A DNA stretch of 63,665 nucleotides, the filler included, from Rozella allomycis CSF55 (lineage: Eukaryota), in assembly GCA_000442015.1 (NCBI GenBank). It is 4 parts of 4 records of this genome, joined end to end, with 100 filler letters (N's around TTAATTAATTAA, not from the genome) between each part and the next. Parts side by side here need not be neighbours in the genome. Positions count along the whole stretch, not along the records: positions 1 to 23,034 come from KE560601.1; positions 23,135 to 30,328 come from KE560612.1; positions 30,429 to 62,411 come from KE560613.1; 1 more part is not named here. One strand, written 5' to 3'. Position numbers and translations under genes: made by a program. Shown here piece after piece: positions 1 through 63,665 of the stretch (position 1 is its first letter; the number at the start of each line of letters is the position of its first letter). The notes under the pieces are model-generated. The model worked only from the letters and a program-made list of their open reading frames with translations. It did not search any database and was not told the DNA's origin.

Positions 1-760
1 TTACTTTAAACGAATCAGCAACAGCTGCGACTCCACCAAAATAATTTCATTATATCCGACTTTTAGAAATAGCTCATTTATCCTATCTTTTTCTTCATCG
101 CTTAAAAATTCTGGTGATGCCAAGGCATTCCGATATTGCTTTTCCAACCTGGAATCAATCGAGGTTTTAACTTTCAAAAGGGCAGCTCTGACTTTACGGT
201 GGGATCCTAATTCTAGAAAGAGATCATTTTTTCTAACCTTTCTATATTCATTCTTTTCCTCCGTCCTTCTGCCCACATTAGCTCTTTTGAAAACAGAAAC
301 AATATACTGCACATTGGGGTAGATTATTTGCCCGCACCACTGTGGTCATTCCCCCGTGCCACCTTAATAAAAATGTCATTTGCCCGCACCACCGGTCATT
401 TCCCCGCACTGCCTCAAGGACTTGTCACATTTATGCGTTAATTAGACATAGTACCACTCAGCGATTACTTATCGAAGCAACATAGCTTGCATGTAACAAA
501 CGTGACATAAAGATCTCAAGAAAAAGGGCGACTTTCCCATGAGAAAGAAGACAGAAAACAGGAATAAATTTGTACGTCAAGTAATTTTAAAAGAAAACTG
601 GGCAAGAGGATAAACATGTCGTGACCATTTCGAGATCATCTTGAGATTCCACATCTTACACATGATTCGTCATCTGAAATCTGGTCGACATTCAGTAAGT
701 ATTCCAAAAAACGAGGAACTTCTGCGACAGATCTTCGTTAGAAATATCTTCCGCATAGTG
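1..760 (-). pseudogene. Degenerate/frameshifted paralog of the secreted His-rich protein at 1147-2505 (runs off window edge)
   Basis: ORF 1-312 matches the C-terminal domain of 1147-2505 (FLSDEEKDRINELFLKVGYN vs FLSEDEKDRINELFLQVGYN). Upstream ~640-735 translates to SVAEVPRFLEYLLNVDQISDD and, after a frameshift, DVESQ, matching FVAKVPKFLESLMNSSQVSDD...DVESQ. Confidence 0.7.
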
Positions 761-893
761 GCTGAGAGCACAATTACAGGTGCTTCATGAAAATTGGATT
801 CCTATTTGCTTAAGGCCATTTCTATTTCAACGAAAAGTTTTCAAAACGTATTAATTGTTTAAAGAATTAAAAAATCTACAAACATGCACGATA

Positions 894-967
894 CATTAGA
901 AGAACGCATGAAATTTATGGACAGTCAAATCATTAGAAGAACGCATGAAATTTATGGACTGTCAAAT
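894..967. repeat. 37-bp tandem duplication (2 copies, 1 mismatch)
   Basis: cattagaagaacgcatgaaatttatggac(a/t)gtcaaat x2. Confidence 0.9.
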
Positions 968-1146
968 CCCTCATTCCCTTTCCATTTCGTAACAAAATTC
1001 TGGTGTCATTGAACTTTCAAACTTAAGTCTCCATAAATATTGTAATAATTTGTTATTTCAATACAATAAAAATTGTGCTCAAAGATAAGAAGCTCTTCAG
1101 ACCTTCAAAGAAAAGCAAAAACTCAATTCAGTCAAAAGATTTATTT

Positions 1147-2505
1147 TCACAACACTGCCCCGGTCGTTAAATCTAGTTCAATTTTGTGGAGAACATCATC
1201 CCTAACTGGCCTTGTCCAAGATGAGTTCCGTTGGAGTAAATCTAAAACCTCTCGCCTTGGACGGATTATCAAATCATTGGAACCATCACGAAATAGCTTG
1301 ACTATTATTCCCATTTCTGCTTCAGAAAGATATTTTCGTGATGATAATACAGCATCAACAGTGCGGGGGAGAATTGGTCGAGCCCAGGATTTATCATTTT
1401 TGAGCAGAGGTATAATTCTATTATAACCTACCTGTAGAAATAGTTCGTTTATCCTATCTTTTTCATCTTCACTGAGAAAATCTTGTGAACCTATTGTAGT
1501 GCGAACTTGCGTTTCCAATTTTGAACCAATAGGATTTCTTATTTTCCGAAGGACGTCTCTAACTTTCTGGAGAGATTTTAATTCTAAAAACATATCATTT
1601 AACATTTTTCTAGCTTTTTCATATTCTTTCTTTTCCGGATCCGCATTTTTTCTCTTGCCTATGTTATCTCGATCCAAAACAGCAACAATATATCGCGCAT
1701 TGGAAATAATGAGGGGGTTGAAATCTTTATTGTCTTTAGGCGGAGTTCGTTCTCTTTGTTCATAAGGTAGGCGCCTGGACAAGTGGGGATTACCAGCTCG
1801 GTCATTATGAAGAGCAAGCTGATAATCTTGATGATGCGAATGATGAGTATCTTCACAATCCTGACCATCATGGCGAATATGAGAACAAGCATGATTAGAA
1901 CGATTAGTGGTTGCAGAAGTTTGACAAGTTTCATGAGCATGATGATAAGAAGGATGTGCATGAATATGATTGCCCTTACAAGCTTGGACATTATGATGGG
2001 TATGATGATAAGCATTATAAGAAAACAATGTCTGGAAAGGTGTATTTTGACCATTATGATTTAATTGGTTATTGGTCTGACGTGAAGGGTTCGTCTGGAC
2101 ATGATTATTGTCATAAGATTGGCAATCAAGATGAGCAAGGTGTGAAGCATGATGTGAAGGAATTGTTTGAACATGATTATTAGATGTATAAGCTTGGCCA
2201 TTATAAGTATGGTAATAAGGATTAGTTGTGGCAAAAACATGATGACCATAATGATAATAATAATCATATGCTCCTATTTCCATGGCTTCTTGTTCAAGTT
2301 TGGGAGAATGTTGTGATTCAACATCGAGTTCGTCTTCGAATGTCACATCAGAACAGTCATCTGAAACCTGACTCGAATTCATTAATGATTCCAAAAACTT
2401 GGGAACTTTTGCAACAAATTTTTCTCCAGGAATACCGGAACCGAGTAAGGCCTGTAGAAAGACAACGAAAAGTAAAATTTTCTTTAGCATGGGGGCTGTG
2501 TGCAA
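1147..2505 (-). CDS. Secreted His/Asn-rich lineage-specific protein (candidate effector)
   Basis: 452-aa intronless ORF, hydrophobic N-terminal signal (KKILLFVVFLQALLGSG), central His-rich quasi-repeats (NNHVQT..S), helical C-terminal domain shared with neighbour paralog. Confidence 0.75.
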   Translation of the reverse strand: MHTAPMLKKILLFVVFLQALLGSGIPGEKFVAKVPKFLESLMNSSQVSDDCSDVTFEDELDVESQHSPKLEQEAMEIGAYDYYYHYGHHVFATTNPYYHTYNGQAYTSNNHVQTIPSHHASHLAHLDCQSYDNNHVQTNPSRQTNNQLNHNGQNTPFQTLFSYNAYHHTHHNVQACKGNHIHAHPSYHHAHETCQTSATTNRSNHACSHIRHDGQDCEDTHHSHHQDYQLALHNDRAGNPHLSRRLPYEQRERTPPKDNKDFNPLIISNARYIVAVLDRDNIGKRKNADPEKKEYEKARKMLNDMFLELKSLQKVRDVLRKIRNPIGSKLETQVRTTIGSQDFLSEDEKDRINELFLQVGYNRIIPLLKNDKSWARPILPRTVDAVLSSRKYLSEAEMGIIVKLFRDGSNDLIIRPRREVLDLLQRNSSWTRPVRDDVLHKIELDLTTGAVL

Positions 2506-3042
2506 TGCCTCGTGCCAAAGGCAAAAAATCCTTTCATACGAGTCAGTACATACTACATTTGATATATCTATTTCTTGAAAAGCTTTGGATACTATAATTC
2601 AAAGATCTTGTTGATAACAAAACTATGTTATGCAATTAGGGGCGTTAAGCTTTCCATTGGGCCATTACAAAATACCAAGTATTGTAATTTACGGGACGAA
2701 AAGTCTGCGGATTTTCTCACTTTTAATTGCTCTGCTTATTCCACGAACTGTTGTTAGTTAAGTAAGTAAAGCAAAGAACTAGAAAGTTTTGAATCATTTG
2801 AATATCATAATCATATGATATACATATTACATTGAATATTAATAAATATTGTATCTTCAATTCCCAATTTCTTTTATCGAGCATATTAATTATTACCTAA
2901 GCATATTCAAATGTCAAGTATTGGTAATTTGGCAACCTGTTAACCTGATTATAAAATTATTAATTTATTACGGTGCAAAATAAATCATATTCCAATTTCA
3001 CTATCCCTCACCAATATCCTTTGCCAAGCCACATCTGGCAAA

Positions 3043-5444
3043 ATGCGAATCCAAATAAAGCGCATGAACGAGGACAGTTCACACCCGTTACAAGTAGACA
3101 ACCAAGTAACAATTTCATCTTGAATTAACTAGGCGACTCTACAAGATCTAAAGCAACTTATCCATGCGAATCTTCAAGTGCCTATCCCGCACCAAAGAAT
3201 AATATTCCGTGGCCGTGTTTTACGTGAAAATGAAAAGCTCTTGACTGATTTCGGTAAAATAGGTTGTGTATAGTGATAGGTATTGTTGACGACACCGTAG
3301 TGCATTTGGTGGTGAGGGCTAGTGAGAATGAAGAAAGGGAAAATAGTAGGCCTGAGAGTGCCGCTAATGTAACTACTGGTATGAATAGCGCAGTACCGCA
3401 GACTGCTGTGTTTTCTTTTACTATTGATACTGATTTGGAGTCTGCTCCACAAACCTTGTCGAGTGTATGGTATTTTATTGTTAGTTATAGATTATGAATC
3501 AGTTAGTTGGCTCGTTTCAAAATACTGCTGGTGGAGGATCATTTATTGGACCGCTAGCTTTTGGATTAGGGTCTAACGCTCCTGTTGCTGGTGGGAATTC
3601 CAGCACTAATAGGACTACTTCAACTGCGAATAATGCACCAGCTACTAACGGAAACAGCACGTCCACTGCCGCTGGAAGGCCAGGAAACGTAACCACTACC
3701 AATGCCTCGCAGCCTTCGGGAGCTAATAGCACTGACAGAAGATATTCTCTTATATTCCCACCATTAGATTTTATTGCCTCGTTTAGGAGAGAAATGAGTA
3801 CCCCTGAAGTTCAAAGTAGTTTAAATCGTTTGAATGAGTCATTGACTGATTTGGGTCTCTTTAGTAATTCGAGTAATGCTGATAGAGTAAACTTTCTATC
3901 TGTTGGCATGAGTAATCTTGAACAAATCGGACATGCTATTGAACAAGTAGGACAATTGCAACAATCGATAGGATCTGAATTGGAGGTGTTTGGTCAGTCT
4001 GTTAGAGGGACGTTGATAAATGAAGCTGAAAGGATGCAAGTTGTTGATCAAAGCGTTAGATTAAAAAGAGCCACTAGAAAATTGGCCCAAATATTTGGTA
4101 GATTGACGCCTTTAATGAATTTTGGGTCTGACGGGAGAGAAATTAGGATTATCAACTCGCCTTCTTCTTCATCTAATAGTTCTTCTAATTCTTCTAATAA
4201 TGCGACTAATAACAACAATACCAGTTCTAGCAGTGTTAACAATGCAAATAGAGGTCAAACATCAACAACAAGTACATCTCGCCCATCCAACGCCAATACA
4301 ACTCAAACAAATTCTAGGGAATCTTCTCAGTCAAATGCTAATAGCTTATTAGACTCTTTAAACAGTGTGGTTCCAAGACTACTGGATTTACTTCCAGCTG
4401 CAACATCCATTGAAAGCTCGTCTACTAGACTACAAACGACCGTCTCTCAATTAGAAACAGCCATATCGCGTATAAACGAATCGCCCTCTTCTTTCATGTC
4501 ACTTGGTTCTGTGTTAGTATATTTAGCTGAAAGAATGTTTCCTGAAAGAAATCAACCCTTGTATCCAAATTTATTTGATGACAGCATAATTTCTTCTGAT
4601 TCTCCTCTTTTAAAATACTTTGGCAAAAATATCACCATGGATCAGCTGATTTCCATCTTGCAAGGCAATAATGAACACCTGGCTAAATTAAAACCTTTCT
4701 TTAATGCTTGGTTCACAGAAATTGGTCTCTCAGAGACTCTTTCCTTTAATCAAATCAAAGTAAAATATTTATTTATTATTTACAGACCATCCTTGACAGA
4801 TATTGTAGATCAATAAGACTAAAGTTGCAAAATGGTTTGTTACCAATTGGTTCCGATATAAATGCCTTAACTAATTCTATCGCTTCGGATTTCTCACAAA
4901 GATTATATGAGTTCTTATTTAGCATTTATTGCGTCATGGAATCAGAATCTGATGACCGATTTTCAAGAACATTACGAACTCAGTTTAACGACATGCTCTA
5001 TCATCCCTTTATTTCTGATTTAAATGTTGTTGCAGAATCACATAACATAGAAATCAAGACTTTATTGAATGCGATATTCACGCCTCTACTAGAACATATC
5101 TTTCCTGTAATGGCAGTTGGCATTTCAAACTTGATAACATCCTCATTGGATACTCAAACAGCTGTGTCACCTTCAAGAGTAAGTATTATACAATTTTTTC
5201 ATTAGAATGTAAATAAAAGGAAAAAAGGTGATGAAAGTGAAGACGAGGAAAGTAAATCAAGGTTGAAGAAAATTATAACAACCGCGGCTGAGGATTCTAA
5301 CTTACCCGGTAAAAAATAAATGATTGTTTATTATATTTAATAGGCCCTGATTTTAACTTGTTAATAAATAACATGGACTCGATCATTGAAAATTTAATTG
5401 ATGATTTTAAAAACCTTGTGAGCGGCAGCCTCAATCACCAATAA
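3043..5444 (+). CDS. N-terminal ubiquitin-like domain protein, BAG6/Scythe-like (multi-exon)
   Basis: Spliced exons give MRIQIKRMNEDSSHPLQVDNQ-ATLQDLKQLIHANLQVPIPHQRIIFRGRVLRENEKLLTDFG-IVDDTVVHLVVR (UBL) followed by long S/T/N-rich and helical regions; ~6 GT-AG introns of 26-35 nt. Confidence 0.7.
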
Positions 5445-5604
5445 ACATCACTTTTCCTTTGCTACCTTGTTTTTCCTCATTCAAAATTTCAAGACTGCCA
5501 TTAGTGTAAAGCCCAATAGTTAATTTATGATATATCAACTTGTGGTATAAAGAACCTCAATTGAATCACTTAAGAAGTTAATCAGATTTGATCAGATTAT
5601 AAAC

Positions 5605-6000
5605 ATGACCGTTACCAAACCAGGATTTCATGATCATAAACATTTAATCGATCACACAGCACGTGTGAGAGAACGCTTAGAACTCATAAGAAAGGAAATG
5701 AGGGCAAAGGGCGAAGAGTTAAAACACCACCTCGACGAGAGTTTGAGACAGGCAGTGATAAAAGCACAGGAAGCAATTGAACAGCATCGTTTAGCCGCAA
5801 TACAATTAGATCATAGCGAAGAAGCGCATCAAAGAAAAAAGGAATTGGATGATGCTTTGACAAGAGCCTTAGCCGATGAACGTGCTCATGTCGAAGAACA
5901 ACTGAAATTGGCTGAAAAAAGAAGAGAAGAGTATTTGAAGAAACATCATTTCGTTCACAAGTTCCAAAATGAATCCAAAGATCATGTTCAAGTTCAATAA
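5605..6000 (+). CDS. Small charged coiled-coil protein, unknown function
   Basis: 131-aa ORF with ATG, E/K/R/H-rich heptads. Confidence 0.65.
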   Translation: MTVTKPGFHDHKHLIDHTARVRERLELIRKEMRAKGEELKHHLDESLRQAVIKAQEAIEQHRLAAIQLDHSEEAHQRKKELDDALTRALADERAHVEEQLKLAEKRREEYLKKHHFVHKFQNESKDHVQVQ

Positions 6001-6050
6001 ACGCTTCAATGTCGAGATATATTTATTTTGTCACACAAGTGTAAACAAAA

Positions 6051-7945
6051 ATGCTGTATGATGTTCAAACAGTACCTCAATCACCTCTAAAGGTAGAGTC
6101 AACGGGAACCACTCCAATTCCCACTACGCCCAAACCATCCGTAGAGTCCGATTCAAACAAAGATTTATCCGAGCGGTCACCTCTTCACATTCCTTATCAT
6201 GTGATTGCAGTCAGGACTTTGGTATATGAGAAAGCGGAAAAACAGTAATGTTATACAATTTACTCTATGCAGCAATTTAAATGGATTGTCAATGATGAGC
6301 AAAGGTCGATTTATTGCAGCCATCTCCGAGTTTAACAAGGCAATATACTTACTACCCCGTGAAATGTCGTATGTTTTTCATAGAGCTGAATGCTATCTTA
6401 GCATTAACGATATACAAGGAGCTATTGACAATTATAGAAGAGTCTGCCAAAATTCATTCCAACCGAAGTTTGTTCCAAGGAGGCTAGCAAAAGCATATTT
6501 TACCCATGGATTGGTTGAAATGGATAAAGGTCAACTATACATTGCACTGGAAAAATTCGAAAGGTCATATAATCTTTTCAAAGGTAACGACCAGTTGATC
6601 ATGGCCATGTAAAATATGCGAAACGATGTCATAAGGGTTATGTGTCACCTTGGTTTAGATGAAATGGATGAAGCTTTTGCCTATCTAAACAAACTAATCC
6701 AAAAATATGACAAGGAACCGGATCTGTATGTTATCAGAGCCAAGATGTATCAAAGTCAAGAAGATGTGAGCCTAATTGTATTCTATTTATCTAGATCGCT
6801 CAGGTTTATCACAATTTAGAAATTATAAAGAAATTACATCCAAATCATCCTGAAGTCCCGTATTTGCAAAGGATTGTTAATGACATTGTTGTGCAATATA
6901 GGAACAAGGCATTTGAGTTTGTTGGTGTAGGAGAAGTGAGAAAAGCCATAACATGTTTGACAAAGGCAATTTTGATTATAAAAGACGCCCTTCTTTTGAC
7001 GCAAAGGTGTGGATTAATGTGCATAAGTATAGGGGCTTACTATTTCACCAAATTGGAGATTATCGACATGCTATAGAAGATTTACAGCCGATAGTTGAGC
7101 AGGAGAAAATGGATGTGAGTAAGGAAGTTTTAACCAAACTCGCGGATTCCTTTTATCATTTAGCGCTTGGCTTTGTCCGGTACGGAGACGGACATGAAGC
7201 GATAAAGGCCGTTTCCCAAGCTATACGATATAACTCGACGGCAGTCGAGTACTATAAATTACGTGCGGAATGTCATGAAAGCTTTGAAAGATACTCAGAA
7301 GCCGTCAACGATTATAGTATGTGTTACAATTTACACGATGATCCGATTTACAATCAGATGACTTCTAGCTTACTATACAAGATAGCTGTACAAAAATACA
7401 AAGATAAAAATTATGTTAAAGCACTTGATACTTTGAATAGGTGTATTAAGACTGTGGTACTGGTCGAAGCCCTTCTATTAAGGGCAAAGACATTTTACAA
7501 GCTGCAAGTAAACTTTTCACACTGCGAATTTTAGAATACCAAGGCCGCTATTGAAGGGATCATTGAGGTCCTGAAAATAAATCCAGGTAATGTAGAGGCA
7601 CAAAGGTTTTTGTTGGAAGATATATGTAATGGCTCTGATACTGATCTTGCAAATATTCTTCAAGCATATAGTATAGTACCTTTTCCAGAATACTCTACTA
7701 ATGAGATAAAACTGCAGCCCGATATTATCGAACCAGTCAATCATAATACGTCAAGTGCAATAATTCCAAATACTCCAAAGACATCAATTATAGAAAGCCA
7801 GTTTCAAAAACTATCTATCCATGTGCCAAGTAGTGCGGCATTTATATATCCAAAGTCATCTTTAGCTAAACGTGTCAACGTACCAAGGGACACTGTGTTG
7901 GCATTGTCGGGTTCTAAAGTAGATTCCCCAAAGAAAGAAAAATAA
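6051..7945 (+). CDS. Tetratricopeptide-repeat protein (TTC16-like, probably ciliary)
   Basis: Multiple TPR motifs (AISEFNKAI, RAECYLSINDIQGAIDNYRR, AITCLTKAI) joined by 5 GT-AG introns. Confidence 0.75.
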
Positions 7946-7952
7946 ATCGAAC

Positions 7953-8558
7953 TTAAATGAGTTTTATTAGATTTTGTCTGACAAATTTTTCTATGCGATC
8001 ATGTGATATTGCTAGTATATCTCCACCTGATAACTCAAATGATTCCATATCCGGTCCTCCGTCAATAACAATTGGCATGTTAGGTTCCTCCACAACCTGA
8101 CAAATTACCATCAAGTTGGATCTTGGTTTTCTTAATTGGTGATCTTCTAAATTTGAAAAATGATGAGGTAAATCATTCAGAATTGAAGATTTGTAATACT
8201 GGTCTGTGATCTCAGAAAGAGATTCGATTAATTCTTTTTCTTCTTCGGAAAACCTATCTTCGTACATATGAAAATTTCGTTTGTAGTAGAGAACATGACT
8301 TTCTATTTTCTGAAAACGAAGCCTAACAAAACTTTTCAGCAGATAACGGATTCTTTCTATTTCCATTTCAATCACTAATTCTAATGGGCCGTTCTTCACT
8401 TGCCTGTCGTTTGCTTGTTGTATATCATCGTTCCTTTGCTCCAAATATAACATCATGTTATCGAAACATTCAAAGGGAAAGGTGAGAATTTCAGGAGAAA
8501 ACTTTTCGTTCATATATGCTCTCTTGAACCTTTCATAGTCGTCAACTTCGTCTACCAT
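7953..8558 (-). CDS. SLD5: GINS complex subunit Sld5/GINS4
   Basis: AYMNEKFSPEIL, EMEIERIRYLLKSFVRLRFQKIE motifs. Confidence 0.9.
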   Translation of the reverse strand: MVDEVDDYERFKRAYMNEKFSPEILTFPFECFDNMMLYLEQRNDDIQQANDRQVKNGPLELVIEMEIERIRYLLKSFVRLRFQKIESHVLYYKRNFHMYEDRFSEEEKELIESLSEITDQYYKSSILNDLPHHFSNLEDHQLRKPRSNLMVICQVVEEPNMPIVIDGGPDMESFELSGGDILAISHDRIEKFVRQNLIKLI

Positions 8559-8572
8559 CTGAAATTTCTAAA

Positions 8573-9781
8573 ATGGAGTTTGAGGATGGAATCTCTTTAA
8601 GTATGGAAGAAGATAGAGATAGTAATTTTGATGTAATAATAAGACAGGGCTTTCGTCTTGTAATTTAGAATCACAGTCCAGCATCTTTTACCATGACGAC
8701 TCTGAAAAAAACAACGCACCTGAGAATCCCAAGGAGCCAGAAAGCAAAGAAAATGATCACGGAGTTGAAATAGAAGATGATAATGAAAGTTGTATTTTAG
8801 TCGAAGAAGAAATCCTTGATATAGACAGTGACAACGGAGACGAAAATAAGCCTTCTCAACTCCTTGTAGACGAAAGCGACAATGTTGAAAACAGAGAAAA
8901 TGATGAACAGACAAAAAAACGAGGAAGGCCTCGTTTAAAGAAGAGTAACGCTGTTGACAATTCATCACAGGCAAATCCTAGGCCTGTCCGTGCTGCTAAA
9001 ATTAAATCATATAATAAAGCGGTGTTTGGATATGAAGAGCTTACTCATGATTTCTCATTGGAGGTTCCTATCCAAAGCGCCAATGTAGAGGTTCTTCCTA
9101 TTCCTGTTAAAGAGAAAAAAGTAAAAGAAAACAGGGGAAGTTGGAGAACAGGAATTAATTTTCTTTTTACTGATCCGAGGTCGAAATTGGCTGTCATTAA
9201 TTTGGAGGTACACGATAATGAAAATTCCAAAATAGAAAATATTCAATCATTATGTTTTTGACAACAAGATATCAGACGAAGATAAGCAAAGGTTGCTCGA
9301 TTTACTTCCCGAGGCTGACCTAGTAAATACAGAAAAAGGCAGATTTTTGATGCCCAACTTCTTTTCGCAAAACCATGTTTTTCGGAGTTACTTGACTACA
9401 TTTCAAGAACATTTATATTATGGAAACTTTTTATGTAATGATGAGGAAATCTCCAATTCTAAAAATGATGATGAAGACTTTGAAGAAGGAAAAAGGAAGG
9501 GAAGAAAACGATCAAAATTCCCGGCAACGCCAAAGGTTGAAAATCAAGTGAAAAGAAAGATAAGCGATGAGCTAAAAGATGCCGTAAAGGATATATCATT
9601 ATCCAAGCATTCATTGAAAATGCAAAAAATTTTGAAAATGAGCAAAACAATCAAAATTGTTAAAAGGAAAAAAGAAGAAACATTTAATCGAAGGAGCAGA
9701 TTGTATTCAATGAATTTAAAGAGGAATTTACACTTAGAGGACTGGCAAAAGCAAGTTTTTGAAGATCATGGAATTTATTGA
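8573..9781 (+). CDS. AT-hook plus ASXH/DEUBAD-domain chromatin protein
   Basis: Acidic N-terminus, KKRGRPR AT-hook (~8915-8935), FTDPRSKL...SDEDKQRLLDLLPEAD...FFSQNHVFRSYLTTFQEHLYYG (Asx homology domain); 2 introns; start 8573 or 8603. Confidence 0.7.
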
Positions 9782-9790
9782 ATAAATTCT

Positions 9791-11518
9791 TTACTTTAAA
9801 TTCTTTGTCATAAAATTTAATACATCAAATTGCGAAATGACATGAATTACTTTTTCTGAATCTGTAACAATTAATAATGAACTCTTTTGAAGCAAATCCA
9901 AAGCTTGTCCCACTGAAGTGTCCAAATTTACATTTTCAACCTTTCTCAATTCTTTTCAAATTTTACTTTGAATTCTTCTCTTATTAATTCAACTGAATCA
10001 TTTAATTGGATCTCGCCTTTAAATAGCTTGGATAAAATGAACTTCAGGTTTGCAATTCCCTTCAACTTAAAATCAGTAGTGACTATGACTATTTGGTCTA
10101 TTCCATGTTTCTTCATCAGATTGACTGCATCATTGACGCTAGACTGTTTCAATTAAAATATGGTTGTTACTTTTTCATGCAACGTTATTGCTCGAGGAAG
10201 ATTCATTTCCTTAATCGTAGCATTATTTAAACCATTTAAGTCAATTTTCTCATTCTTCTTTCCTTCAAGAAATCCGTTTTCCAACATCCATTTATCACTA
10301 TATAACAATTGGGTATCAAAGAATACTTTAGAAATTTGGACATGTAATTTCTAACAGAATCAGGCAAAATTACAACAACTCTTTGCCCTTTCTTGAATTT
10401 CTTTGCTATTTTAATTGTGGCAGCCATAGCGGACCCTGAAGATCCTCCTAAAGACAATAGTACTGAAACAGATTACCGCAAAGTAATCCTTCTTCCCTAA
10501 TTATTCTTCTTGCCATGGTGAAGGATTCCATGTCGTTAGTTTTTATCCACTCGTCAATCAAAGGTCTATCTAGAACTTTTGGTATAAAATCGTATCCTAT
10601 TCCCTCCACTTTGTACGATGCAGATGTGGTATTCAATGTATCTGGAACAGCCAAAAGGGAACCATGAGGGTCAACGCCATATATTTTTACATTTGGTATT
10701 CTTTCTCTCAATTTTCTTGCAATTCCTGTTATTGTTCCTCCTGTACCAGCGCCTTATTGAATACATTTTGAAACATATACCTGCGACAATTGCATCGATA
10801 TTGCCGTTGGTTTGCCTCAGAATTTCTTCCGCTGTTGTATCATAATGAGCTATGGGATTATATGGATTAGCATATTGATCTAAAATTATAGAATTGGGTA
10901 TTTCTTGATTCAATCTTTTCGCCACACCAATATGACTTTCAGGTGAATCATATGGGGCTTCAGTTGGAGTCCTAATAATTTCAGCACCCAATGCTTTCAA
11001 AACGTCAACCTAATTCTTCGATAATATCCGTGATACCTTTTCCTGAGACATCTTTTCTGGTAACGTAATGATGACCTTGTATCCTTTAACAGCAGCAGCT
11101 AGACCTAACCCTATCCCTTATAAAGAAAACAAAAACCCAAATTACCTGTATTTCCAGATGTAGGCTCGATAATAGTGAAACCCGGCTTAAGCCGACCGTC
11201 TCTTTCGGCTTCTTCTATCATTCGTTTGCCAATACGATCTTTGACGCTTCCGCCGGCATTAAAATATTCACATTTAGCCACTATAGATTCAATCATAATC
11301 ATCTTACGTATCTCACATTCTATCTTCTCCTTTGCGGGAATACTGTGTAATCGGACAAGAGGTGTGTTTCCAATATAATCCAGAATAGTATTGCATATTT
11401 CAGGCTCGTTTTCACTATAATTAAACTCCATACTCTATGATTACGGCTTCAGATGATGGTGAGGGGACTCACTAATAGATTTATCTATAGACCATGTGCA
11501 AAGATGCTTCTCCGTCAT
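9791..11518 (-). CDS. CBS: Cystathionine beta-synthase with N-terminal heme motif and C-terminal CBS domains
   Basis: [19 protein letters not shown]-lysine motif, [32 protein letters not shown]; 8 GT-AG introns; first exon [22 protein letters not shown]. Confidence 0.95.
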
Positions 11519-11878
11519 TAAATAAATTTCAAAATTAAAATTATAAAAATTAAAATATGAACTGTGTGCTTTATATGAATGTTTGACGTTATGAAATTAA
11601 ATTAACGGGCTTCAAACTGAATAACTAGGTATTACAATAAAAAATTGAATCATACTTCTCTTTGTTCGTTTTTTATACAATATTCTATAACCGCAATGAG
11701 TACATCTCACTGCATCCTACATAATATTTGAGAAATAGAAATACTTTGGCTTTTAGCTCGTTATCAGCCCCACAACCTAAAATATAGATAGATTAATTTT
11801 TTACTTCCGCATAAATATGTTAGCGCTGGCGCTACTTGGTTTATTCTTGTTCCGTCCATCAAAAAGCACCCTGGTTTA

Positions 11879-13175
11879 ATGCAACAACAGTCAGCCACTA
11901 TTCTCAGGGAATTAGTACAAGTTGTTGCTCGCAAACTTTACTCACCGGAACATTGTGTGCTTCTTGATGCTTTGATTCGATTTCAAACGTATTAAATTAT
12001 TTGGTCTCAAAAAAAGACTTAAAGATGAGGATTTAAGCGACTACTTGAAAATAACGCTAAAAGATGTAAATAGAATTGCAGCTAAATTGAAAAATGACAG
12101 GCTTATAAGATCGGATGCGAAACCCGAGTCTAGAGTTGGGGGAAAACCACTTCTTCGAACATTTTACATTCTCGATTACAAACTTTTTGTTGATGTGGTT
12201 AAATATAAAATATCCATGCTACGAAAGCGTATGAACGAAGACATTCAAAATGTAATGAAAAATTTCTACATAGAAAAGGATGTCACTTCAAAAACATATA
12301 AATGCCCTTCATGTGAAATTATTTACTCAATAATGGAGGCGTCTAAAATAATGTTCAAATGTCAAGATTGTGGTTCTATGATGGTTGAGGTTCTTAATTC
12401 TGTTATTCCTGAAGTCACACAAGAGATGAATGCAAAATTTAACGAACAATTTGCAGAAATCATAAGACTTTTGAAGCAAACGGAAGATTTAACTATTGAA
12501 AAGTAAATTTATTTAATTGAATATTTTTTTCAGGTTACATGTGGCGAAGGCAATAGCAGACGCTCAGCAGCGCTCTTTATCATTAAAGGAAAAGGGCCGC
12601 AGTATAACGCATCATTCGAGTAAATAATGTAATTACTACATGAGTATTAGATATAACTGATGTATCTAATAGGGATGTTGGGCACGCATTCGCACCTGTA
12701 GATGTCAGAATAGAGACTGATGACTTAGCTCTACAGCAGCGTACTGCTGAGGAGCAGGAAAGAAAAGCTCAAGAAAACAAGAGACCTGAATGGATGGAAA
12801 TCAGTACTGTCTCTGGGATTGCATTTGACGGCACAAGAGATGAAGACACTAAAAGCAACATTCAAAATGTTCAAAATATAAATATCGAAGATCATGAAAT
12901 TGAAAAATATAAATTATCGGCAGGAATAAAACGAAAACGGGATGATGAGGATCCAAATGACCTTGTAGAACATTTTGACGATGAAGATGACTTTTTTGAA
13001 GAAGATTCACAAAGAGAAACGAATATAGAGTCTGTAATGGTCTCAGGTATAATATTATTTGTTTTGCGTATTATTAGTTCAAGGGCAATTGGTTCCTCTA
13101 GAGGACATAACTGAGGCACACGAAGAGAAAATGACACCAGAAGAATATTCAGAGTATTATAAATTATTTCATTAA
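11879..13175 (+). CDS. TFA1: Transcription factor IIE alpha subunit
   Basis: LVQVVARKLY..LLDALI..LKDEDL winged helix, DYKLFVDVVKYKI, CPSC..CQDC zinc ribbon, C-terminal MTPEEYSEYY; 5 introns. Confidence 0.88.
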
Positions 13176-13329
13176 AAAATTACTATTAACATATATATTA
13201 CATTACATGATCTTCACCCATAACGCCATGATTTATTTTTCTTTACGTGAATATTTAAAGTTTTTAACGTACGTGTATATGATCTTTCTGAAGTTCTAAA
13301 ATCCGATGAGGAATGATATACTTATCTGG

Positions 13330-13825
13330 TCACTCCGTGCAAGCGTAGAGGGATCGGTAGATTAGAACCTGTATCATTTGTTACGACTAAAGGTTTTGTC
13401 TTCCTGAGGGTTTCTTTTATTTGGACTTTTAAATGTATCTGTTGTCTCGCCTTTTACCTCAAGGAAAGGCAGCAGGAAACATTGGAGCTCATCTTAATTT
13501 TGCTGCGATAAAAAGGAAGAGAAATACAGCGAAGAACTTTCAGTGTTAGGAGCAGGGTTTATTCCTCTTATTTTTGATGCCTTAGGGGGTTTCCATGATT
13601 CAGCGGTTTCGTGGGCAAAGAAGGTCGCTTTGCTAAAGTCCATTCGCCGTGGCACTTCATTTTCGATAGAAAAAGAGCACCTGATTGAACGCATTAGTGT
13701 ATCCTTAGCGAAATACCTTGGCTTCATGATTTTGTCAAGAGCCCCTGAACCAACTTAGAAATATTCCTCTGGCTTTACATTCGTCTACTAAATAAAATTT
13801 ATTGTTTTCTTTCTGAAAAAAATAT
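13330..13825 (+). mobile_element. 5'-truncated, degenerate non-LTR retrotransposon 3' end (RLE-type, CRE-like)
   Basis: NVSVVSP ... EKYSE ... FIPLIFDALGGF ... IERISVSLAKYLGFMILSR resembles the C-terminal restriction-like endonuclease tail; frameshifts upstream; AATAAA and short A-tract downstream. Confidence 0.6.
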
Positions 13826-14057
13826 ATCATTGTCGACATTTTTGTGGTTATCCGTTATCCGTGGAGAGGGGGTTACTTGATGTTGACAGCAGTTTGATAA
13901 ATTTATTAAGATTTTTGAAGATGGGAACACCTATTAAGAACTAAAGTTCAACATCATCTGGCGACTGGCATATTGTCGATTTGTATTTAGGATGATGATT
14001 GAGTGATCCTGATGTAACTGTGTTTTTGAAATTGACAAAAATTTATTTAACTTATGC

Positions 14058-15212
14058 TTATGACTTAGTGATAATGGATTCATAAAGTCTTAATAAAACA
14101 CTTTCCTTAATGAGATAAGGTACGTCAAGTATGCCAAGCGGGAACCTAGATCCTTGAAACAATGCGTCGGGTAGATTTGCATGTGAGATCTTTTCTTCGT
14201 TTTCTTTCGTGTCATCTTTTACAAAATATTCATCGGGTTTCGCATTTTTAAGAAGAGTCTTTTCGAGAATATCTTGCATTGACATAAATGGCGCTACATT
14301 CATCCAGAGTGTTTCAGCATTTTCGGCATTCAATGCTTTCTGTGCAGCCATTGTAAATGAATGAAGAAGCATTGACAATCCCTTATGGCGAGCTGGGTTT
14401 TCCAAAAGATTTATAGGGTTGCGGAAAATTCCTCTGTTTTCGTAGTAAGAAAACCCTAGAGTGTCTAAATGATCTTTGCAAACGTTTGTGCTTCTAACAA
14501 CCATGATTAAAGGCTTTAGAGAATCTATATATGATACTGGGATTGGTGAATTCATTTCTCCAAAGTTATATTTTCCCGTAATTGGTTCGCTAGAGATATA
14601 TGCCACATAATCTCCGATAGAAAATACAAAACCAGCTACCCCACCGCCTGCTCCATCCAGAATCTCCCTTGTCTTGCCATTGAACTTTTCGTGCCATTCA
14701 GTTCTTCGACTTGCTTGTATTTCCATGTACTTTGTGGCTTTATTACTTGATATGCCAGAAAAATGGATAAAATTTTGTGCAAATGTAGCGTAGTCATACC
14801 ATGATCCTTTGTCATCGTCTATTTTTTCGAATCCTAAATAAACCGTCCCGGTCGGCAGGTTTGCTTCACCTACAAGGACACCTGATGGAAGCTTTCTAAT
14901 ATTAAATCTGGTAAAATAATCGTCTTCGTCCTTTTCATGAGGCACATATGGAACATTATTTATCTTATGTTCATCTTTTCCTGAGATACCTTCATTTTCA
15001 TTAGAACGGTTCGCTGGATATGAATTACTCTTGTTTTGGTTTTGGCCATTTTTTCTTGAACTGCTTTTCTTTTCAAGATGTTTTTGTTCAGGTGATCCAC
15101 CAAAAGACAAAGTAAATGCCAAGGACAAAACTAAAAGCAAAGTTGAAATGAAAACGATAACGTATTTCTTCTCCATAGCGAAGCTGGGACAGTTGGTGGC
15201 GCTGCCCCGCAT
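14058..15212 (-). CDS. Lineage-specific secreted or signal-anchored protein
   Basis: 384-aa intronless ORF, N-terminal hydrophobic segment (YVIVFISTLLLVLSLAFTLSF); true start possibly at MEKKY. Confidence 0.7.
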   Translation of the reverse strand: MRGSATNCPSFAMEKKYVIVFISTLLLVLSLAFTLSFGGSPEQKHLEKKSSSRKNGQNQNKSNSYPANRSNENEGISGKDEHKINNVPYVPHEKDEDDYFTRFNIRKLPSGVLVGEANLPTGTVYLGFEKIDDDKGSWYDYATFAQNFIHFSGISSNKATKYMEIQASRRTEWHEKFNGKTREILDGAGGGVAGFVFSIGDYVAYISSEPITGKYNFGEMNSPIPVSYIDSLKPLIMVVRSTNVCKDHLDTLGFSYYENRGIFRNPINLLENPARHKGLSMLLHSFTMAAQKALNAENAETLWMNVAPFMSMQDILEKTLLKNAKPDEYFVKDDTKENEEKISHANLPDALFQGSRFPLGILDVPYLIKESVLLRLYESIITKS

Positions 15213-15603
15213 AATTATAGAAAGGTATTTTTATCTAACGTATAAATATAGTAAGTAGACCATACCTTGATAATATTCTGAGCATGTTTCGAAAATAGCG
15301 CTAAAGCAAATTCGGGACGTCCCATGAATACGAGCAATATTGACAGAAAATTGAGAAAAATGAATTTACACTTTGCAAAATAGTCTCGTAGTCTGAAGAT
15401 ATTTTCATAAATATTTTATGTAATGCATAGTGATCTTCAAGAATTGATTTATGCACGAAGGATGATTGATCATAGCCGGCGCCGCTAAATTTTGATGTAT
15501 CACAATCACTAAAAAATCCAATTCCATTATTCTAGGTAAATTTTTTATTAATAAACTCCAAGTAAAATTAATAAAGTATTTCTAGCTTTATCAAGCTAAA
15601 AAA

Positions 15604-15628
15604 TGGAGTTGGAGGGTATCGATCCCTC

Positions 15629-15660
<32 letters not shown>

Positions 15661-15676
15661 TCTGAGCTACAACCCC
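15604..15676 (-). tRNA. tRNA-Ala(AGC)
   Basis: GGGGTTGTAGCTCAGATGGTAGAGCGCGCGCTTAGCATGCGCGAGGTAGAGGGATCGATACCCTCCAACTCCA; cloverleaf, G3:U70, T-run terminator. Confidence 0.97.
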
Positions 15677-15771
15677 TATGTAAGCGCTCACAAATATACT
15701 TATGTAAATTTATTCGTTTGTAATTTTCATAAACCGAGAAATTATCTTCTCCAAGTAAATCATTTTGAAAT

Positions 15772-17563
15772 ATGAGGCAATACTCAACATTCCTGGCGAA
15801 TAGTCATTTTAGCAAAACAATTCCCAAAACAAAGCTCTTTCTGAACGGCGAGTTTGTTGACTCGAAGGCTACCCATTGGTTCCCTGTTCGAAATCCAGTA
15901 CTCATGTCTATTAATATTCACATATTAGGCTACCCAAGAAATTGTTAGTTTGACCCCTCAATGCACAAATGAGGAGCTTTTAGAGTCCTCTCGAATCTCG
16001 CAACTTGCTTGTCGCGAATGGAGGAAAACGACTATTCTAACAAGACAAAGAAAAATGTTGGATCTGCAACATTTAATTAGAAATTCTATCGTATAACGCA
16101 CTTAATTGTCTGATAGGATGACATAGCGAAGTCTATTGTTCAAGAGATGGGGAAAACACTGAGTGATGCCAAGGGAGATGTTCTTCGGGGCCTGCGTAAA
16201 TATGTTCAATTTTAGTCACAGAGGTTGTCGAACATGCATGTAATATCACCTCATTGCAAATGGGAGAAACTCTCGAAAATGTATCTTCTCATATGGATAC
16301 CTATACAATTAGGCAGCCTCTAGGAGTAACAGCAGGTATAAAGATTTAGATTAATATTAAAGGCATCTGCCCTTTCAATTTCCCTGCAATGATACCATTG
16401 TGGATGTTCCCTTTATCTATCGCATGTGGAAACACAATGATAATAAAACCATCAGAAAGAGATCCTGGGGCAATGATGATATTAGCCAAACTAGCGAATG
16501 AAGTAGGTATCCCTAAAGGGGTTCTCAATGTTGTCCATGGAGGCAAAGAGACTGTCGAATTTCTCTGCAAAGATAAAAATATAAAGTCCATATCTTTTGT
16601 TGGATCAGATAATGCTGGAAAATACATACACTCCACTGGAACATCTTATGGCAAAAGAGTCCAAGTAAATCGTTTTATTAATTACAATTTGGCCAACATG
16701 GGAGCAAAAAATCATGGAGTGGTCATGCCAGACGCCAACAAAAACGATGCTTTAAATGGTCTTGTTGGCGCTGCATTTGGCGCTGCTGGACAAAGGTGTA
16801 TGGCATTAAGTACTGCCATATTTGTTGGTGAAGCTAAAAACTGGTAAGTCTCTTGTTCTGAAAAATTTGAGGATTCCTGAGTTAGTAGAGCGAGCAAAGA
16901 AATTGAATGTAAATGAAGGGAATGTAGAAGGTGCTGATCTTGGACCAATGATTTCCCCAGAGGCAATAAAGTTGTAAATTAATTATAGGCTAAAACACGT
17001 GCGTGCAATCTGGTTCAATCTGCAGTTGATGAAGGTGCTTCATTACTGTTAGACGGTCGAAAGATTAAGGTAACATTTAACTCGGTCTATAAACAAGGTT
17101 GTCGGGTATGAAAATGGGAACTTTATGGGACCCACTATATTATCAAATGTGAAAGTCTCCATGAAAGCTTACAAGGAAGAAATATTTGCGCCAGTTTTGC
17201 TCTGCATTGAGGTTCCGAACTTGGATGATGCAATTGAACTCATAAATAGAAACCCATATGGGAATGGAACAGCCATATTTACTCAATCAGGTGCGATAGC
17301 GAGAAAATTTCAGACTGAGATCGACGTAGGCCAAGTATAATATAATGTGAATCTTTATGTAGGTGGGTATAAACGTCCCAATTCCTGTCCCTCTCCCTAT
17401 GTTCTCATTTACTGGTTCAAGAGGCTCTATCTGTGGTGATATTAATTTTTATGGAAAATCTGGAGTAAATTTTTATACTCAAATTAAGACAATTACAAGT
17501 CAATGGAAGGTTGAGGATTCCTCCCATACAAAATCGGCCTTGCACATGCCTGTTATGAAATAA
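15772..17563 (+). CDS. ALDH6A1: Methylmalonate-semialdehyde dehydrogenase
   Basis: [65 protein letters not shown]; 9 small introns incl. one GC-AG and one probable GT-TG. Confidence 0.97.
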
Positions 17564-17656
17564 AAATATTCTTTTTGCTTAAACAATTGGACTATTATTT
17601 AAAATGCATCAAATCATTAATTTTACAATCAATTTATAAATTTCGAATTATCTAGA

Positions 17657-20126
17657 ATGTCGCTACGAAGGAAACCAGTAGACTTTGATGCAGTTTGGGG
17701 TATTTTCGAAAAGAATATAACCAAGTTATTTGAATCCAGTGAAGAAGGAACAGTCCAGGCCATGGACCTTACACAGTATTTGAGTATAAGCACGTTAATA
17801 GAATGGTGTATGAAATGTGTAACGCATATCCAAACTCTTTTTTCTCAGAGTTGAAGAACAAGATTTCGAATTTTCTTTCAGCACAGGCTATCAAGCAAAG
17901 AAAAGTAATAATGATTGCAATACCTACAATGCAAGGCTATAATGAAAGATGTGGATATGATCAAAAAGTATTCAAACGAGTGGGATGTGTATTATAATGC
18001 ATTGTGTTTGTTAAATACTGTGTGTTCGTATTTGAACAGGTGCATTTTGATGAAAAAGGAATCAGATGGGGCAGGATCAAGTGGGCCAGATTTCTATACT
18101 ATAGATATTGTAAACCAATTATGTTCGTATTAGTAGATTGGAAAGAATATATGGAGGGAAAATGTCATTTTATGGATTAAAAGAAACTTTTCAAACAAGT
18201 TGGTGTCGCTTTTACTGTCGTACATTGAAGATGATCGAAGTTCTGGATTTAAAGATAGCAAGCATGCAAATTGTGCTATTAATTCATTTGGTAATCAGCG
18301 ATGAAGTTTTTAAAGTAGTTTTGAGTGATAATGATCCTTTGAACTCTATTAGATTTTACATTGATGAATTTGAGAATTTGATGCTTCAAGAAACTGAAAA
18401 GTATTATAAAAGCGAAGGTAAGACTAATATAACAAATATGAATATTGAATCATTTATGGATGTTGTAAATTGAATTTTTGTGATGGAATTAGGCTTTGAG
18501 AAGATTGGCAGAGGAAAAGGAACGAGCAAATCGATATTTTAAGTTTTCATTTGACAAAGTTGTAGAAGTTTATATTGATCAAGTTATTATTACGAATCAA
18601 AAGTTTATTCAAGAAGAATTTCAGAAATTTGTCGCTAATGATTCGTTTATAGAAATGGAAAAGGCTTATAATTTGTTAGTTCTTGTGAATGAAGGGATTA
18701 ATCCCTTGTTGATTAAATTAAAAGATCATATAGTTAAACTGGGAAGAGAAATCCTGGGAGGGCTTGGCGATGTGGTTATTAAAGATGCTAAACCATTTAT
18801 TACAGCAATGTTAAACTTGCATAATAAATATGATTATCTTGTTTCGCAACATTTTAATAAAGATACCAATTTTGAAACAATATTAGACAAGGTAAACTAC
18901 TTGACAATATTTAATAGGCATTCAGAGAAATAATTAATGACAGAAAAACTAACAAATTTATAAATGCGCCAGAGAATTTAGCTCGCTTTTGCGATACCAT
19001 TTTAAAGAGGAATTCTAAAGTTTCTCTGACAGAGGCGGAAATTGAAGAAAATTTGAGCAACGTGGTAAATTAAATCCTTCAGTATAATATTTGATTATAA
19101 TATTTAAATATGTGGATGACAAGGATGTATTTTCGCAATTTTATTCAAAATTTTTTGGAAAGAGACTAATTCAAAAGAGTTCTGTTTCAATGGAATGTGA
19201 AGTTGGCATGATAACAAAATTAAAAGTATTCAGATTACTAAATTTAGTAAAGGATGTTTGTGGATTCGAATATGTTTCCAAATTACAGAGAATGTATACA
19301 GATATAACAGTTAGTGAGACAATGCACGAAAAATTTCTTCAAAATTACAAATCCTCTCTTTCAAGTAATCTCAATTCTAATCTATTTTAGATGATTTTGA
19401 GTTTGCTATATTAACCGCAGGATCATGGCCAAGCGCATATCAAAACAATCAAGAGTTTATCCCTCCCTTTGAACTTGGCCAATGCATTAAACAATTCCAT
19501 GATTTCTATGAAAAAGAACACAGCGGTCGAAAGTTAACTTGGCTTTACAATCAATCTAGATGTGATTTAAAATTGACTGGGTTTGATAAACGCTACGAAC
19601 TACAAGTCTCAGTCTTTCAATCTTCAATATTACTAACACTAAACAAAGAAGGAAAGATACAATTACATCAAATAGCCGAAGAAACAAAACTCCCTATTCA
19701 CGAAATCAAAAGGAATATCAAACCTTTATTAGAATTAGGAATTATTCTAGAGAACGAAAATAATCAAGAAATTTCAATAAACGACAACTTTTCCCACAAA
19801 AGAGTAAAAATCAAGGTTCCTTCTATTGCCATCAATGAACCAAATGAAAAGGAAAGAGATTCGGTCAAAAAAGCTGTCGAAGATGACAGAAAAATGTACA
19901 TACAAGTAATAACTTATAACTGATAAAATAGGCTTCCATTGTTAGGATCGCTAAAGCAAAAAAGGAAATATCACACAATGACCTTGTTCAAGAAATTATA
20001 TCGCACGCAAAACCCCAGTTTTTACCCTCCATTGCGTTAATCAAATCTATGATTGAACATTTGATTGAAAAACAATTTCTTGAAAGGCATCCGTCAGAAA
20101 AAGGAAAATACATTTATGTCGCCTAA
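17657..20126 (+). CDS. CUL2: Cullin-2
   Basis: N-terminus MSLRRKPVDFDAVW and VYEMCNAYP resemble CUL2 (MSLKPRVVDFDETW, VYALCVAYP); FKYVDDKDVF, SGRKLTWL, IVRIAK neddylation site, ends YIYVA; 10 introns. Confidence 0.85.
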
Positions 20127-20263
20127 ATTAATAAATTCTTCAATTTTTAAATTAAACGTATTTGAATTTTGAAGTTTTCAAATTAATGTCATTCAACAAC
20201 AATTAGCTTTCGGTACACTATCTGTTTCATTTTGTAACAATCGTAGAGGCAATATTAGGAACA

Positions 20264-20336
20264 GGGGTTGTAGCTCATTTGGTAGAGCGCGCGCTTCGCA
20301 TGCGTGAGGCACGGGGTTCGATTCCCCGCAACTCCA
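20264..20336 (+). tRNA. tRNA-Ala(CGC)
   Basis: GGGGTTGTAGCTCATTTGGTAGAGCGCGCGCTTCGCATGCGTGAGGCACGGGGTTCGATTCCCCGCAACTCCA followed by poly-T. Confidence 0.97.
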
Positions 20337-20610
20337 TTTTTTTTTACATTTTTCTAAACGACCCAAAAAATCTTTATTATGTGAACGAATGAAATCATTC
20401 CTCAATCAAGAGGCCATTTATTTCATCGTTCGAACCTTCCCAATCTTCTTTGATCAAGTTTCAACCCTCTTTGAAGTCTTCTTTTTGTTCATTAAAAAAA
20501 TTAGCGCATATAATTCAAAGTTTTAATGACCGCAGTAATTCATTAAATCAACGAGAATATTTAAATGTAAAGTGGCAATGAAGAAAGTACTAATCTCTAA
20601 AAATACAGTT

Positions 20611-22270
20611 CTATTTATTAACAGTCATTTTTAACATTCCAGTTTTCTCCAATTTAGCCATCAAATCAAGCAACTTCTCTTCTTCCATTTTCCTCTCTTC
20701 ATCAGTCAAACCTTCTAACGGATCTTCTTTCACAGTTGCTTTTATTGTTCCAGATATGGCATCATATGCTTTAACTTTTCCCGTTTTGTCCTCTTCTAAA
20801 ATGACTTCTTCGTCAGGTGACAAATCTCCTGAAAAACTATATGGCTTTTGAGTTTCAGACATTAATCCATTTTCCATTAAGAATCCAGCCGCGTTGCCAA
20901 AACCAACGTGAAAGTTCATTCGATTTACTTTCTCAAATGTACATAATGGTTACCATTCTTTTTACATAATGTATATATTAGGCCACCGGCGTTGGTTTTT
21001 ACAACGTCTTGTATAGACGAGAGGCCGCGAACAATTAATGCTTTCAAACTATCACCTACATGTAAAGGGATATCTCGATTTCTTTTTTTTAGTAAATTGA
21101 CTTTACATTTTGGACGGCAGCACTTCTCTTCGTATCTGCTTTCTTAATGTATAATCAGTATCACATAAAGCAGAAAGAACAGAACAGCAAACTGAGATTG
21201 ATTGCATGGCGCTTTCATTAGGGAAAAATGATGTTACATATCAATAGAGTTTTCCAAATTGACCAGTTGTAAATGTAGAAAGTTTAGCAGTAAACAAATT
21301 CTTAAGTATTTAATCTTTGGGAATTTCTGCAGTAAAGAATGGCCATTGAAATATTGTAGCTGGTAGTTTACGTGGCGAGATTGGTAATTCAATGATAAAA
21401 TCTAAAATTGTCTGGACTGGAATGTTCATTAATAAATTTGATAAATGCACAACAGTTGATAAACAAATTGATGGGGTATTTCCATTACTACCGCGTTCAA
21501 ATATTGCCAATGAATTGAAGATCATTTCCAATAGTCTTAAATTTTACTACACCTAATAAATACTCTGAAGAAGCTTCAATTTTAGTGACTCTAGAAAGTG
21601 TGAAAATAGTTTTGCAAACTTCCTCGATTTCTGATTAGATAATATATTTTCCTTTGAATGTTTTATTAATATCTTTAACGTAACACAGTATTTATTACTA
21701 TTTACTTGTAACATTTGTTCCTTTAATTCTTTTTCCTCTTCATATGAAAGGTGTTCGCTCATCAGTCCGGTGGCAACGAAGATCAATTTTAACTAAAATA
21801 TTGACACATTGTTCTTTGCACAGCTGTTCTGGCAAATATATTCAATGGAAATTACTTTAAGACCTTTAAGTAGAGATTTTAGACCACCGATTTCAATAAA
21901 ATTTGTGCGGCATTGTTCGCTTAAATAGATCATGTTGTATAATGCCTTGTAGGATTCTTCTATTGTGAGATCGTTCATTTCTGTTTCTCTAGCGATGACT
22001 TTAATAATAATATCAATTGTCTAGATAAATGCATTAAATTTGAAACACCTTAATTTCATAAAACGGCTCACAACCATCGATTTCTCTTGCCAAAATTTTA
22101 ATGGATTGAAAGCATCTTTTTGAAACTAGAACTAAAAAAATTAACGGATACCATTTTCATCTCCTTGTTTCAGTAATTGCACAATATTGCCACACCCCTC
22201 TTCACATTTGGGGTAAAGTGTTCGTCTAAAAGGTTTGAAATCCTTTCCCAAGTTAAGATGAACACTCTTA
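20611..22270 (-). CDS. RIC8: Ric-8/synembryn G-alpha chaperone/GEF (5' end at N; apparent frame problems near 21630 and 21790)
   Basis: HVGFGNAAGFL, YDAISG, LTDEERKMEEEKLLDLMAKLEKTG C-terminal signatures; IKILARE near N-terminus. Confidence 0.8.
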
Positions 22271-22403
22271 NAAGAAGATATTACATTAAAAGGAAGACGA
22301 AAAAAGGCCAGAAAAGCATTGGAAATGGATGAATAAATGATTATTATTTATTAAAATTGTATCGTTATTAATAGATTGTTGTGTTACCTCAGTGTTTTAA
22401 AGA

Positions 22404-22525
22404 AGGGTGATATCCTTACAAAATATAGGGTGACATCCTGACAATGGGGTGCGATGACCCGACAAAATGCTCTCTTTACGTGTAGGGTGACGAGCCACCA
22501 AATGAGGGTGACATCCTTACATCCA
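22404..22525. repeat. Array of short GGGTGACATCCT(T/G)ACA-like motifs; probable DNA-transposon subterminal repeats
   Basis: agggtgatatccttaca, agggtgacatcctgaca, agggtgacgagccacc, agggtgacatccttaca within ~120 bp. Confidence 0.55.
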
Positions 22526-23034
22526 TCCAATCCGAGAAAAGCCTTGATCTACATGTGCAAGACAAGGTAAAACAGATGCATTAGCATTCAAGCAGCGAGG
22601 ATGACTAGAACGTGAGGCATTCATTACAGCAGGNAAAATATCTATGAAGCCATACTTAACTTAAAAATAATTCCACCGAGCTGAATTTTTATGATTGATT
22701 TGCGGTGCTACCAAGCAAAGAATTGCTGGCCTAGAGTCAGAAGTAAAGGATTTGGAGGGTAGAATAAACAACTATAAAGAGGAAAATATTGTGGAACAGT
22801 ATTGTTTATTAATGATTTTTAGTTTAGCACGAACGTGTCAAGGAAAAGGAGGAACTACTAAGTACTAGTGAGATTGATTCTCTTAAAAGCATGCGATTAG
22901 ATTTTTGTGATTTAACAAGTGCGAAAATGAAGGATTTATAATAAACTGGGTTAAAATAGTTTATTTTTTTTAACTTTGCGCTGTCATTTGCTTCAATGGA
23001 ATAAAAATGATAATCTTTCCAGAGTCTTGAATAT

Positions 23035-23134
23035 NNNNNNNNNNNNNNNNNNNNNNNNNNNNNNNNNNNNNNNNNNNNTTAATTAATTAANNNNNNNNNN
23101 NNNNNNNNNNNNNNNNNNNNNNNNNNNNNNNNNN
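23035..23134. other. Artificial scaffold linker
   Basis: N44-TTAATTAATTAA-N44 (stops in all six frames). Confidence 0.97.
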
Positions 23135-23902
23135 GAGAAAATATCCATCGCCTTTTTCAAATCAAATCCATACGCCGCAGATTCCTTATGCGAAGATGGG
23201 TTGAAAAACCTTTCAGGGGCAATACAACACGACCTTTTCTCCGAAGCATCAAAAAACAAATAAAAATCCGATGGATTATTCTATTTCAATTAATACATTT
23301 ATATACTTCAGGCAGAAATGTAGGCTTGTAGTTTCCTATATCTGACAAGTACGCCCATCCGCCCGTAGAAATCAATACATTTTCACTTTTAATATCCCCA
23401 TGCACAATCTAATATTACACAAAAGCAATAATTACATTCTTATTGTGCAGCGAAGACACAGCTTTCAATAACTGAAACAGAATCCATTTCTTTTCAATCT
23501 TCTCCAAAAACGGCCTCGTTCCAAGCCGATTCTCCAAATTAAAAGAAATATAGCTCCGCTCCATAATAAACATGTACTCATCTTCAACAAACGGCGAACT
23601 TAAAACATTCCAACCATGAATACACTCACACTGACCTCTAACCCCATACACACAAACTTTACTATTGTATTTCGCCAGAATCTCTGATACATCTATACTG
23701 CTCTTGGACGGTTTCATGAATATTTTAACAAGCTTGTCATTCGACATGCAAAACGATTTTGTTAATCGGCCTCGTGCTTTCCTTTATTGTGTAGATTTAA
23801 TGAGTACGTTTTGGTAATGTGCGCTGGCGACATCTTGTCATTGATTATTTCGTATGGCGAGAGCAGTAATTGGATATCTTGATATGAAAGGGAATTTCCC
23901 AT
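23135..23902 (-). CDS. VPS15: VPS15/PIK3R4 5' portion (kinase-like domain), copy A, truncated at linker
   Basis: MGNSLS myristoylation start, LVKIF, NLENRLGTRPFLEKIEKKWILFQLL, HGDIKSENVL, YKPTFLPE-NNPSDF, CIAPERF. Confidence 0.9.
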
Positions 23903-24001
23903 TTTTGACTTTTCCAAGTATAAAGTAGTGAAGCACTGAATAGGAATGGAAAACTGGTATAAAATGGAAAGTTTGTAAAGATTAAAGTTTATTGAATGTT
24001 A

Positions 24002-24295
24002 AATCACCGAAAATTTCCGAAAATTGAAAATCTCGGAAAAAGATTGGGCGACAATAAACTATCAGAAACCGACTTCAATAATAGATATTTTTTATTTAAC
24101 CCCTCAACCCTAACCCTTTACCCTAACGAACCCTAACACTACCAACCCTAATCCTCCCTAACAACCCTAAAAACTCCCTAGCAACCCTTACATTCCCCGA
24201 AAATAACACTTTCGATAAATTGTACTTTAAGAAACCACAGTCCACAGAGGAATATTTTTTTGGAGATTTTCGGTTTTCGGAAAATTTCGGTGATT
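24002..24295. repeat. ~39-bp inverted repeats enclosing a degenerate CCCTAA (telomere-like) array at ~24096-24190
   Basis: Left aatcaccgaaaatttccgaaaattgaaaatctcggaaaaa vs reverse complement of right aatcaccgaaattttccgaaaaccgaaaatctccaaaaa; inside caaccctaaccctttaccctaacgaaccctaacactaccaaccctaatcctccctaacaaccctaa. Confidence 0.85.
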
Positions 24296-24614
24296 CAGGT
24301 CGGCATGGCAAACTCCCCAAAAAGTAATGTTTGAGTTTGTGAAAATGAAAACACGCAATTTCGGGCTCAAGGGAGTGGAGTGGACATGTGGCACGTGATG
24401 CAACTGACCAGGGTTGTCCCGTGATGGCGTTCTTCAAACTTTTGAGTGTTTTGCGCTGGTCAAAGTGAAAGATCTACAATATGATTTTTCAGGCGTGATT
24501 ATAAATATGATTGAAAAATACTGAGCATATGTAACAGTAACATCTTCAATGTAAATGATTTATTCACCTCATAGAATGCCTCCCCGTCCAGTTAACGAGC
24601 ACTGCGAGACTTGC

Positions 24615-26114
24615 TTAAATTTCAAAAATCTCTTTGTAGAAGTTTATGGCTTCCTGGACATGTGAAATATCAACTTCACTCGAATATGAAATTTTCGCAA
24701 AACCATGTGCCAGTCGTATCACAGTTCTGGCCTCTCTAAACCCAAATTTTTTAGACTAAATAGTATAAAATAGAAATCATTACCAAATACATGTTTTGCC
24801 TCAGTTTAGACAACTCAGTAGTGAGACGCATTTTCATTTCGTCGCCAATTCTCGTCTCAAAATTCTTCATTTTCTCAATTTCTGGCATTAAATTGATATC
24901 ACGTTCCATAATGTTCCTTTCATCCTCGTTGAACTTTTCTCTAACCAAGGCATTAGCTAATTGTCTGTCCCCAAAAAGATTGTATTTGTCAATAGATATG
25001 ATCACTAGATCAAATCTTGACAACAACGCTCTATGTACTCCAATATTCTGCACTACGTTCATCAGAGGATCAAATACAATATTCCTGAAGTTCGCTGTGG
25101 CACATACAGCAACATCCGCAGGATATTGTTGGTGAAAAAAATGTTTATTTATTGTCACCGTTTTTTGTTCCATAGCCTCGTGAAGTACGCCTTGCAGCCC
25201 ATCCGGCATTTTGTCCAGTTCGTCTATTTCTTGCAATCAATTTCATTACCAATTAATACGTGCTTTTTGTTCCCAAGGACCAAAGCTCCGGGCTCTATGT
25301 TCGAGTTCACCACAGAAGCAGTCAAGCCAGCTTCAGTCGAAGCGGGACCAGTTACTGACACACATGGGACAAGGCATTCCATTTGTCTAGTTTTGCAAAT
25401 AAATTATAAGTACCGTAACAATTTGGACTTAGCGGTGCCTGGATCCCCTACATGTAGCACATGCAATCTACATATCGCGCTCATGAGCAGAGCCTTTTTA
25501 ACCTTGTCCATCATGACGACCTCAGGACAAAGCATGTTCACCATGTCGGCGAGATTTCTGTGCTTCTGAGGCTCCTGTAGAGGATAGTGTACTTGTTCAC
25601 TAGCCTCGTACAAGCAACAGAAATCCGTCTTGCTTACGTAACCCACAAAGGACATTTCTTTTCCTGCAGAGCCCTGAAAGTCACTATGCAATATTAATTG
25701 GACATACTGATTAAAGTTTTAATGTTTGATTACTTTATCACATGATAAGAGAGTAATTTCTTGTGTTGGCATTCTATCGCGAACAAAGATCGTCCCAACG
25801 CTAACAATCTTCCCAGTGATGACTCTCAGTTTTTTCAAATCCCTTTCTTTCACTTTTGATTTAATTTTGCATAAAGACGGAAGATTTTTAAGCCTTACTT
25901 TGACCCTCTGCCAAAGTGCCCTACCTATTTCGAAGTTTTCGATCAAGGACATCGCTAAACCTTGATCGATCGAAAATATTCTGGACCAGTCCAAACAATC
26001 ATCCTCCGCATGGGCTAAGGCTCTTTCATATTGTTCAGAAACCTATTGGAGTCGCAATGAATGGATTACTTCATTTAGGTTGACTAATTGTATGTTTGAT
26101 GCTAGTTGGTTCAT
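24615..26114 (-). CDS. Short divergent MCM-family AAA+ helicase (~450 aa)
   Basis: HVLHVGDPGTAKS Walker A, STEAGLTASV, IEPGALVLGN, LIDELDKM Walker B (after 26-nt intron), LHEAMEQ, ALLSRFDL arginine finger; 5 GT-AG introns. Confidence 0.85.
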
Positions 26115-26857
26115 GCCGGGGTGTCTAACCCGCCGAAAAGGACTAAGGAAATTCATTGAATTGATCGTCCCTTCTTTTTCCAGTATTAGCAAAATATCAC
26201 TGAGTCACTGACTAAAATGTAACCACATTTTATCAATTAATGGTAAAATAAAGAATGATTCTTGATTTCTCGGGAAGGATTTTTATAACGAGTTTAGAAA
26301 GTTAACCATTAAGATAAATGCGAATATATAAAATATATTATAATGACTGGAATTAATTCCCATTTAATGTTTTACAACATTTTTATATGACTTTATTCCT
26401 TGGGCGTAATGTCGCCAACCTTTCAGATTGAAAATCACCTTTATTCCCTTTCGACTCAGCATTATTGTTCGACACTGCATTGTTGTTTTTAAACTCAAAC
26501 CTTCGCTTTGCCGGAAGACCCATTGTCCAGAAATCGCCTTCATCTATAATATTTTAGTTCCGTTGTATTTTCACTGCTATAAGGTGATCATGTAGCATCT
26601 TGAGGACTCGGGATATTATGATCAGCTTATCTTTTCAGCTTTCATATTAAAAAATAGTAAAATGGAGTATCTTGGCTTAGACCAAGAACATTTTGCTCTA
26701 GATGAACACGCCATGGTGGTATATAAAAGCATCTACGTAAGACTAAGAGAACCGGCTGCTGTATGATGTCACACATGGGTTTACATTAGATCGGAAACTG
26801 GTAATTGTCTAGTTGTCGTCCAATAACTCTCTCGCGTGAATGCACGACAAAAAACTA

Positions 26858-27274
26858 TCAACACAGAGTGCATTCATTGCTTCCATGATCTCTGTCGTGA
26901 TCCTTTCCGTGGTCTCTATCGCGGTCTCTTCTATGGTCTCTGTTACGGTCTCTTCTATGATCTCTTTCATGATCTTTTCCATGACCATCTAGTTTATTAT
27001 CATTTCCTTGTCCTTTACTTCTTCTGTCGCCATCGCGAGCTACATCATCATACTCATTAACACATTGACTACTATATCCGTCACAAACCTTTCTTCTTTT
27101 ACATTTGGGTATCGCAGTGACTGTAGGGAGGGACTCTGTCTTGGTTACAGTTTCACAAAACCCAGTTTTCGTAACGACCGGAGGAGTTTCAACTGTGACC
27201 TCAGTAGTCATAACTGGAGAACAAGTAAGTTTCACAGTTTCAGTAACTGGAATTAAGGTTTCTTGGACAGTGGA
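26858..27274 (-). CDS. 3' part of Thr/Val/Pro-rich, RDH-repeat protein (likely secreted/cell-surface), 5' end lost at N
   Basis: TVQETLIPVTETVKLTCSPVMTTEVTVETPPVVTKT... then DHGKDHERDHRRDRNRDHRRDRDRDHGKDHDRDHG 12-nt repeats. Confidence 0.55.
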   Translation of the reverse strand, partial: STVQETLIPVTETVKLTCSPVMTTEVTVETPPVVTKTGFCETVTKTESLPTVTAIPKCKRRKVCDGYSSQCVNEYDDVARDGDRRSKGQGNDNKLDGHGKDHERDHRRDRNRDHRRDRDRDHGKDHDRDHGSNECTLC

Positions 27275-27275
27275 N

Positions 27276-30200
27276 CAGTAAGTTTGTGTGTATGGGTTTA
27301 GAGGCCAGTGTGAGTGTATACATGGTTGGAATGTTTTGAGTTCGCCGTTCGTGGAAGATGAATACATGTTTATTATGGAGCGGAGCTATATTTCTTTTAA
27401 TTTGGAGAATCGGCTTGGAACGAGGCCGTTTTTGGAGAAGATTGAAAAGAAATGGATTCTGTTTCAGTTATTGAAAGCTGTGTCTTCGCTGCACAATAAG
27501 AATGTAATTATTGCTTTTGTGTGATATTAGATTGTGCATGGAGATATCAAGAGTGAAAATGTATTGATTTCTACGGGCGGATGGGCGTACTTGTCTGATA
27601 TAGGAAACTACAAGCCTACATTTCTTCCTGAAGTATGACAGAAATCAATTAAATGAAATAGAATAATCCATCTGATTTTTATTTGTTTTTTGATGCTTCG
27701 GAGAAAAGGTCGTGTTGTATTGCCCCTGAAAGGTTTTTCAACCCATCTTCGCATAAGGAATCTGCGGCGTATGGATTTGATTTGAAAAAGGCGATGGATA
27801 TTTTCTCGTTGGGGTAATTTTATTGTTTAGGGTTAAATTGATGTGTAGCTGCGCATTTATTTTTGGAGGAGCCGTTGTTTACGCTGTCTAGTTTGTCAAA
27901 GTATTATTCTGGTGAGATTGATGTATCAGAGAGACTTAATAAAATAGAGGACGAGGGTGTTACAGTATGAGATTGAATATTCAAAGATAGAAAATGATTT
28001 TGAATATGATTGATCCATTTCCTGAAAACAGACTTTTGATTGATGAATATTTTGAGGTTTNTTTGGGGTAATTTTATTGTTTAGGGTTAAACTGATGTGT
28101 AGCTGCTCATTTATTTTTGGAGGAGCGGTTGTTTACGCTGTCTAGTTTGTCAAAGTATTATTCTGGTGAGATTGACATAACAGAGAGACTGAATAAAATA
28201 GAAGATGAGGATGTTACAGTATGAGATTGAATATTGAAAGATAGAAAATGATTTTGAATATGACTGATCCATTTCCTGAAAACAGACTTTTGATTGATGA
28301 ATATTTTGAGGTTTTTAATTCAATTTTTCCAGATTATTTTTATAATTTTTCTTTTGAGTACATTGGATCTTTAATTGCGTCGAAAACAGTAGAAACTTTG
28401 GATGAGAAAATTCACAAAATATTTAACGATTTTGATAAAATTTTATGCTCTTTAAATATTTCTATTGATGATGTTAAAGTTGAATGCTATGAAATTGAAA
28501 TTCCAAATGTTAAAATACCACGAAAACGTCAATTGAAGTCTGATGGAGTGTTAATCTTTTTGAATGTTATTTTTTCGTTTCTTCCATTGTTGAATAACTT
28601 GGATACAATTGAAAAAGCTGCTGAGATTATTTTTGTGCTTGGATTGTTAGCGAGGGATGAAATAATCCTTGAAAGAATCGTTCGTTATCTGGTTTTGATT
28701 TGTAACCACACGAATNTCAACGATTTTGATAAAATATTATGCTCTTTAAATATTTCTATAGATGATGTTCAAGTAGAATACTATGAAATTGAAATTCCAA
28801 ATGTTAAAATACCTCGAAAGCGTCAATTGAAGTCTGATGGAGTGTTAATCTTTTTGAATGTTATTTTTTCGTTTCTTCCATTGTTAAATAACTTGGATGC
28901 AATAGAAAAAGCTGCTGAGATTATTTTTGTGCTCGGATTGTTTGCGAGGGATGAAATAGTCCTTGAAAGAATCGTTCGTTATCTGGTTTTGATTTGTAAC
29001 CACACGAATGAATCTTATTTGATATCCAACTGTGTTTATTATATAACATGTTTAATGGAAAGTATTGAGAATGTTCCAAAGTTTGAAGTTGACTTATTTT
29101 TGGAATATTTGTTTCCCGCCCTTTCTCATCTAGTTTCCCATCCAGATCAATCAGTGAGATTCTGCATGGCCAAACATTTACCCTCTTTAATTAAAGTTGC
29201 AGAGAAATTTTTAAATATTAGTGATGAAATAAACAGTTCAGTTAGTAGCAACAGATTTTCTCAGTCAGATTTGTTTTCAGATGATTTTAGCATTAATCGC
29301 CCATTTGATTCTGGTGTTGGACATTTAAGACAGCAAGTTGAAGAGATGATTCAATTGCTTGTTGTTGACAATGATGTTAACGTTAAAATTAAAGTTGTTG
29401 AATCGCTTGGATTTTATTTCAACTTTTTCACGAATCAAAAGACTAGAGACACTATAATTTCACATGTTATAACGTTTTTAAATGAACGGAAATGGGAATT
29501 GAGAAGCGCTGTGATATTCTCATTGAAAGATGTTGCAAACTTTGTTGGTCAATCAACATTTGAACAAATATTTTTGCCTGTAATTCTACAAGGGTTATTG
29601 GGTAATAAGATTGAATGAAATGAATAGATGAGGAAGAGTGTGTGATAATAACAACAATTAAAACTTTGTCTCATCTTTCAACTAGTTTGAAACCTTTGGT
29701 GTTTAAGAAATTCATCAATAAAGTAACACCCTTGTTGGTTCATCCTGATTTTGAATTAAGAAATTGTAAAATTCAAATTTAAACATTAAAATTAGCTGCG
29801 ATTGAATTTATTTTAAATTTGTATGAAAATTGTGATTCAATATTCAAACTTTGCTTGGTTATTCCTTGTTTAGATTTATATTTATCAAAACCTTTAATCA
29901 AGATAAATTTTGAATTAATTCATGAATTTTTAATTCCACCAGTAGAAATTTAATTGATTTCATTCATTAAAGATTCCAACTGAACTTTACAATTATGCAG
30001 CTCAATGGTATTTGAAATCTAAAGATTTGTTCTTGATGGATGATGAATCAGAAGAATACAGGCGAATGATCACAATGGGAATGACGCCCCTGCAAGAGAA
30101 ATTTCTTCTCTTGTTGAAACCTTTTTATAGAAAGCCTTCATCACTAAGTTTAGAAACTGGATTTATTTCACTTGATCCTAAAGACATTAAATCGTTTGAC

Positions 30201-30328
30201 TCTTTTGATTACGAATTAAACACTCTGGTAACAAATGTGTATAAGCTTGAAAGACTATTGGCAACAACAATTTAAACTGCACAGTCAAATTCAAGGAAAG
30301 AGCAAATTTTAATGATATTGAAGATTAT
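27276..30328 (+). CDS. VPS15: VPS15/PIK3R4 copy B (kinase C-lobe plus HEAT repeats), with internal duplications at N 28061 and 28716
   Basis: Near-identical to copy A over the overlap; DIFSLG-CVAAHLFLE; DEIILERIVRYLV, LFLEYLFPALSHL, IISHVITFLNERKWELR HEAT motifs. Confidence 0.9.
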
Positions 30329-30428
30329 NNNNNNNNNNNNNNNNNNNNNNNNNNNNNNNNNNNNNNNNNNNNTTAATTAATTAANNNNNNNNNNNNNNNN
30401 NNNNNNNNNNNNNNNNNNNNNNNNNNNN
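30329..30428. other. Artificial scaffold linker
   Basis: N44-TTAATTAATTAA-N44. Confidence 0.97.
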
Positions 30429-30440
30429 CCCACTCACAAA

Positions 30441-30848
30441 ATGGCTGGAGGAAAAGGAGGAAAATCTGCATCTGCATCTCAAACAAAAGCAAAATCTCGT
30501 TCATCAAAGGCTGGTCTTCAATTTCCAGTTGGTCGTGTTCATCGTTTCTTGCGTAAAGGAAACTACGCTCAACGTGTTGGTGCTGGAGCTCCAGTATATC
30601 TTGCTGCTGTTCTTGAATATTTGACTGCTGAAATTCTTGAACTTGCTGGAAACGCTGCTCGTGATAACAAGAAATCCCGTATCGTTCCAAGACATCTTCA
30701 ACTCGCCATCAGAAACGATGAAGAATTGAACAAATTACTCGGAAACGTCACTATTGCTTCTGGTGGTGTTCTTCCAAACATCCACGAAGTTCTTGTTCCA
30801 AAGAAGAGCAAGTCTGACAATGCTGGATCTCAATCACAAGAATTATAA
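30441..30848 (+). CDS. H2A: Histone H2A with SQEL (H2A.X-type) tail
   Basis: [60 protein letters not shown]; intronless. Confidence 0.99.
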
Positions 30849-30870
30849 GTGATTTAATTTATCACAAACC

Positions 30871-30886
30871 GGTCTTCTTAAAGACC
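30871..30886 (+). promoter_or_regulatory. Histone 3'-UTR stem-loop (SLBP-type)
   Basis: GGTCTT-CTTA-AAGACC 6-bp stem, 4-nt loop, flanked by CAAACC and ATCA, 22 nt after the H2A stop. Confidence 0.8.
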
Positions 30887-30909
30887 ATCATTCTTAAAGA
30901 TGTTCAATT

Positions 30910-32020
30910 TTAACTTTTGTTTTTATTTAGTTTCGATTTCGCCATTTGATTTAAGTAAGATGAATATAAGCTATTTACAACAATCTGATCGAACTATGTT
31001 TATCCTTAGTTGTGTTATTACGTTTATTAAATCAATAATTCTTTTTTTAAACTCTTCTTTGGTCAATGTAGCGGAACTTTCAGAGTGCTTAATTAAGTGT
31101 TCCACCGGTAAACTTGTTGATTGAAGTAATTTCGCAATAGGTCTGTTTCCCTTTCTTCTAGTGATTCTACGTTTTGTCTGCGATACATCGGTTATAGAAT
31201 TGTCAGATACATCAGAATCCGTTTCACTTGATTCCAGTGCGGACGGCGGGTTTCTGGTTGCCGAAACAATACCTCGATTATTAAGTGGCAAGTCAGATAT
31301 AGGTTCGACTGTTTTCAGATCTCTTCCAGGAGTAATGACGGATCTCGCTTTTTCATTTCTCAAAGCCGCCCTTCGGAACAATTCTTCAAGATCATTCGAT
31401 GCACAATTAACGCCTTTAGGTGTCGTCATTACATTGCTATGATTCGCCCTGGCTAGTTGCGGGCTTTTCTGAGAAAAGATCGGTGGTCCCTTTGCAACAT
31501 CCCCAGAAAATATACTCTTAGTGGGTGTTTGTGGTTTAATTTCAGTAGCTAACATTGAGAACCTTATTTTACGAGAAGTTATAACGATACTTTTGAAACA
31601 AAGATGATATTTTTTCCCGTTCGTATTGATCAAAAAACCATATCCCATAAATATCTATCATTTAGATAATTCTCACATACCATTTTGGGAGCGAAATATT
31701 ATATAAGCATCAGTTAATTGAAGATCTATTTGTGACGAAAATGTTCCCTTGAAGTTTGTGATATTTAGTCTATTCATTATAAAAAATCCGTAGTAAGGAA
31801 AAGTCACTCGTCTATAAACAAATAAAGAGCCTTCAATATCTTTTTTATACTATTTCGTATACTTTTAGTGTTATACCCAAGTTGATGCATCTTCGTCAAA
31901 CTGGTACAAGACAACGTGTGAACTCATATCTATAATTTCTGCTGCTTCATCGTCATATCTTTTAAGAACTTTCATATTGATCTGTAAGGCCTTTTCTTTT
32001 ATCTCTTTTGTACTCTTCAT
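30910..32020 (-). CDS. DCP1: mRNA-decapping subunit Dcp1 (EVH1 plus C-terminal trimerisation helix)
   Basis: INMKVLKRYD..SSHVVLYQF..W-YKKDIEGSLFVYRR..YYGFFIMNRLN..DIYGIWF; C-terminal LTKEEFKKRIIDLIN..LYSSYL; 4 introns. Confidence 0.9.
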
Positions 32021-32160
32021 CACGGAAATTTCTGAGATTCTTTCCGGCGAAAGCAAAATCCCATTACGATAGGATTAAATAAGAGATTCATTAAATTAAT
32101 TGCATTTATCTTATAAACAAAATATATTCCTGAAAATTATAGAACATTTAAAAGTTATTA

Positions 32161-32966
32161 ATGCAATTAATAGACGACGAAAGTTTGCAGAGCGCTATTT
32201 CATTCCTTAATAATTGTAATGACGAGCTGGATTGGGGTGAAGATAGTGTTCCGTTGCTATTCTTGGGTAAGCTACTATATTTTGGCCATTGATAGACACT
32301 GTGAATAGGGAAGTTCTAGGCCAGTTTCCGCATGAAATGTTTACCAGCTGGGACATTATCATCGATTCTCCCAAACCACTTGAGACAATCAAACGTATAC
32401 TAAAAGAGGGTGCAAGTGGGGAGGAGGAAAAGGTAATAGAATATCATATGTACATATATGAATATCATCAAAGAAATTCAAACTTGGAAAAGCTTTCCTA
32501 AAACTGTTACAGCAGATATTGTTCGAAATGTTATTGATAAATACCCTAAAATCGCCGCGGAACTTATACTAAAAGCAGTACAATCGGAAAGGGCTCCTGA
32601 ATTTTACAATCTTTTGATAAATCTTGATATTAGTCTTCATTCCTTGGACATGATGAAGCAATTGCTATTCAAACGCAGTATATATGTCCCTATTGAAACT
32701 GCGTCGCTCTATTTAACCAATGGTATGGACTTCATAAGGTTAATAGCGGAAGAATCGAAACAGCACCGTTCTGTAAGATTGGTAATATTTATAATCTAAT
32801 TAATTTGATGATGTGCTTATTTCTTAAATCGGTTTTACCCGAATTCAATGAAATATTGCAGGACATATTTTTGGAATTGGAAACATTCGCTCTTGAATTC
32901 TCTAGAGTTAAAGAGGCGGCCGAAATATTTCAATATATAAGTTTGAAAAAGAACCAAATAAAATAG
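32161..32966 (+). CDS. CNOT11: CCR4-NOT subunit 11
   Basis: LINLDISLHSLDMM, LYLTN, QHRSVRL-MCLFLKS, ELETFALEFSRVKEAAEIF match the NOT11 C-terminal domain; 3 introns (two probable GT-TG). Confidence 0.85.
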
Positions 32967-33111
32967 TTTTCCCTTTATGGACTGAATTTATTATTGTGGC
33001 TTGTCGTGAGGCACGACACGATTACATAACCAAAATCAATAAAACCATCATTTGAGTACACGTGATTAAAGTATATTACATAACTTGACACCTAGTTATC
33101 GGTATCATTTA

Positions 33112-33753
33112 TTAATTATTGTTTTTTGATTTTAAATTGAGATATGCTTCAAGTGAATTATGAGAGTATAATGTCGAATCGTTCATTTTAGTTTCTTGGA
33201 AATTGTAAGGGAATATTTGGCCACTCCGGTATTCAGGACTTAATATCGAGTTGAGTTGCGGCAGCTGAACTTGAAAAGCTTGAGGTCTAATCTGCTGAAT
33301 CCAATCATTTTCATTGTGAAATTCCATATTGTGACTGTTGGCCGGTCTTGAAGATTGCTGAAGGGGTGATAGTTGAATGCCGTGAAGTTTCAATAAATGC
33401 GCTCTTAATGCAGTTCTGCGCGTAAAGCATTTTCTACAAATGTCGCAAGAAAAAGGCTTGTCACCTCTATGAACTTTTTTGTGTCTTGAAAGTGAACTAG
33501 AATCAGCAAAACCTTTTTGACACGTATCACATACGAATGGTCTTTCGTTGTTGTGTCTCCTAATATGGATCTTGAGACCTGGGCGTTGAGTGAAAGATTT
33601 TCCACACCCTTCAAATGGACACTTAAACGGAAATTCGTCTATCTTGGAGGTGCCTTCAGTGATGGGAGGTTCAGATTTAGCGCTGTTTATGTTCGTGGCT
33701 AATGTCGATGCGGAGTTTGAAGAGTCAGAATGTACAAGGTCTCGGATATCCAT
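33112..33753 (-). CDS. C2H2 zinc-finger transcription factor (3 fingers)
   Basis: CPFEGCGKSF..HIRRH-NNERPF-CDTC..HKKVH-RGDKPF-CDIC..HLLKLH. Confidence 0.93.
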   Translation of the reverse strand: MDIRDLVHSDSSNSASTLATNINSAKSEPPITEGTSKIDEFPFKCPFEGCGKSFTQRPGLKIHIRRHNNERPFVCDTCQKGFADSSSLSRHKKVHRGDKPFSCDICRKCFTRRTALRAHLLKLHGIQLSPLQQSSRPANSHNMEFHNENDWIQQIRPQAFQVQLPQLNSILSPEYRSGQIFPYNFQETKMNDSTLYSHNSLEAYLNLKSKNNN

Positions 33754-33985
33754 TTAACAAATCAAGAAAAGAAAAAAGGGTATCTAGAGAACACAAAAAT
33801 GAATTCTGAAATTTCAGACTATTATGATTTAAAGATAAAATCAACTTTCACGTGGCATGAAGTAATATATTTTAAGGCTTTATTTGAAAAGTTGAAAAAT
33901 TTTTAAAACAAAGAAAATGTTTTGGGTAATGGTAGCACGTGTTCGTGTTGAACTATAGAAATTTCGAAATTGTGAAGTGTGTATT

Positions 33986-35701
33986 TTATTTTTGCATTGT
34001 CATGATCATTTCTGACACAATGTCACGCTCTGTCATGGGGTCCTCAGATAAATCAAAGTCAGAGTCTTCCAAAATGCCTTCCTCGTCATTATTTTCAATA
34101 ACATCTTTCAATTCGTCTAAAATCTAAATAATGTTTAGTACACTGCCATATTACTCCTTCAAGCTGTTCCTTTAGAGTTTGATACTCATTCATATTTTCT
34201 TCTACGATACTCAGAAGTGTAAAATATCTTTCTAATTTATGGCCAGATATTTTTTCGAATGTCTTGAATAAATTGGGAATTAGAAAAAGATACTGGTACT
34301 TCAAACGGTATTTGCTCTTCATATATTTTCTGATTAACTTCAGACACATTCCTAGTCTCTTTGGCCACCTTTTTGGACACATTTTCGACTCTTGTTTTCA
34401 GTTTTCTTTTCTTTTGTAATTCTTGTTTCTTGAGGTATTTATATGCATTTTCCTTTACTTAATAACCTGACTATTTTACCATATTCGTTACAACAACCGC
34501 AACTACCAAGTTGGCAAAAATAAAGGCCCCAATAATGATGAATGAACAAAAATAGATAGCCGCTGCCGTAAATTGACCTTTGTCTTCCAATGCATTAAAA
34601 ATATTAATCCATCCATCTTGCGTGATACAAACAAATAAAGAATAGAATGCTCATATAGTATTTACTTATATATGTTACCAGTCCCCAAATCCTTAAAGTA
34701 ATAGGGTAAATCATCGCCGAAAAGAGTTACTCCAGTGACTGCATAAATAAACATGACAATTAGCAATAAAAAGACAATGTTTGCCATATCTTTAAAGAGT
34801 TTTTTAACATTTAATACCCGGAAGCGACTTAAATACAGTTGCCACAATTACTTGCATTCCCTTAAAAGCATCCATGCTTCTTAAAGCTCTGAATGCCCTA
34901 AAAACACGAAAAAGTCTTAGAATTCTTCCGCTGCTCAAAGCTTGAAAGGCTTTTACAATTTACAGAAAAAATCAATTACAGGGACCTAATAGTGTGATAA
35001 AAACTAAAGTGAAATCGAAAACATTCCATCCGCTTCTCCAGTAGTTAATAAAGCTATGATACCATTTGATTACGACTTCCATTATAAATATTCCCAGAAA
35101 AACATTCTCCAAGATTGGGATGACACTCTGATTGTTGGCTGACCACGTAGGGTCCACTTGGAGGGCCAGAAATACCGCATTCGCTGATATTACCGCCATC
35201 ATCACTGATCTGAAGTATTCTCCTTCTACCAATCTTCCTGCTAGATCTCTTGTTATTTGTGATTTAAACGTATTGTCGTCGATATCCACAATATTTAAAA
35301 AGTTCAAAAACTGACCTTCATTCTTAAGAAAGAGCTAACGTTTAAATACATGTAACATTTTACGATCTTCTGTGCTTGATTAAATATTTTTCCACGGATT
35401 TTTTCATAACCTTTAACGATCGACGATACATATGAGCCGGTAACGTTTCCGACTGGTTGTTCGTCAACTGGGAGAATTAAAGTTCTCCTAACAGCATTAT
35501 CGAAACCATTAATAATTGAATCGTAGGTTTCTTCTGACACATTAACTTTAGGCTATTGAAACAGCTGCCCTAAAACATTACTAGTTTGAATGCATGAGGT
35601 GCAACCTCTTCTTCTTCGGTTTCAAATTTCGAATTGGCTTTTAAAGGTATGTCCGACCCATTCGTTGTTGAAACTAATGATTGTTGACCGCTTAGAGGCA
35701 T
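33986..35701 (-). CDS. CatSper-type single-domain cation channel alpha subunit (CATSPER4-like)
   Basis: 6TM channel: WRSGWNVFDF, S4 RILRLFRVFRAFRALRS, pore FYSLFVCITQDGW, S6 FIIIGAFIFANLVVAVVVTNM; ~8 introns. Confidence 0.8.
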
Positions 35702-35752
35702 TGTAAATTAGTAATGGTGGCTGATAATAAGTTAACCAATTTTATTTATTAT

Positions 35753-36498
35753 TTATAAACTTTGCTTCATCCTGGTGGCGACATTTTTTAAGTTACCATA
35801 TACTTTGCCAGGAGGAGATCCCAAAATCAATGAAACTATGGCTCTTTTAGCAAGAATGGTGTTTTGGTAAGAGCCAAGAATATGAATTTTCGAGTCAGCT
35901 ACAACTATTCTTGTTCTCGTCGCATTTTCAATAGCAAACTTAGTTTTGCCGCTTTTTCCCGCCACTCTCCCAATAGCTCTTGACATGTGGTCTCCAGTGA
36001 GGGATTTTACTTAATTTTATCTTAAAACATAATATTACCGTCCCTGATCTCAAAAGAATCAATGTACAACTCATCTAAACGTAAAAGGGCGATTGCGTCA
36101 TCTACATCAAATCCTAGCGTAAAGGCTCGAACAAAATCCGCCCCCTTCTGTAATGATGAATTTTCAGTTGAATCTTCTGAAGTCTATTCTTAAATAGATT
36201 TGAACATTACGCGTAGCTCTACACATCTTCTTTTGACATTCATACGAACTTGTAATTTCATATAATCCACAAGAGGTTCATATATCTTTAGCCAATTTTG
36301 TCTTAAAGGTGTTATACGATTGTGAGGCACTGGAATTTTGCGATATTCGACATCTACAGCCTAACAAACTTTTACAAATAAGATTACTTGCATCTCCTTG
36401 GCAGACAATGCAGGAAACATAGGGCCATCTACTTGCATATCTGATATTTCTTTAATTTCTTTGTTTATATCCTCTGGAAGAATGACCAAGTCTGTCAT
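35753..36498 (-). CDS. PNO1: Pre-rRNA processing KH protein Pno1/Dim2
   Basis: [67 protein letters not shown]. Confidence 0.96.
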
Positions 36499-36652
36499 AC
36501 AGAAAACTAACTATGCCACTTTCTTTTTCAAAGATAAAAATATTCAAAGTACGATCTCGATTAGTATTATAACAGTATAAAAAGATATTATTTAAAATAA
36601 GGAAGCAGTTTCTAACAAATTCATATTAAAAGGTATTGCTTTGGAAAAAAAA

Positions 36653-36726
36653 TGTTCTGATCCAGGATCGAACTGGAGACCTTTCGCATGTAAAGCGAAC
36701 GTGATAACCAACTACACCATCAGAAC
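36653..36726 (-). tRNA. tRNA-Val(TAC)
   Basis: GTTCTGATGGTGTAGTTGGTTATCACGTTCGCTTTACATGCGAAAGGTCTCCAGTTCGATCCTGGATCAGAACA, poly-T after. Confidence 0.96.
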
Positions 36727-36920
36727 CGATGTTGTGGTTTTAAATCAATTACTTATTTAATGTACTTTGCAAATAGTGAGTTTCCAGAACATAGGTCAAT
36801 CTCCCTAGACCATACGGTGATTTATCATGCAATTCTCCTAACATTAAATAATGATTGTATTTACAATGGTGAAATAGTGTGTTATGACTTGCTATTTTGA
36901 GCTGACCCCCTTTGTTTCAC

Positions 36921-37526
36921 ATGTTGCTTCCTTTTCTACTCTTTATAAACGCCGTTATTGGATCCGGTATTGGTTCAAGCGTGTGTTCTGTAACTGAAAC
37001 TCAGATGAAGAAGGCATTTAATGCTGGGAGCACAAACTTGGGGTTCTCTTTGAAGTCGAGTTCAAAAAAGGTTTCAAGTGGACATAAAATCATTGTTAGT
37101 ATCGAAAACCGCAATAATTCAACGTCAATTTTCGACGAAATTCTGGTTTGGGTCAATCATGGAACTTTGTTGCTCCCAAACAAGACAAGATTTCAACGTC
37201 CATCTTGTGATGGTCGGAAAAATCATTCCTTCATTCAAAAGGCTAAACTTGATAAAGTTGGACTCAAGTCATTTAAGATTAAAGCACCCAAGAAGGCCGG
37301 GTTTATTACAGTCTCCGCGGCAATAGTCAAAAATGGCAAATGGCAAGTCCTGAAGCCCATAAAAATTACCGTGAAGAAATCAAAGATGAATAACAAGATA
37401 AAGTTGCACGCAAACAATACAGATTCAGGATCCGTTACTGCGCATCCTGTAAAAAGCAACAGCTCTAAAATTACACACTCTGTGTATTTTTGGATGGCAT
37501 CTATTTTCTTGTATTTTTTTCTATAA
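36921..37526 (+). CDS. Secreted/GPI-anchored Reeler-like domain protein (paralog 1)
   Basis: Signal peptide, C..TE..M, ILVW..GTL, KAPKKAGFITVSAAIVK..W, hydrophobic C-terminal tail. Confidence 0.65.
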   Translation: MLLPFLLFINAVIGSGIGSSVCSVTETQMKKAFNAGSTNLGFSLKSSSKKVSSGHKIIVSIENRNNSTSIFDEILVWVNHGTLLLPNKTRFQRPSCDGRKNHSFIQKAKLDKVGLKSFKIKAPKKAGFITVSAAIVKNGKWQVLKPIKITVKKSKMNNKIKLHANNTDSGSVTAHPVKSNSSKITHSVYFWMASIFLYFFL

Positions 37527-37579
37527 ATAAAACTGCATTTGTATTTTAGGAGTTCCCCCGATTGTTTCATATACAACGC

Positions 37580-38173
37580 ATGGAGATTTCATATTCAATT
37601 ATATTTCTATTGATCCATATGGTCTTTTCTTTTCCAAACGGATCTCCAGACTGCAAAGTAACAGAAAAGGGTATGCTTTCAGGAATGGGTGGATCCAACA
37701 TCCCAGGCCTTTACAAAGTAAAAGCGTCAAAAACAACAGTTTCTACAGGGGAAAAGATAAAAATCGAAATATCCGGAGAACAAATGAAGGGAGTTTTGGT
37801 ATGGTCCACGTCGGGGACTTTGGAAATCCCAAAAGGATTCAAAAAGCCTGCAAAATGCACTGCCAAAGAAGGCGAAGTCTCATCTTCATTTACACAAGCT
37901 AGCGGATTGTCAATTTCAGATCTATCCTTCAATTTCACGGCACCACAAAACGGAACAGCGAAAATTCATGCAGTAATTGTTAAAGACTTGAACTCTTGGG
38001 AAATAATAACTCCGATAAGTATTAAAATTGATTCTACGAAGAAATCCACAAACAGTACAGCTTCTGCATCAAAAGGAAAAGCAGTACCAAAAAGTCTCTC
38101 TTCGACAATGTCTATGGATTTATCCTTTTACTTTTTCATGGTTCTTTCTTTTATTGCAATCGTTAACATCTAA
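37580..38173 (+). CDS. Secreted/GPI-anchored Reeler-like domain protein (paralog 2)
   Basis: Signal peptide then FPNGSPDC, GEKIKIEISG..MKGVLV, FTAPQNGTAKIHAVIVK; S/T linker and hydrophobic tail. Confidence 0.7.
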   Translation: MEISYSIIFLLIHMVFSFPNGSPDCKVTEKGMLSGMGGSNIPGLYKVKASKTTVSTGEKIKIEISGEQMKGVLVWSTSGTLEIPKGFKKPAKCTAKEGEVSSSFTQASGLSISDLSFNFTAPQNGTAKIHAVIVKDLNSWEIITPISIKIDSTKKSTNSTASASKGKAVPKSLSSTMSMDLSFYFFMVLSFIAIVNI

Positions 38174-38242
38174 ATAAAGTTAAATTGTTTGACTACATTC
38201 GATTAATTTGATAGTATCCTGTTCAGCCACCCAGTAGTAGAG

Positions 38243-39556
38243 ATGAGCGACAAAGTTGTTGTTTGCGATAACGGAACAGGAGTAATTTTTGTAAGCAATG
38301 AATATAGTTTGTTAAATGTGGCTTCTCTGGTTCAAATTTTCCAGCCGCAATATTTCCTTCGGTTGTTGGTAGACCAATTTTGCGAGCTGAAGAGGCTATG
38401 CAAGAATTCAAAGATTTGAAAGATATAATTGTTGGAGAAGAAGCGTCTCAAAAGCGTTCGGCACTCCAGCTCTCATACCCCATGACAAATGGAATAGATC
38501 AGAATTGGGAAGACATGAAGCACGTTTGGAATCATACTTTTTACGATGTGCTAAAGATTGATCCTAAGGAATGTAAAATTTTGCTTACTGAACCACCCAT
38601 GAACCCTAAAAAGAATAGAGAAAAAATGATTGAAACGATGTTTGAGGAATATGGATTTAAGGGAGTCTATATTGCAATTCAAGCGGTATTAACACTTTAT
38701 GCCCAAGGTATTCTGCAAGTTAATTGATGATTAAGGTCTTTTAACTGGTGTTGTTGTAGATTCAGGTGATGGAGTAACTCACATTGTTCCTGTTTATGAT
38801 GGGTTTGCGTTACCTCATTTAACAAGGAGGCTGGATGTAGCGGGAAGAAATGTAACTGAATATTTGATAAAATTGTTATTACTGAGAGGATACGCTTTTA
38901 ACAGAACCGCAGACTTTGAAACAGTGCGACAAATTAAAGAAAAGCTGTGCTATGTAGCGTAAATGATAATTGTATTTTGATATAGATATGATTTGGAATT
39001 AGAGCAAAAATTGGCTCAAGAAACAACAGTGCTAGTGGAGAATTACACAGTAAGTTATTTATTGGGGTGATTACAGCTTCCTGATGGGCGGATTATTAAA
39101 GTAGGACAAGAAAGATTTGAAGCCTCTGAAGCTCTATTTCAACCTCATTTAGTGGATATTGAGTCTCCTGGTGTTGCTGAATTACTTTATAATACTATTC
39201 AATCAGCAGACATGGACATTAGATCAGAGCTATACAAGCACATCGTTCTTTCTGGGGGAAGCTCAATGTATCCTGGACTTCCATCAAGACTTGAGAAAGA
39301 AGTCAAACAACTTTATCTTTCAAGAACCCTCAAAGGAGACACCACTCGCCTATCAGTAAAATGAAACTTTCCTTTTAAAAAGAAATTTAAAATTAGAATT
39401 GAAGATCCTCCACGAAGAAAACACATGGTCTTTCTAGGTGGTGCCGTTCTAGCTGAAATCATGAAAGACAAGGAAAGTTTCTGGATTTCAAAGCAAGAGT
39501 ACGAAGAGCAAGGCCTGAGATGCTTAGAAAAGTTGGGTGTAGTTGGCAACGTCTAA
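38243..39556 (+). CDS. ARP2: Actin-related protein 2
   Basis: [86 protein letters not shown]; 5 introns. Confidence 0.98.
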
Positions 39557-39563
39557 ATAAACA

Positions 39564-40617
39564 TTAAAGATATTTTATTGGTAACCTTAAAGTCCCCAAA
39601 TCATCCCATTCATTGAAATATTGTTCAAATGAAAGAGTGCTAGCCCATTGGTGCAAATCTTCTTCAAAGAAATTTTCAGTAACCCCATCTGAATATGAAA
39701 TAGTCTCTGAATTAACATCAGCGTTTGATGAATCTCTCATTGGTAAACACGAAGCTTTAATCAATTTGTCAGTATCATCCTCAGTGCCTCCAAGTCCATA
39801 TATTTTCTTCATTTTCTCTATTCTTTTCCTTCTTTTATTTTTATTTGTTACAGCTCTGTAAATAATCATCTACCTTTATTACTTGTTAAATGTCATTGGG
39901 TATTCTACTCGATTCTGGTCATGCTTATTCGCTATTTGCATTATTTCTTCATCAATAAAAGATATAAGATTATTTCGCTTCACTTTTGTAGACCAATAAC
40001 TTGAATTCATCACTTTCTTAAGCATCAATCAATTTAATTACAGTCTAGATTTAACTCGCGCCAAGTATTGCCTCTTCCTCCAAGTTCTTGTGGTCTTTCA
40101 TCAAGGCTATTCAAGTATCGAATATATTCTTTAGCATTTGTAGCATCGTACAAGTCGTGGATTTCCGGATGCTTTTCATTAACAAACTTTTCAAATATAA
40201 TCTTTTCAAGATACTTCCTTGTTCCCATCTCGCGGAAAGATTGGAAATCTGCCTAATTTATTATAAATTGTTTCAATACCTTTGACCCAGTCAAGATTAT
40301 TTTATGACCACTGAAATATTGAACACTATTCGTCTGTGTAAAGATTTTAAATACAATAACAGGCGGAAACGAAATACCAGATAATCGAAATCGTATTCTG
40401 GCGTTACTTGTTGGGTCACTAATAATTTCCGCTTCCTGAGTGTTCAACCGCTTGATTAATGCTTTTGTAAGGAGGAATTCCTAAATTGATCATTGTATTC
40501 TATTACCGCTCGTCTTAAAGACTCTTTTATGGCGTAGAATATCCTTTTCTCTTTAAACGAGATCCAATTTCTCCAAATTAGTTTTGCAGATTCCTTTCTA
40601 ATCAAAAAGGTGTCCAT
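39564..40617 (-). CDS. CXorf58/C11orf65-like protein (ciliated-lineage family)
   Basis: RLNTQEAEIISDP..RIRFRLSGISFPPVIVFKIF, LMGTRKY, LDERPQELGGRGNTWREL, LHQWASTLSFEQY; 4 introns. Confidence 0.7.
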
Positions 40618-41105
40618 CGTTTCGTAAAGTTTGTCTAACCTACAAATATTTTGATTTCTTATTACATATTTTTAGGAATTTGGGAATCGTTGTGTGCATA
40701 TTCATTATTCTCAAATCCTAAGGCATTTAAATCGCTTTGCCCAAGCATCTCGGTCATTGATTAGTATCCAAGGAAACAACATGGAGTCAAAATTTGACTA
40801 ATCATCCTATAGCGTTTGTTAAATATATTGATGGTTTCACTGTAAGTCTGAAACAATTTAAGGTGGATTTGTTGCAGAGATGACAAAAAGTACTTAAATG
40901 ATGGTTCCCAAGTGTGTGTAATAAAGTTGCAATCCCTCAGAGTTTTGAAAATAGATGATAGATTCAGGATAAAAACATGATCAATTGCAAGGGTCAATAA
41001 TGCCACAAATTGCAAGGGTCAATTCCACTATGTCACGTCAGCCTCACCATTATACGCTATTGCTTTGATGGAAATAAAAGAAATTTTTAAATTAGCTTTA
41101 TATAT

Positions 41106-42244
41106 TTAGATCCAAATACATTTAACGTCGTTTTCATCCAAGCCTACATCAAGTCCTGCTTTTCGATTCCTGTCCAGTACTTTGACATCTTTACTTTTCA
41201 TTATTGGATAGTGAAACATGAATAAAATTGGTTCCAGCCATGAAAATATATATCTTTGGAAATAATAATGCTTCTTTTCGTAGCCAATCTAAAAGTATAC
41301 GAATTTCGTAAAACGTACTCTGATGCTCGGATTTATGAAAATGTCTTTTGCCCCAAGTTTGCGCAAATCAGAATGTATAATGCAACACTCGGTGGCGTCA
41401 AAAGTTATGTCATTAACCGTCCTCGTCGGAAAAAATCGAAAGCGTAATTCATGCGCGTAAAACCAATGTGCTTTGAAAACGACTGCCCCATTCCAACAAG
41501 CATAAACGGGAGCTGGATTGAATTGACGAAACTCCCTGACTGTGTCTGGTGAACTAAAGTATGGGAAGAATTCGGAAGATGCTGGATTCCCGTCACTATC
41601 CCTTGTAGCAAACTGATCGTAAAACGTCCAATAGTAATCCATTGGACAAACGGCATCGTAGTTACCATTTCTCGTCATAATTAGTTCTAATAGGTCATCT
41701 AGATTGAAATATACATCATTTAAAAAAATAATGAAATCATATTTGACGTTCAATTGATACAAAGAATCCAGAGCTTGATTTCTGACATCTGCCAGAAAAT
41801 CGATTCGATAGCGTCTTCCCCGCGTTGAACCGTTCAGTGTTATTGAGTTGGATATACTTCGTTCATTCAATTTACTTTTGAAATCTTCAAGAAGTTCGAC
41901 TGTTTTGTCATTGCTACACAACATGCCATAGTGTGTATTACCTGCCGCTTTCGTAAATTGAAACATGTACATTTTGATTTCCGACATAATTTGAAAACTT
42001 CAAAAGTGTGCTACACCATTTTGGCAAAACCTCTTGATTATTGTGTAGATTTGCGGCTATGAAATATTTCTTTGATTTTAAGTAATCAATATTCAATGAT
42101 ACGTTGCTAAATTCAGGTAGTATTTTTTAAACACCTTCTCTTGGAGTAAAGTTTATAGTTTGTTTGTAGCACAATTAAAACGAATACAATTGCCAGGCCA
42201 TTCAGTATTTTTTGAACCCACCTCCTCAAGTTGCGCTTTTTCAT
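41106..42244 (-). CDS. Alpha-1,3-mannosyltransferase, CAP59/CMT1 family (GT69)
   Basis: Type II TM anchor, IAANLHNN, VSIYESGSNDKT, LADVRNQAL, IIFLNDVYF, FYDQFATRD, PVYACWNG, ECCIIHSD. Confidence 0.92.
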
Positions 42245-42470
42245 GAAAATTTCCTTTTGAATCTCAATATGGTTAACATGAATTTTAATGCATTTTCGAA
42301 GATATAAAAATAGAAAAAAAGGATTAAGTTTATTCCGCATCTTTATTATTAACATTATCTAAAATTTGATGATTATGATCTGATTGAGAATCTTCATGTT
42401 CAACAAACTGCTTTGTTTTGGAATTGAAATGCTTTTTCATAAATTTTTGGATTTTGGTTGCCGCGGAATT

Positions 42471-43709
42471 CTATTTGAATTTTTGGCGCAAAGTTACTAC
42501 TGAATTCCTTCTTTTCCCTCTAGTATTTGTGTCAGAATCATCAATATGAGTCATTGGTATTTCTTCCTCTGTCAAGTCTTGTAAATTTTCGGTCTTTGAT
42601 GGAATTTCGTGAGCAGAAGAATCAGTCTGTATTTCTTTTACAAACTTTACATTTTCTTCCGCGATATTCATCAATTCTAACATCTTTATGTTAAAAGCAC
42701 CTAATTTTACCTCATTAATATCGCCGACATTTTCATAATTCAAATCGATTGAGGTTTCCAACAAACGTTCATTAAGAATGAAACTTCCTTCACGCGATGA
42801 GTGAACCTTTTGACATGCGATTAAAGCTCTTTTTAATCCTTCTATTTGTTTATTAATATCTTTCAAAAGTCCTTTCATCAATTTATTTTCNCATTCAAAT
42901 CGACTGAGGTTTCCAACACGCGTTCATTAAGAATGAAACTTCCTTCACGCGATGATTGAACTTTTTGACACGCGATTAAAGCTCTTTTTAGTCCATCTAT
43001 TTGTTTATTAATATCTTTCAAAAGTCCTTTCATCAATTTATTTTCCATTTCAAGTCGTCGAATTCGTATTTTATCACAATGGTTTAGAAGAAACCGCCTG
43101 CAATACGACTGTAATTGAACAGCGAATTTATGCCCCATATCGTATCTCTCTTTATAGTAAGATACTTCATCTTGCTTCCATTTATGTACTTCGTCATTCT
43201 TTGAGTCATTGGAGTAAGCATTTCGAATGATTACATCAACAACCTTTACCAGATCATTTTCTGAAATATACACGACTCTATTTAGTTTGCACACAAGAAG
43301 GTCGTCTGAATATTTCTTCCTAATCTATGCATTTTATTTTGAATTTCTTACCAAGTAACCTCGTATTAATTTTTGGATTTTAATGGCCTGCACTTTGCAA
43401 AAAATTAACTCCCGTTCTATTATTTTCTGAAACTCTGTTTTTAAAAAGTAGACTTCTTTTTCAATTCTAGAAAGATTGTGTGTAAAGTGAATAGAAGCTT
43501 TTGGCTCTATTTTTCACTAATATATTTCATACCATTTGAAATTCTTGTAAAATCACGACTGCTTTTGAGGGGAATCATTTTGGAAGATGAAGAAAGCCTT
43601 TCACTCGAAGGACTAGTCGACTATTTTATAAATAATTACGTCGAAGATCTAGAAGTATTGTTACTCTAAGATTAACTTAACATTCTCTATTTACATTAGA
43701 CCAGTCCAT
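42471..43709 (-). CDS. IQ-motif coiled-coil protein (internal duplication at N 42891)
   Basis: AIKIQKLIRGYL-IRKKY and AVQLQSYCRRFL IQ-like motifs; small GT-AG introns. Confidence 0.6.
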
Positions 43710-43785
43710 TACGAAATTTCATAATCCAGGCAGTAAATCCATCTGATTCCAAGACCCTGGTTTAATTTAGGTGTCTCGACTATAA

Positions 43786-44412
43786 ATGGTTGTGCCAAAG
43801 AACATCAAGCTTACATACTTTGCTGGTAAGGGGAGGGCAGAACCAACTAGGCTTGCCTTTCACATTGGTGGTGTTGCTTTTCAAGACGAAAGAGTGAAGG
43901 GAGAAGAATTTGCCAAAATTAAACCTACTCTTCCATTAGGACAACTTCCAATAATAACAATTGACGGCACTGTCATCGCACAATCTCTTGGAATTCTTCG
44001 TTACGCAGGTACATTGACAGGCCTTTATCCAAACAATGATCCATTGAAAGCTCTTCTAGTCGACCAAATTGTATTTAGTCTTGGAGATGTCACTGATATG
44101 CTCGTTCCAACTTTCGGAATCCAAGATTTAGATCAAAGAATCAAAGCTCGCAAGGAAATCGTTGAGAACAGGTGGCCAGCACTATTTAAAGGAATTGAAG
44201 AAGCGTTAAAGAAACATGGAGGCAAATATTGCGTAGGCGATAATTTGACTGTAGCAGACCTTTCATTATACACTCTTGTTGAAGGGCTAAAGTCTGGAAT
44301 TTTGGATGGAGTCCCAAAGAATGTTGTGGAACCTTATCCATTAATGACTAAGTTTAGTAATCAAGTAGCAAATCACCCAAAAGTTGTTGAGTGGGAAAAG
44401 GCTCATCAATAA
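43786..44412 (+). CDS. Glutathione S-transferase (sigma-like)
   Basis: KLTYFAGKGRAEPTRL, PLGQLP, QSLGILRY, VGDNLTVADL. Confidence 0.95.
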   Translation: MVVPKNIKLTYFAGKGRAEPTRLAFHIGGVAFQDERVKGEEFAKIKPTLPLGQLPIITIDGTVIAQSLGILRYAGTLTGLYPNNDPLKALLVDQIVFSLGDVTDMLVPTFGIQDLDQRIKARKEIVENRWPALFKGIEEALKKHGGKYCVGDNLTVADLSLYTLVEGLKSGILDGVPKNVVEPYPLMTKFSNQVANHPKVVEWEKAHQ

Positions 44413-44435
44413 ATTTTTTAGTTTTTAACTTTTTA

Positions 44436-45975
44436 TTAAACATTTCGTTCTGCGTTTAAATCATTTGAAGAGTCTCGAAATTCTTGGGCTATTTGTTCAG
44501 CAATGACTTTTGAAGAAGATACGCATTCTCTTAAGGACACTCCGCCTTTCCAGCACCCAGTAGCCAGCAAATTACCATCATATTCATCATTTAACATGTT
44601 TACAATATCTTTTATCCTTTGTTCATGACCTAAATAATATTGTGGTATACATTTTCTTTGTATATTCAAAGATGCAGAGATTGGTTTGACATTTGAAGGG
44701 ATATTTAGATATTTTGAAATTTCTTGAATTGCCGTTCCAAAAATAACTTTTTCTAATTCCTCCCCTTTGAAACGACCAAAATATTTTTCAAATAGAAACC
44801 CTCCTAACAAGACGCAAAAGTTTGTTGCGGACGAATCCCAACCAAAGATATGTGAATTATTTATGCATCCAAGAACTGGAGTGTCTTCAGTTGATGAACA
44901 CTAGACAAAAATTAAATGAAATTCATTACGAGAAATCCAAAATGAGGTAACGACTGCTTTACGTTAGAATCGTTGTAAATCAAATTGACAATTCCTACAT
45001 CAACATACTCAATAGAGTTTAATGCGTTTTGCAAAGGTTCGTCTTGTAACATTCGACTCAAGCTGAACGATGGTACAGATGAAATAACTTTATCATAACA
45101 TTGTACTCTGTGAGCCGAAGGTGAAGAAACCTATCCATCTATTGTTATTAAGTGAATTACCTTGACTTGCCCTTGTGAATATCTTAGCTGTTCAACTTTA
45201 GCATCTTTAAATATTCGCACATTCTTTCTTAAAAGATAACTCTCAAGTCCTTGACATAAGGATTCCATGCCATTTTTCATTCCAAAGATCACTTCGTTTT
45301 TTAGTATTTCATTCATATATTCATCATTGGTTTCTTGCTGATTCGGATTAATTTTTTTCTTTATATATCTTATCAGTGATCCTCTAGATATCGACCCATA
45401 CGCTTGATCAAGTTCAAAGAGTTTTGGCTGGACGCACTTAACACTTATTCGGCGAGAATCCCCAGCAACAATACCTTTAGTTAATGCCGAGAACATAATT
45501 TCTGCTGGCCACACACCCGCTTTTCTGGTAATGAAGTCATGGGTTGTTTCGTCCTCTAATACCCCTCTTGTTGAAAAGAAATCTTTCGCCAGCCCTTTCA
45601 ACATTGGAAAGAAAAACTTTTTTCCCAATATGTTAAATGGATAAACTTGTCCATCTATGACCATGGCTGTGGAGCGTCTGTCTATGGAAATGAACTTTAG
45701 ACTGTTGGACATTCCAATATCTCGTATCTCTTAATATTTATATAATCAATTACCATATCTAGTATGTCAATAGACCCTTTGTTGATATGCACTGTCCTTG
45801 GCCCATTTTCAATGAACATGTTTGATTTGTGCAATTTCGACTGGATCCAACCACCCGTTCTATTTGAAGCTTCGTATACATCAATAGCAGCGTTAGGAAT
45901 ATATCGCTTAATAAAAAATGCACTTGAAAGTCCTGATATACCCCCTCCAATTACAGCAATTGATGGCGCTGACAT
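44436..45975 (-). CDS. HEM14: Protoporphyrinogen oxidase
   Basis: IAVIGGGISGLS FAD motif, EASNRTGGWIQS, ENGPRT, CIPQYYLGH, GVSLRECV; 3 introns. Confidence 0.9.
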
Positions 45976-46150
45976 TGCAAATCGTAAATATCTAAAATCT
46001 AGATCAAATGGAAACTTAAGAAACTGTATAAATATGTCAAGTAACCAAAAATATATAGAATTAAGAAATTGTAATTAAAATGTAAAAGCATATAATGTCA
46101 AAATGGTGTAGAATTTATTTNAAGCATATTATGTCAAAATGGTGTAGAAT

Positions 46151-47370
46151 TTATTTTCTGTAAGGCGAACGAGACCTTCGCCGAGATTTCGTTTTGTTTC
46201 TGGAATTTGTTTCGTGCTCAAAAAGCATATCGTAACTAATTATTGGCATTCATTGAACTTACTCATTTTTATCTTGATACCTTTTCTTTAGTTTATATGA
46301 AGGCTTTCGCCTTTCCTCAGTAAATGGTTGATAGCTATGAAGTGATTGAGAAAAATCAACATGTATTCTCCTGTCATCGATTAAAACATTTTCCATCTTG
46401 AAATAGGCTTCCTCACAATCATCCTTATTTTCAAACTCTATAAACCCGAACCCTGTGTACATAAATTAAGTCACTTACCTAAACTTTCACCCGTCTTGGA
46501 ATCTTTCACGATTTCACACTTATTTATTGACCCGAATCTAGAAAAGATCAATTCCAAATCTTCATCCCTCGTGACAGGGTTCAATTTACAAACAAACAAG
46601 ACATTCTCAGGAGGAGCAGCATCTGCTTCAGGCAAGTCTCCAAGCATTTCCAGAGTCAAGGCATTTGCTCTAGCCTCTTGCTCACGTTGCCTTTTCTCCA
46701 AAACTTCCAATGGTATTTCATTAATTGGTGTAACTTCTTCATCTGGCGCTATTCTCACCGTCTTTTATGTATTTAATCATTTCTTACACTCAACATTTCA
46801 GGAGTTGGAGAAGGTGATCTTGATGGTTCTTCAAGTCCTTTAGGATCAGGAAACTCATCTTCCAAGATGACAGTATGTTTTATTCTAAATTCAAAAACTT
46901 CTTTTGAAATACCTGATGTCTTTGTAGGGTCTGCCGTCTCCATCCACAAGTGCCTTGTTAATTTGTTCCAGAATATCAAATCCTTCTGAAACCTGGCCGA
47001 AAACAACTTGTCTTTCATCCAAATCTTCCAAATCATCATTCAAAGTGATATAAAACTGAGAACCATACCTACCGGACCCCATATCGACCATACCAACAGT
47101 TCCACGTTTTGAATGCCGTAGTTTGGGGTTGACGCTCTCTTTGAAATATTTTTCACCGCCAAGAATACCAAAAATTGACGATCCGCCATTTCCTGTAGCA
47201 GTGGGATCCCCCACTTGAACTACAAAGTCTTTTTGGACGTTGAAGAAGGGGCAAAAATTGTAGAATTTGATCTTGCATAGTTTTAAAAAATTTAGACATG
47301 TTTTGGGACTTTCTTTGACGTGGAGGTCGATAACAATGTCGCCGTGCGTTGTTTCCAAAAGAACTGACAT
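46151..47370 (-). CDS. PPIL4: Cyclophilin-RRM protein
   Basis: [58 protein letters not shown]; 4 introns. Confidence 0.96.
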
Positions 47371-47676
47371 GAACCCAAAATTTGGATTTGAGTCTTGACC
47401 AGGTTTGTACATTTAGTTCGAATACGAAATTGAAAATGAATAATTGAATTAGTGGCAAAATACTTTGAACTATCAAATAAATGATGAATCCGGAGTGCGC
47501 AAGCGCAGATATGGAAGTAGGTTAAAAACTTAAAGGTATTACTTTGAATTTCTGTAAAATGAACTCACTGTTGGCAACTCTGATAACAAATAGCGTAGTA
47601 AGAATGCAACCTTGTTTTATTGGAAACGATAATATGAGTGACTGGGTGTCCCGTGTCGGTTGAACCGAATCACTAG

Positions 47677-49188
47677 TCATTCGCGTCTGACTTCTATGGC
47701 GTCATATACCACTTTATGCAAATCACTTGGATCAATCCTAGATTCCGCAAGCAAAATTTCAACAACTTCCGCATGCCCGTTCTCAGATGCCAGCGCCACA
47801 CGGATAGCATCATTGCTCTCCTCACTGGGATTAACCCTCGAATCAAGCAATAACATTTTAACAACTTCAGCATGTCCGTTCATGGCTGCCAAACGGATGG
47901 CCCTGTTATTCCCATCAGCAGGATCAACCCTAGAATCTTGTAGCAAAATTTTAACAACTTCCGCATGCCCATTCTCGGATGCCACACGGATAGCATCATT
48001 ACTCTCCTCCCTGGGATTAACTCTCGAATCACGCAATAACATTTTAACAACTTCAGCATGTCCTTCCATGGATGCCAAACGGATGGCACTATTATTCTCA
48101 TCTGCAGGATTAACCCTAGAATCTTGTAGCAAAATCTTAACAACTTCAGCATGTCCTTCCATGGATGCCAAACAGATGGCCCTGTTATTCCCATTAGCAG
48201 GATCAACTCTAGAATCACCCAATAATATTTTAACAACTTCCGCATGTCCGTTCTCGGATGCCCAATCGATTGCCAAATCAGGATCAACTGTTGAATCCTG
48301 TAGCAAAATTCTAACAACGTCTGCATGACCGTTCTTGGATGCTATATATAGGGCACTATTATCGGCAGTATTAACCCTAGAATCATTCACCAAAATTCTA
48401 ACAACATCAACATGTCCGTCCATGGCTGCAAAGTATAGGGCCGTATTATCCCTATTAGCAGGATCAACTCTAGAATCATTGATTAAAATTCTAACAACAT
48501 CAGCATGTCCTTGCATGGATGCCGAGCGGATGGCACCATTATCCCCATCAGCAGGATCAACCCTAGAATCATTAATTAAAATTCTAACAACATCAGCATG
48601 TCCATTAATAGACGCCAAGAAAATGGCGCTATTTTCAAAAACACCTGGATCAACACTTGGTTCTGTTAAGAGATGTCTAACAATCTCGGCATGACCATTG
48701 CTCGCTGCAATTCTGATCGCATAGTTTCCATCTGCTGATGGGTCAGGCTTTATGCTCCTTGCCACATTACGTACCTTTTGAGTGCAACTGCAGGTTGAGA
48801 TAACATTCTTCGTATCTGGAATCATAAGTGATACCCATTCAGTGATACCATACTGACATGCAAACTGGAAAGCGTAGTTAGCAGTTTTCTGAGAAATTTG
48901 TTTTCCTTCTACAACACTCAAGAAATCCACGAGCCTTTCACATATTCCCTTGTCGTTTAGGATGGCAGTGCAAATATCTATAGTCAGTAATTTGCCGCAT
49001 CTTTTCTTTATTAGATATTGAATAATATATGGACATTCCCATGAGCAGCTAAGTTGAGGATCTTGATGAAGAATTGAATCTAAGCATATAGACCGAAACA
49101 AGCGGGACGTTCTAGACATTTGTTTTAGGCCATTTAGATGTAGATGCGAAACGATTATATTCCAAATCTCATATGGGATGTGTTCCAT
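47677..49188 (-). CDS. F-box plus ankyrin-repeat protein
   Basis: MEHIPYEIWNIIVSHL F-box; ~10 repeats of VDPADGNNRAIRLASxNGHAEVVKILLxDSR; intronless. Confidence 0.9.
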   Translation of the reverse strand: MEHIPYEIWNIIVSHLHLNGLKQMSRTSRLFRSICLDSILHQDPQLSCSWECPYIIQYLIKKRCGKLLTIDICTAILNDKGICERLVDFLSVVEGKQISQKTANYAFQFACQYGITEWVSLMIPDTKNVISTCSCTQKVRNVARSIKPDPSADGNYAIRIAASNGHAEIVRHLLTEPSVDPGVFENSAIFLASINGHADVVRILINDSRVDPADGDNGAIRSASMQGHADVVRILINDSRVDPANRDNTALYFAAMDGHVDVVRILVNDSRVNTADNSALYIASKNGHADVVRILLQDSTVDPDLAIDWASENGHAEVVKILLGDSRVDPANGNNRAICLASMEGHAEVVKILLQDSRVNPADENNSAIRLASMEGHAEVVKMLLRDSRVNPREESNDAIRVASENGHAEVVKILLQDSRVDPADGNNRAIRLAAMNGHAEVVKMLLLDSRVNPSEESNDAIRVALASENGHAEVVEILLAESRIDPSDLHKVVYDAIEVRRE

Positions 49189-49416
49189 GCTTGCTTATTT
49201 ATTGTGGGGCTTGAACAACGTTGGTCTAAAATATATTTTTAAAACAAAAAACCTACATACCTATACATTCATTTAATATTCCAATGTTTTATTTTTAGAA
49301 TGAAGACTGTGAAATAGTGAAACCTACATACCTAAATAACATCTTTGACTATTTAACTATTTAGCTCACACTGGGAAATATTCTTAAAATAAAGACATAA
49401 TGAAATTAACATTTTC

Positions 49417-49470
49417 AAAGAAATAAAGCATTTGAAGAAATAAAGCATTTAAAGAAATAAAGCATTTGAA
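49417..49470. repeat. 17-bp tandem repeat x3
   Basis: aagaaataaagcattt(g/a) repeated downstream of the dynein stop. Confidence 0.85.
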
Positions 49471-49484
49471 ATCTACGGGTTTAT

Positions 49485-52400
49485 TCAATAATTCAAACTG
49501 CAAATCAGCGCCACACCTCTCTTTATCCAATGTGCCGGTTCCCTATTAGACGGTATTTCAACAGTCAACACAAAGTTTGTAGAATGCCCTGTCGTGCTCA
49601 GCGTCCCTGCTCTAGTGAGAGTCTTGTACACCGGACACTCGTAGATCCCAACCGTAGATTTCTTCCTGTTCTGTGTAGGTTTCAGCCATAAAACCGGCAT
49701 GTCAGTGTATAATTCTTTAGGTTTAGATTCCGCCAAAGATTTCGTTATCGGATCCCAGCGAGCGCCTTCCAAAAATAGACCGTAAATGTAGCACCCGTCT
49801 TCTGGTTTACTAGTAAGCTGTGATTTGGGCGTGTCGATGACATGAAATTCAAATGACAGGAGATCAATAGAAACAATGTATTTGCGTGCATAATTTTGAA
49901 GAGTGCCAGTGAGAAACGCTTGTGGAAAGAAGAAGCCTGAAATCCAAAACACTGGTGGGATTCCATTATCGATCCAATTTTTGAGATAGCTTGTTCTTTC
50001 GATTAAATCATCAACCCAAGAGGCGAGTCCTTTTAGAGAAAGATACGCTTTTGCTTCCCACAATTCAGGAACTTTGTTCATGTACATTGACGAGGACATT
50101 TTTTCTAGAGATTCTGACATTACAACGAGACCTTTTAGAGCTTTAAGTAATTCTTTTAATGTTTCATGGATGATAGATAGTAGTTTATTGTATCTTACTA
50201 TTTCTTGAACTAGAACTGTCGACATTGATTCCTTGTATTGAACGGGATATTTCTTTAAAACAAAATCGAAGTCAAAGGGAAGTGGAATTCTGGATTGAAT
50301 TGACGACGCCATTTCCAGCAGAATTTCATCTCTATTTTTACCAGAGCCTGCAGCATTAGATTTAGGCATTAAACTTGCCAAAGAATTGAAGATTGAAAAG
50401 GTTTCTTTTTGAGCGAATGTGATGTTTGCGTTATCCAGCATTCCAAATATTTCAGTAGAGTCTTCTAGTGGAAGTTGCTTGATGTAATTTTTGTAAGATT
50501 GAATTGACTCTGCTGGAATTGAATAATAAATATCAGAAGATGAAAATTTATAATTATCATTTATTGCTTGAGGATTGTAGTAATCTTCTAGTAGAGTCAT
50601 TAAGAGTCTTCTGTCCCAATCGTCAGTGACTCGACCACCGTAATTGATTTCTCCAACAGTAAATTTCAATACTTTGAATGGGATTTGATCGTATTCTTCT
50701 AGAAACATTTTCAATTGTCTAACACACATTCTAAAATCACCGTCTGTGAATTCATAAGGAATATTCCAACCCAAAGGACCAAATTTTCTTCGTTCTTGAA
50801 TCACAGCATGAAACAAACTGAGCGAGAATAATAATTTCTTGTAGAATAATGGTTTGTTGCAACTGTTTAAACTTTCATCGTTAAAAGTAGTAAAAGTTCT
50901 CATTAAATTTGCTTTTAATCCTTTTGGAGGTTCCACAGTCATTTTGACACCATTTTGAAGAATAGAAACAGGAAATTTACTAGTTGGCATTGAAGTAAGC
51001 CACAATCTAAAATCTCTGTGAACCTTATCAGGGGTTATCCCTTCAACTATTTTATCCAACGTTGGCATCCATGTTGGACCAAGATGGCAATTCTGCAGAA
51101 GAACCCATAACCCTCTTTCCATCCCCTCTTTCAACAACAGTTCAGCCCTTGGACCCTGGCCCTGTCCAAGTGAAATTGAAGTCAACTTTTTAGAAAACTT
51201 CATTTCTTCAGCAAATTTAATCAAAGTGTTGGCAGGATCAGCCCCTGCACTTAGAACAAACACTAGAGGCGTCCATGGGTTGGATTCTTTATAAACCAAA
51301 CTTAAATCAGATGTTTGCGGTTCAATAAATTTGTCTCCAAGATTTAAAGAAACAAAATCTTGAATTCCAGAAATTACTCTATCAAATCTAATGCATCTCA
51401 AAATTAACAATTTTTGAAAATCATTCAATTCTCTTTCATATTTATCTGTCAATTTCTCTTTGTGTGGAATTGAACTGGTAAACATTCTCTTAAATGTTTC
51501 TTCATTTTCTACAAACTCATTTTCAATTCCTTTAAAGTTATTTAACAATCCCAATTGCTGGATCTCTTCCCAAGATCTATTACTTAGCCACTGTGGCGCA
51601 GGATTGTTAACTTTTTTTAGAACAGAAGATCCGCCAGTTAATAGAAATCTCCATTCATTTTGATCAATTTTATTTTCATTCATTAGAATTCTCACAGTTA
51701 AAAGAAAAGAGAATAACAATTTGTGTTTCTCAAATAACGATCTACAAACATTTGAATAAAGAGAGAATGTGAAATAATCATTTAAATTTTTAATTCGTTC
51801 ATCTAGATTGTCAGATTTATCAGAATTTATTATTGCATTGATGAAGAGATTCATAAACCAATTAAGGGAATATTGATACATTGGATCTATGCTAGTTAGT
51901 TCTGTAATACAAAAGAATAAAATTCTGGTTCTGATGGCCACTGGAGAATATTTAATTCTCGTTGAATCAATATCTTTTTCTGTCTGTTCAGAAATTTGCA
52001 CTTTGAGTTGAATTTCAGTTGACGTTACTTTGGACGCTGCCAACGTCTCAATTAGCCTTTCATCATCCACTGGAGATCCTATACATTAAACAGCTTAAAT
52101 AACGTTACCTTGAACAGAAGATAATAAATACAAAATTTTATCTTCAATTTCTTTTAATTCCTTCTTCATTTTAGAATTCTGAACCACAAGCGCATTTTTA
52201 GCTTCTTCTAAATCTGGCCTTTCATTAGCAACAACAGAAGCCAACAATTGATCTTCCAATCCACTTGGCGACAATGTAAAATTCAACAATGATATTTTAG
52301 TAGAAATTTCAGGCAAATAATGCGGATTTGATAGTTTAGTCGTCATGTAAAATCTAAAATCATCGTGATATGGAATAATCGAATCTCCAACTTTAATCAC

Positions 52401-55400
52401 ATTACTTCCCCCCTGCTTGAATATTTGCTTCATCAAAATTGGCTCCAACGCTGGATCCAACGTCTCTTCAACATTCTCCAACAAACACGGCCTTCCAAAT
52501 CTTATCGCATTCTCCAAAGTTCGCAAAAAATCTTTATCACTCAATTTAATGATATCCAACTGATTCTCCTTTTCCATATTCTTGATCCATTTATTAGCCT
52601 GGCCTTGTGGGTCTATCAACAATGGCCATCTTCTCGAATTGAACACAATTATCGCATTGTCTCTACTCAAACTCTCTCTCGGCAATCCAAATATCTCCCA
52701 TTGTCTTATTTTAACTAAATCGCCTAATATCTCCATTAAACTGGGGTTATCTGAATGTGGAATCAAATGCTCATCCAAGCCATTCACCCACTCTTTAATC
52801 ATCATGCTTCTATACTCTGTAGTAAACGCACCCAAATACGCTACCATCCCACTGGCTATCAATGTATCTCCAACAACATTCATTATCTTTCTATCCAACT
52901 GCTCGACAGTCGCTGCCCATCTCTGCTTCTCATCTGCCAATCCACTCAATAGTTTATCAGCTCTATTCAACTTTAAGCTACACTCTTCAACCTTTCTCGC
53001 CAATTCTTCCTTCTTCGCTAAACTCTCTTCATACTTCTTTTCCATTTCTCTAATACTAATCTCTGTCTCTCGCATCTTTCTCTTCAACTCATTCAACGTC
53101 TTTATTGTAACTTCTAATGATTCCTGCGCTTCTCTCAATTTTATTCTCTTGGGCTCGACGCTCTTTGACACATGATAGTACTTTTCCATCGCTCTAACCC
53201 ATTGACACATTGACGTTGCTGCTTTAGACACTCGCGCTATTTGATCAACTTGGAATTCAGGTGAGTCAATGTACGGCTTAATCTTTACTATAATCTGCTC
53301 GCCAATATTATCCTTGTCATAATTCATCAACGAATCTATAAATTTCGCTGGATCTATCAACAACGCTTTACCAGGGTCCCAATAGTCATCAACCTTTCTT
53401 AAATACAAACATCAAATTTACTTTCTTTCCTTCAACTTCAATCTTTTTGGGTTTGATTTGTTTCATTNATCATCAACCTTTATTAAAGCAACAATATCAA
53501 CTTACTTTCTTTCCTTCAACTTCAATCTTTTTGGGTTTGATTTGTTTCATTATGCAAACAGCTTCCATCACCAACTTAACTCCCGCTGGTGGCCTCGTCA
53601 TACTTTTGATTTCTGTAACATCTTGCTTTGTCAAATTCTTCAAACTAACCAACGCAGCATCTAACGCTGGCAACGCTTCATCCAAATCTCTCTGTGCTTC
53701 ATCAGCAATGCTCTTTGTTTCTTCTGCCTTTTTTGACGCTTCTTCTTCCTCTTTCGATACAATGGCTTTCATCTCTTCAGCTTTGCTTTTATCTTCTGAT
53801 ATTTGCTTCATTGTTATTTCAATATCTTTGGAAGTCTGAATCAACATGGGCTGCATCGATCCCAACTCTTCCTGCAAGATTTCAACTTCCTTTGTCGTCG
53901 TCAATAGCTTCTCTAGTCCAGTACTAGTTCTCTTTCTCAACGCCGTCAGTTCATTCTTTTTCTTTTCAAACAAACTTTTATACAAATAAAGCAACTCTAA
54001 ATAACTCTTTGGTGTCACATAATTAAATCTCCCAAAATTAGATTTATATTCAATGCATTTCTGTTTGACACTTTCTTGCATCAAAACACAAATTTCAATA
54101 ACGCCGTCCATTATCCTCTCTGGCCCCAAGTCACCCATTTCAGCAATAGAAGATGCAGCCACAGATTTCAACGCTTCGGCTGGCCACTCGCTAAACTTGT
54201 TAATCGTACAGCAATTAACCAACGACGGGAACATTCTAAGTCTATTTCTAAACAACTCTCCAACCGGACTCATACACAATATCAAATGCAGATTCTGCCT
54301 AGCTCTGCTCAAATACAACGCAAACAGCGCCTCCTTTGTCACACTCAAACTATTCTCCACAGCGATCGGTCTCATTGCCGTCAATATTCTATCCATCTCC
54401 TCGTTATTATACAGATTAGGAACATCCCCTGAATTCAAAATATTATTAATATCCTCCAAAAACGACTCCATCACAATCTGCCCATCTGAAAACAGAAACG
54501 CTGTAGGCTTGGCTTCAATCCCAGCACCCATCAGCACCTTTTTCAAATCCTCTCGCCACTCATTCTGCCCATAATTCTTTGACACTTCAATCTGGAAGCA
54601 CTCAAACTCTTCTATATGCGCAGATAATCTAGACAACGACTGACGACCAGATCCACCAACACCCAGCAACAACACATTCCCCATAGGCTGCCTGATAATC
54701 CTACAAATTCGCGAGACATGCTCAATCGCATCCAAAAACATCACCAGCTTCATCGGACTCGTCGTTGTATTGTTGTAATCCTCCAAATAGTCCTCCACAA
54801 TCTTTACAAGCTTCTTCACATCCTTGACATACGAATACGATCGAACTTCAGCACCAGGTATCATGTAATCACAATATATAATCGGCTCCTGGTTCACAAC
54901 CTCCTCCCACTCAATCTTCAATTTGTTCTTTATCGTCTTTTTCAGCAATGCACTAAACCAGCCCTTGTCATTTTCATCAACAAGTCTGTCCTGAAATATC
55001 CGCTGCGACTCGTGGATCCACAGCCTGTAAAGCTCATTCAAACTAGTAAGCGATTTTTGATCAACACTCAAAATACCCTGAAACACCTTGGACAAATCAC
55101 GCATATTAAATGTATAATGCGACTTTGTCGGCGTAGGCAGCAGCTCCGTTCTAATAGTATCATAAATGTATATCGTAGACTCTACAAGCAACTCTGTCAC
55201 ACTGCCAAACATTTCACTGTTCACTCTCTCAAAGAAACTTCCAAGAATCGTTTTAAATATTCTCTGCAGACTCTCTGATTGCATATCCACAAAATTTATC
55301 AAATTGAAATGTCTCACAAGTCTATCAATCAAACTATAGTAAAATTACCTGGGCGTAATCTTGGATCTGCCTCCACCAGGCGGACACATCGCAGACACAA

Positions 55401-58400
55401 AATTCACATCAACAATCTCCATAAACTTGCCAACATTCTTGCGATCGTACCATCCATTATGATCCATCCATTGTCTAACAAGTTCTATCGGCGGCTGCGC
55501 TCCATACACTTCAACAGCCGGCATATTCAAATCATCAATAAAAACTATAAACCTTTTTCCTAACGGTGGACCAAACACACCTTTCCTTCTCTTTTCCATT
55601 TTTGAATCCAACAAATCCTGTGTCTGATTGGCTGTTGTTCTAGCGCTAAAGTTTATAAAAATTGGCGTGTAATTGTCAGGCATCGCTTTGATTAGTTTCT
55701 CAGAGATAGTAACAGTCTTGGCAGTTCCAGTGCCACCAACACAAAGAACGTTGCAATTGCTAGTCAACAGCATATCCAACAGAAACGTATTCCTAATAGA
55801 ATCTAATGTAGGCACGATAATCTCAGAATAATTAACTTTTGGATCTATTTTGTATTCATTAACATCATTCAGAAAATGGACCCACTGGAGGTTCTTCAAA
55901 TCAATCTTGTAATCATAAACCAATCCATCATTTGGCAGAATATACTTGACATTTCCTCTAATCATCAACTCTCTAATAAACTTGTCAAACTTTTCTCTAT
56001 GCTCCAGCCCAAACGTCGCACCAACAGACCAAACAAGCGAAAAGAAGAAGATCAACTCTAGAGCGTCAACAAGCAATCCACTTTTATCGCCATCGCCATC
56101 TTCGCTCTTTTCTACTTTTAACAATTCAGCAACAAAATAGTCAATCAACTTCAAGCAGCTCTGAACAAGCGCTGAATTCATCGTTGGAACTTTTTCAACA
56201 CATCCTCTTCTCTGAAAGTCAATTGCAGCCTGCATATTGTTATCAAAGAGTGTCTGGATTGTAGAACAAAACGAATCAGCAACGGTCTCTGGAATCAATG
56301 ACTTCTTTTTATCAATCCAACTACTGATCAATGGCTGAATGCCTAAAGCTGATGGCTCCATATAAACCATCCCACATCTGCTGACAGTCGCAGGCGAGGC
56401 AACAGCTAAATCTGCCACCTCAAAAATCATCTTTTGAGTTGCATTCAATTTAATAATTTCACCGCTACTTAGACAAAGTTTCTTGTTATCATCTAAAACA
56501 GTGTTCATGCTTTCAATCCAGATAGCATCCACAGGCCCATCAAATATGTACCACTTCTTGTCACTAGAAACTTCTTCAGCACCTTCTCTAACCAAACTGG
56601 AAAGAATTCCATCAGTCCATTCATGCGTTTGCTGATCGAATTCACCGTAAAGTTGACCCATCGTAATAGATTTTGGATTCAAAATAAACGTTTTAACATT
56701 TTCAAAGTTTTCATCGTTTGGAGATTTCTTTCCTTTTAATGATGACATTGCTTTAGCTAAGACTTTAAAGCAGCAAGTCTTTCCACCGCCAGTTGGACCA
56801 ACAAGCATTAAACCGTGTCTAACAATAGTAGTTTCATACAATTGGATGCATTTCTTAATAAAAGACTCTACTGGCTGCAGATTCATTTCATGACATGTTT
56901 TATGCAACGATTCCAACAACAAGCCATAATCTATAGATGGGATTTGAACCCCTGGAAACAAATCAGAAATTATTCCATTAAACAGAGGAACATCTTCAGC
57001 CAAAAATTTTGGTAAATTGCAATCACAAAGCGCTCTCAACAAAATTATATCTTCAGGCTGATCTGGATTGCTTCTTTTTAAATTGCCTGCACTGGAAATA
57101 ACAGTTTTAACAGCACGCATTCCAAAGTCATAATGATCTTGAGAAGACAATTGTTCAGATGAAAGTTTAAAAGTTGCCACCATCTTTTGAGCTAAAATTC
57201 TTGCATTGGAAAATCCGAATGAAAATAAACTAATTTCTGCAATCATCGCTATTCATAAAAATAATGTTAAATTACCGTAATCTGGAATCATCATAGCCAC
57301 TGGTCTAAACAACGCCTTTAAATTATCTGGCAATTCAGTTCTTCCAGCGTAACCACTTAATTAAAAATATTCAACTGCATTTACGGATTCATTGTAATAA
57401 AAACACCGCAAGTTGGATCAAGCCCTAATTCTATCCCTTCAAACTGAAACTTTGTTGCTTTTGCAGCGATCGCTCTAAAAATAGTGCTAATTTGTTGCGC
57501 GATAACAGATAAAACTTCAATATCAATTCTATTAAATTCATCAAAACAAATCCACGCGCCAGCACTCGCTAATCCTTTAAAGAATTTTCCCATCGCTAAA
57601 TAATCCAATTGATCTGAACAATTAAAAACAACACATTGTTTAGCCAATGACTTTGCTAAATCTTTAACAGTCTCAGTCTTGCCTGTTCCTGCGGGACCTT
57701 TAGATAAGAAGTGAAGAATAAATTTACCTGCAGGTGCTCCACCCATCGTCAAGTGAATCGCTCCAGTTAGCGTCAAGTAGCATCTATCTGTTAATGGCGT
57801 TATAACCAATCTTCCACTGTTCCCCAAATATTCATAACCATAAGTGAAATTAGCATTCACAATTTTAACATGCACATCATCTTCTTCCCAATAATATCTC
57901 AACTGACTCATCCATTCAAAATCATTCACCGAAGAGATTTTATTCTCCTCCAATTTCTTTACGATATCTAAATAATCAATAATTTTTTTTAATACCTCTC
58001 GCATGAACATCAACGACAATCAAATCACCAAGAATCAATCTCGTTATCGGCTTCAAATCTCCCCTCACTAGATGCACAAGCCCTTCCAGTTGAGACAATT
58101 GTTTTTGATAATATTCTTTAACAGCTTCAGGCCCATTAGAAATAGCTTCAGAAACTTGCAATGTCCAATGCATTTGGCTCGCAGTCAACGTCGCTTGTCC
58201 AGGCCACAACGTAACCCATTCATTTCTAGATTTATTTGAATAATCCAAAAACGCATCATAAATTATCTTCTTGACTGACAACTTCATCGTGCTTTCTACA
58301 ATCTTCAACCAATCTTCTACATTCCCTTGTGGGTAAAACGGCGTGCACATTGAAACTCTTTCGCCATCAGCTGAATACATCCCCGTAATCAAATTATCCT

Positions 58401-61400
58401 TTTGAAACTCCAATTTAACACAATTCTCAAAACATTTTCTTAAATGCGGCTGAACAGCTGATGGATCCTTTGTTTGAGATAAAATTTGAAGCAATTCATC
58501 ATCACTGAGAAAAAAGAATCTGGGAAATATCAATCTTTTGCTCTCCAAATACGCTGACAATCCTTTAGCCACTTGCTCCAATAGCTTATTGCATTCATGA
58601 AATTGTTCCAACAGTTTATTATCACTACAAAAATCAATCATCGATGGTTTGTTTCTTGCCTGGATCATTATCTTTCTCCAAATTCTATCCATCGTCACAA
58701 ATTTCTTGCTTTCATTAGGCAACTGCTTTGATATATCATCAGATGAAAATATCGGCTCCAAATACATCCATGATCTTTGACATGTCATCCATTCTTCCAT
58801 CACTTCTTGCACAATCTTCAACTTTGACTCCCACAACGATATTCTGTCTTGAAATGGTTTTCTAAATGGGGAAAAGCTCATGGATTGCGTCATCACAATA
58901 TGATCATCCAATTGTCTCAACGCTTCTTCACTCACTTTCATGATATAAGTTCCTGTCTCTCTGTAATTCAAAATATCTAAATTCATGTCCATCCATTCCT
59001 TTTCCATCTTATCCAACGACGATTCAATTGAATATTCCTTTCCTGCCACATCACAGATCTTGGTTATCGTTTCAATCTTACTCAACAAATTCATATCCAA
59101 CAATTGCGTCAATGTCCTACACTTAACAGCAATCAATATATTTACCAACTCTCATCTGGATGCAACGGTATATTCAACTCTGCAGACAATCGATCCCAAT
59201 GCCTATCTCTCATCCCAGGGTTCCTCAGCGCTTGAATCAACGGAAGCTTCGTCTTGAATTCATCCATCTCATTCTTAATCTTGGTCGCCACTCCAAGCAC
59301 ATTCGGTATCTGCTTAAAACTCTTCATAACTTTAATAACAGTTCTCCACGCCGAATTCAAATTCTTATCAGTCTCTTCCGCTTGAATCGCTAAAAACGAT
59401 CCATACAACCACGACTGTCTCCATTTCACCCAATCAGAAGTCGTCAACCAAAACTGCTTGAACGGCTCAAACTCTTTAGACAGATTACTCAACTCTTCAA
59501 ACCTCGTGATCGGCATTTCAAACAAATTCTCACGCGAATTCACCTGCTGCGCTATCGTCGTGCATTCCTTCAGCTCCAATATGATCTTATACACTTCACT
59601 CACAATTTCATTAATCTTCTCTATATCATGGTACTTTGAGAAATCAGCAATAGAATTGCCCAGCTGGTTGATCCGCTCCTTGAACACCTCCTGGTCGCTT
59701 ACAAAGTTCTTTTGAAAATTATTATAATCAACAACAATCTGTTCCTGCGTCGTTTTAATCAACTCTTCAATCTTTGTTGGCCATGCAAACGCGAGCCACT
59801 TTGCTTTGAAATCCTCATTCGCCAGCTCGTACCGGAATTTCTCCAATTTGTCAAAATCTACAAGCATGTCGTTGATCCTTAATTTCTGGATTTGCATAAT
59901 CTCTGGTATCGTCTTCATATACTCCTGAAGCTCTACAAGCTCTTCTATACTCAACACTTTTTCCTTCAACTTTAGCTGGATTTGGCTAAACACATTCGAT
60001 ATGCTCGACGCTGTCTTGCTGGTCTTCTTGGCAAATATATCAAGCACCACTTTGGACAGGTCTTTGCGCAATATATTCTTGATTGAATCACAATTAATCC
60101 AGAACAATCCCACATGGATATAGTTTGGAATCTCCTTGTTAAGTACCTCGCTCTGCTGAATGTGGTTCAATACATCCAATTCCATCTCTTCATTTGTCTT
60201 ATTCTTGCTTTCATACTCAATTTGATACTTTGTTGTATCCAACGTGATCAAATTCATGTACTTGTCATACTGTCTCACATACGCCTCAAGTGGTACAACA
60301 CTGTCGGTTAATATCTCTTGAATTCTCTCTCTAACAGAATACACAAATGAATCATTTTCTCTGACAGTTTCAAGATTAGGCTTGCTAGACCAAAACAGTT
60401 GATCCATTATCGCCTGCTCCAATTGCGGTAAATTCTCTAAAGCATTCAATGCCTTATCAATCAAAGCATTTATAGACACTTTATAGTTGTTCAAGTCAAT
60501 ATTATATTGCAATTTTCCATCCTTGTAAATCAAATCCAACATAAACAATGGTTTCTTGATTTGATCATTATCATTCACACAACTAATAGAATTGGTTCCC
60601 TCAACTTTGATGCTCATTGGCTTTGATTGAAACAACATTTTCACAAAATCATTCAAGGAATTTATAACCATATATTTCAATGCATCTTCCATGGCAAATC
60701 TCACACAAGCCATGAATTTCTTAAGTTTGGAAATATTGTATACTTCCATGCTCTTTTCCTGCAAATTAAACCATCCTTTTCCTACTTCTTTTAAACCATT
60801 TCTGATAATCAACTTTATGCCAGGCAACCAACTATTGTTAACAAAAACACTACATAATACTTGTCTCTAATCATTGCCTTAATTGAATTAATCGAGGCTG
60901 TTTGCATTTGTTCAAATTCATCCAGTTTCACAGTTTTGCTAATGTTCAAATTGAAAATACTCGTTTGAGCGATTCTCTCACATTCAAGTCTCACTTTAGT
61001 CCAAGTTTTAAACACCTCCGGATTAGTAATAAAGGTACTAAATTTGAATCTTCTTTTTTGGTCTTCAAAGTCATACTGAACCTTGTTCTCTATATCCCTT
61101 TTAATATGACTGATACTACAATCTTACCATGACTTTTCATATGATTCTTCAACAAAAGGGCTAGGAATTTCTTCAAATGCGCACAACGATGAGTTATCTT
61201 TCAACTTTGCTAGTACTCGATTTATCTTACTTGGTTCTCAAGGCAAATATGATTCATAGTACGCACATAACTCAAGCGGATCTCTTTCTTTGCAGCTTCT
61301 ACCCACAAACCACTAACAACATTTTTAGTTCTTGTCAAATATCTACAGGTTGCATTTTTCATGATTCTCTCAACTACAGCTTCAGAAATTTCAATGCATC

Positions 61401-62345
61401 CAAGTCCATTTGTTGGCATACAATCAACACACAATTCAAATCGCTAAATAACATCAGATATCCAATATTACCAATCCTGATTCAACCTTTTTTCTCATAC
61501 GATGGGCCCAGGCCACTCGCTCCGCATACTTGAAGGGATCTTCTGACCCAAAGTAAAAGTTTATTTTATGCGACAAAATTTCATTATCAGGATCATCTTT
61601 AGAAGTCAACTTCCACAAATTATTCTCAGCGTCATAGCCATTTACAATCACATCTATCCACTGCATTGAACCATCATAAGTGCTCAAAGATTTTGCTGGA
61701 ACAGGTACACGGGCAGTTACAATACTATTGATGTCAATTCTAGAACCATAAGGCAATGAAAGCCACTCCTCAATGGTTCTTTCATCAAACTCGGTATTGT
61801 CAAAGTAATATAGGGNCAAACTCGGTATTGTCAAAGTAATATAGGGGCAAAAAGGAAATTGTTTTGGAATTGATATCTCCTTCATTACTATCTTCAGGTA
61901 CATCAACAAAGGCATAATCATTTAAAGTCACACCAACTCTCTCCAAAAGCAAATTGACATCCTGATCGCAAAATTTTCTTTTTCTTCTCTCAATTTCAAG
62001 CTTTCTTGGTGTCCATTCAGGTCTAGACTCATACGCAATCATAACTTTAGGCTCCAAAACATTTATGGGTGGTATTTTGGCGGTAAGGTCCATGTTAGCT
62101 CTACCCTCAAGCACTTTAATACCGGGCAACTTCTTTTTCACAAGATTGTTTAGACCTATTGGTACTGATTCGTTCAAAGGTTCAACCAAAATGTCCGAGT
62201 ACATCACACGATCGCTTTTGGGGGCAATGCTGGAAAGCACGATCTTTTGTTGCGGAATGTCCAGGGCTTCTTCAAGTGACAAAATTGGTGGAGGCTGGAT
62301 CAATGGTAAGCGTTTAGGGTTAACTTTTGGTCTTTTTGGTAGCAT
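49485..62345 (-). CDS. DNAH1: Axonemal inner-arm dynein heavy chain (DNAH1-like)
   Basis: [40 protein letters not shown]-loops; C-terminal [25 protein letters not shown]-terminal [11 protein letters not shown] and [19 protein letters not shown]; ~11 introns; duplications at N 53468 and 61816. Confidence 0.9.
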
Positions 62346-62411
62346 TGGGGGATAGCAAAAAGTAAAGTAAACAAACAAAGAATGTCTTTTAGGGTACCGA
62401 TAAGAAACATT

Positions 62412-62511
62412 NNNNNNNNNNNNNNNNNNNNNNNNNNNNNNNNNNNNNNNNNNNNTTAATTAATTAANNNNNNNNNNNNNNNNNNNNNNNNNNNNNNNNN
62501 NNNNNNNNNNN
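62412..62511. other. Artificial scaffold linker
   Basis: N44-TTAATTAATTAA-N44. Confidence 0.97.
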
Positions 62512-63665
62512 CATCCTGTAATTTCGGACTTAATCTATATTGTCGGATATTCACCGCCTTGGCCGTGCCAGTATTAATTTCAACAACTGCATCTGGTGCA
62601 TTACAAAATCCCACTATTTGTGAATTGTCTTTGAGCAAAATGTCAATGTTTTGTCTCAGTTTAGATTGATATAACTTTAAGTAACTTGGGTAATAAAAAG
62701 AATCTAATTCTTTATTTTCATCAAGTTTGTTGGCAACAAATTCAAAGCTAGCATTCTGAATTTCTTCTGGGAGATTAATGATTTTGCTCTTAGCTGTCCC
62801 TATTGGCGCCGGTTCCGCAATATTATCATTTCCAGGAATATCAAATTTTTTAGATATACCACCAAGGAATATACCAATTTTAGGAAGAATATCCAAACCA
62901 AAAATACAATTAATATTTTTTTCTTTATCTTTTCCAAGGTTCATTATTTCAAATGCGTGATAAATNTCTTTATCCTTTCCAAGGTTCATTATTTCAAAAG
63001 CGTGATAAATAGTAACTCCACCATGAATAACTTTTACCTCTTCGGTGTAGCCTATACGCTTACAAGAGGCACCGGCACTAGCAAGTCCAATAGAACCATC
63101 TACTTTTGTAAATTTCAAATTTAATTCAGAAACTAAGTTCGGAGTAATAAAACTATGGGTTNGACATTATTTAAGAGTACTGGGGCATAAATATAATTTC
63201 TTACAGGGGTCTTATCAATTTTATGTTTAACGTCTGTCATACTTATGGATGGTTTCACGTCATCAAAAATCTCTTCATCAGCACTCTCAATGTAAGTTGG
63301 GTAAGATAATGTAGAATTTTCAAAATCACAAATAGTTTGTTCAATCATTTCGGAATCATCAGTTTCTAACTGGGTCGCCCTACTTTCAGGCTTTTTACGC
63401 TTAGGGAAATCATGACCAGGCTCATATTTCTGACCACATCCATGAAAGCTCATTTTAGCATCATTTTTCATTTTGACATCTTTTGAACTGAAATCTCCCT
63501 CAAAAGGCTTCTCACCGGTCTTCTTCGACTTCAGTAAGGTTCGACATTGACTTGTTGTATGCGAATCGTTCTCACCATGAAAATCACAATGCAATTCCGG
63601 AATTTTCCGAAATTTTTTTCTTCTCGCATTTGAACCCTGGCAAGATGAACAACTTAATAGACAAT
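62512..63665 (-). mobile_element. Ty3/Gypsy LTR-retrotransposon gag-pol fragment
   Basis: CDFHGENDSHTTSQC Zn-knuckle-like motif, aspartic protease region (APVLLNN..IFGLDILPKIGI), start of RT (EINTGTAKAVNIRQYRLSP). Confidence 0.8.

Follow-up and report, generated by a model that had tools for sequence, protein, structure and literature searches.

Some spliceosomal introns of Rozella allomycis probably end in TG. Judging from sequence comparisons in the window (the whole 63.7-kb stretch of draft genomic DNA analysed here), we give a probability of about three in four to the reading that these are constitutive U2-type GT-TG introns, that they make up ~4% of the introns present, and that their 3' site is set mainly by distance. 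Four TG ends are pinned by homology, in the genes for methylmalonate-semialdehyde dehydrogenase (MMSDH), a CUL2-like cullin, VPS15 and CNOT11. The introns are 27, 29, 27 and 29 nt long, respectively, start with GTAA donors and finish in TTG, TTG, TTG and ATG, none of them carrying the canonical 3' AG. At each of the four sites the alignment to homologues is gapless only when the intron ends at TG.

The intron population of the window

Introns were counted with our own dynamic-programming gene finder, run on this single draft window. It found 107–121 GT..AG introns of 24–32 nt with a mode of 26–28 nt, in agreement with the first-pass annotation, in which about 110 introns had been read and nearly all described as short GT..AG. 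The full set of models contains 121 such introns (26 nt, n = 28; 27 nt, n = 33; 28 nt, n = 21; 29 nt, n = 17), with the acceptor triplets TAG (69), AAG (33), CAG (14) and GAG (5); in models of at least 150 aa, GT-AG accounts for 107 of 113 predicted introns. Donors read GTAA in 53 and GTAT in 20 of 79 reference introns, and the A+T content of 106 GT-AG introns has a median of 76% and a minimum of 59%.

These 106 introns also contain 83 internal AGs that are left unused, 16 of them only 3–6 nt upstream of the used end. Since internal AGs are so often skipped, the rule for the 3' site is not ‘first AG’. The earlier idea of a distance of ~27 nt fits both the skipped AGs and the lengths, which are held to 26–29 nt. 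No enriched, position-specific branch-site motif was found in the 121 introns, and with no such motif definable the distance model is left without an anchor point. An Rfam scan of the window found no snRNA and only three tRNAs, and no splicing-factor gene lies within the 63.7 kb.

Probable TG-ended introns in conserved genes

The MMSDH intron occupies positions 16665–16691 on the plus strand (27 nt, GTAAAT..TTG, phase 0). It is a multiple of three in length and has no in-frame stop, so that its translation is possible in principle. Compared with human MMSDH and six fungal homologues, the segment when read through is an exact nine-residue insertion between two invariant blocks. The protein is 72–77% identical to its homologues in other fungi and aligns without gaps to six of them once nine introns are removed. 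The same gene holds a GC..AG intron of 26 nt (16963–16988, plus strand), whose removal is the only one giving a gapless alignment to the six fungal homologues; its detection indicates that the approach picks up other intron classes as well. The public model P0006 keeps 16665–16691 in frame and loses 13 residues at 16963–16988; overall it carries a nine-residue insertion and two deletions.

In the cullin gene the intron spans 19065–19093 (plus strand, 29 nt, GTAAAT..TTG), and its flanking exons abut at residues 418 and 419 of human CUL2 (query position 47 corresponding to residue 416). In blastp comparisons with two chytrid cullins the TG model scores 426 and 312 bits, against 403 and 289 bits for the in-frame AG alternative 19065–19123, which is the one used in the public annotation. 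That public model, P0191, is missing 10 conserved residues. It also retains an ordinary GT..AG intron of 27 nt at 19226–19252 (plus strand), seen as a nine-residue insertion relative to Cullin-1; being in frame and stop-free, this intron is invisible to frame-based gene finding.

The VPS15 intron lies in the kinase domain at 27814–27840 (plus strand, 27 nt, GTAATT..TTG, phase 2). Exon 1 ends at L226 of yeast Vps15 and exon 2 begins at C228, residue 227 being a split Gly codon. The match of exon 2 has weak E-values (0.06–0.9), yet 7 of 7 hits are VPS15/PIK3R4; as a query of 27 residues exon 2 gave no PDB hit, and with 41 residues it gave hits. From the donor at 27814 every shorter end meets a stop. 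A second in-frame TG follows 3 nt on, at 27843.

The region around VPS15 is poorly assembled. A direct repeat (27809–28060 and 28063–28314; 252 nt, 95% identical, 12 differences) flanks a single N and contains the same intron again at 28068–28094 (plus strand), here ending in CTG, and the TG is kept in both versions. The first-pass annotation had listed this as a second copy. In all likelihood the tandem duplicate is not a second gene copy but a contig overlap left unmerged, or a second haplotype.

In CNOT11 the intron at 32782–32810 (plus strand, 29 nt, GTAATA..ATG) separates exons that abut at residues 133 and 134 of human CNOT11 (8bfh_A), and its removal yields a gapless alignment to the human protein. 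Against a profile of 44 homologues the model ending at 32810 scores 113.5 bits, that ending at 32807 scores 107.0 bits and the best AG model (32723–32763) 79.6 bits. In-frame TGs flank the end in tandem, at 32807 and 32813. A second GT..TG intron in this gene, at 32433–32460 (plus strand, 28 nt, GTAATA..ATG, 79% A+T), restores the frame and is probable; it falls in a poorly conserved stretch and is not pinned by homology. Its rival, a GC..AG intron at 32412–32439, gives the same protein length and scores 109.6 bits compared with 113.5 bits for the TG model, with an A+T content of 50%, under the 59% minimum of the 106 AG introns. Of the six TG sites listed earlier, four are pinned by gapless homology, and that at 32433 is only probable.

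Taken together, the five candidates resemble the other introns of the organism in everything except the acceptor. Their donors (GTAAAT, GTAAAT, GTAATT, GTAATA and GTAATA) match those of the other introns, and their lengths (27–29 nt) and A+T content (78–86%) lie inside the range of the GT-AG introns of the window; the strong GTAA donors and modal length first reported for the TG sites are therefore borne out, with 27–29 nt and GTAA throughout. Without intron removal CUL2, VPS15 and CNOT11 run into a frameshift or stop, and their downstream exons are still open and conserved. U12-type introns have the donor consensus (A/G)TATCCTT, and none of the five has this extended donor. On sequence grounds we file them as a variant of U2-type spliceosomal introns, not as standard members.

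Given that TG makes up 0.068 of the dinucleotides inside AG introns, the chance that four homology-pinned ends would all be TG is p ~2e-5. No other non-AG 3' dinucleotide recurs in the window. The TG-ended share in conserved genes is ~4% (about 4 in 100 introns), a rate that rests on 4–5 introns and agrees with the initial view that TG acceptors recur at a few percent.

The gene finder, given a flat penalty for non-AG ends, picks arbitrary in-frame ends and was used only to flag breaks that lack an AG solution. The remaining AG-less breaks are a GC-AG intron, antisense false models or an artefact beside N: the break at 16974 resolved as the GC-AG intron 16963–16988, those at 14445(+), 33732(+) and 37574(−) belong to antisense or false models, and that at 61888(−) adjoins N with a duplicated flank. 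The break at 22799(+) is, on reading by eye, a 29-nt GT..AG intron. A composition scan for hidden in-frame TG introns was non-discriminating, its top hits at 17465 and 38852 being plainly coding; further candidate hits were at 29821 and 60960. Scanning metagenomes with the MMSDH exon returned 80 loci, with a best identity of 72% and no close Rozella relative among them for comparison of the orthologous intron. Among the sequencing runs searched, no RNA run was found to cover the locus; run X10 gave no match, and matches in the RNA run X11 (four pieces of ~20 nt from two contigs) are spurious and have no bearing on expression.

Alternative explanations

An AG-only spliceosome would have to use the nearest in-frame AG, for example 19065–19123, or retain the intron as in MMSDH, and produce proteins with deletions or a nine-residue insertion. 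Such in-frame AG alternatives are present for CUL2, VPS15 and CNOT11, the MMSDH segment is stop-free, and the public annotation follows this pattern in models P0191 and P0006. The first-pass annotation had stated that those nearby AGs it tested for CUL2 and VPS15 lead to a stop or frameshift. In-frame AGs do exist, however (19123 in CUL2; options of 78–111 nt in VPS15), and all of them, like those for MMSDH, delete conserved residues. More generally, any in-frame GT/GC..AG end costs conserved residues or exceeds the length class, the alternatives measuring 58–161 nt against 24–32 nt in the 121 AG introns. Splicing by AG alone would imply that ‘intronic’ DNA encodes, in frame, 10 residues matching the most conserved cullin motif, and that ~20 residues aligning to human CNOT11 are intronic, which is unexpected for intron sequence. 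The MMSDH insertion would sit between two invariant blocks, and homologue scores fall by 23 bits for CUL2 and by 34 bits for CNOT11. We consider this explanation quite unlikely.

A different possibility is that TG is used only as a minor or regulated option next to unproductive splicing or retention, in the manner of the human tandem TG sites, the 4% being leaky and not constitutive sites. Tandem in-frame TGs at two sites (27840/27843 and 32807/32810/32813) speak for this, and a study of microsporidia reports that their short introns are spliced at less than 20% (PMC6349667). Against this, AGs in the allowed length window never yield a productive mRNA at the four pinned sites, so that the TG product would be the only functional one. 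Minor use of TG is accordingly unlikely in our view.

Could the TGs be sequence or assembly errors, or mark a mutant haplotype of a heterozygous locus whose true or other allele has AG? The window is part of a draft scaffold with 275 N and unmerged overlaps at 95–96% identity. It was compared with DNA contigs of runs X1 and X2, which may be related to the source data of the window assembly. The two sets differ from the window at many places between 20800 and 23000, including the RIC8 stretch (20800–22200), where an in-frame stop at 21793–21795 is among the differences, and contigs drop rare variants; RIC8 was left out of the TG tally because of these disagreements. Over MMSDH and CUL2 the agreement is close. 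X1 contig record 7 spans 16365–20135 with only two differences (19763 and 19770) and shows both the MMSDH and the CUL2 TG, and X2 contig record 18 spans 18041–19872, differs at the same two positions only and shows the CUL2 TG; among the contig matches listed, the MMSDH TG is confirmed in X1 only. With k-mer depths of ~285–595 for these contigs, assembly error is unlikely at MMSDH and CUL2, and the contigs are not copies of the window, since they differ from it elsewhere. The duplicated VPS15 stretch has the TG in each of its two versions. Moreover, errors striking at random would not replace the acceptor A by T, and by T alone, in 4–5 of ~115 introns while leaving coding intact. An origin in error or haplotype is thus highly improbable.

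Gene decay, in which AG-to-TG mutations disabled splicing of pseudogenes or of genes dispensable to a parasite, is suggested by the life style of Rozella as a reduced intracellular parasite. It would require the same transversion in four unrelated housekeeping genes, whose other introns are intact, whose frames are open on both sides and whose conservation is high (72–77% in MMSDH), and we regard it as very unlikely.

A proposed distance-based acceptor and its implications

If the constitutive GT-TG reading is right, a Rozella intron would consist of little beyond a GUA(A/U) donor followed by an A+U-rich body, with the length held nearly constant at 26–29 nt. The position of the 3' cut would depend mainly on how far it lies from the 5' splice site and branch region, with position -2 checked so weakly that U is tolerated. 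The RNA would then be cut at the TGs, UG being the last two nucleotides of introns that are removed constitutively. In yeast spliceosome structures the last intron G pairs with the first intron G in the second catalytic step, and it is this last G that would be kept. Whether a few percent of Rozella introns across the genome routinely and constitutively end at UG, with a fixed ~27-nt ruler from the 5' splice site and no proofreading of position -2, is on present sequence evidence about an even bet. Loss of proofreading at -2 could reflect lost or changed AG-reading factors on the lineage toward the reduced microsporidian spliceosome; the first-pass annotation had suggested an altered U2AF1 or Prp8 as a possible cause.

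Comparison with known systems helps to place the class. TG acceptors in human are reportedly rare and adjoin a canonical AG. Szafranski et al. (2007, PMC2374985) describe 36 verified alternative TG 3' splice sites in human U2-dependent introns. The Rozella introns are like these in having a U2-type GT donor and a TG terminus, with the last G kept and only position -2 changed. Unlike in the human tandem arrangement, TG would here be the only productive acceptor, in ~4 of 100 introns of one window, and no productive AG lies in the allowed length window: the in-frame AG nearest the TG is 30 nt downstream in CUL2 and 51 nt downstream in VPS15 and in the CNOT11 site termed CNOT11b.

Tiny, length-constrained introns are found in Paramecium (~25 nt) and Stentor (15 nt). 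As in these ciliates, introns in Rozella vary little in length, are rich in A+T, begin with GTA and are often hidden because their length is 3n; the branch consensus, weak or absent in such systems, may be so in Rozella too. To our knowledge the introns of Paramecium and Stentor keep the 3' AG, and repeated TG ends have not been described for them, in contrast to the Rozella window, where such ends recur. Abundant non-canonical introns are known from Oikopleura, Fritillaria and euglenids and, at the donor, from dinoflagellates. The likeness here is a percent-level departure from GT-AG under the major spliceosome; there the variation is mostly at the donor or at both ends, whereas in Rozella only acceptor position -2 changes, and only to T. 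The GC-AG class, known everywhere, is a change at the donor end, and the TG class differs from it in lying at the acceptor. Rozella allomycis is, as the first-pass annotation assumed, a fungus, if in the broad sense; public proteins under its name are 99–100% identical to the window. A fungal intron median of 29 bp has been reported among single-cell fungal genomes that include Rozella (PMC8042348). A literature search, which did not extend to the 2013 genome paper or to supplementary tables, turned up nothing on TG acceptors or on which splice sites Rozella uses.

A practical consequence concerns annotation. AG-only gene predictors mis-model genes with TG introns, and the errors are already present in the public MMSDH and cullin models. 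Phylogenomic studies make wide use of proteins from Rozella, and for this reason a few percent of mis-spliced introns in its gene models would affect many alignments. The 3' AG is among the most constant signals of eukaryotic gene expression. If routine use of UG across the genome is true, there would be hundreds of UG-ended introns, and Rozella would be the first eukaryote known in which major-spliceosome introns with a non-AG acceptor form a regular and productive class. Essential genes with no productive acceptor other than UG would also open the way to direct tests of second-step site selection and of how far a length ‘ruler’ can stand in for sequence. Rozella is a key early-branching lineage beside Microsporidia, in which the splicing machinery is strongly reduced, and relaxed reading of the 3' site could be a step toward that reduction.

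Ordinary introns and gene models of the window

One translated exon of the window is 100% identical to P0006, the public MMSDH (methylmalonate-semialdehyde dehydrogenase) model of Rozella allomycis CSF55, and another is 99% identical to the R. allomycis cullin model P0191, which identifies the fungus of the first-pass annotation as Rozella, a cryptomycotan parasite that adjoins Microsporidia. G+C content is 32-39%, and the draft sequence contains 275 N, with gap stretches at 23035-23134, 30329-30428 and 62412-62511 and several single Ns.

With a codon-usage score trained on 11 long open frames, we wrote a Viterbi gene finder that connects frames across short introns. Allowed only GTA..AG, it used 93 introns with a length peak at 26-29 nt; its refined models contain 121 GT..AG introns of 24-32 nt, of which 28, 33, 21 and 17 measure 26, 27, 28 and 29 nt, respectively, and which end in TAG (69), AAG (33), CAG (14) or GAG (5). 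Models of 150 residues or more contain 113 predicted introns, 107 of them GT-AG, and the donors of 79 reference introns include 53 GTAA and 20 GTAT. The A+T content of 106 intron bodies is never below 59% and has its median at 76%, and a search of the 121 GT..AG introns for a position-specific branch motif found none. What marks an intron here is a GTA(A/T) donor, a body rich in A+T and a length kept within a few nucleotides, and the earlier description of the window's ordinary introns is correct. The last 14 kb are occupied by a dynein heavy chain gene (49485-63665, minus strand) with 12 predicted GT-AG introns, and this gene continues past the window end.

Two tRNA-Ala genes, Ala(AGC) at 15604-15676 (minus) and Ala(CGC) at 20264-20336 (plus), explain an 80-nt inverted repeat; a tRNA-Val(TAC) lies at 36653-36726 (minus).

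Probable TG-ended introns within conserved genes

With non-AG ends permitted at a flat penalty, a few breaks stood out for which GT..AG introns offered no solution. Three of them, 14445(+), 33732(+) and 37574(-), are antisense to a better gene, 61888(-) lies beside an N with its flank duplicated, 22799(+) proved on inspection to be a 29-nt GT..AG intron, and 16974 corresponds to a GC..AG intron of 26 nt (16963-16988, plus) in MMSDH. What was left are exactly the sites for which a TG end had been proposed.

In MMSDH, the 27-nt intron 16665-16691 (plus) ends in TTG. The reading frame crosses it without a stop, and relative to human MMSDH it adds exactly 9 residues where two invariant blocks meet. 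With nine introns removed (seven GT-AG, one GT-TG and one GC-AG), the complete gene gives a 514-residue product that is gapless at every junction against six fungal homologues, and TTG is the only end of the 16665 donor that gives a gapless alignment. P0006 keeps these 27 nt, loses 13 conserved residues by mis-splicing at the GC..AG intron and is also 3 residues short at the 17335 intron. Elsewhere in the window, a possible second GC..AG intron (41326-41351, minus, 26 nt) was the gene finder's choice, replacing a 44-nt GT..AG, once GC donors were permitted.

In the cullin gene CUL2, the 29-nt intron 19065-19093 (plus) also ends in TTG. Residue 47 of the exon 18918-19064 aligns with residue 416 of human CUL2, so that this exon ends at 418; the exon from 19094 begins at 419, and the removal is therefore exact. 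The nearby AGs had been said to fail here, yet one in-frame AG does exist: the 59-nt intron 19065-19123, which P0191 uses; this public model is without ten residues that correspond to the cullin motif of highest conservation. In comparisons with two chytrid cullins, 426 and 312 bits were reached by the TG model, 403 and 289 by the 59-nt AG model, and 397 and 281 by an annotation-like model. The same alignment uncovered an ordinary 27-nt GT..AG intron (19226-19252, plus) that is invisible to frame-based finding because it is in frame and stop-free; P0191 keeps it as 9 residues. Such hidden introns of 3n length are probably common and missed by frame-based finding.

In the kinase gene VPS15, the intron 27814-27840 (plus, 27 nt) has a TTG end. 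In yeast Vps15 numbering, L226 is the last residue of exon 27662-27811, and C228 (residue 246 in human PIK3R4) is the first of the exon read from 27842; residue 227 is a Gly codon split by the intron, so 27814-27840 is removed. Matches of exon 2 have weak E-values (0.06-0.9), and all 7 of 7 are to VPS15 or PIK3R4. From the donor at 27814 shorter ends run into stops, and a second TG 3 nt further is also in frame. The first-pass annotation had listed 28068-28094 (plus, CTG end) as a second copy. It lies within a 252-nt direct repeat of 95% identity flanking a single N (27809-28314). A single N with direct duplicates on its flanks is also found at 28716 (28425-29009, 291 nt) and, as inspection showed, around 61816, and identity between such duplicates is ~95-96%. 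These look like overlapping contig ends left unmerged or head-to-tail joins of two haplotypes; so read, 28068-28094 is not an independent gene copy and would show one site twice, with a TG end in both versions. An inverted repeat (23135-23659 and 27280-27807, 96-98% complementary) holds the first exons of VPS15 in either orientation and, adjoining the N stretch 23035-23134, is probably an assembly mis-join or chimeric piece.

Of the two introns proposed in CNOT11, 32782-32810 (plus, 29 nt, ATG end) is fixed by homology. The exon 32461-32781 ends at L133 of the human chain 8bfh_A, and the sequence read from 32808 places its first two residues opposite 133 and 134, so the gapless end is 32810. 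A profile of the homologues 340-520 residues long (44 of the 70 found) gives 113.5 bits for this end and 107.0 for 32807; the highest-scoring AG model, 32723-32763, which the gene finder itself had chosen, reaches 79.6. The other intron, 32433-32460 (plus), restores the frame in a weakly conserved stretch where rivals come within 2-4 bits, the closest being a 28-nt GC..AG intron (32412-32439) of equal protein length. That rival has 50% A+T against 79% for the TG intron, and none of 106 AG introns falls below 59%; composition thus favours TG, and we count the site as probable.

In-frame TGs stand in tandem, 3 bases apart, at 27840/27843 and 32807/32810/32813 (plus), resembling NAGNAG acceptors and possibly yielding one-residue alternative products. 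Two further in-frame, stop-free GTAT..TG segments of intron-like composition, 29821-29853 in VPS15 (plus, 33 nt) and 60931-60960 in the dynein gene (minus, 30 nt), are either hidden TG introns or coding.

Recurrence and presence in independent contigs

TG makes up 0.068 of the dinucleotides inside AG introns, and four alignment-fixed ends would all be TG by chance with a probability of ~2e-5. No other non-AG end dinucleotide recurs among the window's introns. Four pinned sites and one probable site among ~115 introns correspond to 3.5-4.4%.

Contigs of two DNA sequencing runs from different studies, X1 and X2, were compared over 3035-23034. X1 record 7 (3771 nt) spans 16365-20135 without gaps and differs only at 19763 and 19770; X2 record 18 spans 18041-19872 with the same two differences. 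Because the contigs match there, the TGs of MMSDH and CUL2 are confirmed in X1 and that of CUL2 also in X2, the MMSDH TG being in X1 only among the matches listed. Both sets differ from the window elsewhere and so are no mere copies of it, and they may share a source with it. An assembly error is an improbable source of these two TGs.

A minus-strand RIC8/synembryn-like gene (~20611-22347), named from the first-pass annotation and an ORF reading, has exons that do not chain. Its region disagrees with the X1 and X2 contigs in numerous positions, and at its in-frame stop, 21793-21795, both read other letters. At 13040-14373 the summed X1 and X2 contig depth is ~10x that of the neighbours, with several joints and loose ends, and this is probably a repeated element.

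Placement of the 3' splice site

The 106 introns skip 83 internal AGs, 16 of them 3-6 nt upstream of the used end, so AG is not taken at first sight. For the TG introns, an AG end compatible with the conserved protein is absent from the permitted range of lengths, and it is from this conservation that we infer splicing at TG. The 3' site would then be placed by distance, with U tolerated at -2 if the last G is present. In the yeast post-catalytic spliceosome this last G pairs with the intron's first G, and A at -2 touches the branch adenosine; U at -2 would alter just the latter contact.

Fungal intron medians range from 29 to 197 bp, and very short Rozella introns are at least implied (PMC8042348). 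The main text of a survey of non-canonical fungal splice sites contains neither Rozella nor GT-TG (PMC7072748), and full-text literature searches, short of the 2013 genome paper and of supplements, found no account of TG acceptors or of how Rozella uses its splice sites.

The original observation is confirmed with three corrections, namely the VPS15 duplicate, the AG alternative in CUL2 and the unpinned CNOT11 site. Its interpretation is supported in part: the recurrence of TG ends and the tightly held length stand, splicing at TG is deduced from protein homology, and the mechanism, with a suggested change in U2AF1 or Prp8, is proposed. Human TG sites are rare and adjacent to AG. They are known as alternative sites, of which 36 are verified (PMC2374985). 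In contrast, TG in the window appears to serve as the sole productive site, and does so in a few percent of introns. We put the probability at about three in four that these are constitutive GT-TG introns of the major type, positioned by their length.

Follow-up and report, generated by a model that had tools for sequence, protein, structure and literature searches.

A 27-nt stretch within the MMSDH (ALDH6) gene of Rozella allomycis is very probably an ordinary tiny U2-type intron that ends in TG, with enough transcripts spliced there to yield normal enzyme. Judged from genomic sequence, it is most likely an obligatory intron and one member of a genome-wide class of TG-acceptor introns. The gene lies on the plus strand at positions 15772-17563 of the window (the whole stretch of 63,665 nucleotides that was analyzed, consisting of joined parts of the CSF55 assembly) and comprises 10 exons encoding 514 amino acids. 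Intron 5 (16665-16691, plus strand) starts with the donor GTAAAT (16665-16670), ends with AATTTG, of which the last three letters form the TTG acceptor (16689-16691), has an A+T content of 81%, and contains no AG. It is located in phase 0 between a Q and an A codon and can be translated without a stop as VNRFINYNL. The first-pass annotation had described an in-frame, stop-free, AT-rich GT..TTG stretch without AG in a motif that is normally uninterrupted, and both parts of this description are borne out: composition and phase are as stated, and none of the 117 readable non-Rozella homologues (119 retrieved) carries an insertion at this site. Removal of the 27 nt together with the eight other introns gives an open 514-amino-acid protein with the uninterrupted conserved motif, which aligns to the solved mitochondrial MMSDH along nearly its entire length. 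A deletion of 27 nt restores the protein in this way at just three placements (AG..TT, GT..TG, and TA..GG), and GT..TG is the sole one among them with a normal donor.

The eight other introns (15898-15928, 16091-16116, 16196-16221, 16336-16362, 16844-16871, 16963-16988, 17070-17097, and 17335-17362, all plus strand) are 26 to 31 nt long, comprise seven GT..AG introns and one GC..AG intron, and were all recovered by the profile aligner. The public gene model, P0006, mis-splices two of them, the 26-nt GC..AG intron at 16963-16988, whose GC donor was missed, and intron 9 (17335-17362), with losses of 13 and 3 residues. It also retains VNRFINYNL, as had been foreseen for automated annotation, which was expected to treat the 27 nt as coding. 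Conservation of the intron position was uninformative, since only 4 of 80 metagenome MMSDH loci had well-flanked intron calls, none of them at the 27-nt position. Upstream of the gene and divergent from it lies a 390-codon intronless frame with a hydrophobic N terminus and no Pfam match (14058-15230, minus strand), and a tRNA-Ala gene (15604-15676) is located between the two.

The nearest downstream AG (16703-16704, plus strand) lies 13 nt past the TG, and joining it to the GTAAAT donor would define a 40-nt intron and shift the frame. Canonical alternatives that stay in frame require a GTTT or GCAA donor and come at the cost of conserved residues. One of these, a 33-nt intron that starts with the GT at 16672, ends with the AG at 16704, and has the product RVQVNPKNH, combines GT..AG ends with an intact frame, but its GTTT donor occurs in none of 840 modelled introns, and it would remove a G and an A that vary little or not at all across 70 aligned sequences; we regard this intron as extremely improbable.

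A further explanation is an error in sequencing or assembly, or a dead gene, and the assembly does contain Ns and local duplications. This explanation is hardly credible, however, because TG was the only reading of 16690-16691 in contigs of all four DNA runs, which by itself largely refutes an error. The assembly may derive from three of these runs; the fourth, X6, comes from another sample and study. Across about 1.7 kb, X6 differs from the window at 28 positions; within the acceptor only the -3 base is changed (ATG in place of TTG), and the TG is kept. Among the differences listed, those in MMSDH coding sequence comprise 16 synonymous and 3 replacement changes (pN/pS 0.054, binomial P = 2e-8). 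MMSDH is thus under purifying selection between haplotypes, and the predominance of silent changes indicates that both haplotypes, each with the TG-ending intron, have kept a working gene. The open frame likewise speaks against a dead gene, as does the finding that this is the only locus of the MMSDH type among the three Aldedh loci found. Runs X1 and X2 contain a second haplotype at 16283-16394, which makes up roughly one quarter to one third of the depth and has six differences in common with X6; the region is otherwise uniform. The record behind P0006 was rejected as independent support for the T; P0006 occurs on two contigs, and at 23,034 nt the longest of them equals the first contig of the window in length, so that its independence is not clear.

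Two sets of introns describe the splicing rules of this genome. For the homology set, ten dynein heavy-chain loci were aligned to 150 homologues with introns of 20 to 250 nt allowed. This gave 159 intron calls, 113 of them well flanked, of which 112 were GT..AG; the remaining one was called as TT..AG and can by eye be read as a canonical intron of 28 nt. All 83 single dynein introns fall within 26 to 31 nt. The second set of about 900 introns comes from a self-trained gene model applied to 651 kb, a non-random sample amounting to 5.5% of the 11.86-Mb, 1059-contig assembly; because the model is self-trained, some circularity affects its statistics on length and on the A, but not those of the dynein set. 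Modelled introns begin with GTAA, GTAT, GTAC, or GTAG, with GTAA in 641 of 840. The first AG ending at base 26 or later is the one used in 905 of 912, and AGs ending at bases 24 to 25 are often skipped. Base 23, counted from the donor, is an A in 74% of the 913 AG introns and in 78% of the 83 homology-defined ones, compared to about 33% at nearby positions. MMSDH intron 5 fits these rules in its length of 27 nt, its GTAAAT donor, and its A at base 23 (16687, plus strand), the putative branch adenosine. With the last two bases scored as neutral, the intron model places it at the 69th percentile of AG introns. The U2 snRNA of Rozella has the standard branch-pairing sequence.

The long dynein introns have a structure of their own, as 25 of 28 are head-to-tail chains of two to five complete 26- to 31-nt introns with zero-length exons between them (G000 contigs C826, C255, C699, C549, C662, C355, and C720; loci L041-L058). 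Genome-wide, the tandem-array pattern matched 295 times with AG, compared to 69 times when the AG was placed off register as a control. These chains suggest stepwise splicing; none was called within 400 kb of C861 or in the window. TG junctions inside such arrays were also considered, but most of the 85 matches to the corresponding BG pattern looked by eye like chance combinations of exon and intron, and they were set aside. Inspection by eye additionally revealed candidate 2-nt exons, in which two tiny introns are parted by GG, at C805:15000-15054, C645:41725-41778, and C712:12019-12078 (all G000, minus strand).

When each non-AG dinucleotide was allowed alone and with equal prior in the 651-kb gene model, TG received 16 calls (14 strong, 192 bits), while the maxima for the other 14 dinucleotides were 7 calls, 3 strong calls, and 55 bits; CG and GG, with two calls each, were not above background. 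The sample thus contains 16 further GT..TG introns beside 913 AG introns, and with the MMSDH intron included TG ends 17 of 930 introns (1.8%). Thirteen of the 16 shift the frame and the other three contain stops, so reading through the intron cannot explain them. No AG ends at bases 26 to 33 of any of the 16, and in 15 of them no G from base 26 onward precedes that of the TG end. A23 is present in 14 of the 17 TG introns, compared to 8 of 22 other forced donors. A Pfam scan of thirty flanking exon pieces matched both flanks for 7 of the 16 candidates, with four exact joins, two within 1 to 2 positions, and one rough join; the remaining nine are without two-sided support. An earlier TG is skipped by 28 of 481 longer AG introns, and in these gene models AG appears to be preferred where it is available.

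Some results point the other way. None of the 113 well-flanked dynein introns ends in TG (by hand calculation, an outcome with a chance of about 13% at a rate of 1.8%), in-frame stop-free 27- and 30-mers inside predicted exons contain no excess of TG ends, and the ab initio model itself did not call MMSDH intron 5.

Several members of the class can be assigned to genes. The cullin gene located 2.4 kb downstream of MMSDH has a 29-nt GT..TG intron (19065-19093, plus strand) that shifts the frame and contains an in-frame stop. It was placed by all three references, also at a penalty of -60, and joins Pfam Cullin positions 388 and 389; the public model takes the next AG instead and loses ten conserved residues. 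In the HMG-CoA lyase gene, a TG intron was placed exactly with 79 bacterial references, again also at the -60 penalty. The CNOT11 gene contains a 26-nt GT..TG intron (32782-32807, plus strand; Pfam CNOT11 positions 81 and 81 on the two sides; next AG 54 nt on) and a 28-nt GT..TG candidate (32433-32460, plus strand) with a Pfam match on the downstream exon only. A kinase/HEAT gene, presumably Vps15-like by its motif, has a 27-nt GT..TG intron with in-frame stops and no Pfam match on its flanks (27814-27840, plus strand), and a near copy of this intron at 28068-28094 is part of an apparent assembly duplication.

Observations beside these loci include a possible 29-nt GT..CG intron (27316-27344, plus strand) located just ahead of the start that was modelled for the Vps15-like gene. 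Short local duplications beside single Ns at 27814-28200, 53468, and 61816 look like assembly artefacts, and gene models are broken there. The first aligned intron of the HMG-CoA lyase gene (L112, G000 C861, minus strand) can be read in two ways, as a 25-nt intron that ends in AG and leaves one residue too many, or as a 28-nt intron that ends in GG and fits exactly; by this alignment, a GT..GG intron is possible there.

The GT..TG intron that the first-pass annotation had implied for MMSDH therefore gains support from its length, donor, A23, restoration of the motif, and persistence of the TG in a diverged haplotype, and above all from the 16 further predicted GT..TG introns that preclude read-through. 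The main competing explanation is that a former intron had its acceptor destroyed by a change of TAG to TTG and now stays in most transcripts, giving a working enzyme with a 9-residue insertion. For a spliced TG intron, being both in frame and stop-free is a coincidence of roughly 1 in 10 (8 of 83 and 94 of 912 introns after a change of AG to TG), and MMSDH intron 5 was selected for study partly because it has these properties. The change from TAG to TTG would also have taken away an in-frame stop, the 27 nt are stop-free in X6 too, and VN, the first two inserted residues, could replace AN. In the microsporidian E. cuniculi, splicing of short introns stays below 20%, according to the available portion of that report (PMC6349667). 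Against this stand the absence of the insertion from every readable homologue and the TG introns elsewhere that cannot be read through. The predicted fold of P0006 drops below pLDDT 50 at residues 264-274, whereas the control P0052 has a modelled strand in this segment, with blocks at pLDDT 87-96; the comparison is weakened by the two other mis-splices in P0006. We consider predominant retention unlikely. The TG introns closed to read-through make TG splicing the simpler reading, and some retention may accompany it; partial retention of MMSDH intron 5 is possible and may be tolerated, given that the intron is in frame and stop-free.

A further alternative is that TG is used only with the aid of the AG 13 nt downstream, in the style of human TG-AG tandems, with some transcripts taking the AG and being degraded. 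This AG is inside the 28-nt limit given in the accessible text of Szafranski et al. (PMC2374985), and among the 16 other TG introns 10 are likewise followed by an AG within 28 nt. The remaining six, including those of the cullin and HMG-CoA lyase genes, have none. A 40-nt intron would exceed the observed length range, and the AG offers no productive alternative, neither in MMSDH, where the frame is shifted, nor in cullin, where 10 conserved residues are deleted. A need for the downstream AG is thus very unlikely, and we know of no route by which RNA editing could convert TG to AG.

Among known intron types, the 27 nt have the genome-consensus GT donor of U2-type introns, and the protein is restored by their removal, but the terminal AG is lacking; with TG in all four DNA runs, the intron is a variant rather than a canonical member of the U2 type. 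The U12-type donor consensus is RTATCCT, and all 17 TG introns begin with GTAA. A U6atac search gave one match below the cutoff (G000 C12:4427-4533), and a second U2AF35-like protein, which we take to be ZRSR2-like, is encoded at L297 (G000 C861:599000-601000); together they hint at remnants of a minor spliceosome.

Loss of U2AF35, Slu7, or Prp18 was considered as a cause of TG use and rejected, since all three are present and the Prp18 gene is intact. The first half of the conserved Prp18 loop (L303:1680-1871, G000 C1022) is retained, while one inserted residue and several changes set its second half apart; with yeast as the single comparator, this difference is no more than a lead. Two residues just upstream of this loop differ between the public protein P0277 and the assembly. 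According to the available text of a yeast study (PMC10711555), Prp18 imposes a minimum distance of about 10 nt between branch and acceptor and suppresses BG acceptors via its conserved loop; yeast without Prp18 or the loop uses BG acceptors and sites whose distance to the branch is below 10 nt.

In the mechanism that we propose, A23 would be the branch point, with its position set by the distance from the donor, and the first splicing step would proceed without an AG requirement. In the second step AG would be preferred, and where no AG lies 3 to 8 nt past the branch, TG would be docked with its last G kept; the acceptor would be the first suitable G 3 to 8 nt beyond the branch. More speculatively, the altered Prp18 loop would allow branch and acceptor to lie so close together and would also make TG tolerable. 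A wild-type, distance-measuring spliceosome that routinely uses TG in essential genes, even where AG is lacking in the vicinity, because of an altered Prp18 loop, as a natural counterpart of the yeast prp18 mutants, is conceivable but less likely than not.

TG acceptors have been described elsewhere at low frequency. In the portions of the reports available, they amount to 0.02% in human and 23 of about 60,000 in fly, 22 of these with an alternative AG (PMC2374985, PMC4528330, PMC4176328), and to 22 of about 92,000 in Ganoderma (PMC11590231). Those of the human and fly type are said there not to function constitutively and are tied to a nearby AG (PMC2374985, PMC4528330, PMC4176328). As far as these texts go, the Rozella introns have in common with human and Drosophila U2-type TG introns the donor, the TG end, and the retained last G, and differ from them in frequency (about 1.8%, 17 of 930), in being needed for the protein, and in often lacking a nearby AG. 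With yeast Prp18 or loop mutants, as presented in the same partial source, they share non-AG acceptors that end in G, acceptors separated from the branch by fewer than 10 nt, and the acceptance of GAG and AAG. BG use in yeast is mutant, low-level, and alternative, whereas TG use in Rozella is apparently wild-type and obligatory, with Prp18 present and its loop differing (PMC10711555). Very short AT-rich introns, a branch A fixed from the donor, and a standard U2 snRNA are also features of Stentor (PMC9505925) and of myxozoans and dicyemids (PMC13644364), with introns of 15 to 16 nt and 20 to 27 nt, respectively, compared to 26 to 31 nt in Rozella; the accessible text of these reports makes no mention of a TG acceptor class. 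In the literature accessible to the search, we found no report of TG acceptors, an A23 ruler, or tandem mini-introns in Rozella, and the available parts of PMC8476143, PMC6349667, and PMC7072748 contain no description of TG acceptors or tandem mini-introns in this organism. TG acceptors and a fixed branch geometry are thus known elsewhere; required use of TG at about 2% in essential genes would go beyond the published view.

If this reading is true, about 2% of Rozella introns are obligatorily cut at TG in essential genes, which would amount to a natural experiment on the way 3' splice sites are checked by the spliceosome and would offer one named protein change, the Prp18 loop, for testing that check. 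It would also mean that gene models are wrong at many sites in a key early-branching relative of fungi, as are both public models examined here, and such faulty models would affect claims of gene loss or damage in the lineage.

What the first reader, a model, noticed from the sequence alone, without database searches (positions are those of the whole stretch)
19065..19093. CUL2 intron skips an internal CAG and ends at TTG
AAC GTG|gtaaattaaatccttcagtataatatttg|ATT ATA ATA TTT AAA TAT GTG GAT GAC AAG gives NV-IIIFKYVDDKDVF. The CAG 18 nt from the donor gives TAT AAT ATT TGA, and the upstream GC donor also gives a stop. A good AG appears to be ignored, probably because it is too close, in favour of TG at 29 nt, supporting length-based acceptor choice.
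Basis: seen in the sequence. Interest (0 to 1): 0.8.

Follow-up and report, generated by a model that had tools for sequence, protein, structure and literature searches.

The report
Short cullin intron ending in TG
In a cullin gene of the fungal parasite Rozella allomycis, a 29-base intron can give the conserved protein only if it ends in TG instead of the near-universal AG, and other genes nearby show the same oddity, though no RNA data were available to confirm it.

Summary
The window is Rozella allomycis CSF55. Exon 18918-19064 ends at Pfam Cullin profile position 388. The frame beginning ATT at 19094 starts at position 389. The 29 bases between (19065-19093) begin GTAAAT and end TTG.

No AG or AC acceptor can reach the conserved FKYVDDKDVF frame: 0 of 150 frame-preserving donor/acceptor pairs. 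The CAG at 18 nt gives TGA from the GT donor and TAA from the upstream GC donor.

Both deposited protein models use a 59-nt GT-AG intron instead. That deletes ten conserved residues and costs 38 bits against a homologue profile.

In my own gene models, 90 of 91 introns in well-scoring genes are 25-32 nt. The only outlier is that 59-nt model.

Two more genes in the window need GT...TG introns of normal length by homology: CNOT11 (29 nt) and Vps15 (27 nt, present in two roughly 5% diverged copies). A fourth candidate could not be verified.

A neighbouring GC-AG 26-nt intron bypasses an embedded GTAAAT donor only 15 nt from its AG.

My best reading is that TG serves as the productive 3' splice site where no AG lies 25-32 nt from the donor. 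No RNA evidence could be obtained. I class it as a new variant of the known rare GT-TG introns.

The parts
17657..20126 (+). Cullin gene (Cullin-2-like); my model has 11 exons, 10 introns and 731 aa
   Evidence: Model built. The exon translation is 99% identical to Rozella allomycis RKP18268.1, which clusters with EPZ36309.1. Pfam PF00888 hits. Best solved relatives are Cullin-2 chains.
18918..19064 (+). Exon 7, ending ...LSNV
   Evidence: Residues 1-49 align to Cullin profile positions 342-388.
19065..19093 (+). The finding: a 29-nt intron with 5' GTAAAT and 3' TTG (GT...TG)
   Evidence: This join scores 105.0 bits against the 9-homologue profile, the best of 6 alternatives tested.
19080..19082 (+). 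Internal CAG, 18 nt from the GT donor; not usable productively
   Evidence: From the GT donor it gives TGA. In the FKY frame it is followed at once by TAA at 19085-87.
19057..19082 (+). Rival 26-nt GC-AG intron (GCAACG...CCTTCAG); correct frame but reads ATA TAA and adds one residue
   Evidence: It scores 97.0 bits with the stop read as X.
19092..19093 (+). TG, the inferred 3' terminal dinucleotide (T at -3, A at +1)
   Evidence: It is the only TG, and G19093 the only G, between 25 and 32 nt from the donor.
19094..19123 (+). Ten codons IIIFKYVDDK, which both deposited models treat as intron
   Evidence: They match Pfam positions 389-398. They are absent from P0001 and P0011. They align to ITVFKYIDDK of solved Cullin-2.
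19065..19123 (+). The 59-nt GT-AG intron used by the deposited models
   Evidence: It scores 67.0 bits against 105.0 for the 29-nt join. It is the only length outlier among 91 modelled introns.
19226..19252 (+). Intron 8, 27 nt, in frame with no stop; it skips a TAG at 22 nt and ends AAG. The deposited models retain it as VFRLLNLVK.
   Evidence: Spliced it scores 91.3 bits; retained it scores 77.0 bits.
16963..16988 (+). GC-AG 26-nt intron of the neighbouring methylmalonate-semialdehyde dehydrogenase gene; it holds an unused GTAAAT donor 15 nt from its AG
   Evidence: The upstream exon ends at residue 328 of chain 8xxq_A and the downstream exon starts at residue 329. Intron found.
27814..27840 (+). 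Vps15-like kinase: 27-nt GT...TTG intron; internal TAG at 17 nt, next AG at 35 nt is out of frame
   Evidence: The join DIFSLG|CVAAHLF is colinear with homologue P0013 and scores 68.6 bits, the best of 5 joins tested. The deposited model P0012 stops at ...DIFSLG.
28068..28094 (+). Second, roughly 5% diverged copy of the Vps15 intron after the N at 28061; it ends CTG
32782..32810 (+). CNOT11 gene: 29-nt GT...ATG intron (a 26-nt form ending TTG is also possible); no AG until 80 nt
   Evidence: Pfam PF10155: the upstream exon ends at profile position 81 and the downstream frame starts at 81. Against a 12-homologue profile the 29-nt join scores 99.2 bits, 26 nt 93.0, and the 80-nt GT-AG form 68.9.
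32433..32460 (+). Unverified fourth candidate, 28-nt GT...TG, in CNOT11
   Evidence: It has the only TG in the 25-32 nt range and that TG is in the required frame. Homology does not reach this junction.

Best explanation
Bases 19065-19093 are an ordinary-looking, species-typical ultrashort spliceosomal intron. It has a GTAAAT donor, is 29 nt long and is AT-rich. Its productive 3' end is TG rather than AG.

In this organism introns appear confined to about 25-32 nt. An AG closer to the donor, such as the CAG at 18 nt, cannot serve as the acceptor. The normal acceptor is the first AG ending at or beyond about 25 nt. Here no AG lies in that range. The only G in it, in TTG|A at 29 nt, is used for exon ligation. 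This joins ...LSNV to IIIFKYVDDKDVF... and gives a complete 731-residue Cullin-2-like protein.

Shown: the DNA sequence, the exact colinearity with the cullin family, the absence of any AG solution, the narrow intron length range in my models, and the recurrence of TG-ended introns in two other genes.

Inferred: that the mRNA is really joined there, and that distance from the donor or branch, rather than the AG, sets the cut.
For: - Pfam Cullin profile positions 388|389 meet exactly at V19064|I19094.
- A profile of 9 homologues scores the 29-nt join at 105.0 bits. The other five alternatives score 99.6, 98.9, 98.0 and 97.0, with 67.0 for the deposited 59-nt intron. All 9 homologues have the same spacing here.
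- Solved Cullin-2 chains align from the first I onwards.
- 0 of 150 frame-preserving donor/acceptor pairs end in AG or AC.
- In my gene models 90 of 91 introns in genes scoring 30 or more are 25-32 nt, and 89 of 90 start GTA.
- 48 of 90 contain skipped internal AGs. In 89 of 90 the used AG is the first one ending at 25 nt or beyond.
- The three length outliers of the AG-only models are 59 nt (cullin), 78 nt (Vps15) and 43 nt (CNOT11). Each is replaced by a GT...TG solution of 27-29 nt.
- CNOT11 and Vps15 junctions placed by homology also end in TG. The Vps15 one is kept in two copies about 5% apart.
- TG has a frequency of 0.062 in the window, so three out of three by chance is about 2e-4.
- The MMSDH GC-AG intron shows the same length logic on the donor side.
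- -3 T and +1 A match the context reported for human TG acceptors (PMC2374985, section 12 read).
Against: - There is no RNA evidence of any kind.
- The intron set comes from my own simple gene finder, which used a length prior of 24-33 nt. With a flat prior only 58 of 92 introns fell at 26-31 nt and the rest were scattered noise.
- A well-formed GC-AG 26-nt intron with a pyrimidine run before its CAG overlaps the site. It is the same kind of intron as the verified MMSDH one, so it may compete or even dominate.
- In 12 of 90 canonical introns a TG at 24 nt or beyond is passed over. In MMSDH a GT...TG pairing of 28 nt exists but is not the productive one, so length alone does not predict the choice.
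- In human, TG was never the sole acceptor, and AG>TG mutants activate neighbouring AGs (PMC2374985).
- The assembly is a draft with N joins, although none lies within 3 kb of the site.
- The Vps15 check rests on a single homologue.
Confidence: 0.65

Rival explanations
1. The spliceosome uses the GC donor at 19057 with the CAG at 19082 (26 nt). This gives an mRNA with an in-frame TAA. The gene would be mostly or wholly spliced unproductively, either as a decaying gene or as a form of down-regulation.
For: The length of 26 nt is among the commonest in the window (22 of 90, against 23 of 90 at 27 nt). The 3' region looks canonical (TCCTTCAG). A GC-AG 26-nt intron with an embedded unused GTAAAT is verified 2.1 kb upstream. 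The frame after splicing is the correct one.
Against: It gives a TAA stop at 19085-87, adds one residue, and loses the family-conserved NV. It scores 97.0 against 105.0 bits. The GC site lacks G at -1 and carries C and G at +5/+6, bases seen in only 9 and 11 of 90 donors. The rest of the 731-codon frame is intact across 10 introns, which argues for a productive product.
Confidence: 0.12
2. The deposited models are right. A 59-nt GT-AG intron (19065-19123) is removed and the protein simply lacks ten residues.
For: It has canonical ends and is in frame. Both public annotations chose it, and my AG-only gene finder did too.
Against: It deletes Pfam positions 389-398 and costs 38 bits. The ten codons still match the family consensus and solved Cullin-2, which is not expected of intron sequence. 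It is the single length outlier among 91 introns. The same deposited models also retain a probable intron.
Confidence: 0.08
3. The TTG is a base-call or assembly error, or a private mutation of the sequenced culture. The true intron would be a canonical 29-nt GT-AG ending TAG.
For: One base (T19092 to A) would make it canonical. The assembly is a draft with single Ns and duplicated overlaps.
Against: The nearest N is more than 3 kb away. Two or three further TG-ended introns lie in the same 64 kb, one of them in two diverged copies that both keep TG. That is far more than random substitution errors at splice sites would give. This comparison with error rates is my inference.
Confidence: 0.08
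4. The intron starts at the same GT donor but ends at another non-AG position in the same frame: 26 nt ending AT, 23 nt ending AA, or 32 nt ending TT.
For: All are stop-free and in frame. 26 nt is among the commonest lengths (22 of 90).
Against: Each introduces an insertion or deletion relative to all 9 homologues and scores 5-7 bits lower. None keeps the terminal G. The other homology-placed cases end in TG.
Confidence: 0.05

Closest known systems
TG 3' splice sites of human U2-type introns (Szafranski et al. 2007, PMC2374985; GNAS, TSPYL2 and ARS2 examples in PMC4176328 and PMC1557818)
   Same: Ordinary GT donor and a terminal TG. There is a pyrimidine at -3 and a purine at +1. An AG lies nearby: here the CAG 11 nt upstream, within the 28-nt TG-AG distance limit reported for human.
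   Different: In human, TG is only ever an alternative to a nearby AG and never the sole acceptor, and 36 genes were found genome-wide. Here TG would be the only productive acceptor. The intron is 29 nt. Three to four of about 120 modelled introns in one 64-kb window show it.
Miniature introns of microsporidia, the sister lineage (PMC6349667, passages read)
   Same: Comparable size class. That paper notes two putative introns of about 30 nt in the R. allomycis S23 gene that lack the conserved E. cuniculi 5' splice site and branch-point motifs. This agrees with my finding no fixed branch motif here (59 of 90 introns lack YTRAY).
   Different: The passages I read do not mention non-AG 3' ends. 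Those introns carry conserved donor and branch motifs, and short ones are poorly spliced.
GC-AG introns, including the neighbour at 16963-16988
   Same: A non-consensus splice-site dinucleotide is accepted when it gives an intron of the permitted length, while a better-looking site that lies too close is bypassed.
   Different: The deviation is at the donor, and GC-AG is a well-accepted class. Here the deviation is at the acceptor.
U12-type introns, which tolerate varied 3' dinucleotides (PMC1557818 Table 2 lists one mouse GT-TG). That they place the 3' cut by distance from the branch site is my recollection, not checked here.
   Same: A non-AG end, and a TCCTTCAG stretch whose A lies 12 nt from the 3' end.
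   Different: The donor GTAAAT does not resemble the U12 donor (recalled as [AG]TATCCTT). The other two TG introns have no TCCTT element.

Membership tests
U2-type spliceosomal intron of this species | 5' end GTA(A/T) | tested here: met
   The donor is GTAAAT. 89 of 90 modelled introns start GTA, and position 4 is A in 62 and T in 23.
U2-type spliceosomal intron of this species | Length within the species range | tested here: met
   29 nt. 90 of 91 modelled introns are 25-32 nt. A length prior was used; the flat-prior run is noisier.
U2-type spliceosomal intron of this species | 3' terminal AG | tested here: not met
   It ends TTG. There is no AG between 19083 and 19121.
U2-type spliceosomal intron of this species | Removal restores a frame colinear with homologues, and retention breaks it | tested here: met
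   Pfam positions 388|389 are contiguous. Read-through hits TAA after two further codons (GTA AAT), at 19071-73.
U2-type spliceosomal intron of this species | Spliced junction present in RNA | not testable with these tools
   No RNA holder was listed. The one run laid gave no cover of the gene.
GT-TG introns (Szafranski 2007 class) | U2-like donor, terminal TG, Y at -3, R at +1 | tested here: met
   GTAAAT...TTG|A. The criteria come from PMC2374985 section 12.
GT-TG introns (Szafranski 2007 class) | Tandem AG acceptor within 28 nt | tested here: met
   A CAG ends 11 nt upstream. The next downstream AG ends 30 nt away.
GT-TG introns (Szafranski 2007 class) | TG used only as an alternative to that AG | not testable with these tools
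   Needs RNA. By sequence, the AG partners give a stop or a ten-residue deletion.
U12-type intron | Donor [AG]TATCCTT (consensus recalled, not from a call) | tested here: not met
   The donor is GTAAATTA.
U12-type intron | Branch element TCCTTRAY 10-15 nt from the 3' end (recalled) | tested here: inconclusive
   TCCTTCAG has its A 12 nt from the end but two mismatches. The element is absent from the other TG introns.
Cullin family (PF00888) | Match to the Cullin profile and to solved cullins | tested here: met
   Single exons score 29.3 and 55.6 bits. 36 distinct solved cullin sequences matched, with Cullin-2 best. The deposited whole proteins carry PF00888 and PF10557.

The most novel reading that the evidence does not exclude
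Rozella allomycis splices a few percent of its 25-32-nt introns at TG as the sole, constitutive 3' site. Three verified-by-homology cases and one candidate occur among about 120 modelled introns in this window. The acceptor would be set mainly by a distance ruler from the donor or branch, with only the terminal G required. That would be an AG-independent second step in an otherwise U2-type system. It would also mean that public gene models for this genome are systematically wrong at such sites.
Probability: 0.5. Interest if true: 0.75.

Novelty: new variant of a known kind. Interest (0 to 1): 0.6.

Why it matters
The terminal AG is among the most fixed rules of U2-type splicing. In human, TG acceptors are reported only as alternatives next to an AG.

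An organism in which TG is the only productive acceptor of several ultrashort introns would be a natural system for a long-standing question. How is the 3' cut site chosen: by sequence, by distance from the branch, or by an early AG-recognition step?

The practical consequences are immediate. Both public models of this cullin drop ten conserved residues and retain an intron. The public single-cell Vps15 model is truncated at its TG intron. My AG-only models split CNOT11 in two at its TG intron. Annotation pipelines that insist on AG therefore damage genes in this genome, which is widely used as the sister group of microsporidia.

Tried and rejected
**RNA evidence**
- No RNA holder was listed for 17600-20200.
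- The single metatranscriptome offered gave only four 18-22-base chance matches on 3100-23030 and no cover of the gene.

**Sources that were not available**
- No whole genome is held for this window.
- James et al. 2013, the genome paper, is not held, so I cannot say whether it mentions splice sites.
- Supplementary files of papers were not opened.

**Relatives**
- A metagenome scan with the deposited protein found nothing.
- A second scan with an alignment gave 80 loci, all 37% identity or less to the query. Most are 2-4 kb contigs carrying the whole protein, which I took to be transcript-like. They were no help on intron conservation and I did not analyse them further.
- The search for homologous proteins found no CNOT11 relative. 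The representative search replaced it.

**My own analyses that did not help**
- The flat-length-prior gene finder and an enumeration of ORF-bridging introns were too noisy to give an unbiased length distribution.
- Gene-finder non-AG hits at 28773 and 61857 are artefacts of duplicated overlaps around single Ns.
- Low-scoring hits on the wrong strand of real genes were dropped.
- Allowing other dinucleotides in the gene finder does not single out TG, because any dinucleotide in the same frame serves it equally. Only homology placement does.

**Ideas rejected by reasoning from the sequence**
- A ciliate-type genetic code, or two +1 frameshifts at AAT-TAA-A and ATT-TAA-A. TAA ends both this gene and its neighbour, the organism is Rozella, and the product would carry extra residues against a gap-free family alignment.
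- The 13-nt direct repeat TATAATATTT(GAT/AAA) as a recent duplication. Removing either copy gives no canonical solution.
- A U12-type intron. The donor does not fit.

**Literature searches**
- Searches for Rozella together with intron, splice site, spliceosome or short introns found no paper describing non-AG sites in Rozella.
- A search on ultrashort-intron terms found nothing.
Full report
**What the window is.** A 171-residue exon translation (19393-19905) is 99% identical to a 731-residue protein of Rozella allomycis CSF55. Its cluster holds RKP18268.1 and EPZ36309.1. The contig length recorded for EPZ36309.1, 23034, equals the distance to the window's first N run at 23035. The window is a draft scaffold with four pairs of 44-N runs and nine single Ns. 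None lies within 3 kb of the finding. No whole genome is held.

**The observation.** I built a model of the whole gene.
- It runs from the ATG at 17657 to the stop at 20124-26.
- It has ten introns of 26, 31, 27, 28, 28, 26, 29, 27, 26 and 26 nt.
- The product is 731 residues.
- Nine introns are GT-AG. The seventh (19065-19093) begins GTAAAT and ends TTG.

The CAG at 19080-82 gives TGA from this donor. With the upstream GC donor (19057) it makes a 26-nt intron in the right frame, but that reads ATA TAA. I enumerated all GT/GC/AT donors in exon 7 against all acceptor positions up to 19103. 150 pairs keep an open frame into FKYVDDKDVF, and 0 of the 150 end in AG or AC. G19093 is the only G between 19083 and 19111.

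**Is the junction real at the protein level?** Three independent references place it at the same point.
- Pfam aligns exon 7 (residues 1-49) to Cullin profile positions 342-388. It aligns the downstream frame, from the I at 19094, to positions 389-432.
- A profile I built from nine homologues (P0002-P0010) scores the alternatives as follows:

| Join | Bits |
|---|---|
| 29 nt, GT...TG (reader) | 105.0 |
| 26 nt, ending AT | 99.6 |
| 32 nt, ending TT | 98.9 |
| 23 nt, ending AA | 98.0 |
| GC-AG 26 nt, stop read as X | 97.0 |
| 59 nt, GT-AG (deposited) | 67.0 |

- All nine homologues have identical spacing in this stretch.
- 36 distinct solved cullin sequences match, with human Cullin-2 best. 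Its ITVFKYIDDKDVF aligns to IIIFKYVDDKDVF from the first I.

**The deposited models.** Both read ...EENLSNVDVFSQFY.... They therefore remove 19065-19123 as a 59-nt GT-AG intron and lose Pfam positions 389-398. They also retain intron 8 (19226-19252) in frame as VFRLLNLVK. Against the homologue profile the spliced form scores 91.3 bits and the retained form 77.0. The choice at intron 4 (25 or 28 nt) is undecidable, at 39.4 against 39.0 bits.

**Window-wide context.** I wrote a simple Viterbi gene finder. It uses codon log-odds trained on the window, GT or GC donors, and a mild preference for introns of 24-33 nt.
- The AG-only parse gives 119 introns.
- In genes scoring 30 or more there are 91 introns. 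90 are 25-32 nt and the single outlier is the 59-nt cullin model.
- Of those 90, 89 start GTA.
- 48 of the 90 contain internal AGs, ending at positions 4-25.
- 59 of the 90 have no YTRAY branch-like motif.
- In 89 of 90 the used AG is the first one ending at or beyond 25 nt.
- In 12 of 90 a TG at 24 nt or beyond is passed over in favour of the AG.

The caveat is that the length prior shapes these numbers. With a flat prior the weak coding signal produced many spurious long or short introns, and only 58 of 92 fell at 26-31 nt. PMC6349667 (passages read) independently remarks on two putative introns of about 30 nt in the R. allomycis S23 gene that lack the conserved E. cuniculi motifs.

**A mirror case on the donor side.** In the neighbouring methylmalonate-semialdehyde dehydrogenase gene, the exon ending at 16962 aligns to residues 299-328 of chain 8xxq_A. 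The exon starting at 16989 aligns to residues 329-355. The intron is therefore 16963-16988, GC-AG, 26 nt. Inside it lies a GTAAAT only 15 nt from the AG, and this donor is not the productive one. A better-looking site that is too close is bypassed in favour of one that gives the permitted length.

**More TG-ended introns.**

(a) CNOT11.
- The exon 32476-32781 ends at PF10155 profile position 81, and the downstream frame starts at 81 with the M at 32808.
- Against a profile of 12 homologues, the 29-nt GT...ATG join scores 99.2 bits and the 26-nt GT...TTG join scores 93.0.
- The only AG solution, 80 nt, scores 68.9. Read-through scores 57.7.

(b) Vps15-like kinase.
- The upstream exon ends ...DIFSLG.
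- An in-frame TGA at 27839-41 pins the acceptor.
- The 27-nt GT...TTG join gives DIFSLGCVAAHLF, colinear with the one homologue found (P0013, MDIFSLGCVLFEIF). It scores 68.6 bits. The other four joins score 60.5, 59.7, 58.5 and 47.8.
- The next AG, at 35 nt, is out of frame.
- The public single-cell model P0012 simply stops at ...DIFSLG.
- A second copy of this stretch follows the N at 28061. It has 12 differences in about 250 nt, many of them synonymous, and still ends CTG at the same place. A random base-call error is therefore unlikely there.

(c) An unverified candidate. 32433-32460 (28 nt) carries the only TG in its 25-32 nt range, and that TG is in the required frame. Homology does not reach this junction.

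None of these introns has an AG ending between 25 and 34 nt. The three length outliers of the AG-only parse (59, 78 and 43 nt) and the CNOT11 gene split are all resolved by GT...TG introns of 27-29 nt. TG frequency in the window is 0.062, so three homology-placed junctions all ending TG by chance is about 2e-4. This figure is somewhat generous, because neighbouring in-frame positions in CNOT11 and Vps15 are also TG.

**Mechanism.** This part is inferred. Introns here seem confined to about 25-32 nt. The acceptor is normally the first AG in that range. Where none exists, a TG in the range appears to serve, which keeps the terminal G.

Human work shows that TG can be chosen at a late step, but only beside an AG within 28 nt and never as the sole site (PMC2374985; outline, abstract and section 12 read). 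In the cullin and Vps15 introns an AG lies 10-11 nt upstream of the TG and might play that early role. CNOT11 has none.

Length alone is not a sufficient rule. TGs are skipped when an AG follows in range. MMSDH uses GC-AG although a GT...TG pairing of 28 nt exists. In Vps15 an AG at 35 nt is not the productive site.

**Rivals.**
- The strongest is the GC-AG 26-nt intron at 19057-19082. It is well formed, in the correct frame and analogous to the MMSDH intron. But it yields TAA, adds a residue, removes the conserved NV, and has a weaker donor context.
- The deposited 59-nt intron is in frame but deletes conserved sequence and is a length outlier.
- A single-base error (TAG read as TTG) cannot be excluded for this site alone. 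It does not explain the recurrence.
- U12-type splicing, altered genetic codes and frameshifting were considered and rejected (see Tried and rejected).

**Known or new.** GT-TG introns are documented as rare events in human and mouse (PMC4176328 and PMC1557818, passages read; PMC2374985). Four searches for Rozella with intron, splice site, spliceosome or short introns turned up no paper on non-AG sites in Rozella. The genome paper itself is not held. I therefore class this as a new variant of a known kind, pending RNA confirmation.

**Verdict.** My best estimate is 0.65 that TG at 19092-93 is the productive acceptor. Interest is 0.6.

Noticed in passing
window 32782-32810 and 32433-32460: The CNOT11 gene needs a 29-nt (or 26-nt) GT...TG intron to join its last exon, by both the Pfam and the homologue profile. 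A second 28-nt GT...TG candidate lies upstream. AG-only modelling splits the gene in two.
   Followed up: yes
window 27814-27840 and 28068-28094: The Vps15-like kinase needs a 27-nt GT...TTG intron. The public single-cell model is truncated there. A roughly 5% diverged duplicate of about 250 nt follows the single N at 28061 and keeps the TG (as CTG).
   Followed up: yes
window 16963-16988: A GC-AG 26-nt intron in the methylmalonate-semialdehyde dehydrogenase gene contains an unused GTAAAT donor 15 nt from the AG. The junction is colinear with solved chain 8xxq_A at residues 328|329.
   Followed up: yes
window 19226-19252: A 27-nt in-frame, stop-free intron of the cullin gene is kept as coding (VFRLLNLVK) in both deposited models. 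The homologue profile favours splicing by 14 bits. It skips a TAG at 22 nt and ends AAG.
   Followed up: yes
window 61816, 28061, 28716 (single Ns): At the three single Ns I examined, the N marks a contig join where the overlap was left duplicated: about 30 nt exact at 61816 inside the dynein gene, and about 250 nt at 5% divergence at 28061. These create false frameshifts and false 'non-AG introns' in gene models. The diverged overlap suggests two haplotypes or alleles in the sequenced material.
   Followed up: partly
window 49485-61666, minus strand: A very large dynein heavy chain gene with few introns (Pfam Dynein_C, AAA_lid_11, Dynein_heavy) accounts for the strongly negative GC skew from 52 to 62 kb.
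   Followed up: partly
window 15604-15676 (-), 20264-20336 (+), 36653-36726 (-): Three tRNA genes (Ala-AGC, Ala-CGC, Val-TAC) lie in short intergenic spaces. The Ala-CGC gene sits 138 nt after the cullin stop codon. Rfam found nothing else at gathering score.
   Followed up: no
window 19083-19108: A 13-nt imperfect direct repeat, TATAATATTT(GAT/AAA), spans the 3' end of the finding's intron and the start of exon 8. Both copies can encode Ile-Ile-Phe in different frames. Removing either copy gives no canonical splice solution, and its origin is unexplained.
   Followed up: partly

Follow-up and report, generated by a model that had tools for sequence, protein, structure and literature searches.

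The locus analyzed here raises the question of whether a functional gene can carry a spliceosomal intron that ends in TG. Few rules of gene expression are as strict as the terminal AG of U2-type introns, and the best-documented non-AG 3' sites of these introns are TG acceptors. The candidate is a stretch of 27 nucleotides (27814-27840) within the VPS15 gene of Rozella allomycis CSF55, in a window of 63,665 nucleotides, by which we mean the whole stretch of DNA that was analyzed. Judging from homologs, haplotypes and neighboring introns, we consider it likely that a functional VPS15 gene, coding for the PI3-kinase regulatory subunit, contains a genuine spliceosomal intron at 27814-27840, with a GT donor and a TG as its 3' end, and the TG splice site is probably used.

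The window reads as eukaryotic DNA under the standard genetic code (GC about 35%), and its genes include a histone H2A that ends in SQEL and another that encodes a C2H2 zinc-finger protein, together with three tRNA genes. It is a chain of contigs with three spacers, each consisting of 44 N, TTAATTAATTAA and another 44 N, and the contig that carries VPS15 spans positions 23135-30328. On the plus strand of this contig, the gene runs through a canonical 27-nt GT-AG intron (27504-27530, with one haplotype difference), useful for comparison, and a 29-nt GT-AG intron (27633-27661, read in the sequence) to the kinase exon that ends in DIFSLG (27662-27813), which has matches in PDB and whose last Gly codon is split after GG. 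The candidate intron, with GTAATT as its donor and TG as its 3' end, is followed by the next kinase exon (27841-27967), which starts (G)-C-V-A-A-H-L-F and matches VPS15/PIK3R4, and by a 26-nt GT-AG intron (27968-27993, again read in the sequence). The remaining VPS15 sequence on the contig (28315-30328, plus strand) covers the HEAT/helical region and contains GT-AG introns at 29602-29627, 29766-29795 and 29942-29972; it matches the Pfam HEAT family with an E-value of 1.7e-6, and a VPS15-like helical domain at 21.9 bits, below the cutoff of 27. The contig end at 30328 precedes the C-terminal third of the protein, including its WD40 region. The missing 5' end is supplied by an inverted copy from the second haplotype on the minus strand (23135-23902), which is cut off by the contig edge at the position corresponding to 27807 and so stops 7 nt short of the 27-nt intron. 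In this copy, the start codon is at 23902-23900, the protein begins with MGNSLS, and a 26-nt intron lies at 23782-23807. Its translation matches VPS15/PIK3R4 in PDB (E 2e-7), and the inverted repeats themselves (23135-23659 on the minus strand and 27280-27807) are 96-98% identical. The features of VPS15/PIK3R4 that are present are thus a myristoylation-type MGNSLS start (in the haplotype copy), a kinase-like domain and a HEAT/helical region.

Around the candidate intron, the sequence reads exactly as in the preliminary description that drew attention to it: the upstream exon ends TCG TTG GG at 27813, the downstream exon opens A TGT GTA GCT at 27841, and the 27 nt between them start with GT and end with TG. 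Retention of these 27 nt introduces the immediate TAA that had been pointed out (27815-27817), as well as a second in-frame stop, TGA, at 27839-27841. The same description proposed that their removal restores a conserved DIFSLG-C-V motif, and comparison with homologs bears this out. The translation of exon 27662-27813 aligns with residues 178-227 of yeast VPS15 (E 4.4e-7) and with residues 178-206 and 234-245 of human PIK3R4, and that of the downstream exon (CVAAHLF...) with residues 246-286 of human PIK3R4 (E 0.054) and 228-259 of yeast VPS15 (E 0.9). Each of the downstream E-values is weak alone, and what matters, as we read these alignments, is their gapless, overlap-free abutment in both references: the exon junction falls exactly between residues 227 and 228 of yeast VPS15 and between residues 245 and 246 of human PIK3R4. 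In addition, a protein search found 5 distant homologs (27-31% identity), all of which have an uninterrupted D-[IL]-F-S-x-G-C-V...L-F...E-E...L-F motif. A metagenome scan yielded one distant VPS15 ortholog with the same motif and without an intron at the site, and a scan of prokaryote genomes for VPS15 relatives found none. The G, C and V of the motif are encoded in frame only once the 27 nt have been removed.

To compare this excision with canonical ones, we enumerated all GT-AG, GC-AG and AT-AC pairs near the site, with donors at 27740-27834 and acceptors up to 27899. None of the resulting 58 pairs preserves both conserved flanks. Those that stay in frame without a stop (13 of the 58) are all 78-141 nt long, and each would cost the protein 17 or more of its conserved residues. 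Two AGs that had been described as out of frame, one ending at 27830 inside the candidate intron and the other at 27848, shift the frame in this enumeration as well: they would end introns of 17 nt and 35 nt, respectively, and the choice of 27848 leads to a stop at 27889-27891. Therefore, the 27-nt excision is the only one that gives the conserved protein. A cut placed one base to the left (GG...TT) results in the same mRNA as GT...TG, meaning that the borders are not fixable by DNA alone; the consensus donor argues for GT...TG as the predicted pair. Several other solutions were considered and rejected. A nested double splice of 17 + 17 nt removes 34 nt and is out of frame (worked by hand), ciliate-type DNA elimination is at odds with 27-nt borders that are not TA...TA, and an alternative genetic code is at odds with long ORFs that are open under the standard code.

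A second version of this region is found directly downstream. Positions 27809-28060 are repeated at 28063-28314 on the plus strand with 95% identity, in tandem after a single N at 28061, and the repeated version of the intron (28068-28094) differs from the first only at the position matching 27838, which is T in the first and C in the second. It had been interpreted as a duplicate copy that keeps the TG. The TG is indeed kept, with the T/C change as the sole difference, but the second version is a haplotype and not a duplicate. Within the window, 7 of the 11 single Ns are junctions of head-to-tail repeats, 30-291 nt long and 90-100% identical, and VPS15 itself contains a further haplotype duplication (28425-28715 and 28719-29009). 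In the public DNA run X2, each version forms a contig of its own; both contigs span 27778-27903, at depths of 258.4 and 258.6. One of these contigs equals the first copy; the other has the variants of the second copy plus a variant at 27808, which lies upstream of where the duplicate in the window begins. Since this second contig also extends into the region that precedes the first copy, both versions occupy the same genomic place. Together, the repeat at the N junction and the equal-depth twin contigs therefore speak for two haplotypes (or two near-identical loci) and against a tandem duplicate: the second version is the other haplotype of one locus (or a near-identical locus), mis-joined in tandem by the assembler. 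In other words, the single-N “duplications” of this assembly are haplotype artifacts.

The TG itself is firmly anchored in the DNA. Positions 27839-27840 are unchanged, and indels are absent, in the contigs of X1, X2 and X5 for both haplotypes; these DNA runs stem from three studies and have depths of about 4 to 517, with X1 possibly being the source of the window itself. We also considered an indel within the run of Gs at 27811-27814, but none of the three runs shows one. The preliminary description had argued that two separately assembled copies make a sequencing error unlikely. We agree that such an error is very unlikely, on the grounds of two haplotypes and several data sets rather than of gene duplication, as the copies are not gene duplicates.

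Having two haplotypes allowed us to measure selection on either side of the intron, using the Nei-Gojobori method and a Fisher test. Upstream of the intron, 156 codons contain 12 synonymous and 1 non-synonymous differences, corresponding to a dN/dS of 0.019 (p 2e-8), and downstream, 161 codons contain 13 synonymous and 10 non-synonymous differences, corresponding to a dN/dS of 0.19 (p 1.3e-4). The dS between haplotypes is 0.14 upstream and downstream alike. Purifying selection on both flanks implies that translation of both in these frames has continued since the haplotypes diverged; the pseudogene scenario raised in the preliminary description was tested by the same comparison, which argues against it. 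As the 27-nt block with its two stops lies between two selected flanks, it must be removed in frame. The age of the TG relative to the split follows from the haplotype SNPs around it, at 27808 (6 nt upstream), 27838 (inside the intron) and 27853 (13 nt downstream); a further haplotype SNP lies at 27873. Because these SNPs bracket the TG, it predates the haplotype split and was not spread by recent conversion. Combined with purifying selection, this means that the gene stayed under selection with the TG in place.

We next considered how the candidate compares with other introns of the same genome, using as a reference the 57 ORF-joining GTA...AG introns of the window, which are 25-31 nt long. 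Their modal length is 27 nt (20 of 57), the same as that of the candidate, whose GTAATT donor scores at the 49th percentile of this set. When the last two bases are ignored, the flank of the TG acceptor reaches the 72nd percentile of real acceptors in one haplotype and the 33rd in the second; for the flank of the AG at 27848, the corresponding values are the 14th and the 4th. Among the 188 GTA-donor events of a wider survey covering 18-80 nt, noise included, no 35-nt event was seen. Thus, 27814-27840 has the donor and the length of a canonical U2-type GT-AG intron, and departs from it in lacking the 3' AG. Skipping of an internal AG, as at 27830, is common, occurring in 33 of the 57 local introns. 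Other observations favor the AG downstream. The high-confidence introns (13 of 13) all use as their acceptor the first AG that is no closer than 25 nt to the donor; at this locus, that AG is the one at 27847-27848, 8 nt beyond the TG. By this rule, the AG at 27848 should be the choice of the spliceosome, which counts against the TG reading. In both haplotypes, this AG is also preceded, 7 nt upstream, by the best branch-like word of the region (27838-27842), which is TTGAT in one haplotype and CTGAT in the other, and no such word occurs inside the 27 nt. Branch words decide little here, as YTRAY is found in only 18 of the 57 local introns (TRAY in 24). We give no weight to the earlier suggestion that the T/C change at position -3 (27838) is a toggle between pyrimidines like that of YAG. 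It is a single SNP, position -3 is not strictly a pyrimidine in local introns (T in 31, A in 16, C in 6 and G in 4 of the 57), and the change fits equally well as the first base of the TTGAT/CTGAT word belonging to the 35-nt alternative.

To see whether the candidate stands alone, the window was scanned for GTA-donor ORF breaks without a GT-AG solution, which gave 13 events. Two of these were rejected by ORF listing, one being antisense to a long ORF and one lying upstream of a start codon, and the remaining events except VPS15 were dismissed by eye from their position and context. This leaves VPS15 as the only convincing non-AG case in a window with roughly 57-95 introns, so that a general relaxation of the AG rule is apparently absent in this organism.

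How, then, do other readings of the locus fare against these data? The main competitor holds that splicing removes nothing but the canonical 35-nt GT-AG intron (27814-27848), that the mRNA is frameshifted, and that the locus is dying or merely regulatory in both haplotypes. It has on its side the first-AG rule, the YTGAT word before the AG at 27848 and the behavior of human AG-to-TG mutants, which turn to neighboring AGs (PMC2374985). We nevertheless judge it unlikely, as the reading frame that it would abolish is under purifying selection, with the 13 synonymous against 10 non-synonymous differences given above and the same dS as upstream, and as the 8 nt that it would make intronic encode the conserved C-V in frame. 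Moreover, its length exceeds the 25-31 nt range and matches no event in the survey, and its acceptor flank is poor. If the frame is instead to be kept by an excision with other non-canonical borders, there are two forms that this could take: a 36-nt GG...AG intron (27813-27848), giving a product without G-C-V, or a 27-nt TA...GA intron shifted one base to the right. The former would use a real AG, and a transcript-based fungal annotation lists nearly as many introns of the GG-AG type as of the GT-TG type (20 versus 22; PMC11590231). Yet it would forgo a good GTAATT donor only one base away, it would lose residues present in 5 of 5 homologs and in both yeast and human VPS15, and it too falls outside the local length range, making this pair of readings quite improbable.

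A canonical solution that spares the frame does exist in the form of a 78-nt GT-AG intron (27814-27891), the shortest stop-free in-frame canonical pair from the same donor. However, this length is far beyond 25-31 nt, and the 17 codons that would become intronic align to a conserved helix of human PIK3R4 and to all 5 homologs, so that we regard it as very improbable. Lastly, the TG could be an artifact of assembly or sequencing that conceals an AG or a nearby indel. The assembly is indeed poor: single Ns mark haplotype duplications, other haplotype copies are inverted, and spacers separate the contigs. Still, the agreement of three DNA runs from three studies at 27839-27840, in both haplotypes and over the whole range of depths, makes an artifact extremely improbable. 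The 27-nt GT...TG intron is thus the sole reading that fits the homology, the abutment on known structures, the intron-length rule and the purifying selection on both sides.

A mechanism for the 27-nt GT...TG intron can be proposed along the following lines. A U2-type spliceosome would pair with the GTAATT donor, branching would use an A residue that precedes the TG (branch sites being degenerate in this genome), and the second step would ligate at the G of the TG. This G lies within the 25-31 nt from the donor where acceptors are always found here, in an A/T-rich, acceptor-like context (AAAT-TG). Local introns often end in AAATAG where this one ends in AAATTG, so that one A-to-T change at position -2 is the simplest and probably the likeliest origin of the site. 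Together with the AG 8 nt downstream, the TG would form a TG-AG tandem, in which the AG may help early recognition of the 3' site or may compete with the TG; if it competes, excision of 35 nt would result in a frameshift and a premature stop. In structural terms, the branch adenosine is the pairing partner of the A at -2, and the intron's first G that of the G at -1; in yeast, a U at position -2 of the 3' splice site causes a strong second-step defect (10.1101/212811). We therefore expect that the TG can be used, though inefficiently, or else that the tight distance between donor and acceptor in mini-introns aids its use. A bolder version of this model, which we regard as possible though rather doubtful, is that the TG is the constitutive and sole productive acceptor, and that the 3' site is chosen chiefly by a ruler measuring 25-31 nt from the donor. 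Under such a ruler, a G at the right distance and in an acceptor-like context would be ligated without an A at -2, in preference to an AG 8 nt further on. A search for RNA data sets covering 27276-30328 listed none, and contigs of the RNA run X10, chosen by its species label, had no match on 27276-28060.

Among unusual introns, the U12-type tolerates atypical termini and can have a non-AG 3' end; its consensus comprises an RTATCCTT donor box and a TCCTTAAC-like branch box. The VPS15 candidate has GTAATTTT as its donor, and 27814-27848 contains nothing that resembles a TCCTTAAC branch box. The candidate is closer to the mini-introns of its own genome (25-31 nt, GTA...AG), with which it shares the GTAATT donor, the length of 27 nt, an A/T-rich 3' flank, in-frame stops in an intron of 3n length and a skipped internal AG, and from which it differs in having T, not A, at -2.

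GT-TG introns as such are already known, and the VPS15 candidate would add to this rare class. One comparison is with the human TG acceptors that Szafranski et al. (2007) verified in 36 genes (PMC2374985); there, an AG always lies within 28 nt, position -3 is a pyrimidine and position +1 a purine, the TG is never the sole acceptor, and the authors propose that an AG is needed early and that a TG can be selected late. Human examples are also cited in PMC4176328. Like the human TG-AG tandems, VPS15 has a GT donor of ordinary U2-type consensus and a TG as its putative 3' end, with an AG nearby (8 nt downstream, against the human limit of 28 nt). It also has T or C at -3 (27838) and A at +1 (27841), although this match is weak evidence given that A/T-rich flanks are locally normal. 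As in the human genes, the site has been kept over evolutionary time, the VPS15 TG being common to haplotypes at a dS of 0.14. By the type of criterion applied by Szafranski et al., the TG-ligated VPS15 product encodes the conserved protein, as seen from the abutment, the motif in 5 of 5 homologs and the shared TG. Unlike the human tandems, in which the TG is only ever an alternative to a productive AG, the neighboring AG of VPS15 is out of frame, so that the TG would be the only productive acceptor. In addition, the putative VPS15 intron measures 27 nt where the human ones measure hundreds of bases. A second parallel is found in Ganoderma lingzhi, where a transcript-based annotation lists 22 GT-TG introns, or 0.024% (PMC11590231). 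Both cases concern a fungal-type genome with a tiny GT-TG minority among GT-AG introns; in G. lingzhi, the borders were derived from full-length transcripts, whereas the VPS15 border was derived from homology and selection.

These results have a practical side, in that any gene caller confined to GT-AG introns will break the VPS15 gene. For the biology of the organism, it appears that a housekeeping gene relies on a TG acceptor within an intron of 27 nt and has long done so, given the haplotype dS of 0.14. If RNA confirms the splicing, the locus would offer a simple natural system for second-step site choice in an intron barely above the spliceosome minimum, a test of the need for a nearby AG and a gauge of how much unproductive splicing is tolerated. 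If the TG is constitutive, it would be unprecedented among TG acceptors in being more than an alternative to an AG that is itself productive, and would serve as a natural test case for distance-based choice of the 3' site in mini-introns.

Seven of the 11 single Ns in the window (28061, 28716, 42891, 46121, 53468, 61816 and 62966) are flanked exactly by head-to-tail copies, 30-291 nt in length and 90-100% identical. These copies look like haplotype bubbles that the assembler has written in tandem, and they introduce spurious in-frame duplications inside genes; in VPS15, which encodes the PI3-kinase regulatory subunit, the false duplication at 28425-29009 adds 98 codons. At a larger scale, the three stretches at 23035-23134, 30329-30428 and 62412-62511 each consist of 44 N, TTAATTAATTAA and another 44 N, a spacer that carries stops in all reading frames. 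The window strings separate contigs together, and genes that flank a spacer are not necessarily neighbors in the genome.

The N at 27275 is a mis-join, fusing unrelated sequence to the first-haplotype copy of VPS15, which because of this join lacks its first ~75 codons. The 175-codon ORF at 26858-27385 (minus strand) is a separate gene abutting the mis-join, and it terminates in a low-complexity tail rich in His, Asp and Arg, made up of a 24-nt repeat at 26880-26995. The 5' half of VPS15 is also present in a second-haplotype version, the counterpart of 27280-27807, which lies inverted at 23135-23905 (minus strand), at the beginning of the same contig that also bears the first-haplotype gene.

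Three tRNA genes were found: Ala-AGC (15604-15676, minus strand), just upstream of an aldehyde-dehydrogenase-like gene starting near 15773; Ala-CGC (20264-20336, plus strand); and Val-TAC (36653-36726, minus strand).

Two minus-strand introns, 45728-45753 and 59117-59145, bypass an AG that ends 24 nt from the donor, and in both the acceptor that joins the open reading frames is the next AG, at 26 nt and 29 nt, respectively. The bypassed AGs suggest that introns of this organism have a strict lower size limit of ~25 nt.

Between the two VPS15 haplotypes, the second intron (27633-27661, 29 nt, versus 23300-23325 on the minus strand, 26 nt) is strongly diverged; its two versions show 7 differences, a 3-nt gap included, versus 1 differing position in each of the adjoining introns. 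The dS between the haplotypes is 0.14, very high for alleles, and could mean that the genome is an old asexual or hybrid one, or that two strains were grown in co-culture.

Follow-up and report, generated by a model that had tools for sequence, protein, structure and literature searches.

A CNOT11 gene of Rozella allomycis, interrupted by two short inserts at which the reading frame changes, is probably split by three spliceosomal mini-introns. The third of these, and probably the second as well, would belong to a class of introns that begin with GT and end with TG, a class for which we also find predicted members in a VPS15-like gene and in a cullin gene of the same stretch of DNA. This stretch, referred to as the window throughout, comprises 63,665 nucleotides of strain CSF55 (GCA_000442015.1), in which four parts of four records are joined end to end with filler.

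The CNOT11 gene and its two inserts

The gene model is laid out below, with the second candidate intron, and the start of the last exon, given in two forms.

32161-32966, plus strand: CNOT11 gene model, ATG at 32161, stop codon TAG at 32964-32966, four exons
32161-32266, plus strand: exon 1, from open frame and codon usage
32267-32295, plus strand: intron 1, 29 nt, GTAAGC...GATAG, GT-AG
32296-32432, plus strand: exon 2, from open frame and codon usage
32433-32460, plus strand: candidate intron A, 28 nt, GTAATA...TATATG, GT...TG, phase 0
32461-32781, plus strand: exon 3, main part of the CNOT11 domain, from Pfam and human CNOT11
32782-32810 or 32782-32807, plus strand: candidate intron B, GTAATA...TTTG(ATG), GT...TG in both forms
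32811-32966 (from 32808 if B is 26 nt), plus strand: exon 4, C-terminal part of the CNOT11 domain and stop codon

Insert A, GTAATAGAATATCATATGTACATATATG, is preceded by GAA AAG, which ends at 32432, and followed by AAT ATC ATC AAA GAA. Insert B, GTAATATTTATAATCTAATTAATTTG, is 26 nt long and stands between AGA TTG, which ends at 32781, and ATG ATG TGC TTA TTT CTT; it becomes 29 nt long if the next ATG, to 32810, is included. Read from stop to stop, three open frames cover the locus, namely, frame-0 at 32271-32501, frame-1 at 32440-32799 and frame-0 again at 32697-32966, and both inserts begin exactly at a frame break, each of them with GTAAT. The letters, the places and the frame changes are exactly those given in a preliminary description of this DNA, which had also pointed to a branch-like CTAAT in the second insert, found here at 32796-32800.

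The same description had named the gene CNOT11, and both the domain search and the human structures bear this out. Pfam family PF10155 matched exon 3 (E 4.4e-12, profile positions 2-81 of 125, 46.7 bits) as well as the piece that starts at 32808 (E 2.5e-06, profile positions 81-124 of 125, 28.1 bits), with a cut-off of 25.9 bits in both cases. Chains of human CNOT11 matched exons 3 and 4 at E 2.6e-10 and 3.1e-07, respectively, and in the chain 8bfh_A exon 3 corresponds to residues 50-133 and exon 4 to residues 134-176. The likeness to human CNOT11 (C2orf29) lies in the C-terminal domain, residues 50-176 of that chain. The Rozella protein, of about 239 residues, differs from the homologues found, which mostly have 350-500, and its identity with them is 27-35%, with an N-terminal part that is unrecognisable.

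Exons 1 and 2 matched no family in the Pfam search, and in a search of the PDB exon 1 gave chance-level matches only and exon 2 none. When the N-terminal 100 residues were compared with the region that precedes the domain in CNOT11 homologues, the score of the real sequence was equalled or exceeded by 308 of 1000 shuffles, which is not significant; a resemblance to a DEL-W motif in these two exons was dropped on the same result. We place the start codon and exons 1 and 2 solely by their open frame and codon usage. Intron 1 is the sole short GT-AG intron that keeps this frame open, and the codon usage, expressed as log-odds per codon, is 0.23 for exon 1 and 0.22 for exon 2, compared with a mean of 0.21 in coding sequence and of -0.01 in open frames that are non-coding. 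The score of exon 2 coincides with the 95th percentile of the latter (0.22), and each of the two exons is borderline when taken alone.

Since a search of 1.84 billion representative predicted proteins gave none with an identity to exon 3 above 35%, the gene appears to be absent from the annotation; a word-indexed protein search with the same exon gave no match either. The frame breaks are nevertheless real in the DNA, and not errors of assembly or sequencing, because contigs from three public runs, belonging to three studies and compared with the window over 30500-50499, are identical to it within the gene. First, a contig covering 31187-33053 (X1 record 1) differs by 11 letters and one gap, and second, a contig covering 30500-33059 (X6 record 25) differs by 15 letters, in both cases entirely outside 32161-32966. 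Third, a contig covering 32249-32852 (X5 record 18) shows 0 differences. The assembly itself may derive from one of these runs. None of the listed runs that contain this DNA is recorded as RNA, and in the four runs compared with the window, three of DNA (X1, X5, X6) and one an RNA metatranscriptome (X13), no splice joint turned up. X13 yielded 10 short pieces of 90-95% likeness, none of them in CNOT11, and all of this is neutral as to expression of the gene.

Short introns of the window and ends placed by homology

To describe the introns of the window, its 64 kb were scanned ab initio, with thresholds of our own choosing, for GT...AG segments linking one open, coding-like frame to another. 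Among segments with GTAA donors, those ending in AG numbered 56 at 24-32 nt versus 53 at 33-60 nt, and the other end dinucleotides numbered 5-26 each at 24-32 nt versus 25-126 at 33-60 nt, which amounts to an enrichment of AG ends at the shorter lengths. A strict, non-overlapping set comprises 53 GT-AG introns of 25-31 nt, with donors GTA(A/T), an A+T content of 62-89% and 2-8 G; they end in TAG (33), AAG (11), CAG (5) or GAG (4). GTAAT is the commonest donor 5-mer (17/53), and in 26 of the 53 an internal AG is passed over. The branch motif YTRAY occurs in 18 of them and no 5-mer is prominent; TTGAT, attractive at first as a branch motif, failed in this strict set. In our reading, introns longer than 31 nt are rare, with those of 35 and 41 nt as the clearest real exceptions, and the longer GTAA...AG rows mostly extend short introns.

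Short introns are also seen in the dynein gene of the window, whose ORF is 99% identical to the Rozella allomycis CSF55 protein; the annotated protein skips three in-frame introns of 27, 27 and 30 nt.

Further dynein GT-AG junctions: 57383-57355; a pair around 53500; 61471-61444; 60860-60832; 59145-59117; 57995-57968

Inserts A and B, with GTAAT at the frame break and the modal length, fit this population to a degree that is beyond chance. In the case of insert B, the preliminary description had claimed that removing it restores RL-xCxFLxS, and this reading is strongly supported at the protein level. The Pfam profile is continuous across the insert, from 2-81 before it to 81-124 after it, and human CNOT11 (8bfh_A) aligns gapless once 29 nt are removed, with L133 at the end of exon 3, V134 at the ATG of 32811 and C135 at TGC. 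It had further proposed that both versions of the protein be aligned with orthologues. We scored spliced variants against a CNOT11 profile built on 68 of the 70 homologues found, two of at least 700 residues having been left out. Because AG is absent between 32778 and 32860, any GT-AG version of B must end at 32861, which makes it 80 nt long from 32782, or 89 nt long from a GTAAGA at 32773. The scores were as follows.

B of 29 nt, GT...TG: 106.1 bits
B of 26 nt, GT...TG: 99.2 bits
B of 80 nt, GT-AG (32782-32861): 73.8 bits
B of 89 nt, GT-AG (32773-32861): 66.1 bits

The versions without AG exceed the 80-nt GT-AG version by 32 bits (29 nt) or 25 bits (26 nt), and B as a predicted GT...TG intron is well supported with either end. 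As for the end itself, the protein profile favours 29 nt, and a TTG-then-AT motif common to the VPS15 and cullin introns described below favours 26 nt; both ends might be used. The branch-like CTAAT lies 8 or 11 nt from the end of B; among the canonical introns, 18/53 have a YTRAY motif.

A more stringent scan of the window, restricted to GTAA donors with a forced frame change and no AG solution of up to 40 nt, returned 30 rows without AG, among which we judged three donors to be credible, namely, 27814, 19065 and that of insert B at 32782. We took the remaining rows to be artefacts, among them the following. The row at 28702 is an artefact of an N at 28716 within a continuous ORF, and that at 8660 is the start region of the next gene. 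The rows at 36375 and 20928 lie inside or beside canonical introns, those at 37714, 35867 and 30738 are antisense to genes of the other strand, and that at 37511 falls between two tandem genes. The row at 47072 lies within an exon that, by its motif, we take to be cyclophilin-like, and for that at 10483 a 41-nt GT-AG solution exists. A looser scan, in which 92 of 288 rows had no AG, was too noisy for counting. The two credible donors outside CNOT11 define the following candidate introns.

27814-27840, plus strand: VPS15 intron, 27 nt, GTAATTTTATTGTTTAGGGTTAAATTG, GT...TG, phase 2, in a VPS15/PIK3R4-like kinase gene
28068-28094, plus strand: second copy of the VPS15 intron, ending ACTG, in a copy about 95% identical
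19065-19093, plus strand: cullin intron, 29 nt, GTAAATTAAATCCTTCAGTATAATATTTG, GT...TG, phase 0

When the VPS15-like gene is aligned with yeast Vps15 (5kc2_B), L226 is the last residue matched by the upstream piece and C228 the first matched by the downstream piece. G227 is the split codon, so exactly 27 nt must go. Shifting the cut by one base in either direction (GG...TT or TA...GA) would leave the protein the same as with GT...TG. The next AG lies at 35 nt and leads into a frame with a stop after 13 codons. The second copy of this intron arose where an overlap was left duplicated and unmerged in joining the assembly (N at 28061), and TG is kept in both copies though position -3 differs between them (T versus C).

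The cullin intron is placed by human CUL1 (1u6g_A), in which the upstream exon ends at 449 and the codon at 19094 corresponds to 450, gapless. The third codon of its insert is an in-frame stop (GTA AAT TAA). The single in-frame AG, at 59 nt, is the choice of the public model, in which residue 415 corresponds to 19064 and residue 416 to 19124. That 59-nt GT-AG intron would drop 30 nt encoding IIIFKYVDDK, which stands opposite MVVFKYIEDK of CUL1. The cullin piece of the window is 100% identical to the CSF55 cullin, and the public model is left without this conserved core motif while retaining a 27-nt intron as coding sequence.

All the ends fixed by homology, namely, those of VPS15, cullin and B (at 26 or 29 nt), are TG, a dinucleotide that makes up 6.5% of the dinucleotides of the window. 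The chance of this is about 0.004 for the two exact ends (VPS15 and cullin) alone, and it is unlikely that the three would all be TG by chance. The idea of TG acceptors, as predicted from these alignments, gains independent support from the VPS15 and cullin introns. Two metagenome scans for relatives of CNOT11 exon 3 and of the HEAT region of VPS15 returned none.

Insert A and alternative readings of the gene

The end of insert A is not fixed by homology in this way. It opens with GTAATA at the frame break, is 28 nt long with 79% A+T, and ends in TG; the ends that the frame permits are at 25 nt (AT), 28 nt (TG) and 31 nt (AT). Frame, donor, length, composition and analogy with the other inserts make it reasonably likely that A, too, would be a GT...TG intron. 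The profile scores obtained with the different readings of A lie within 3.5 bits of each other.

A as a 28-nt intron: 106.1 bits
A as a 25-nt intron: 105.3 bits
A as a 43-nt intron: 104.9 bits
start of translation at the ATG of 32458: 104.0 bits
A as a 28-nt GC-AG intron: 103.5 bits

The earlier claim of two TG-acceptor introns in CNOT11 is strongly supported at the protein level for B and is not confirmed for A, where the differences between profile scores are this small and the N-terminal region fared as the shuffles above describe.

It could be, first, that B is a GT...TG intron and A is no intron at all, with translation starting at the ATG of 32458-32460, a product that comprises approximately the C-terminal domain only, and 32161-32432 forming a 5' leader that contains a uORF, or a small gene of its own. 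The in-frame ATG does lie exactly at the end of A, and the profile gives such a protein 104.0 bits as against 106.1 for the full model. The lack of detectable homology in exons 1 and 2 speaks for this reading; against it, a typical 29-nt GT-AG intron links the two in frame, and their codon usage is coding-like (0.23 and 0.22). Without splicing, moreover, the upstream frame runs on to a stop at 32499-32501, which creates a same-strand overlap of 44 nt with the CNOT11 frame, something uncommon in nuclear genes of eukaryotes, and the presence of a GTAATA donor at the frame switch, 28 nt before the continuation, would have to be a coincidence. We regard this start as unlikely.

A second possibility, which we consider more improbable still, is that canonical sites only are used, B being a GT-AG intron of 80 or 89 nt and A either a GC-AG intron of 28 nt or a GT-AG intron of 43 nt, with a protein that lacks the residues concerned. 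Such solutions preserve the frame and introduce no stop, and the public annotation took an analogous one, the 59-nt GT-AG intron, in the cullin gene. In the case of B they cost 32 or 40 bits and delete about 18 consecutive positions of the CNOT11 domain that are encoded in frame, and in VPS15 no such solution works, as the next AG breaks the frame. The preliminary description had argued that canonical alternatives delete residues that align with NOT11, which is true of B; the region of A is one without significant similarity.

For A, there are 28 in-frame, stop-free GT/GC...AG solutions, and the single one of up to 32 nt is a GC-AG intron of 28 nt (32412-32439); the next shortest is a GT-AG intron of 43 nt (32450-32492, donor GTACAT), followed by 58, 64 and 79 nt. 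The canonical alternatives had been described as atypical in length, and the GT-AG ones are, from 43 nt upward for A and at 80 or 89 nt for B, the range of 43-89 nt being made up of outliers versus the 25-31 nt of the strict set; the 28-nt GC-AG solution had been missed. The usual consensus of GC donors is GCAAGT, which speaks for this candidate, and the profile scores of the canonical solutions for A are within 2.6 bits of the TG model. Donors with GC are nevertheless at background in the window, with 7 rows for GCA(A/T) versus 9 and 2 for the controls GAA(A/T) and GGA(A/T), and 46 for GTA(A/T). The candidate itself has 50% A+T and, by our count, 13 G, values that lie outside what the 53 canonical introns span, and it removes codons scoring +4.3 and adds codons scoring -0.6.

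Finally, a pseudogene, sequence errors, or inserts passed over in translation by frameshifting or bypassing, a set of explanations in line with the failure to find, among the 1.84 billion representatives, any protein that exceeds 35% identity with exon 3, can hardly be reconciled with contigs of three runs from three studies that agree across the gene, four open exons with coding-like codon usage, a domain that reaches 106 bits once the inserts are removed, inserts that have the intron donor and length of the organism, and, in the cullin, an in-frame stop that bars plain read-through.

The AG rule in Rozella and in other systems

AG is the near-universal end of introns. None of the four donors considered here, which are GTAATA in A and B, GTAATT in VPS15 and GTAAAT in cullin, is followed by an in-frame AG within 24-32 nt, and a canonical AG end is lacking in all four. 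In other respects the four candidates resemble the introns of the window: their donors fit its consensus GTA(A/T), and with 26-29 nt and 78-88% A+T they fall within the canonical 25-31 nt and 62-89%. U12-type introns have the 5' consensus (A/G)TATCCTT and the branch motif TCCTTAAC. The U12-type 5' motif is absent from the four, none of which contains TCCTT.

We suggest that the four AG-less inserts would be spliced by the major spliceosome, and that the 3' cut may be placed mainly by its distance from the 5' splice site or from the branch point, because the length window spans 7 nt, the branch motifs are weak and skipped AGs are frequent. The terminal G would be retained, and U would be tolerated instead of A at position -2. 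In structures of the catalytic spliceosome, the first and the last G of the intron form a pair, and the base at position -2 touches the branch adenosine. It is tempting to speculate that the AG rule is relaxed in Rozella to a ruler and a terminal G, with constitutive GT...TG introns in core genes making up a few per cent of all introns, a proposal that we put forward tentatively and to which we give somewhat less than an even chance.

Mammalian GT-TG cases sit in long introns. They include a functional site in GNAS and a tissue-specific one in TSPYL2 (PMC4176328), and an intron of ARS2 that is conserved between human and mouse and belongs to 99 non-canonical 3' ends from five species (PMC1557818). 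The Rozella candidates are like them in having a normal U2-like 5' site and TG in place of AG, and in being presumably spliced by the major spliceosome. However, mammalian GT-TG introns are very rare and often represent alternative sites next to an AG, whereas those of Rozella would be 26-29 nt long and apparently the only productive option in conserved core genes. It would be unusual for 64 kb to contain about four GT-TG introns next to 53 canonical ones.

The microsporidia are the sister lineage of Rozella, and the miniature introns of the microsporidian Encephalitozoon cuniculi are described as GT-AG. In this species a 76-nt intron is about three times longer than the miniature ones, and the short introns are spliced at less than 20% on average (PMC6349667). 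What Rozella has in common with microsporidia is a reduced parasite genome whose spliceosomal introns are extremely short. In contrast, the introns of E. cuniculi are few and concentrated in certain genes, whereas introns abound in Rozella, at 2.5 per kb of coding sequence (PMC8476143).

In the tunicates Fritillaria and Oikopleura, a relaxed GT/AG rule that affects 95% of introns has been tied to changed function of U2AF and snRNA (PMC13326754), and an excess of GA-AG introns is reported for Oikopleura (PMC7072748). There it is chiefly the 5' end, or both ends, that deviate, whereas the introns of Rozella keep strictly to GTA(A/T) at the 5' end and depart from the rule at a minority of 3' ends, in every case to TG. 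Neither GT-TG nor Rozella occurs in the main text of PMC7072748. In the literature consulted on Rozella, Cryptomycota and introns, PMC8476143 and PMC6349667 among it, neither TG acceptors nor a 25-31-nt class are described for Rozella. Rare GT-TG introns are already known from mammals; what would be new, as predicted here from sequence, is an early-diverging parasitic fungus in which constitutive GT...TG mini-introns are comparatively frequent.

Gene finders restricted to GT-AG damage conserved genes in this window, as seen in the cullin model and in the missing CNOT11, and statements on gene loss in Rozella and its relatives that are built on such annotations may be affected. If the 3' cut were indeed set by a ruler, and if the window were typical, hundreds of GT...TG introns would be expected genome-wide, with genes missed or mis-spliced in the annotation, and altered 3'-splice-site and second-step factors would be expected in the lineage leading to microsporidia. 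Were these introns confirmed by RNA, Rozella would offer a natural case of a major spliceosome that accepts TG routinely at the ends of ultra-short introns. The choice of a 3' site without AG, by distance or by the terminal G alone, would then become testable, and changes in the splicing machinery on the branch to microsporidia would be revealed.

The cullin gene and its public model

Two introns of the Rozella cullin gene bear on the protein predicted by the public model, namely:

Window 19065-19123 (+): 59-nt GT-AG intron of the public R. allomycis CSF55 cullin model (P0191), joining 19064 to 19124.
Window 19226-19252 (+): 27-nt GT-AG intron, GTATTCAGATTACTAAATTTAGTAAAG, of the cullin gene; in frame and stop-free.

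First, P0191 uses the 59-nt intron, and therefore the conserved piece IIIFKYVDDK is absent from it. Second, the 27-nt intron is retained as coding sequence, where it is translated as VFRLLNLVK, and human CUL1 shows a gap of nine residues opposite this segment.

CNOT11 in public protein sets and sequencing runs

Public protein sets seem to lack the Rozella CNOT11 gene. Its exon 3 (32461-32781, +) gave no match in a word-indexed protein search, and a search of 1.84 billion cluster representatives found no predicted protein with more than 35% identity to this exon. All three of the public DNA sequencing runs compared (X1, X5 and X6, from three studies) share the same six differences from the window shortly before the CNOT11 start, at 32064, 32067, 32068, 32070, 32092 and 32107. 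Therefore, the window represents here either another allele or strain, or local errors.

A TTAGGG-like array

Window 24100-24190 (-): degenerate interstitial array of TTAGGG-like units.

The sequence TTAGGGTT occurs eight times in the window, against 1.9 occurrences expected, and half of these (4/8) fall within the array.

The dynein heavy chain gene and unmerged assembly ends

Window 49485-63663 (-): large gene for a DNAH1-like axonemal dynein heavy chain, with 61-70% identity to chytrid and animal orthologues.

This gene continues past the end of the window, and the GC skew of the plus strand is strongly negative over it. As for the filler, three pairs of 44-N blocks, with 12 bases between the members of each pair, occupy 23035-23134, 30329-30428 and 62412-62511, where the sequence is unreadable.

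Single N's at 28061, 53468 and 61816 (in regions 27780-28330, 53360-53540 and 61780-61900, respectively) are joins of two unmerged overlapping ends. The ends at 27.8 and 28.07 kb are about 95% identical, and are probably allelic; one intron is present twice at 53.4-53.5 kb, and its copies diverge far more than the adjoining exon sequence. Such unmerged ends give rise to short tandem duplications, in which parts of the VPS15-like and dynein genes, exons as well as introns, are present twice.
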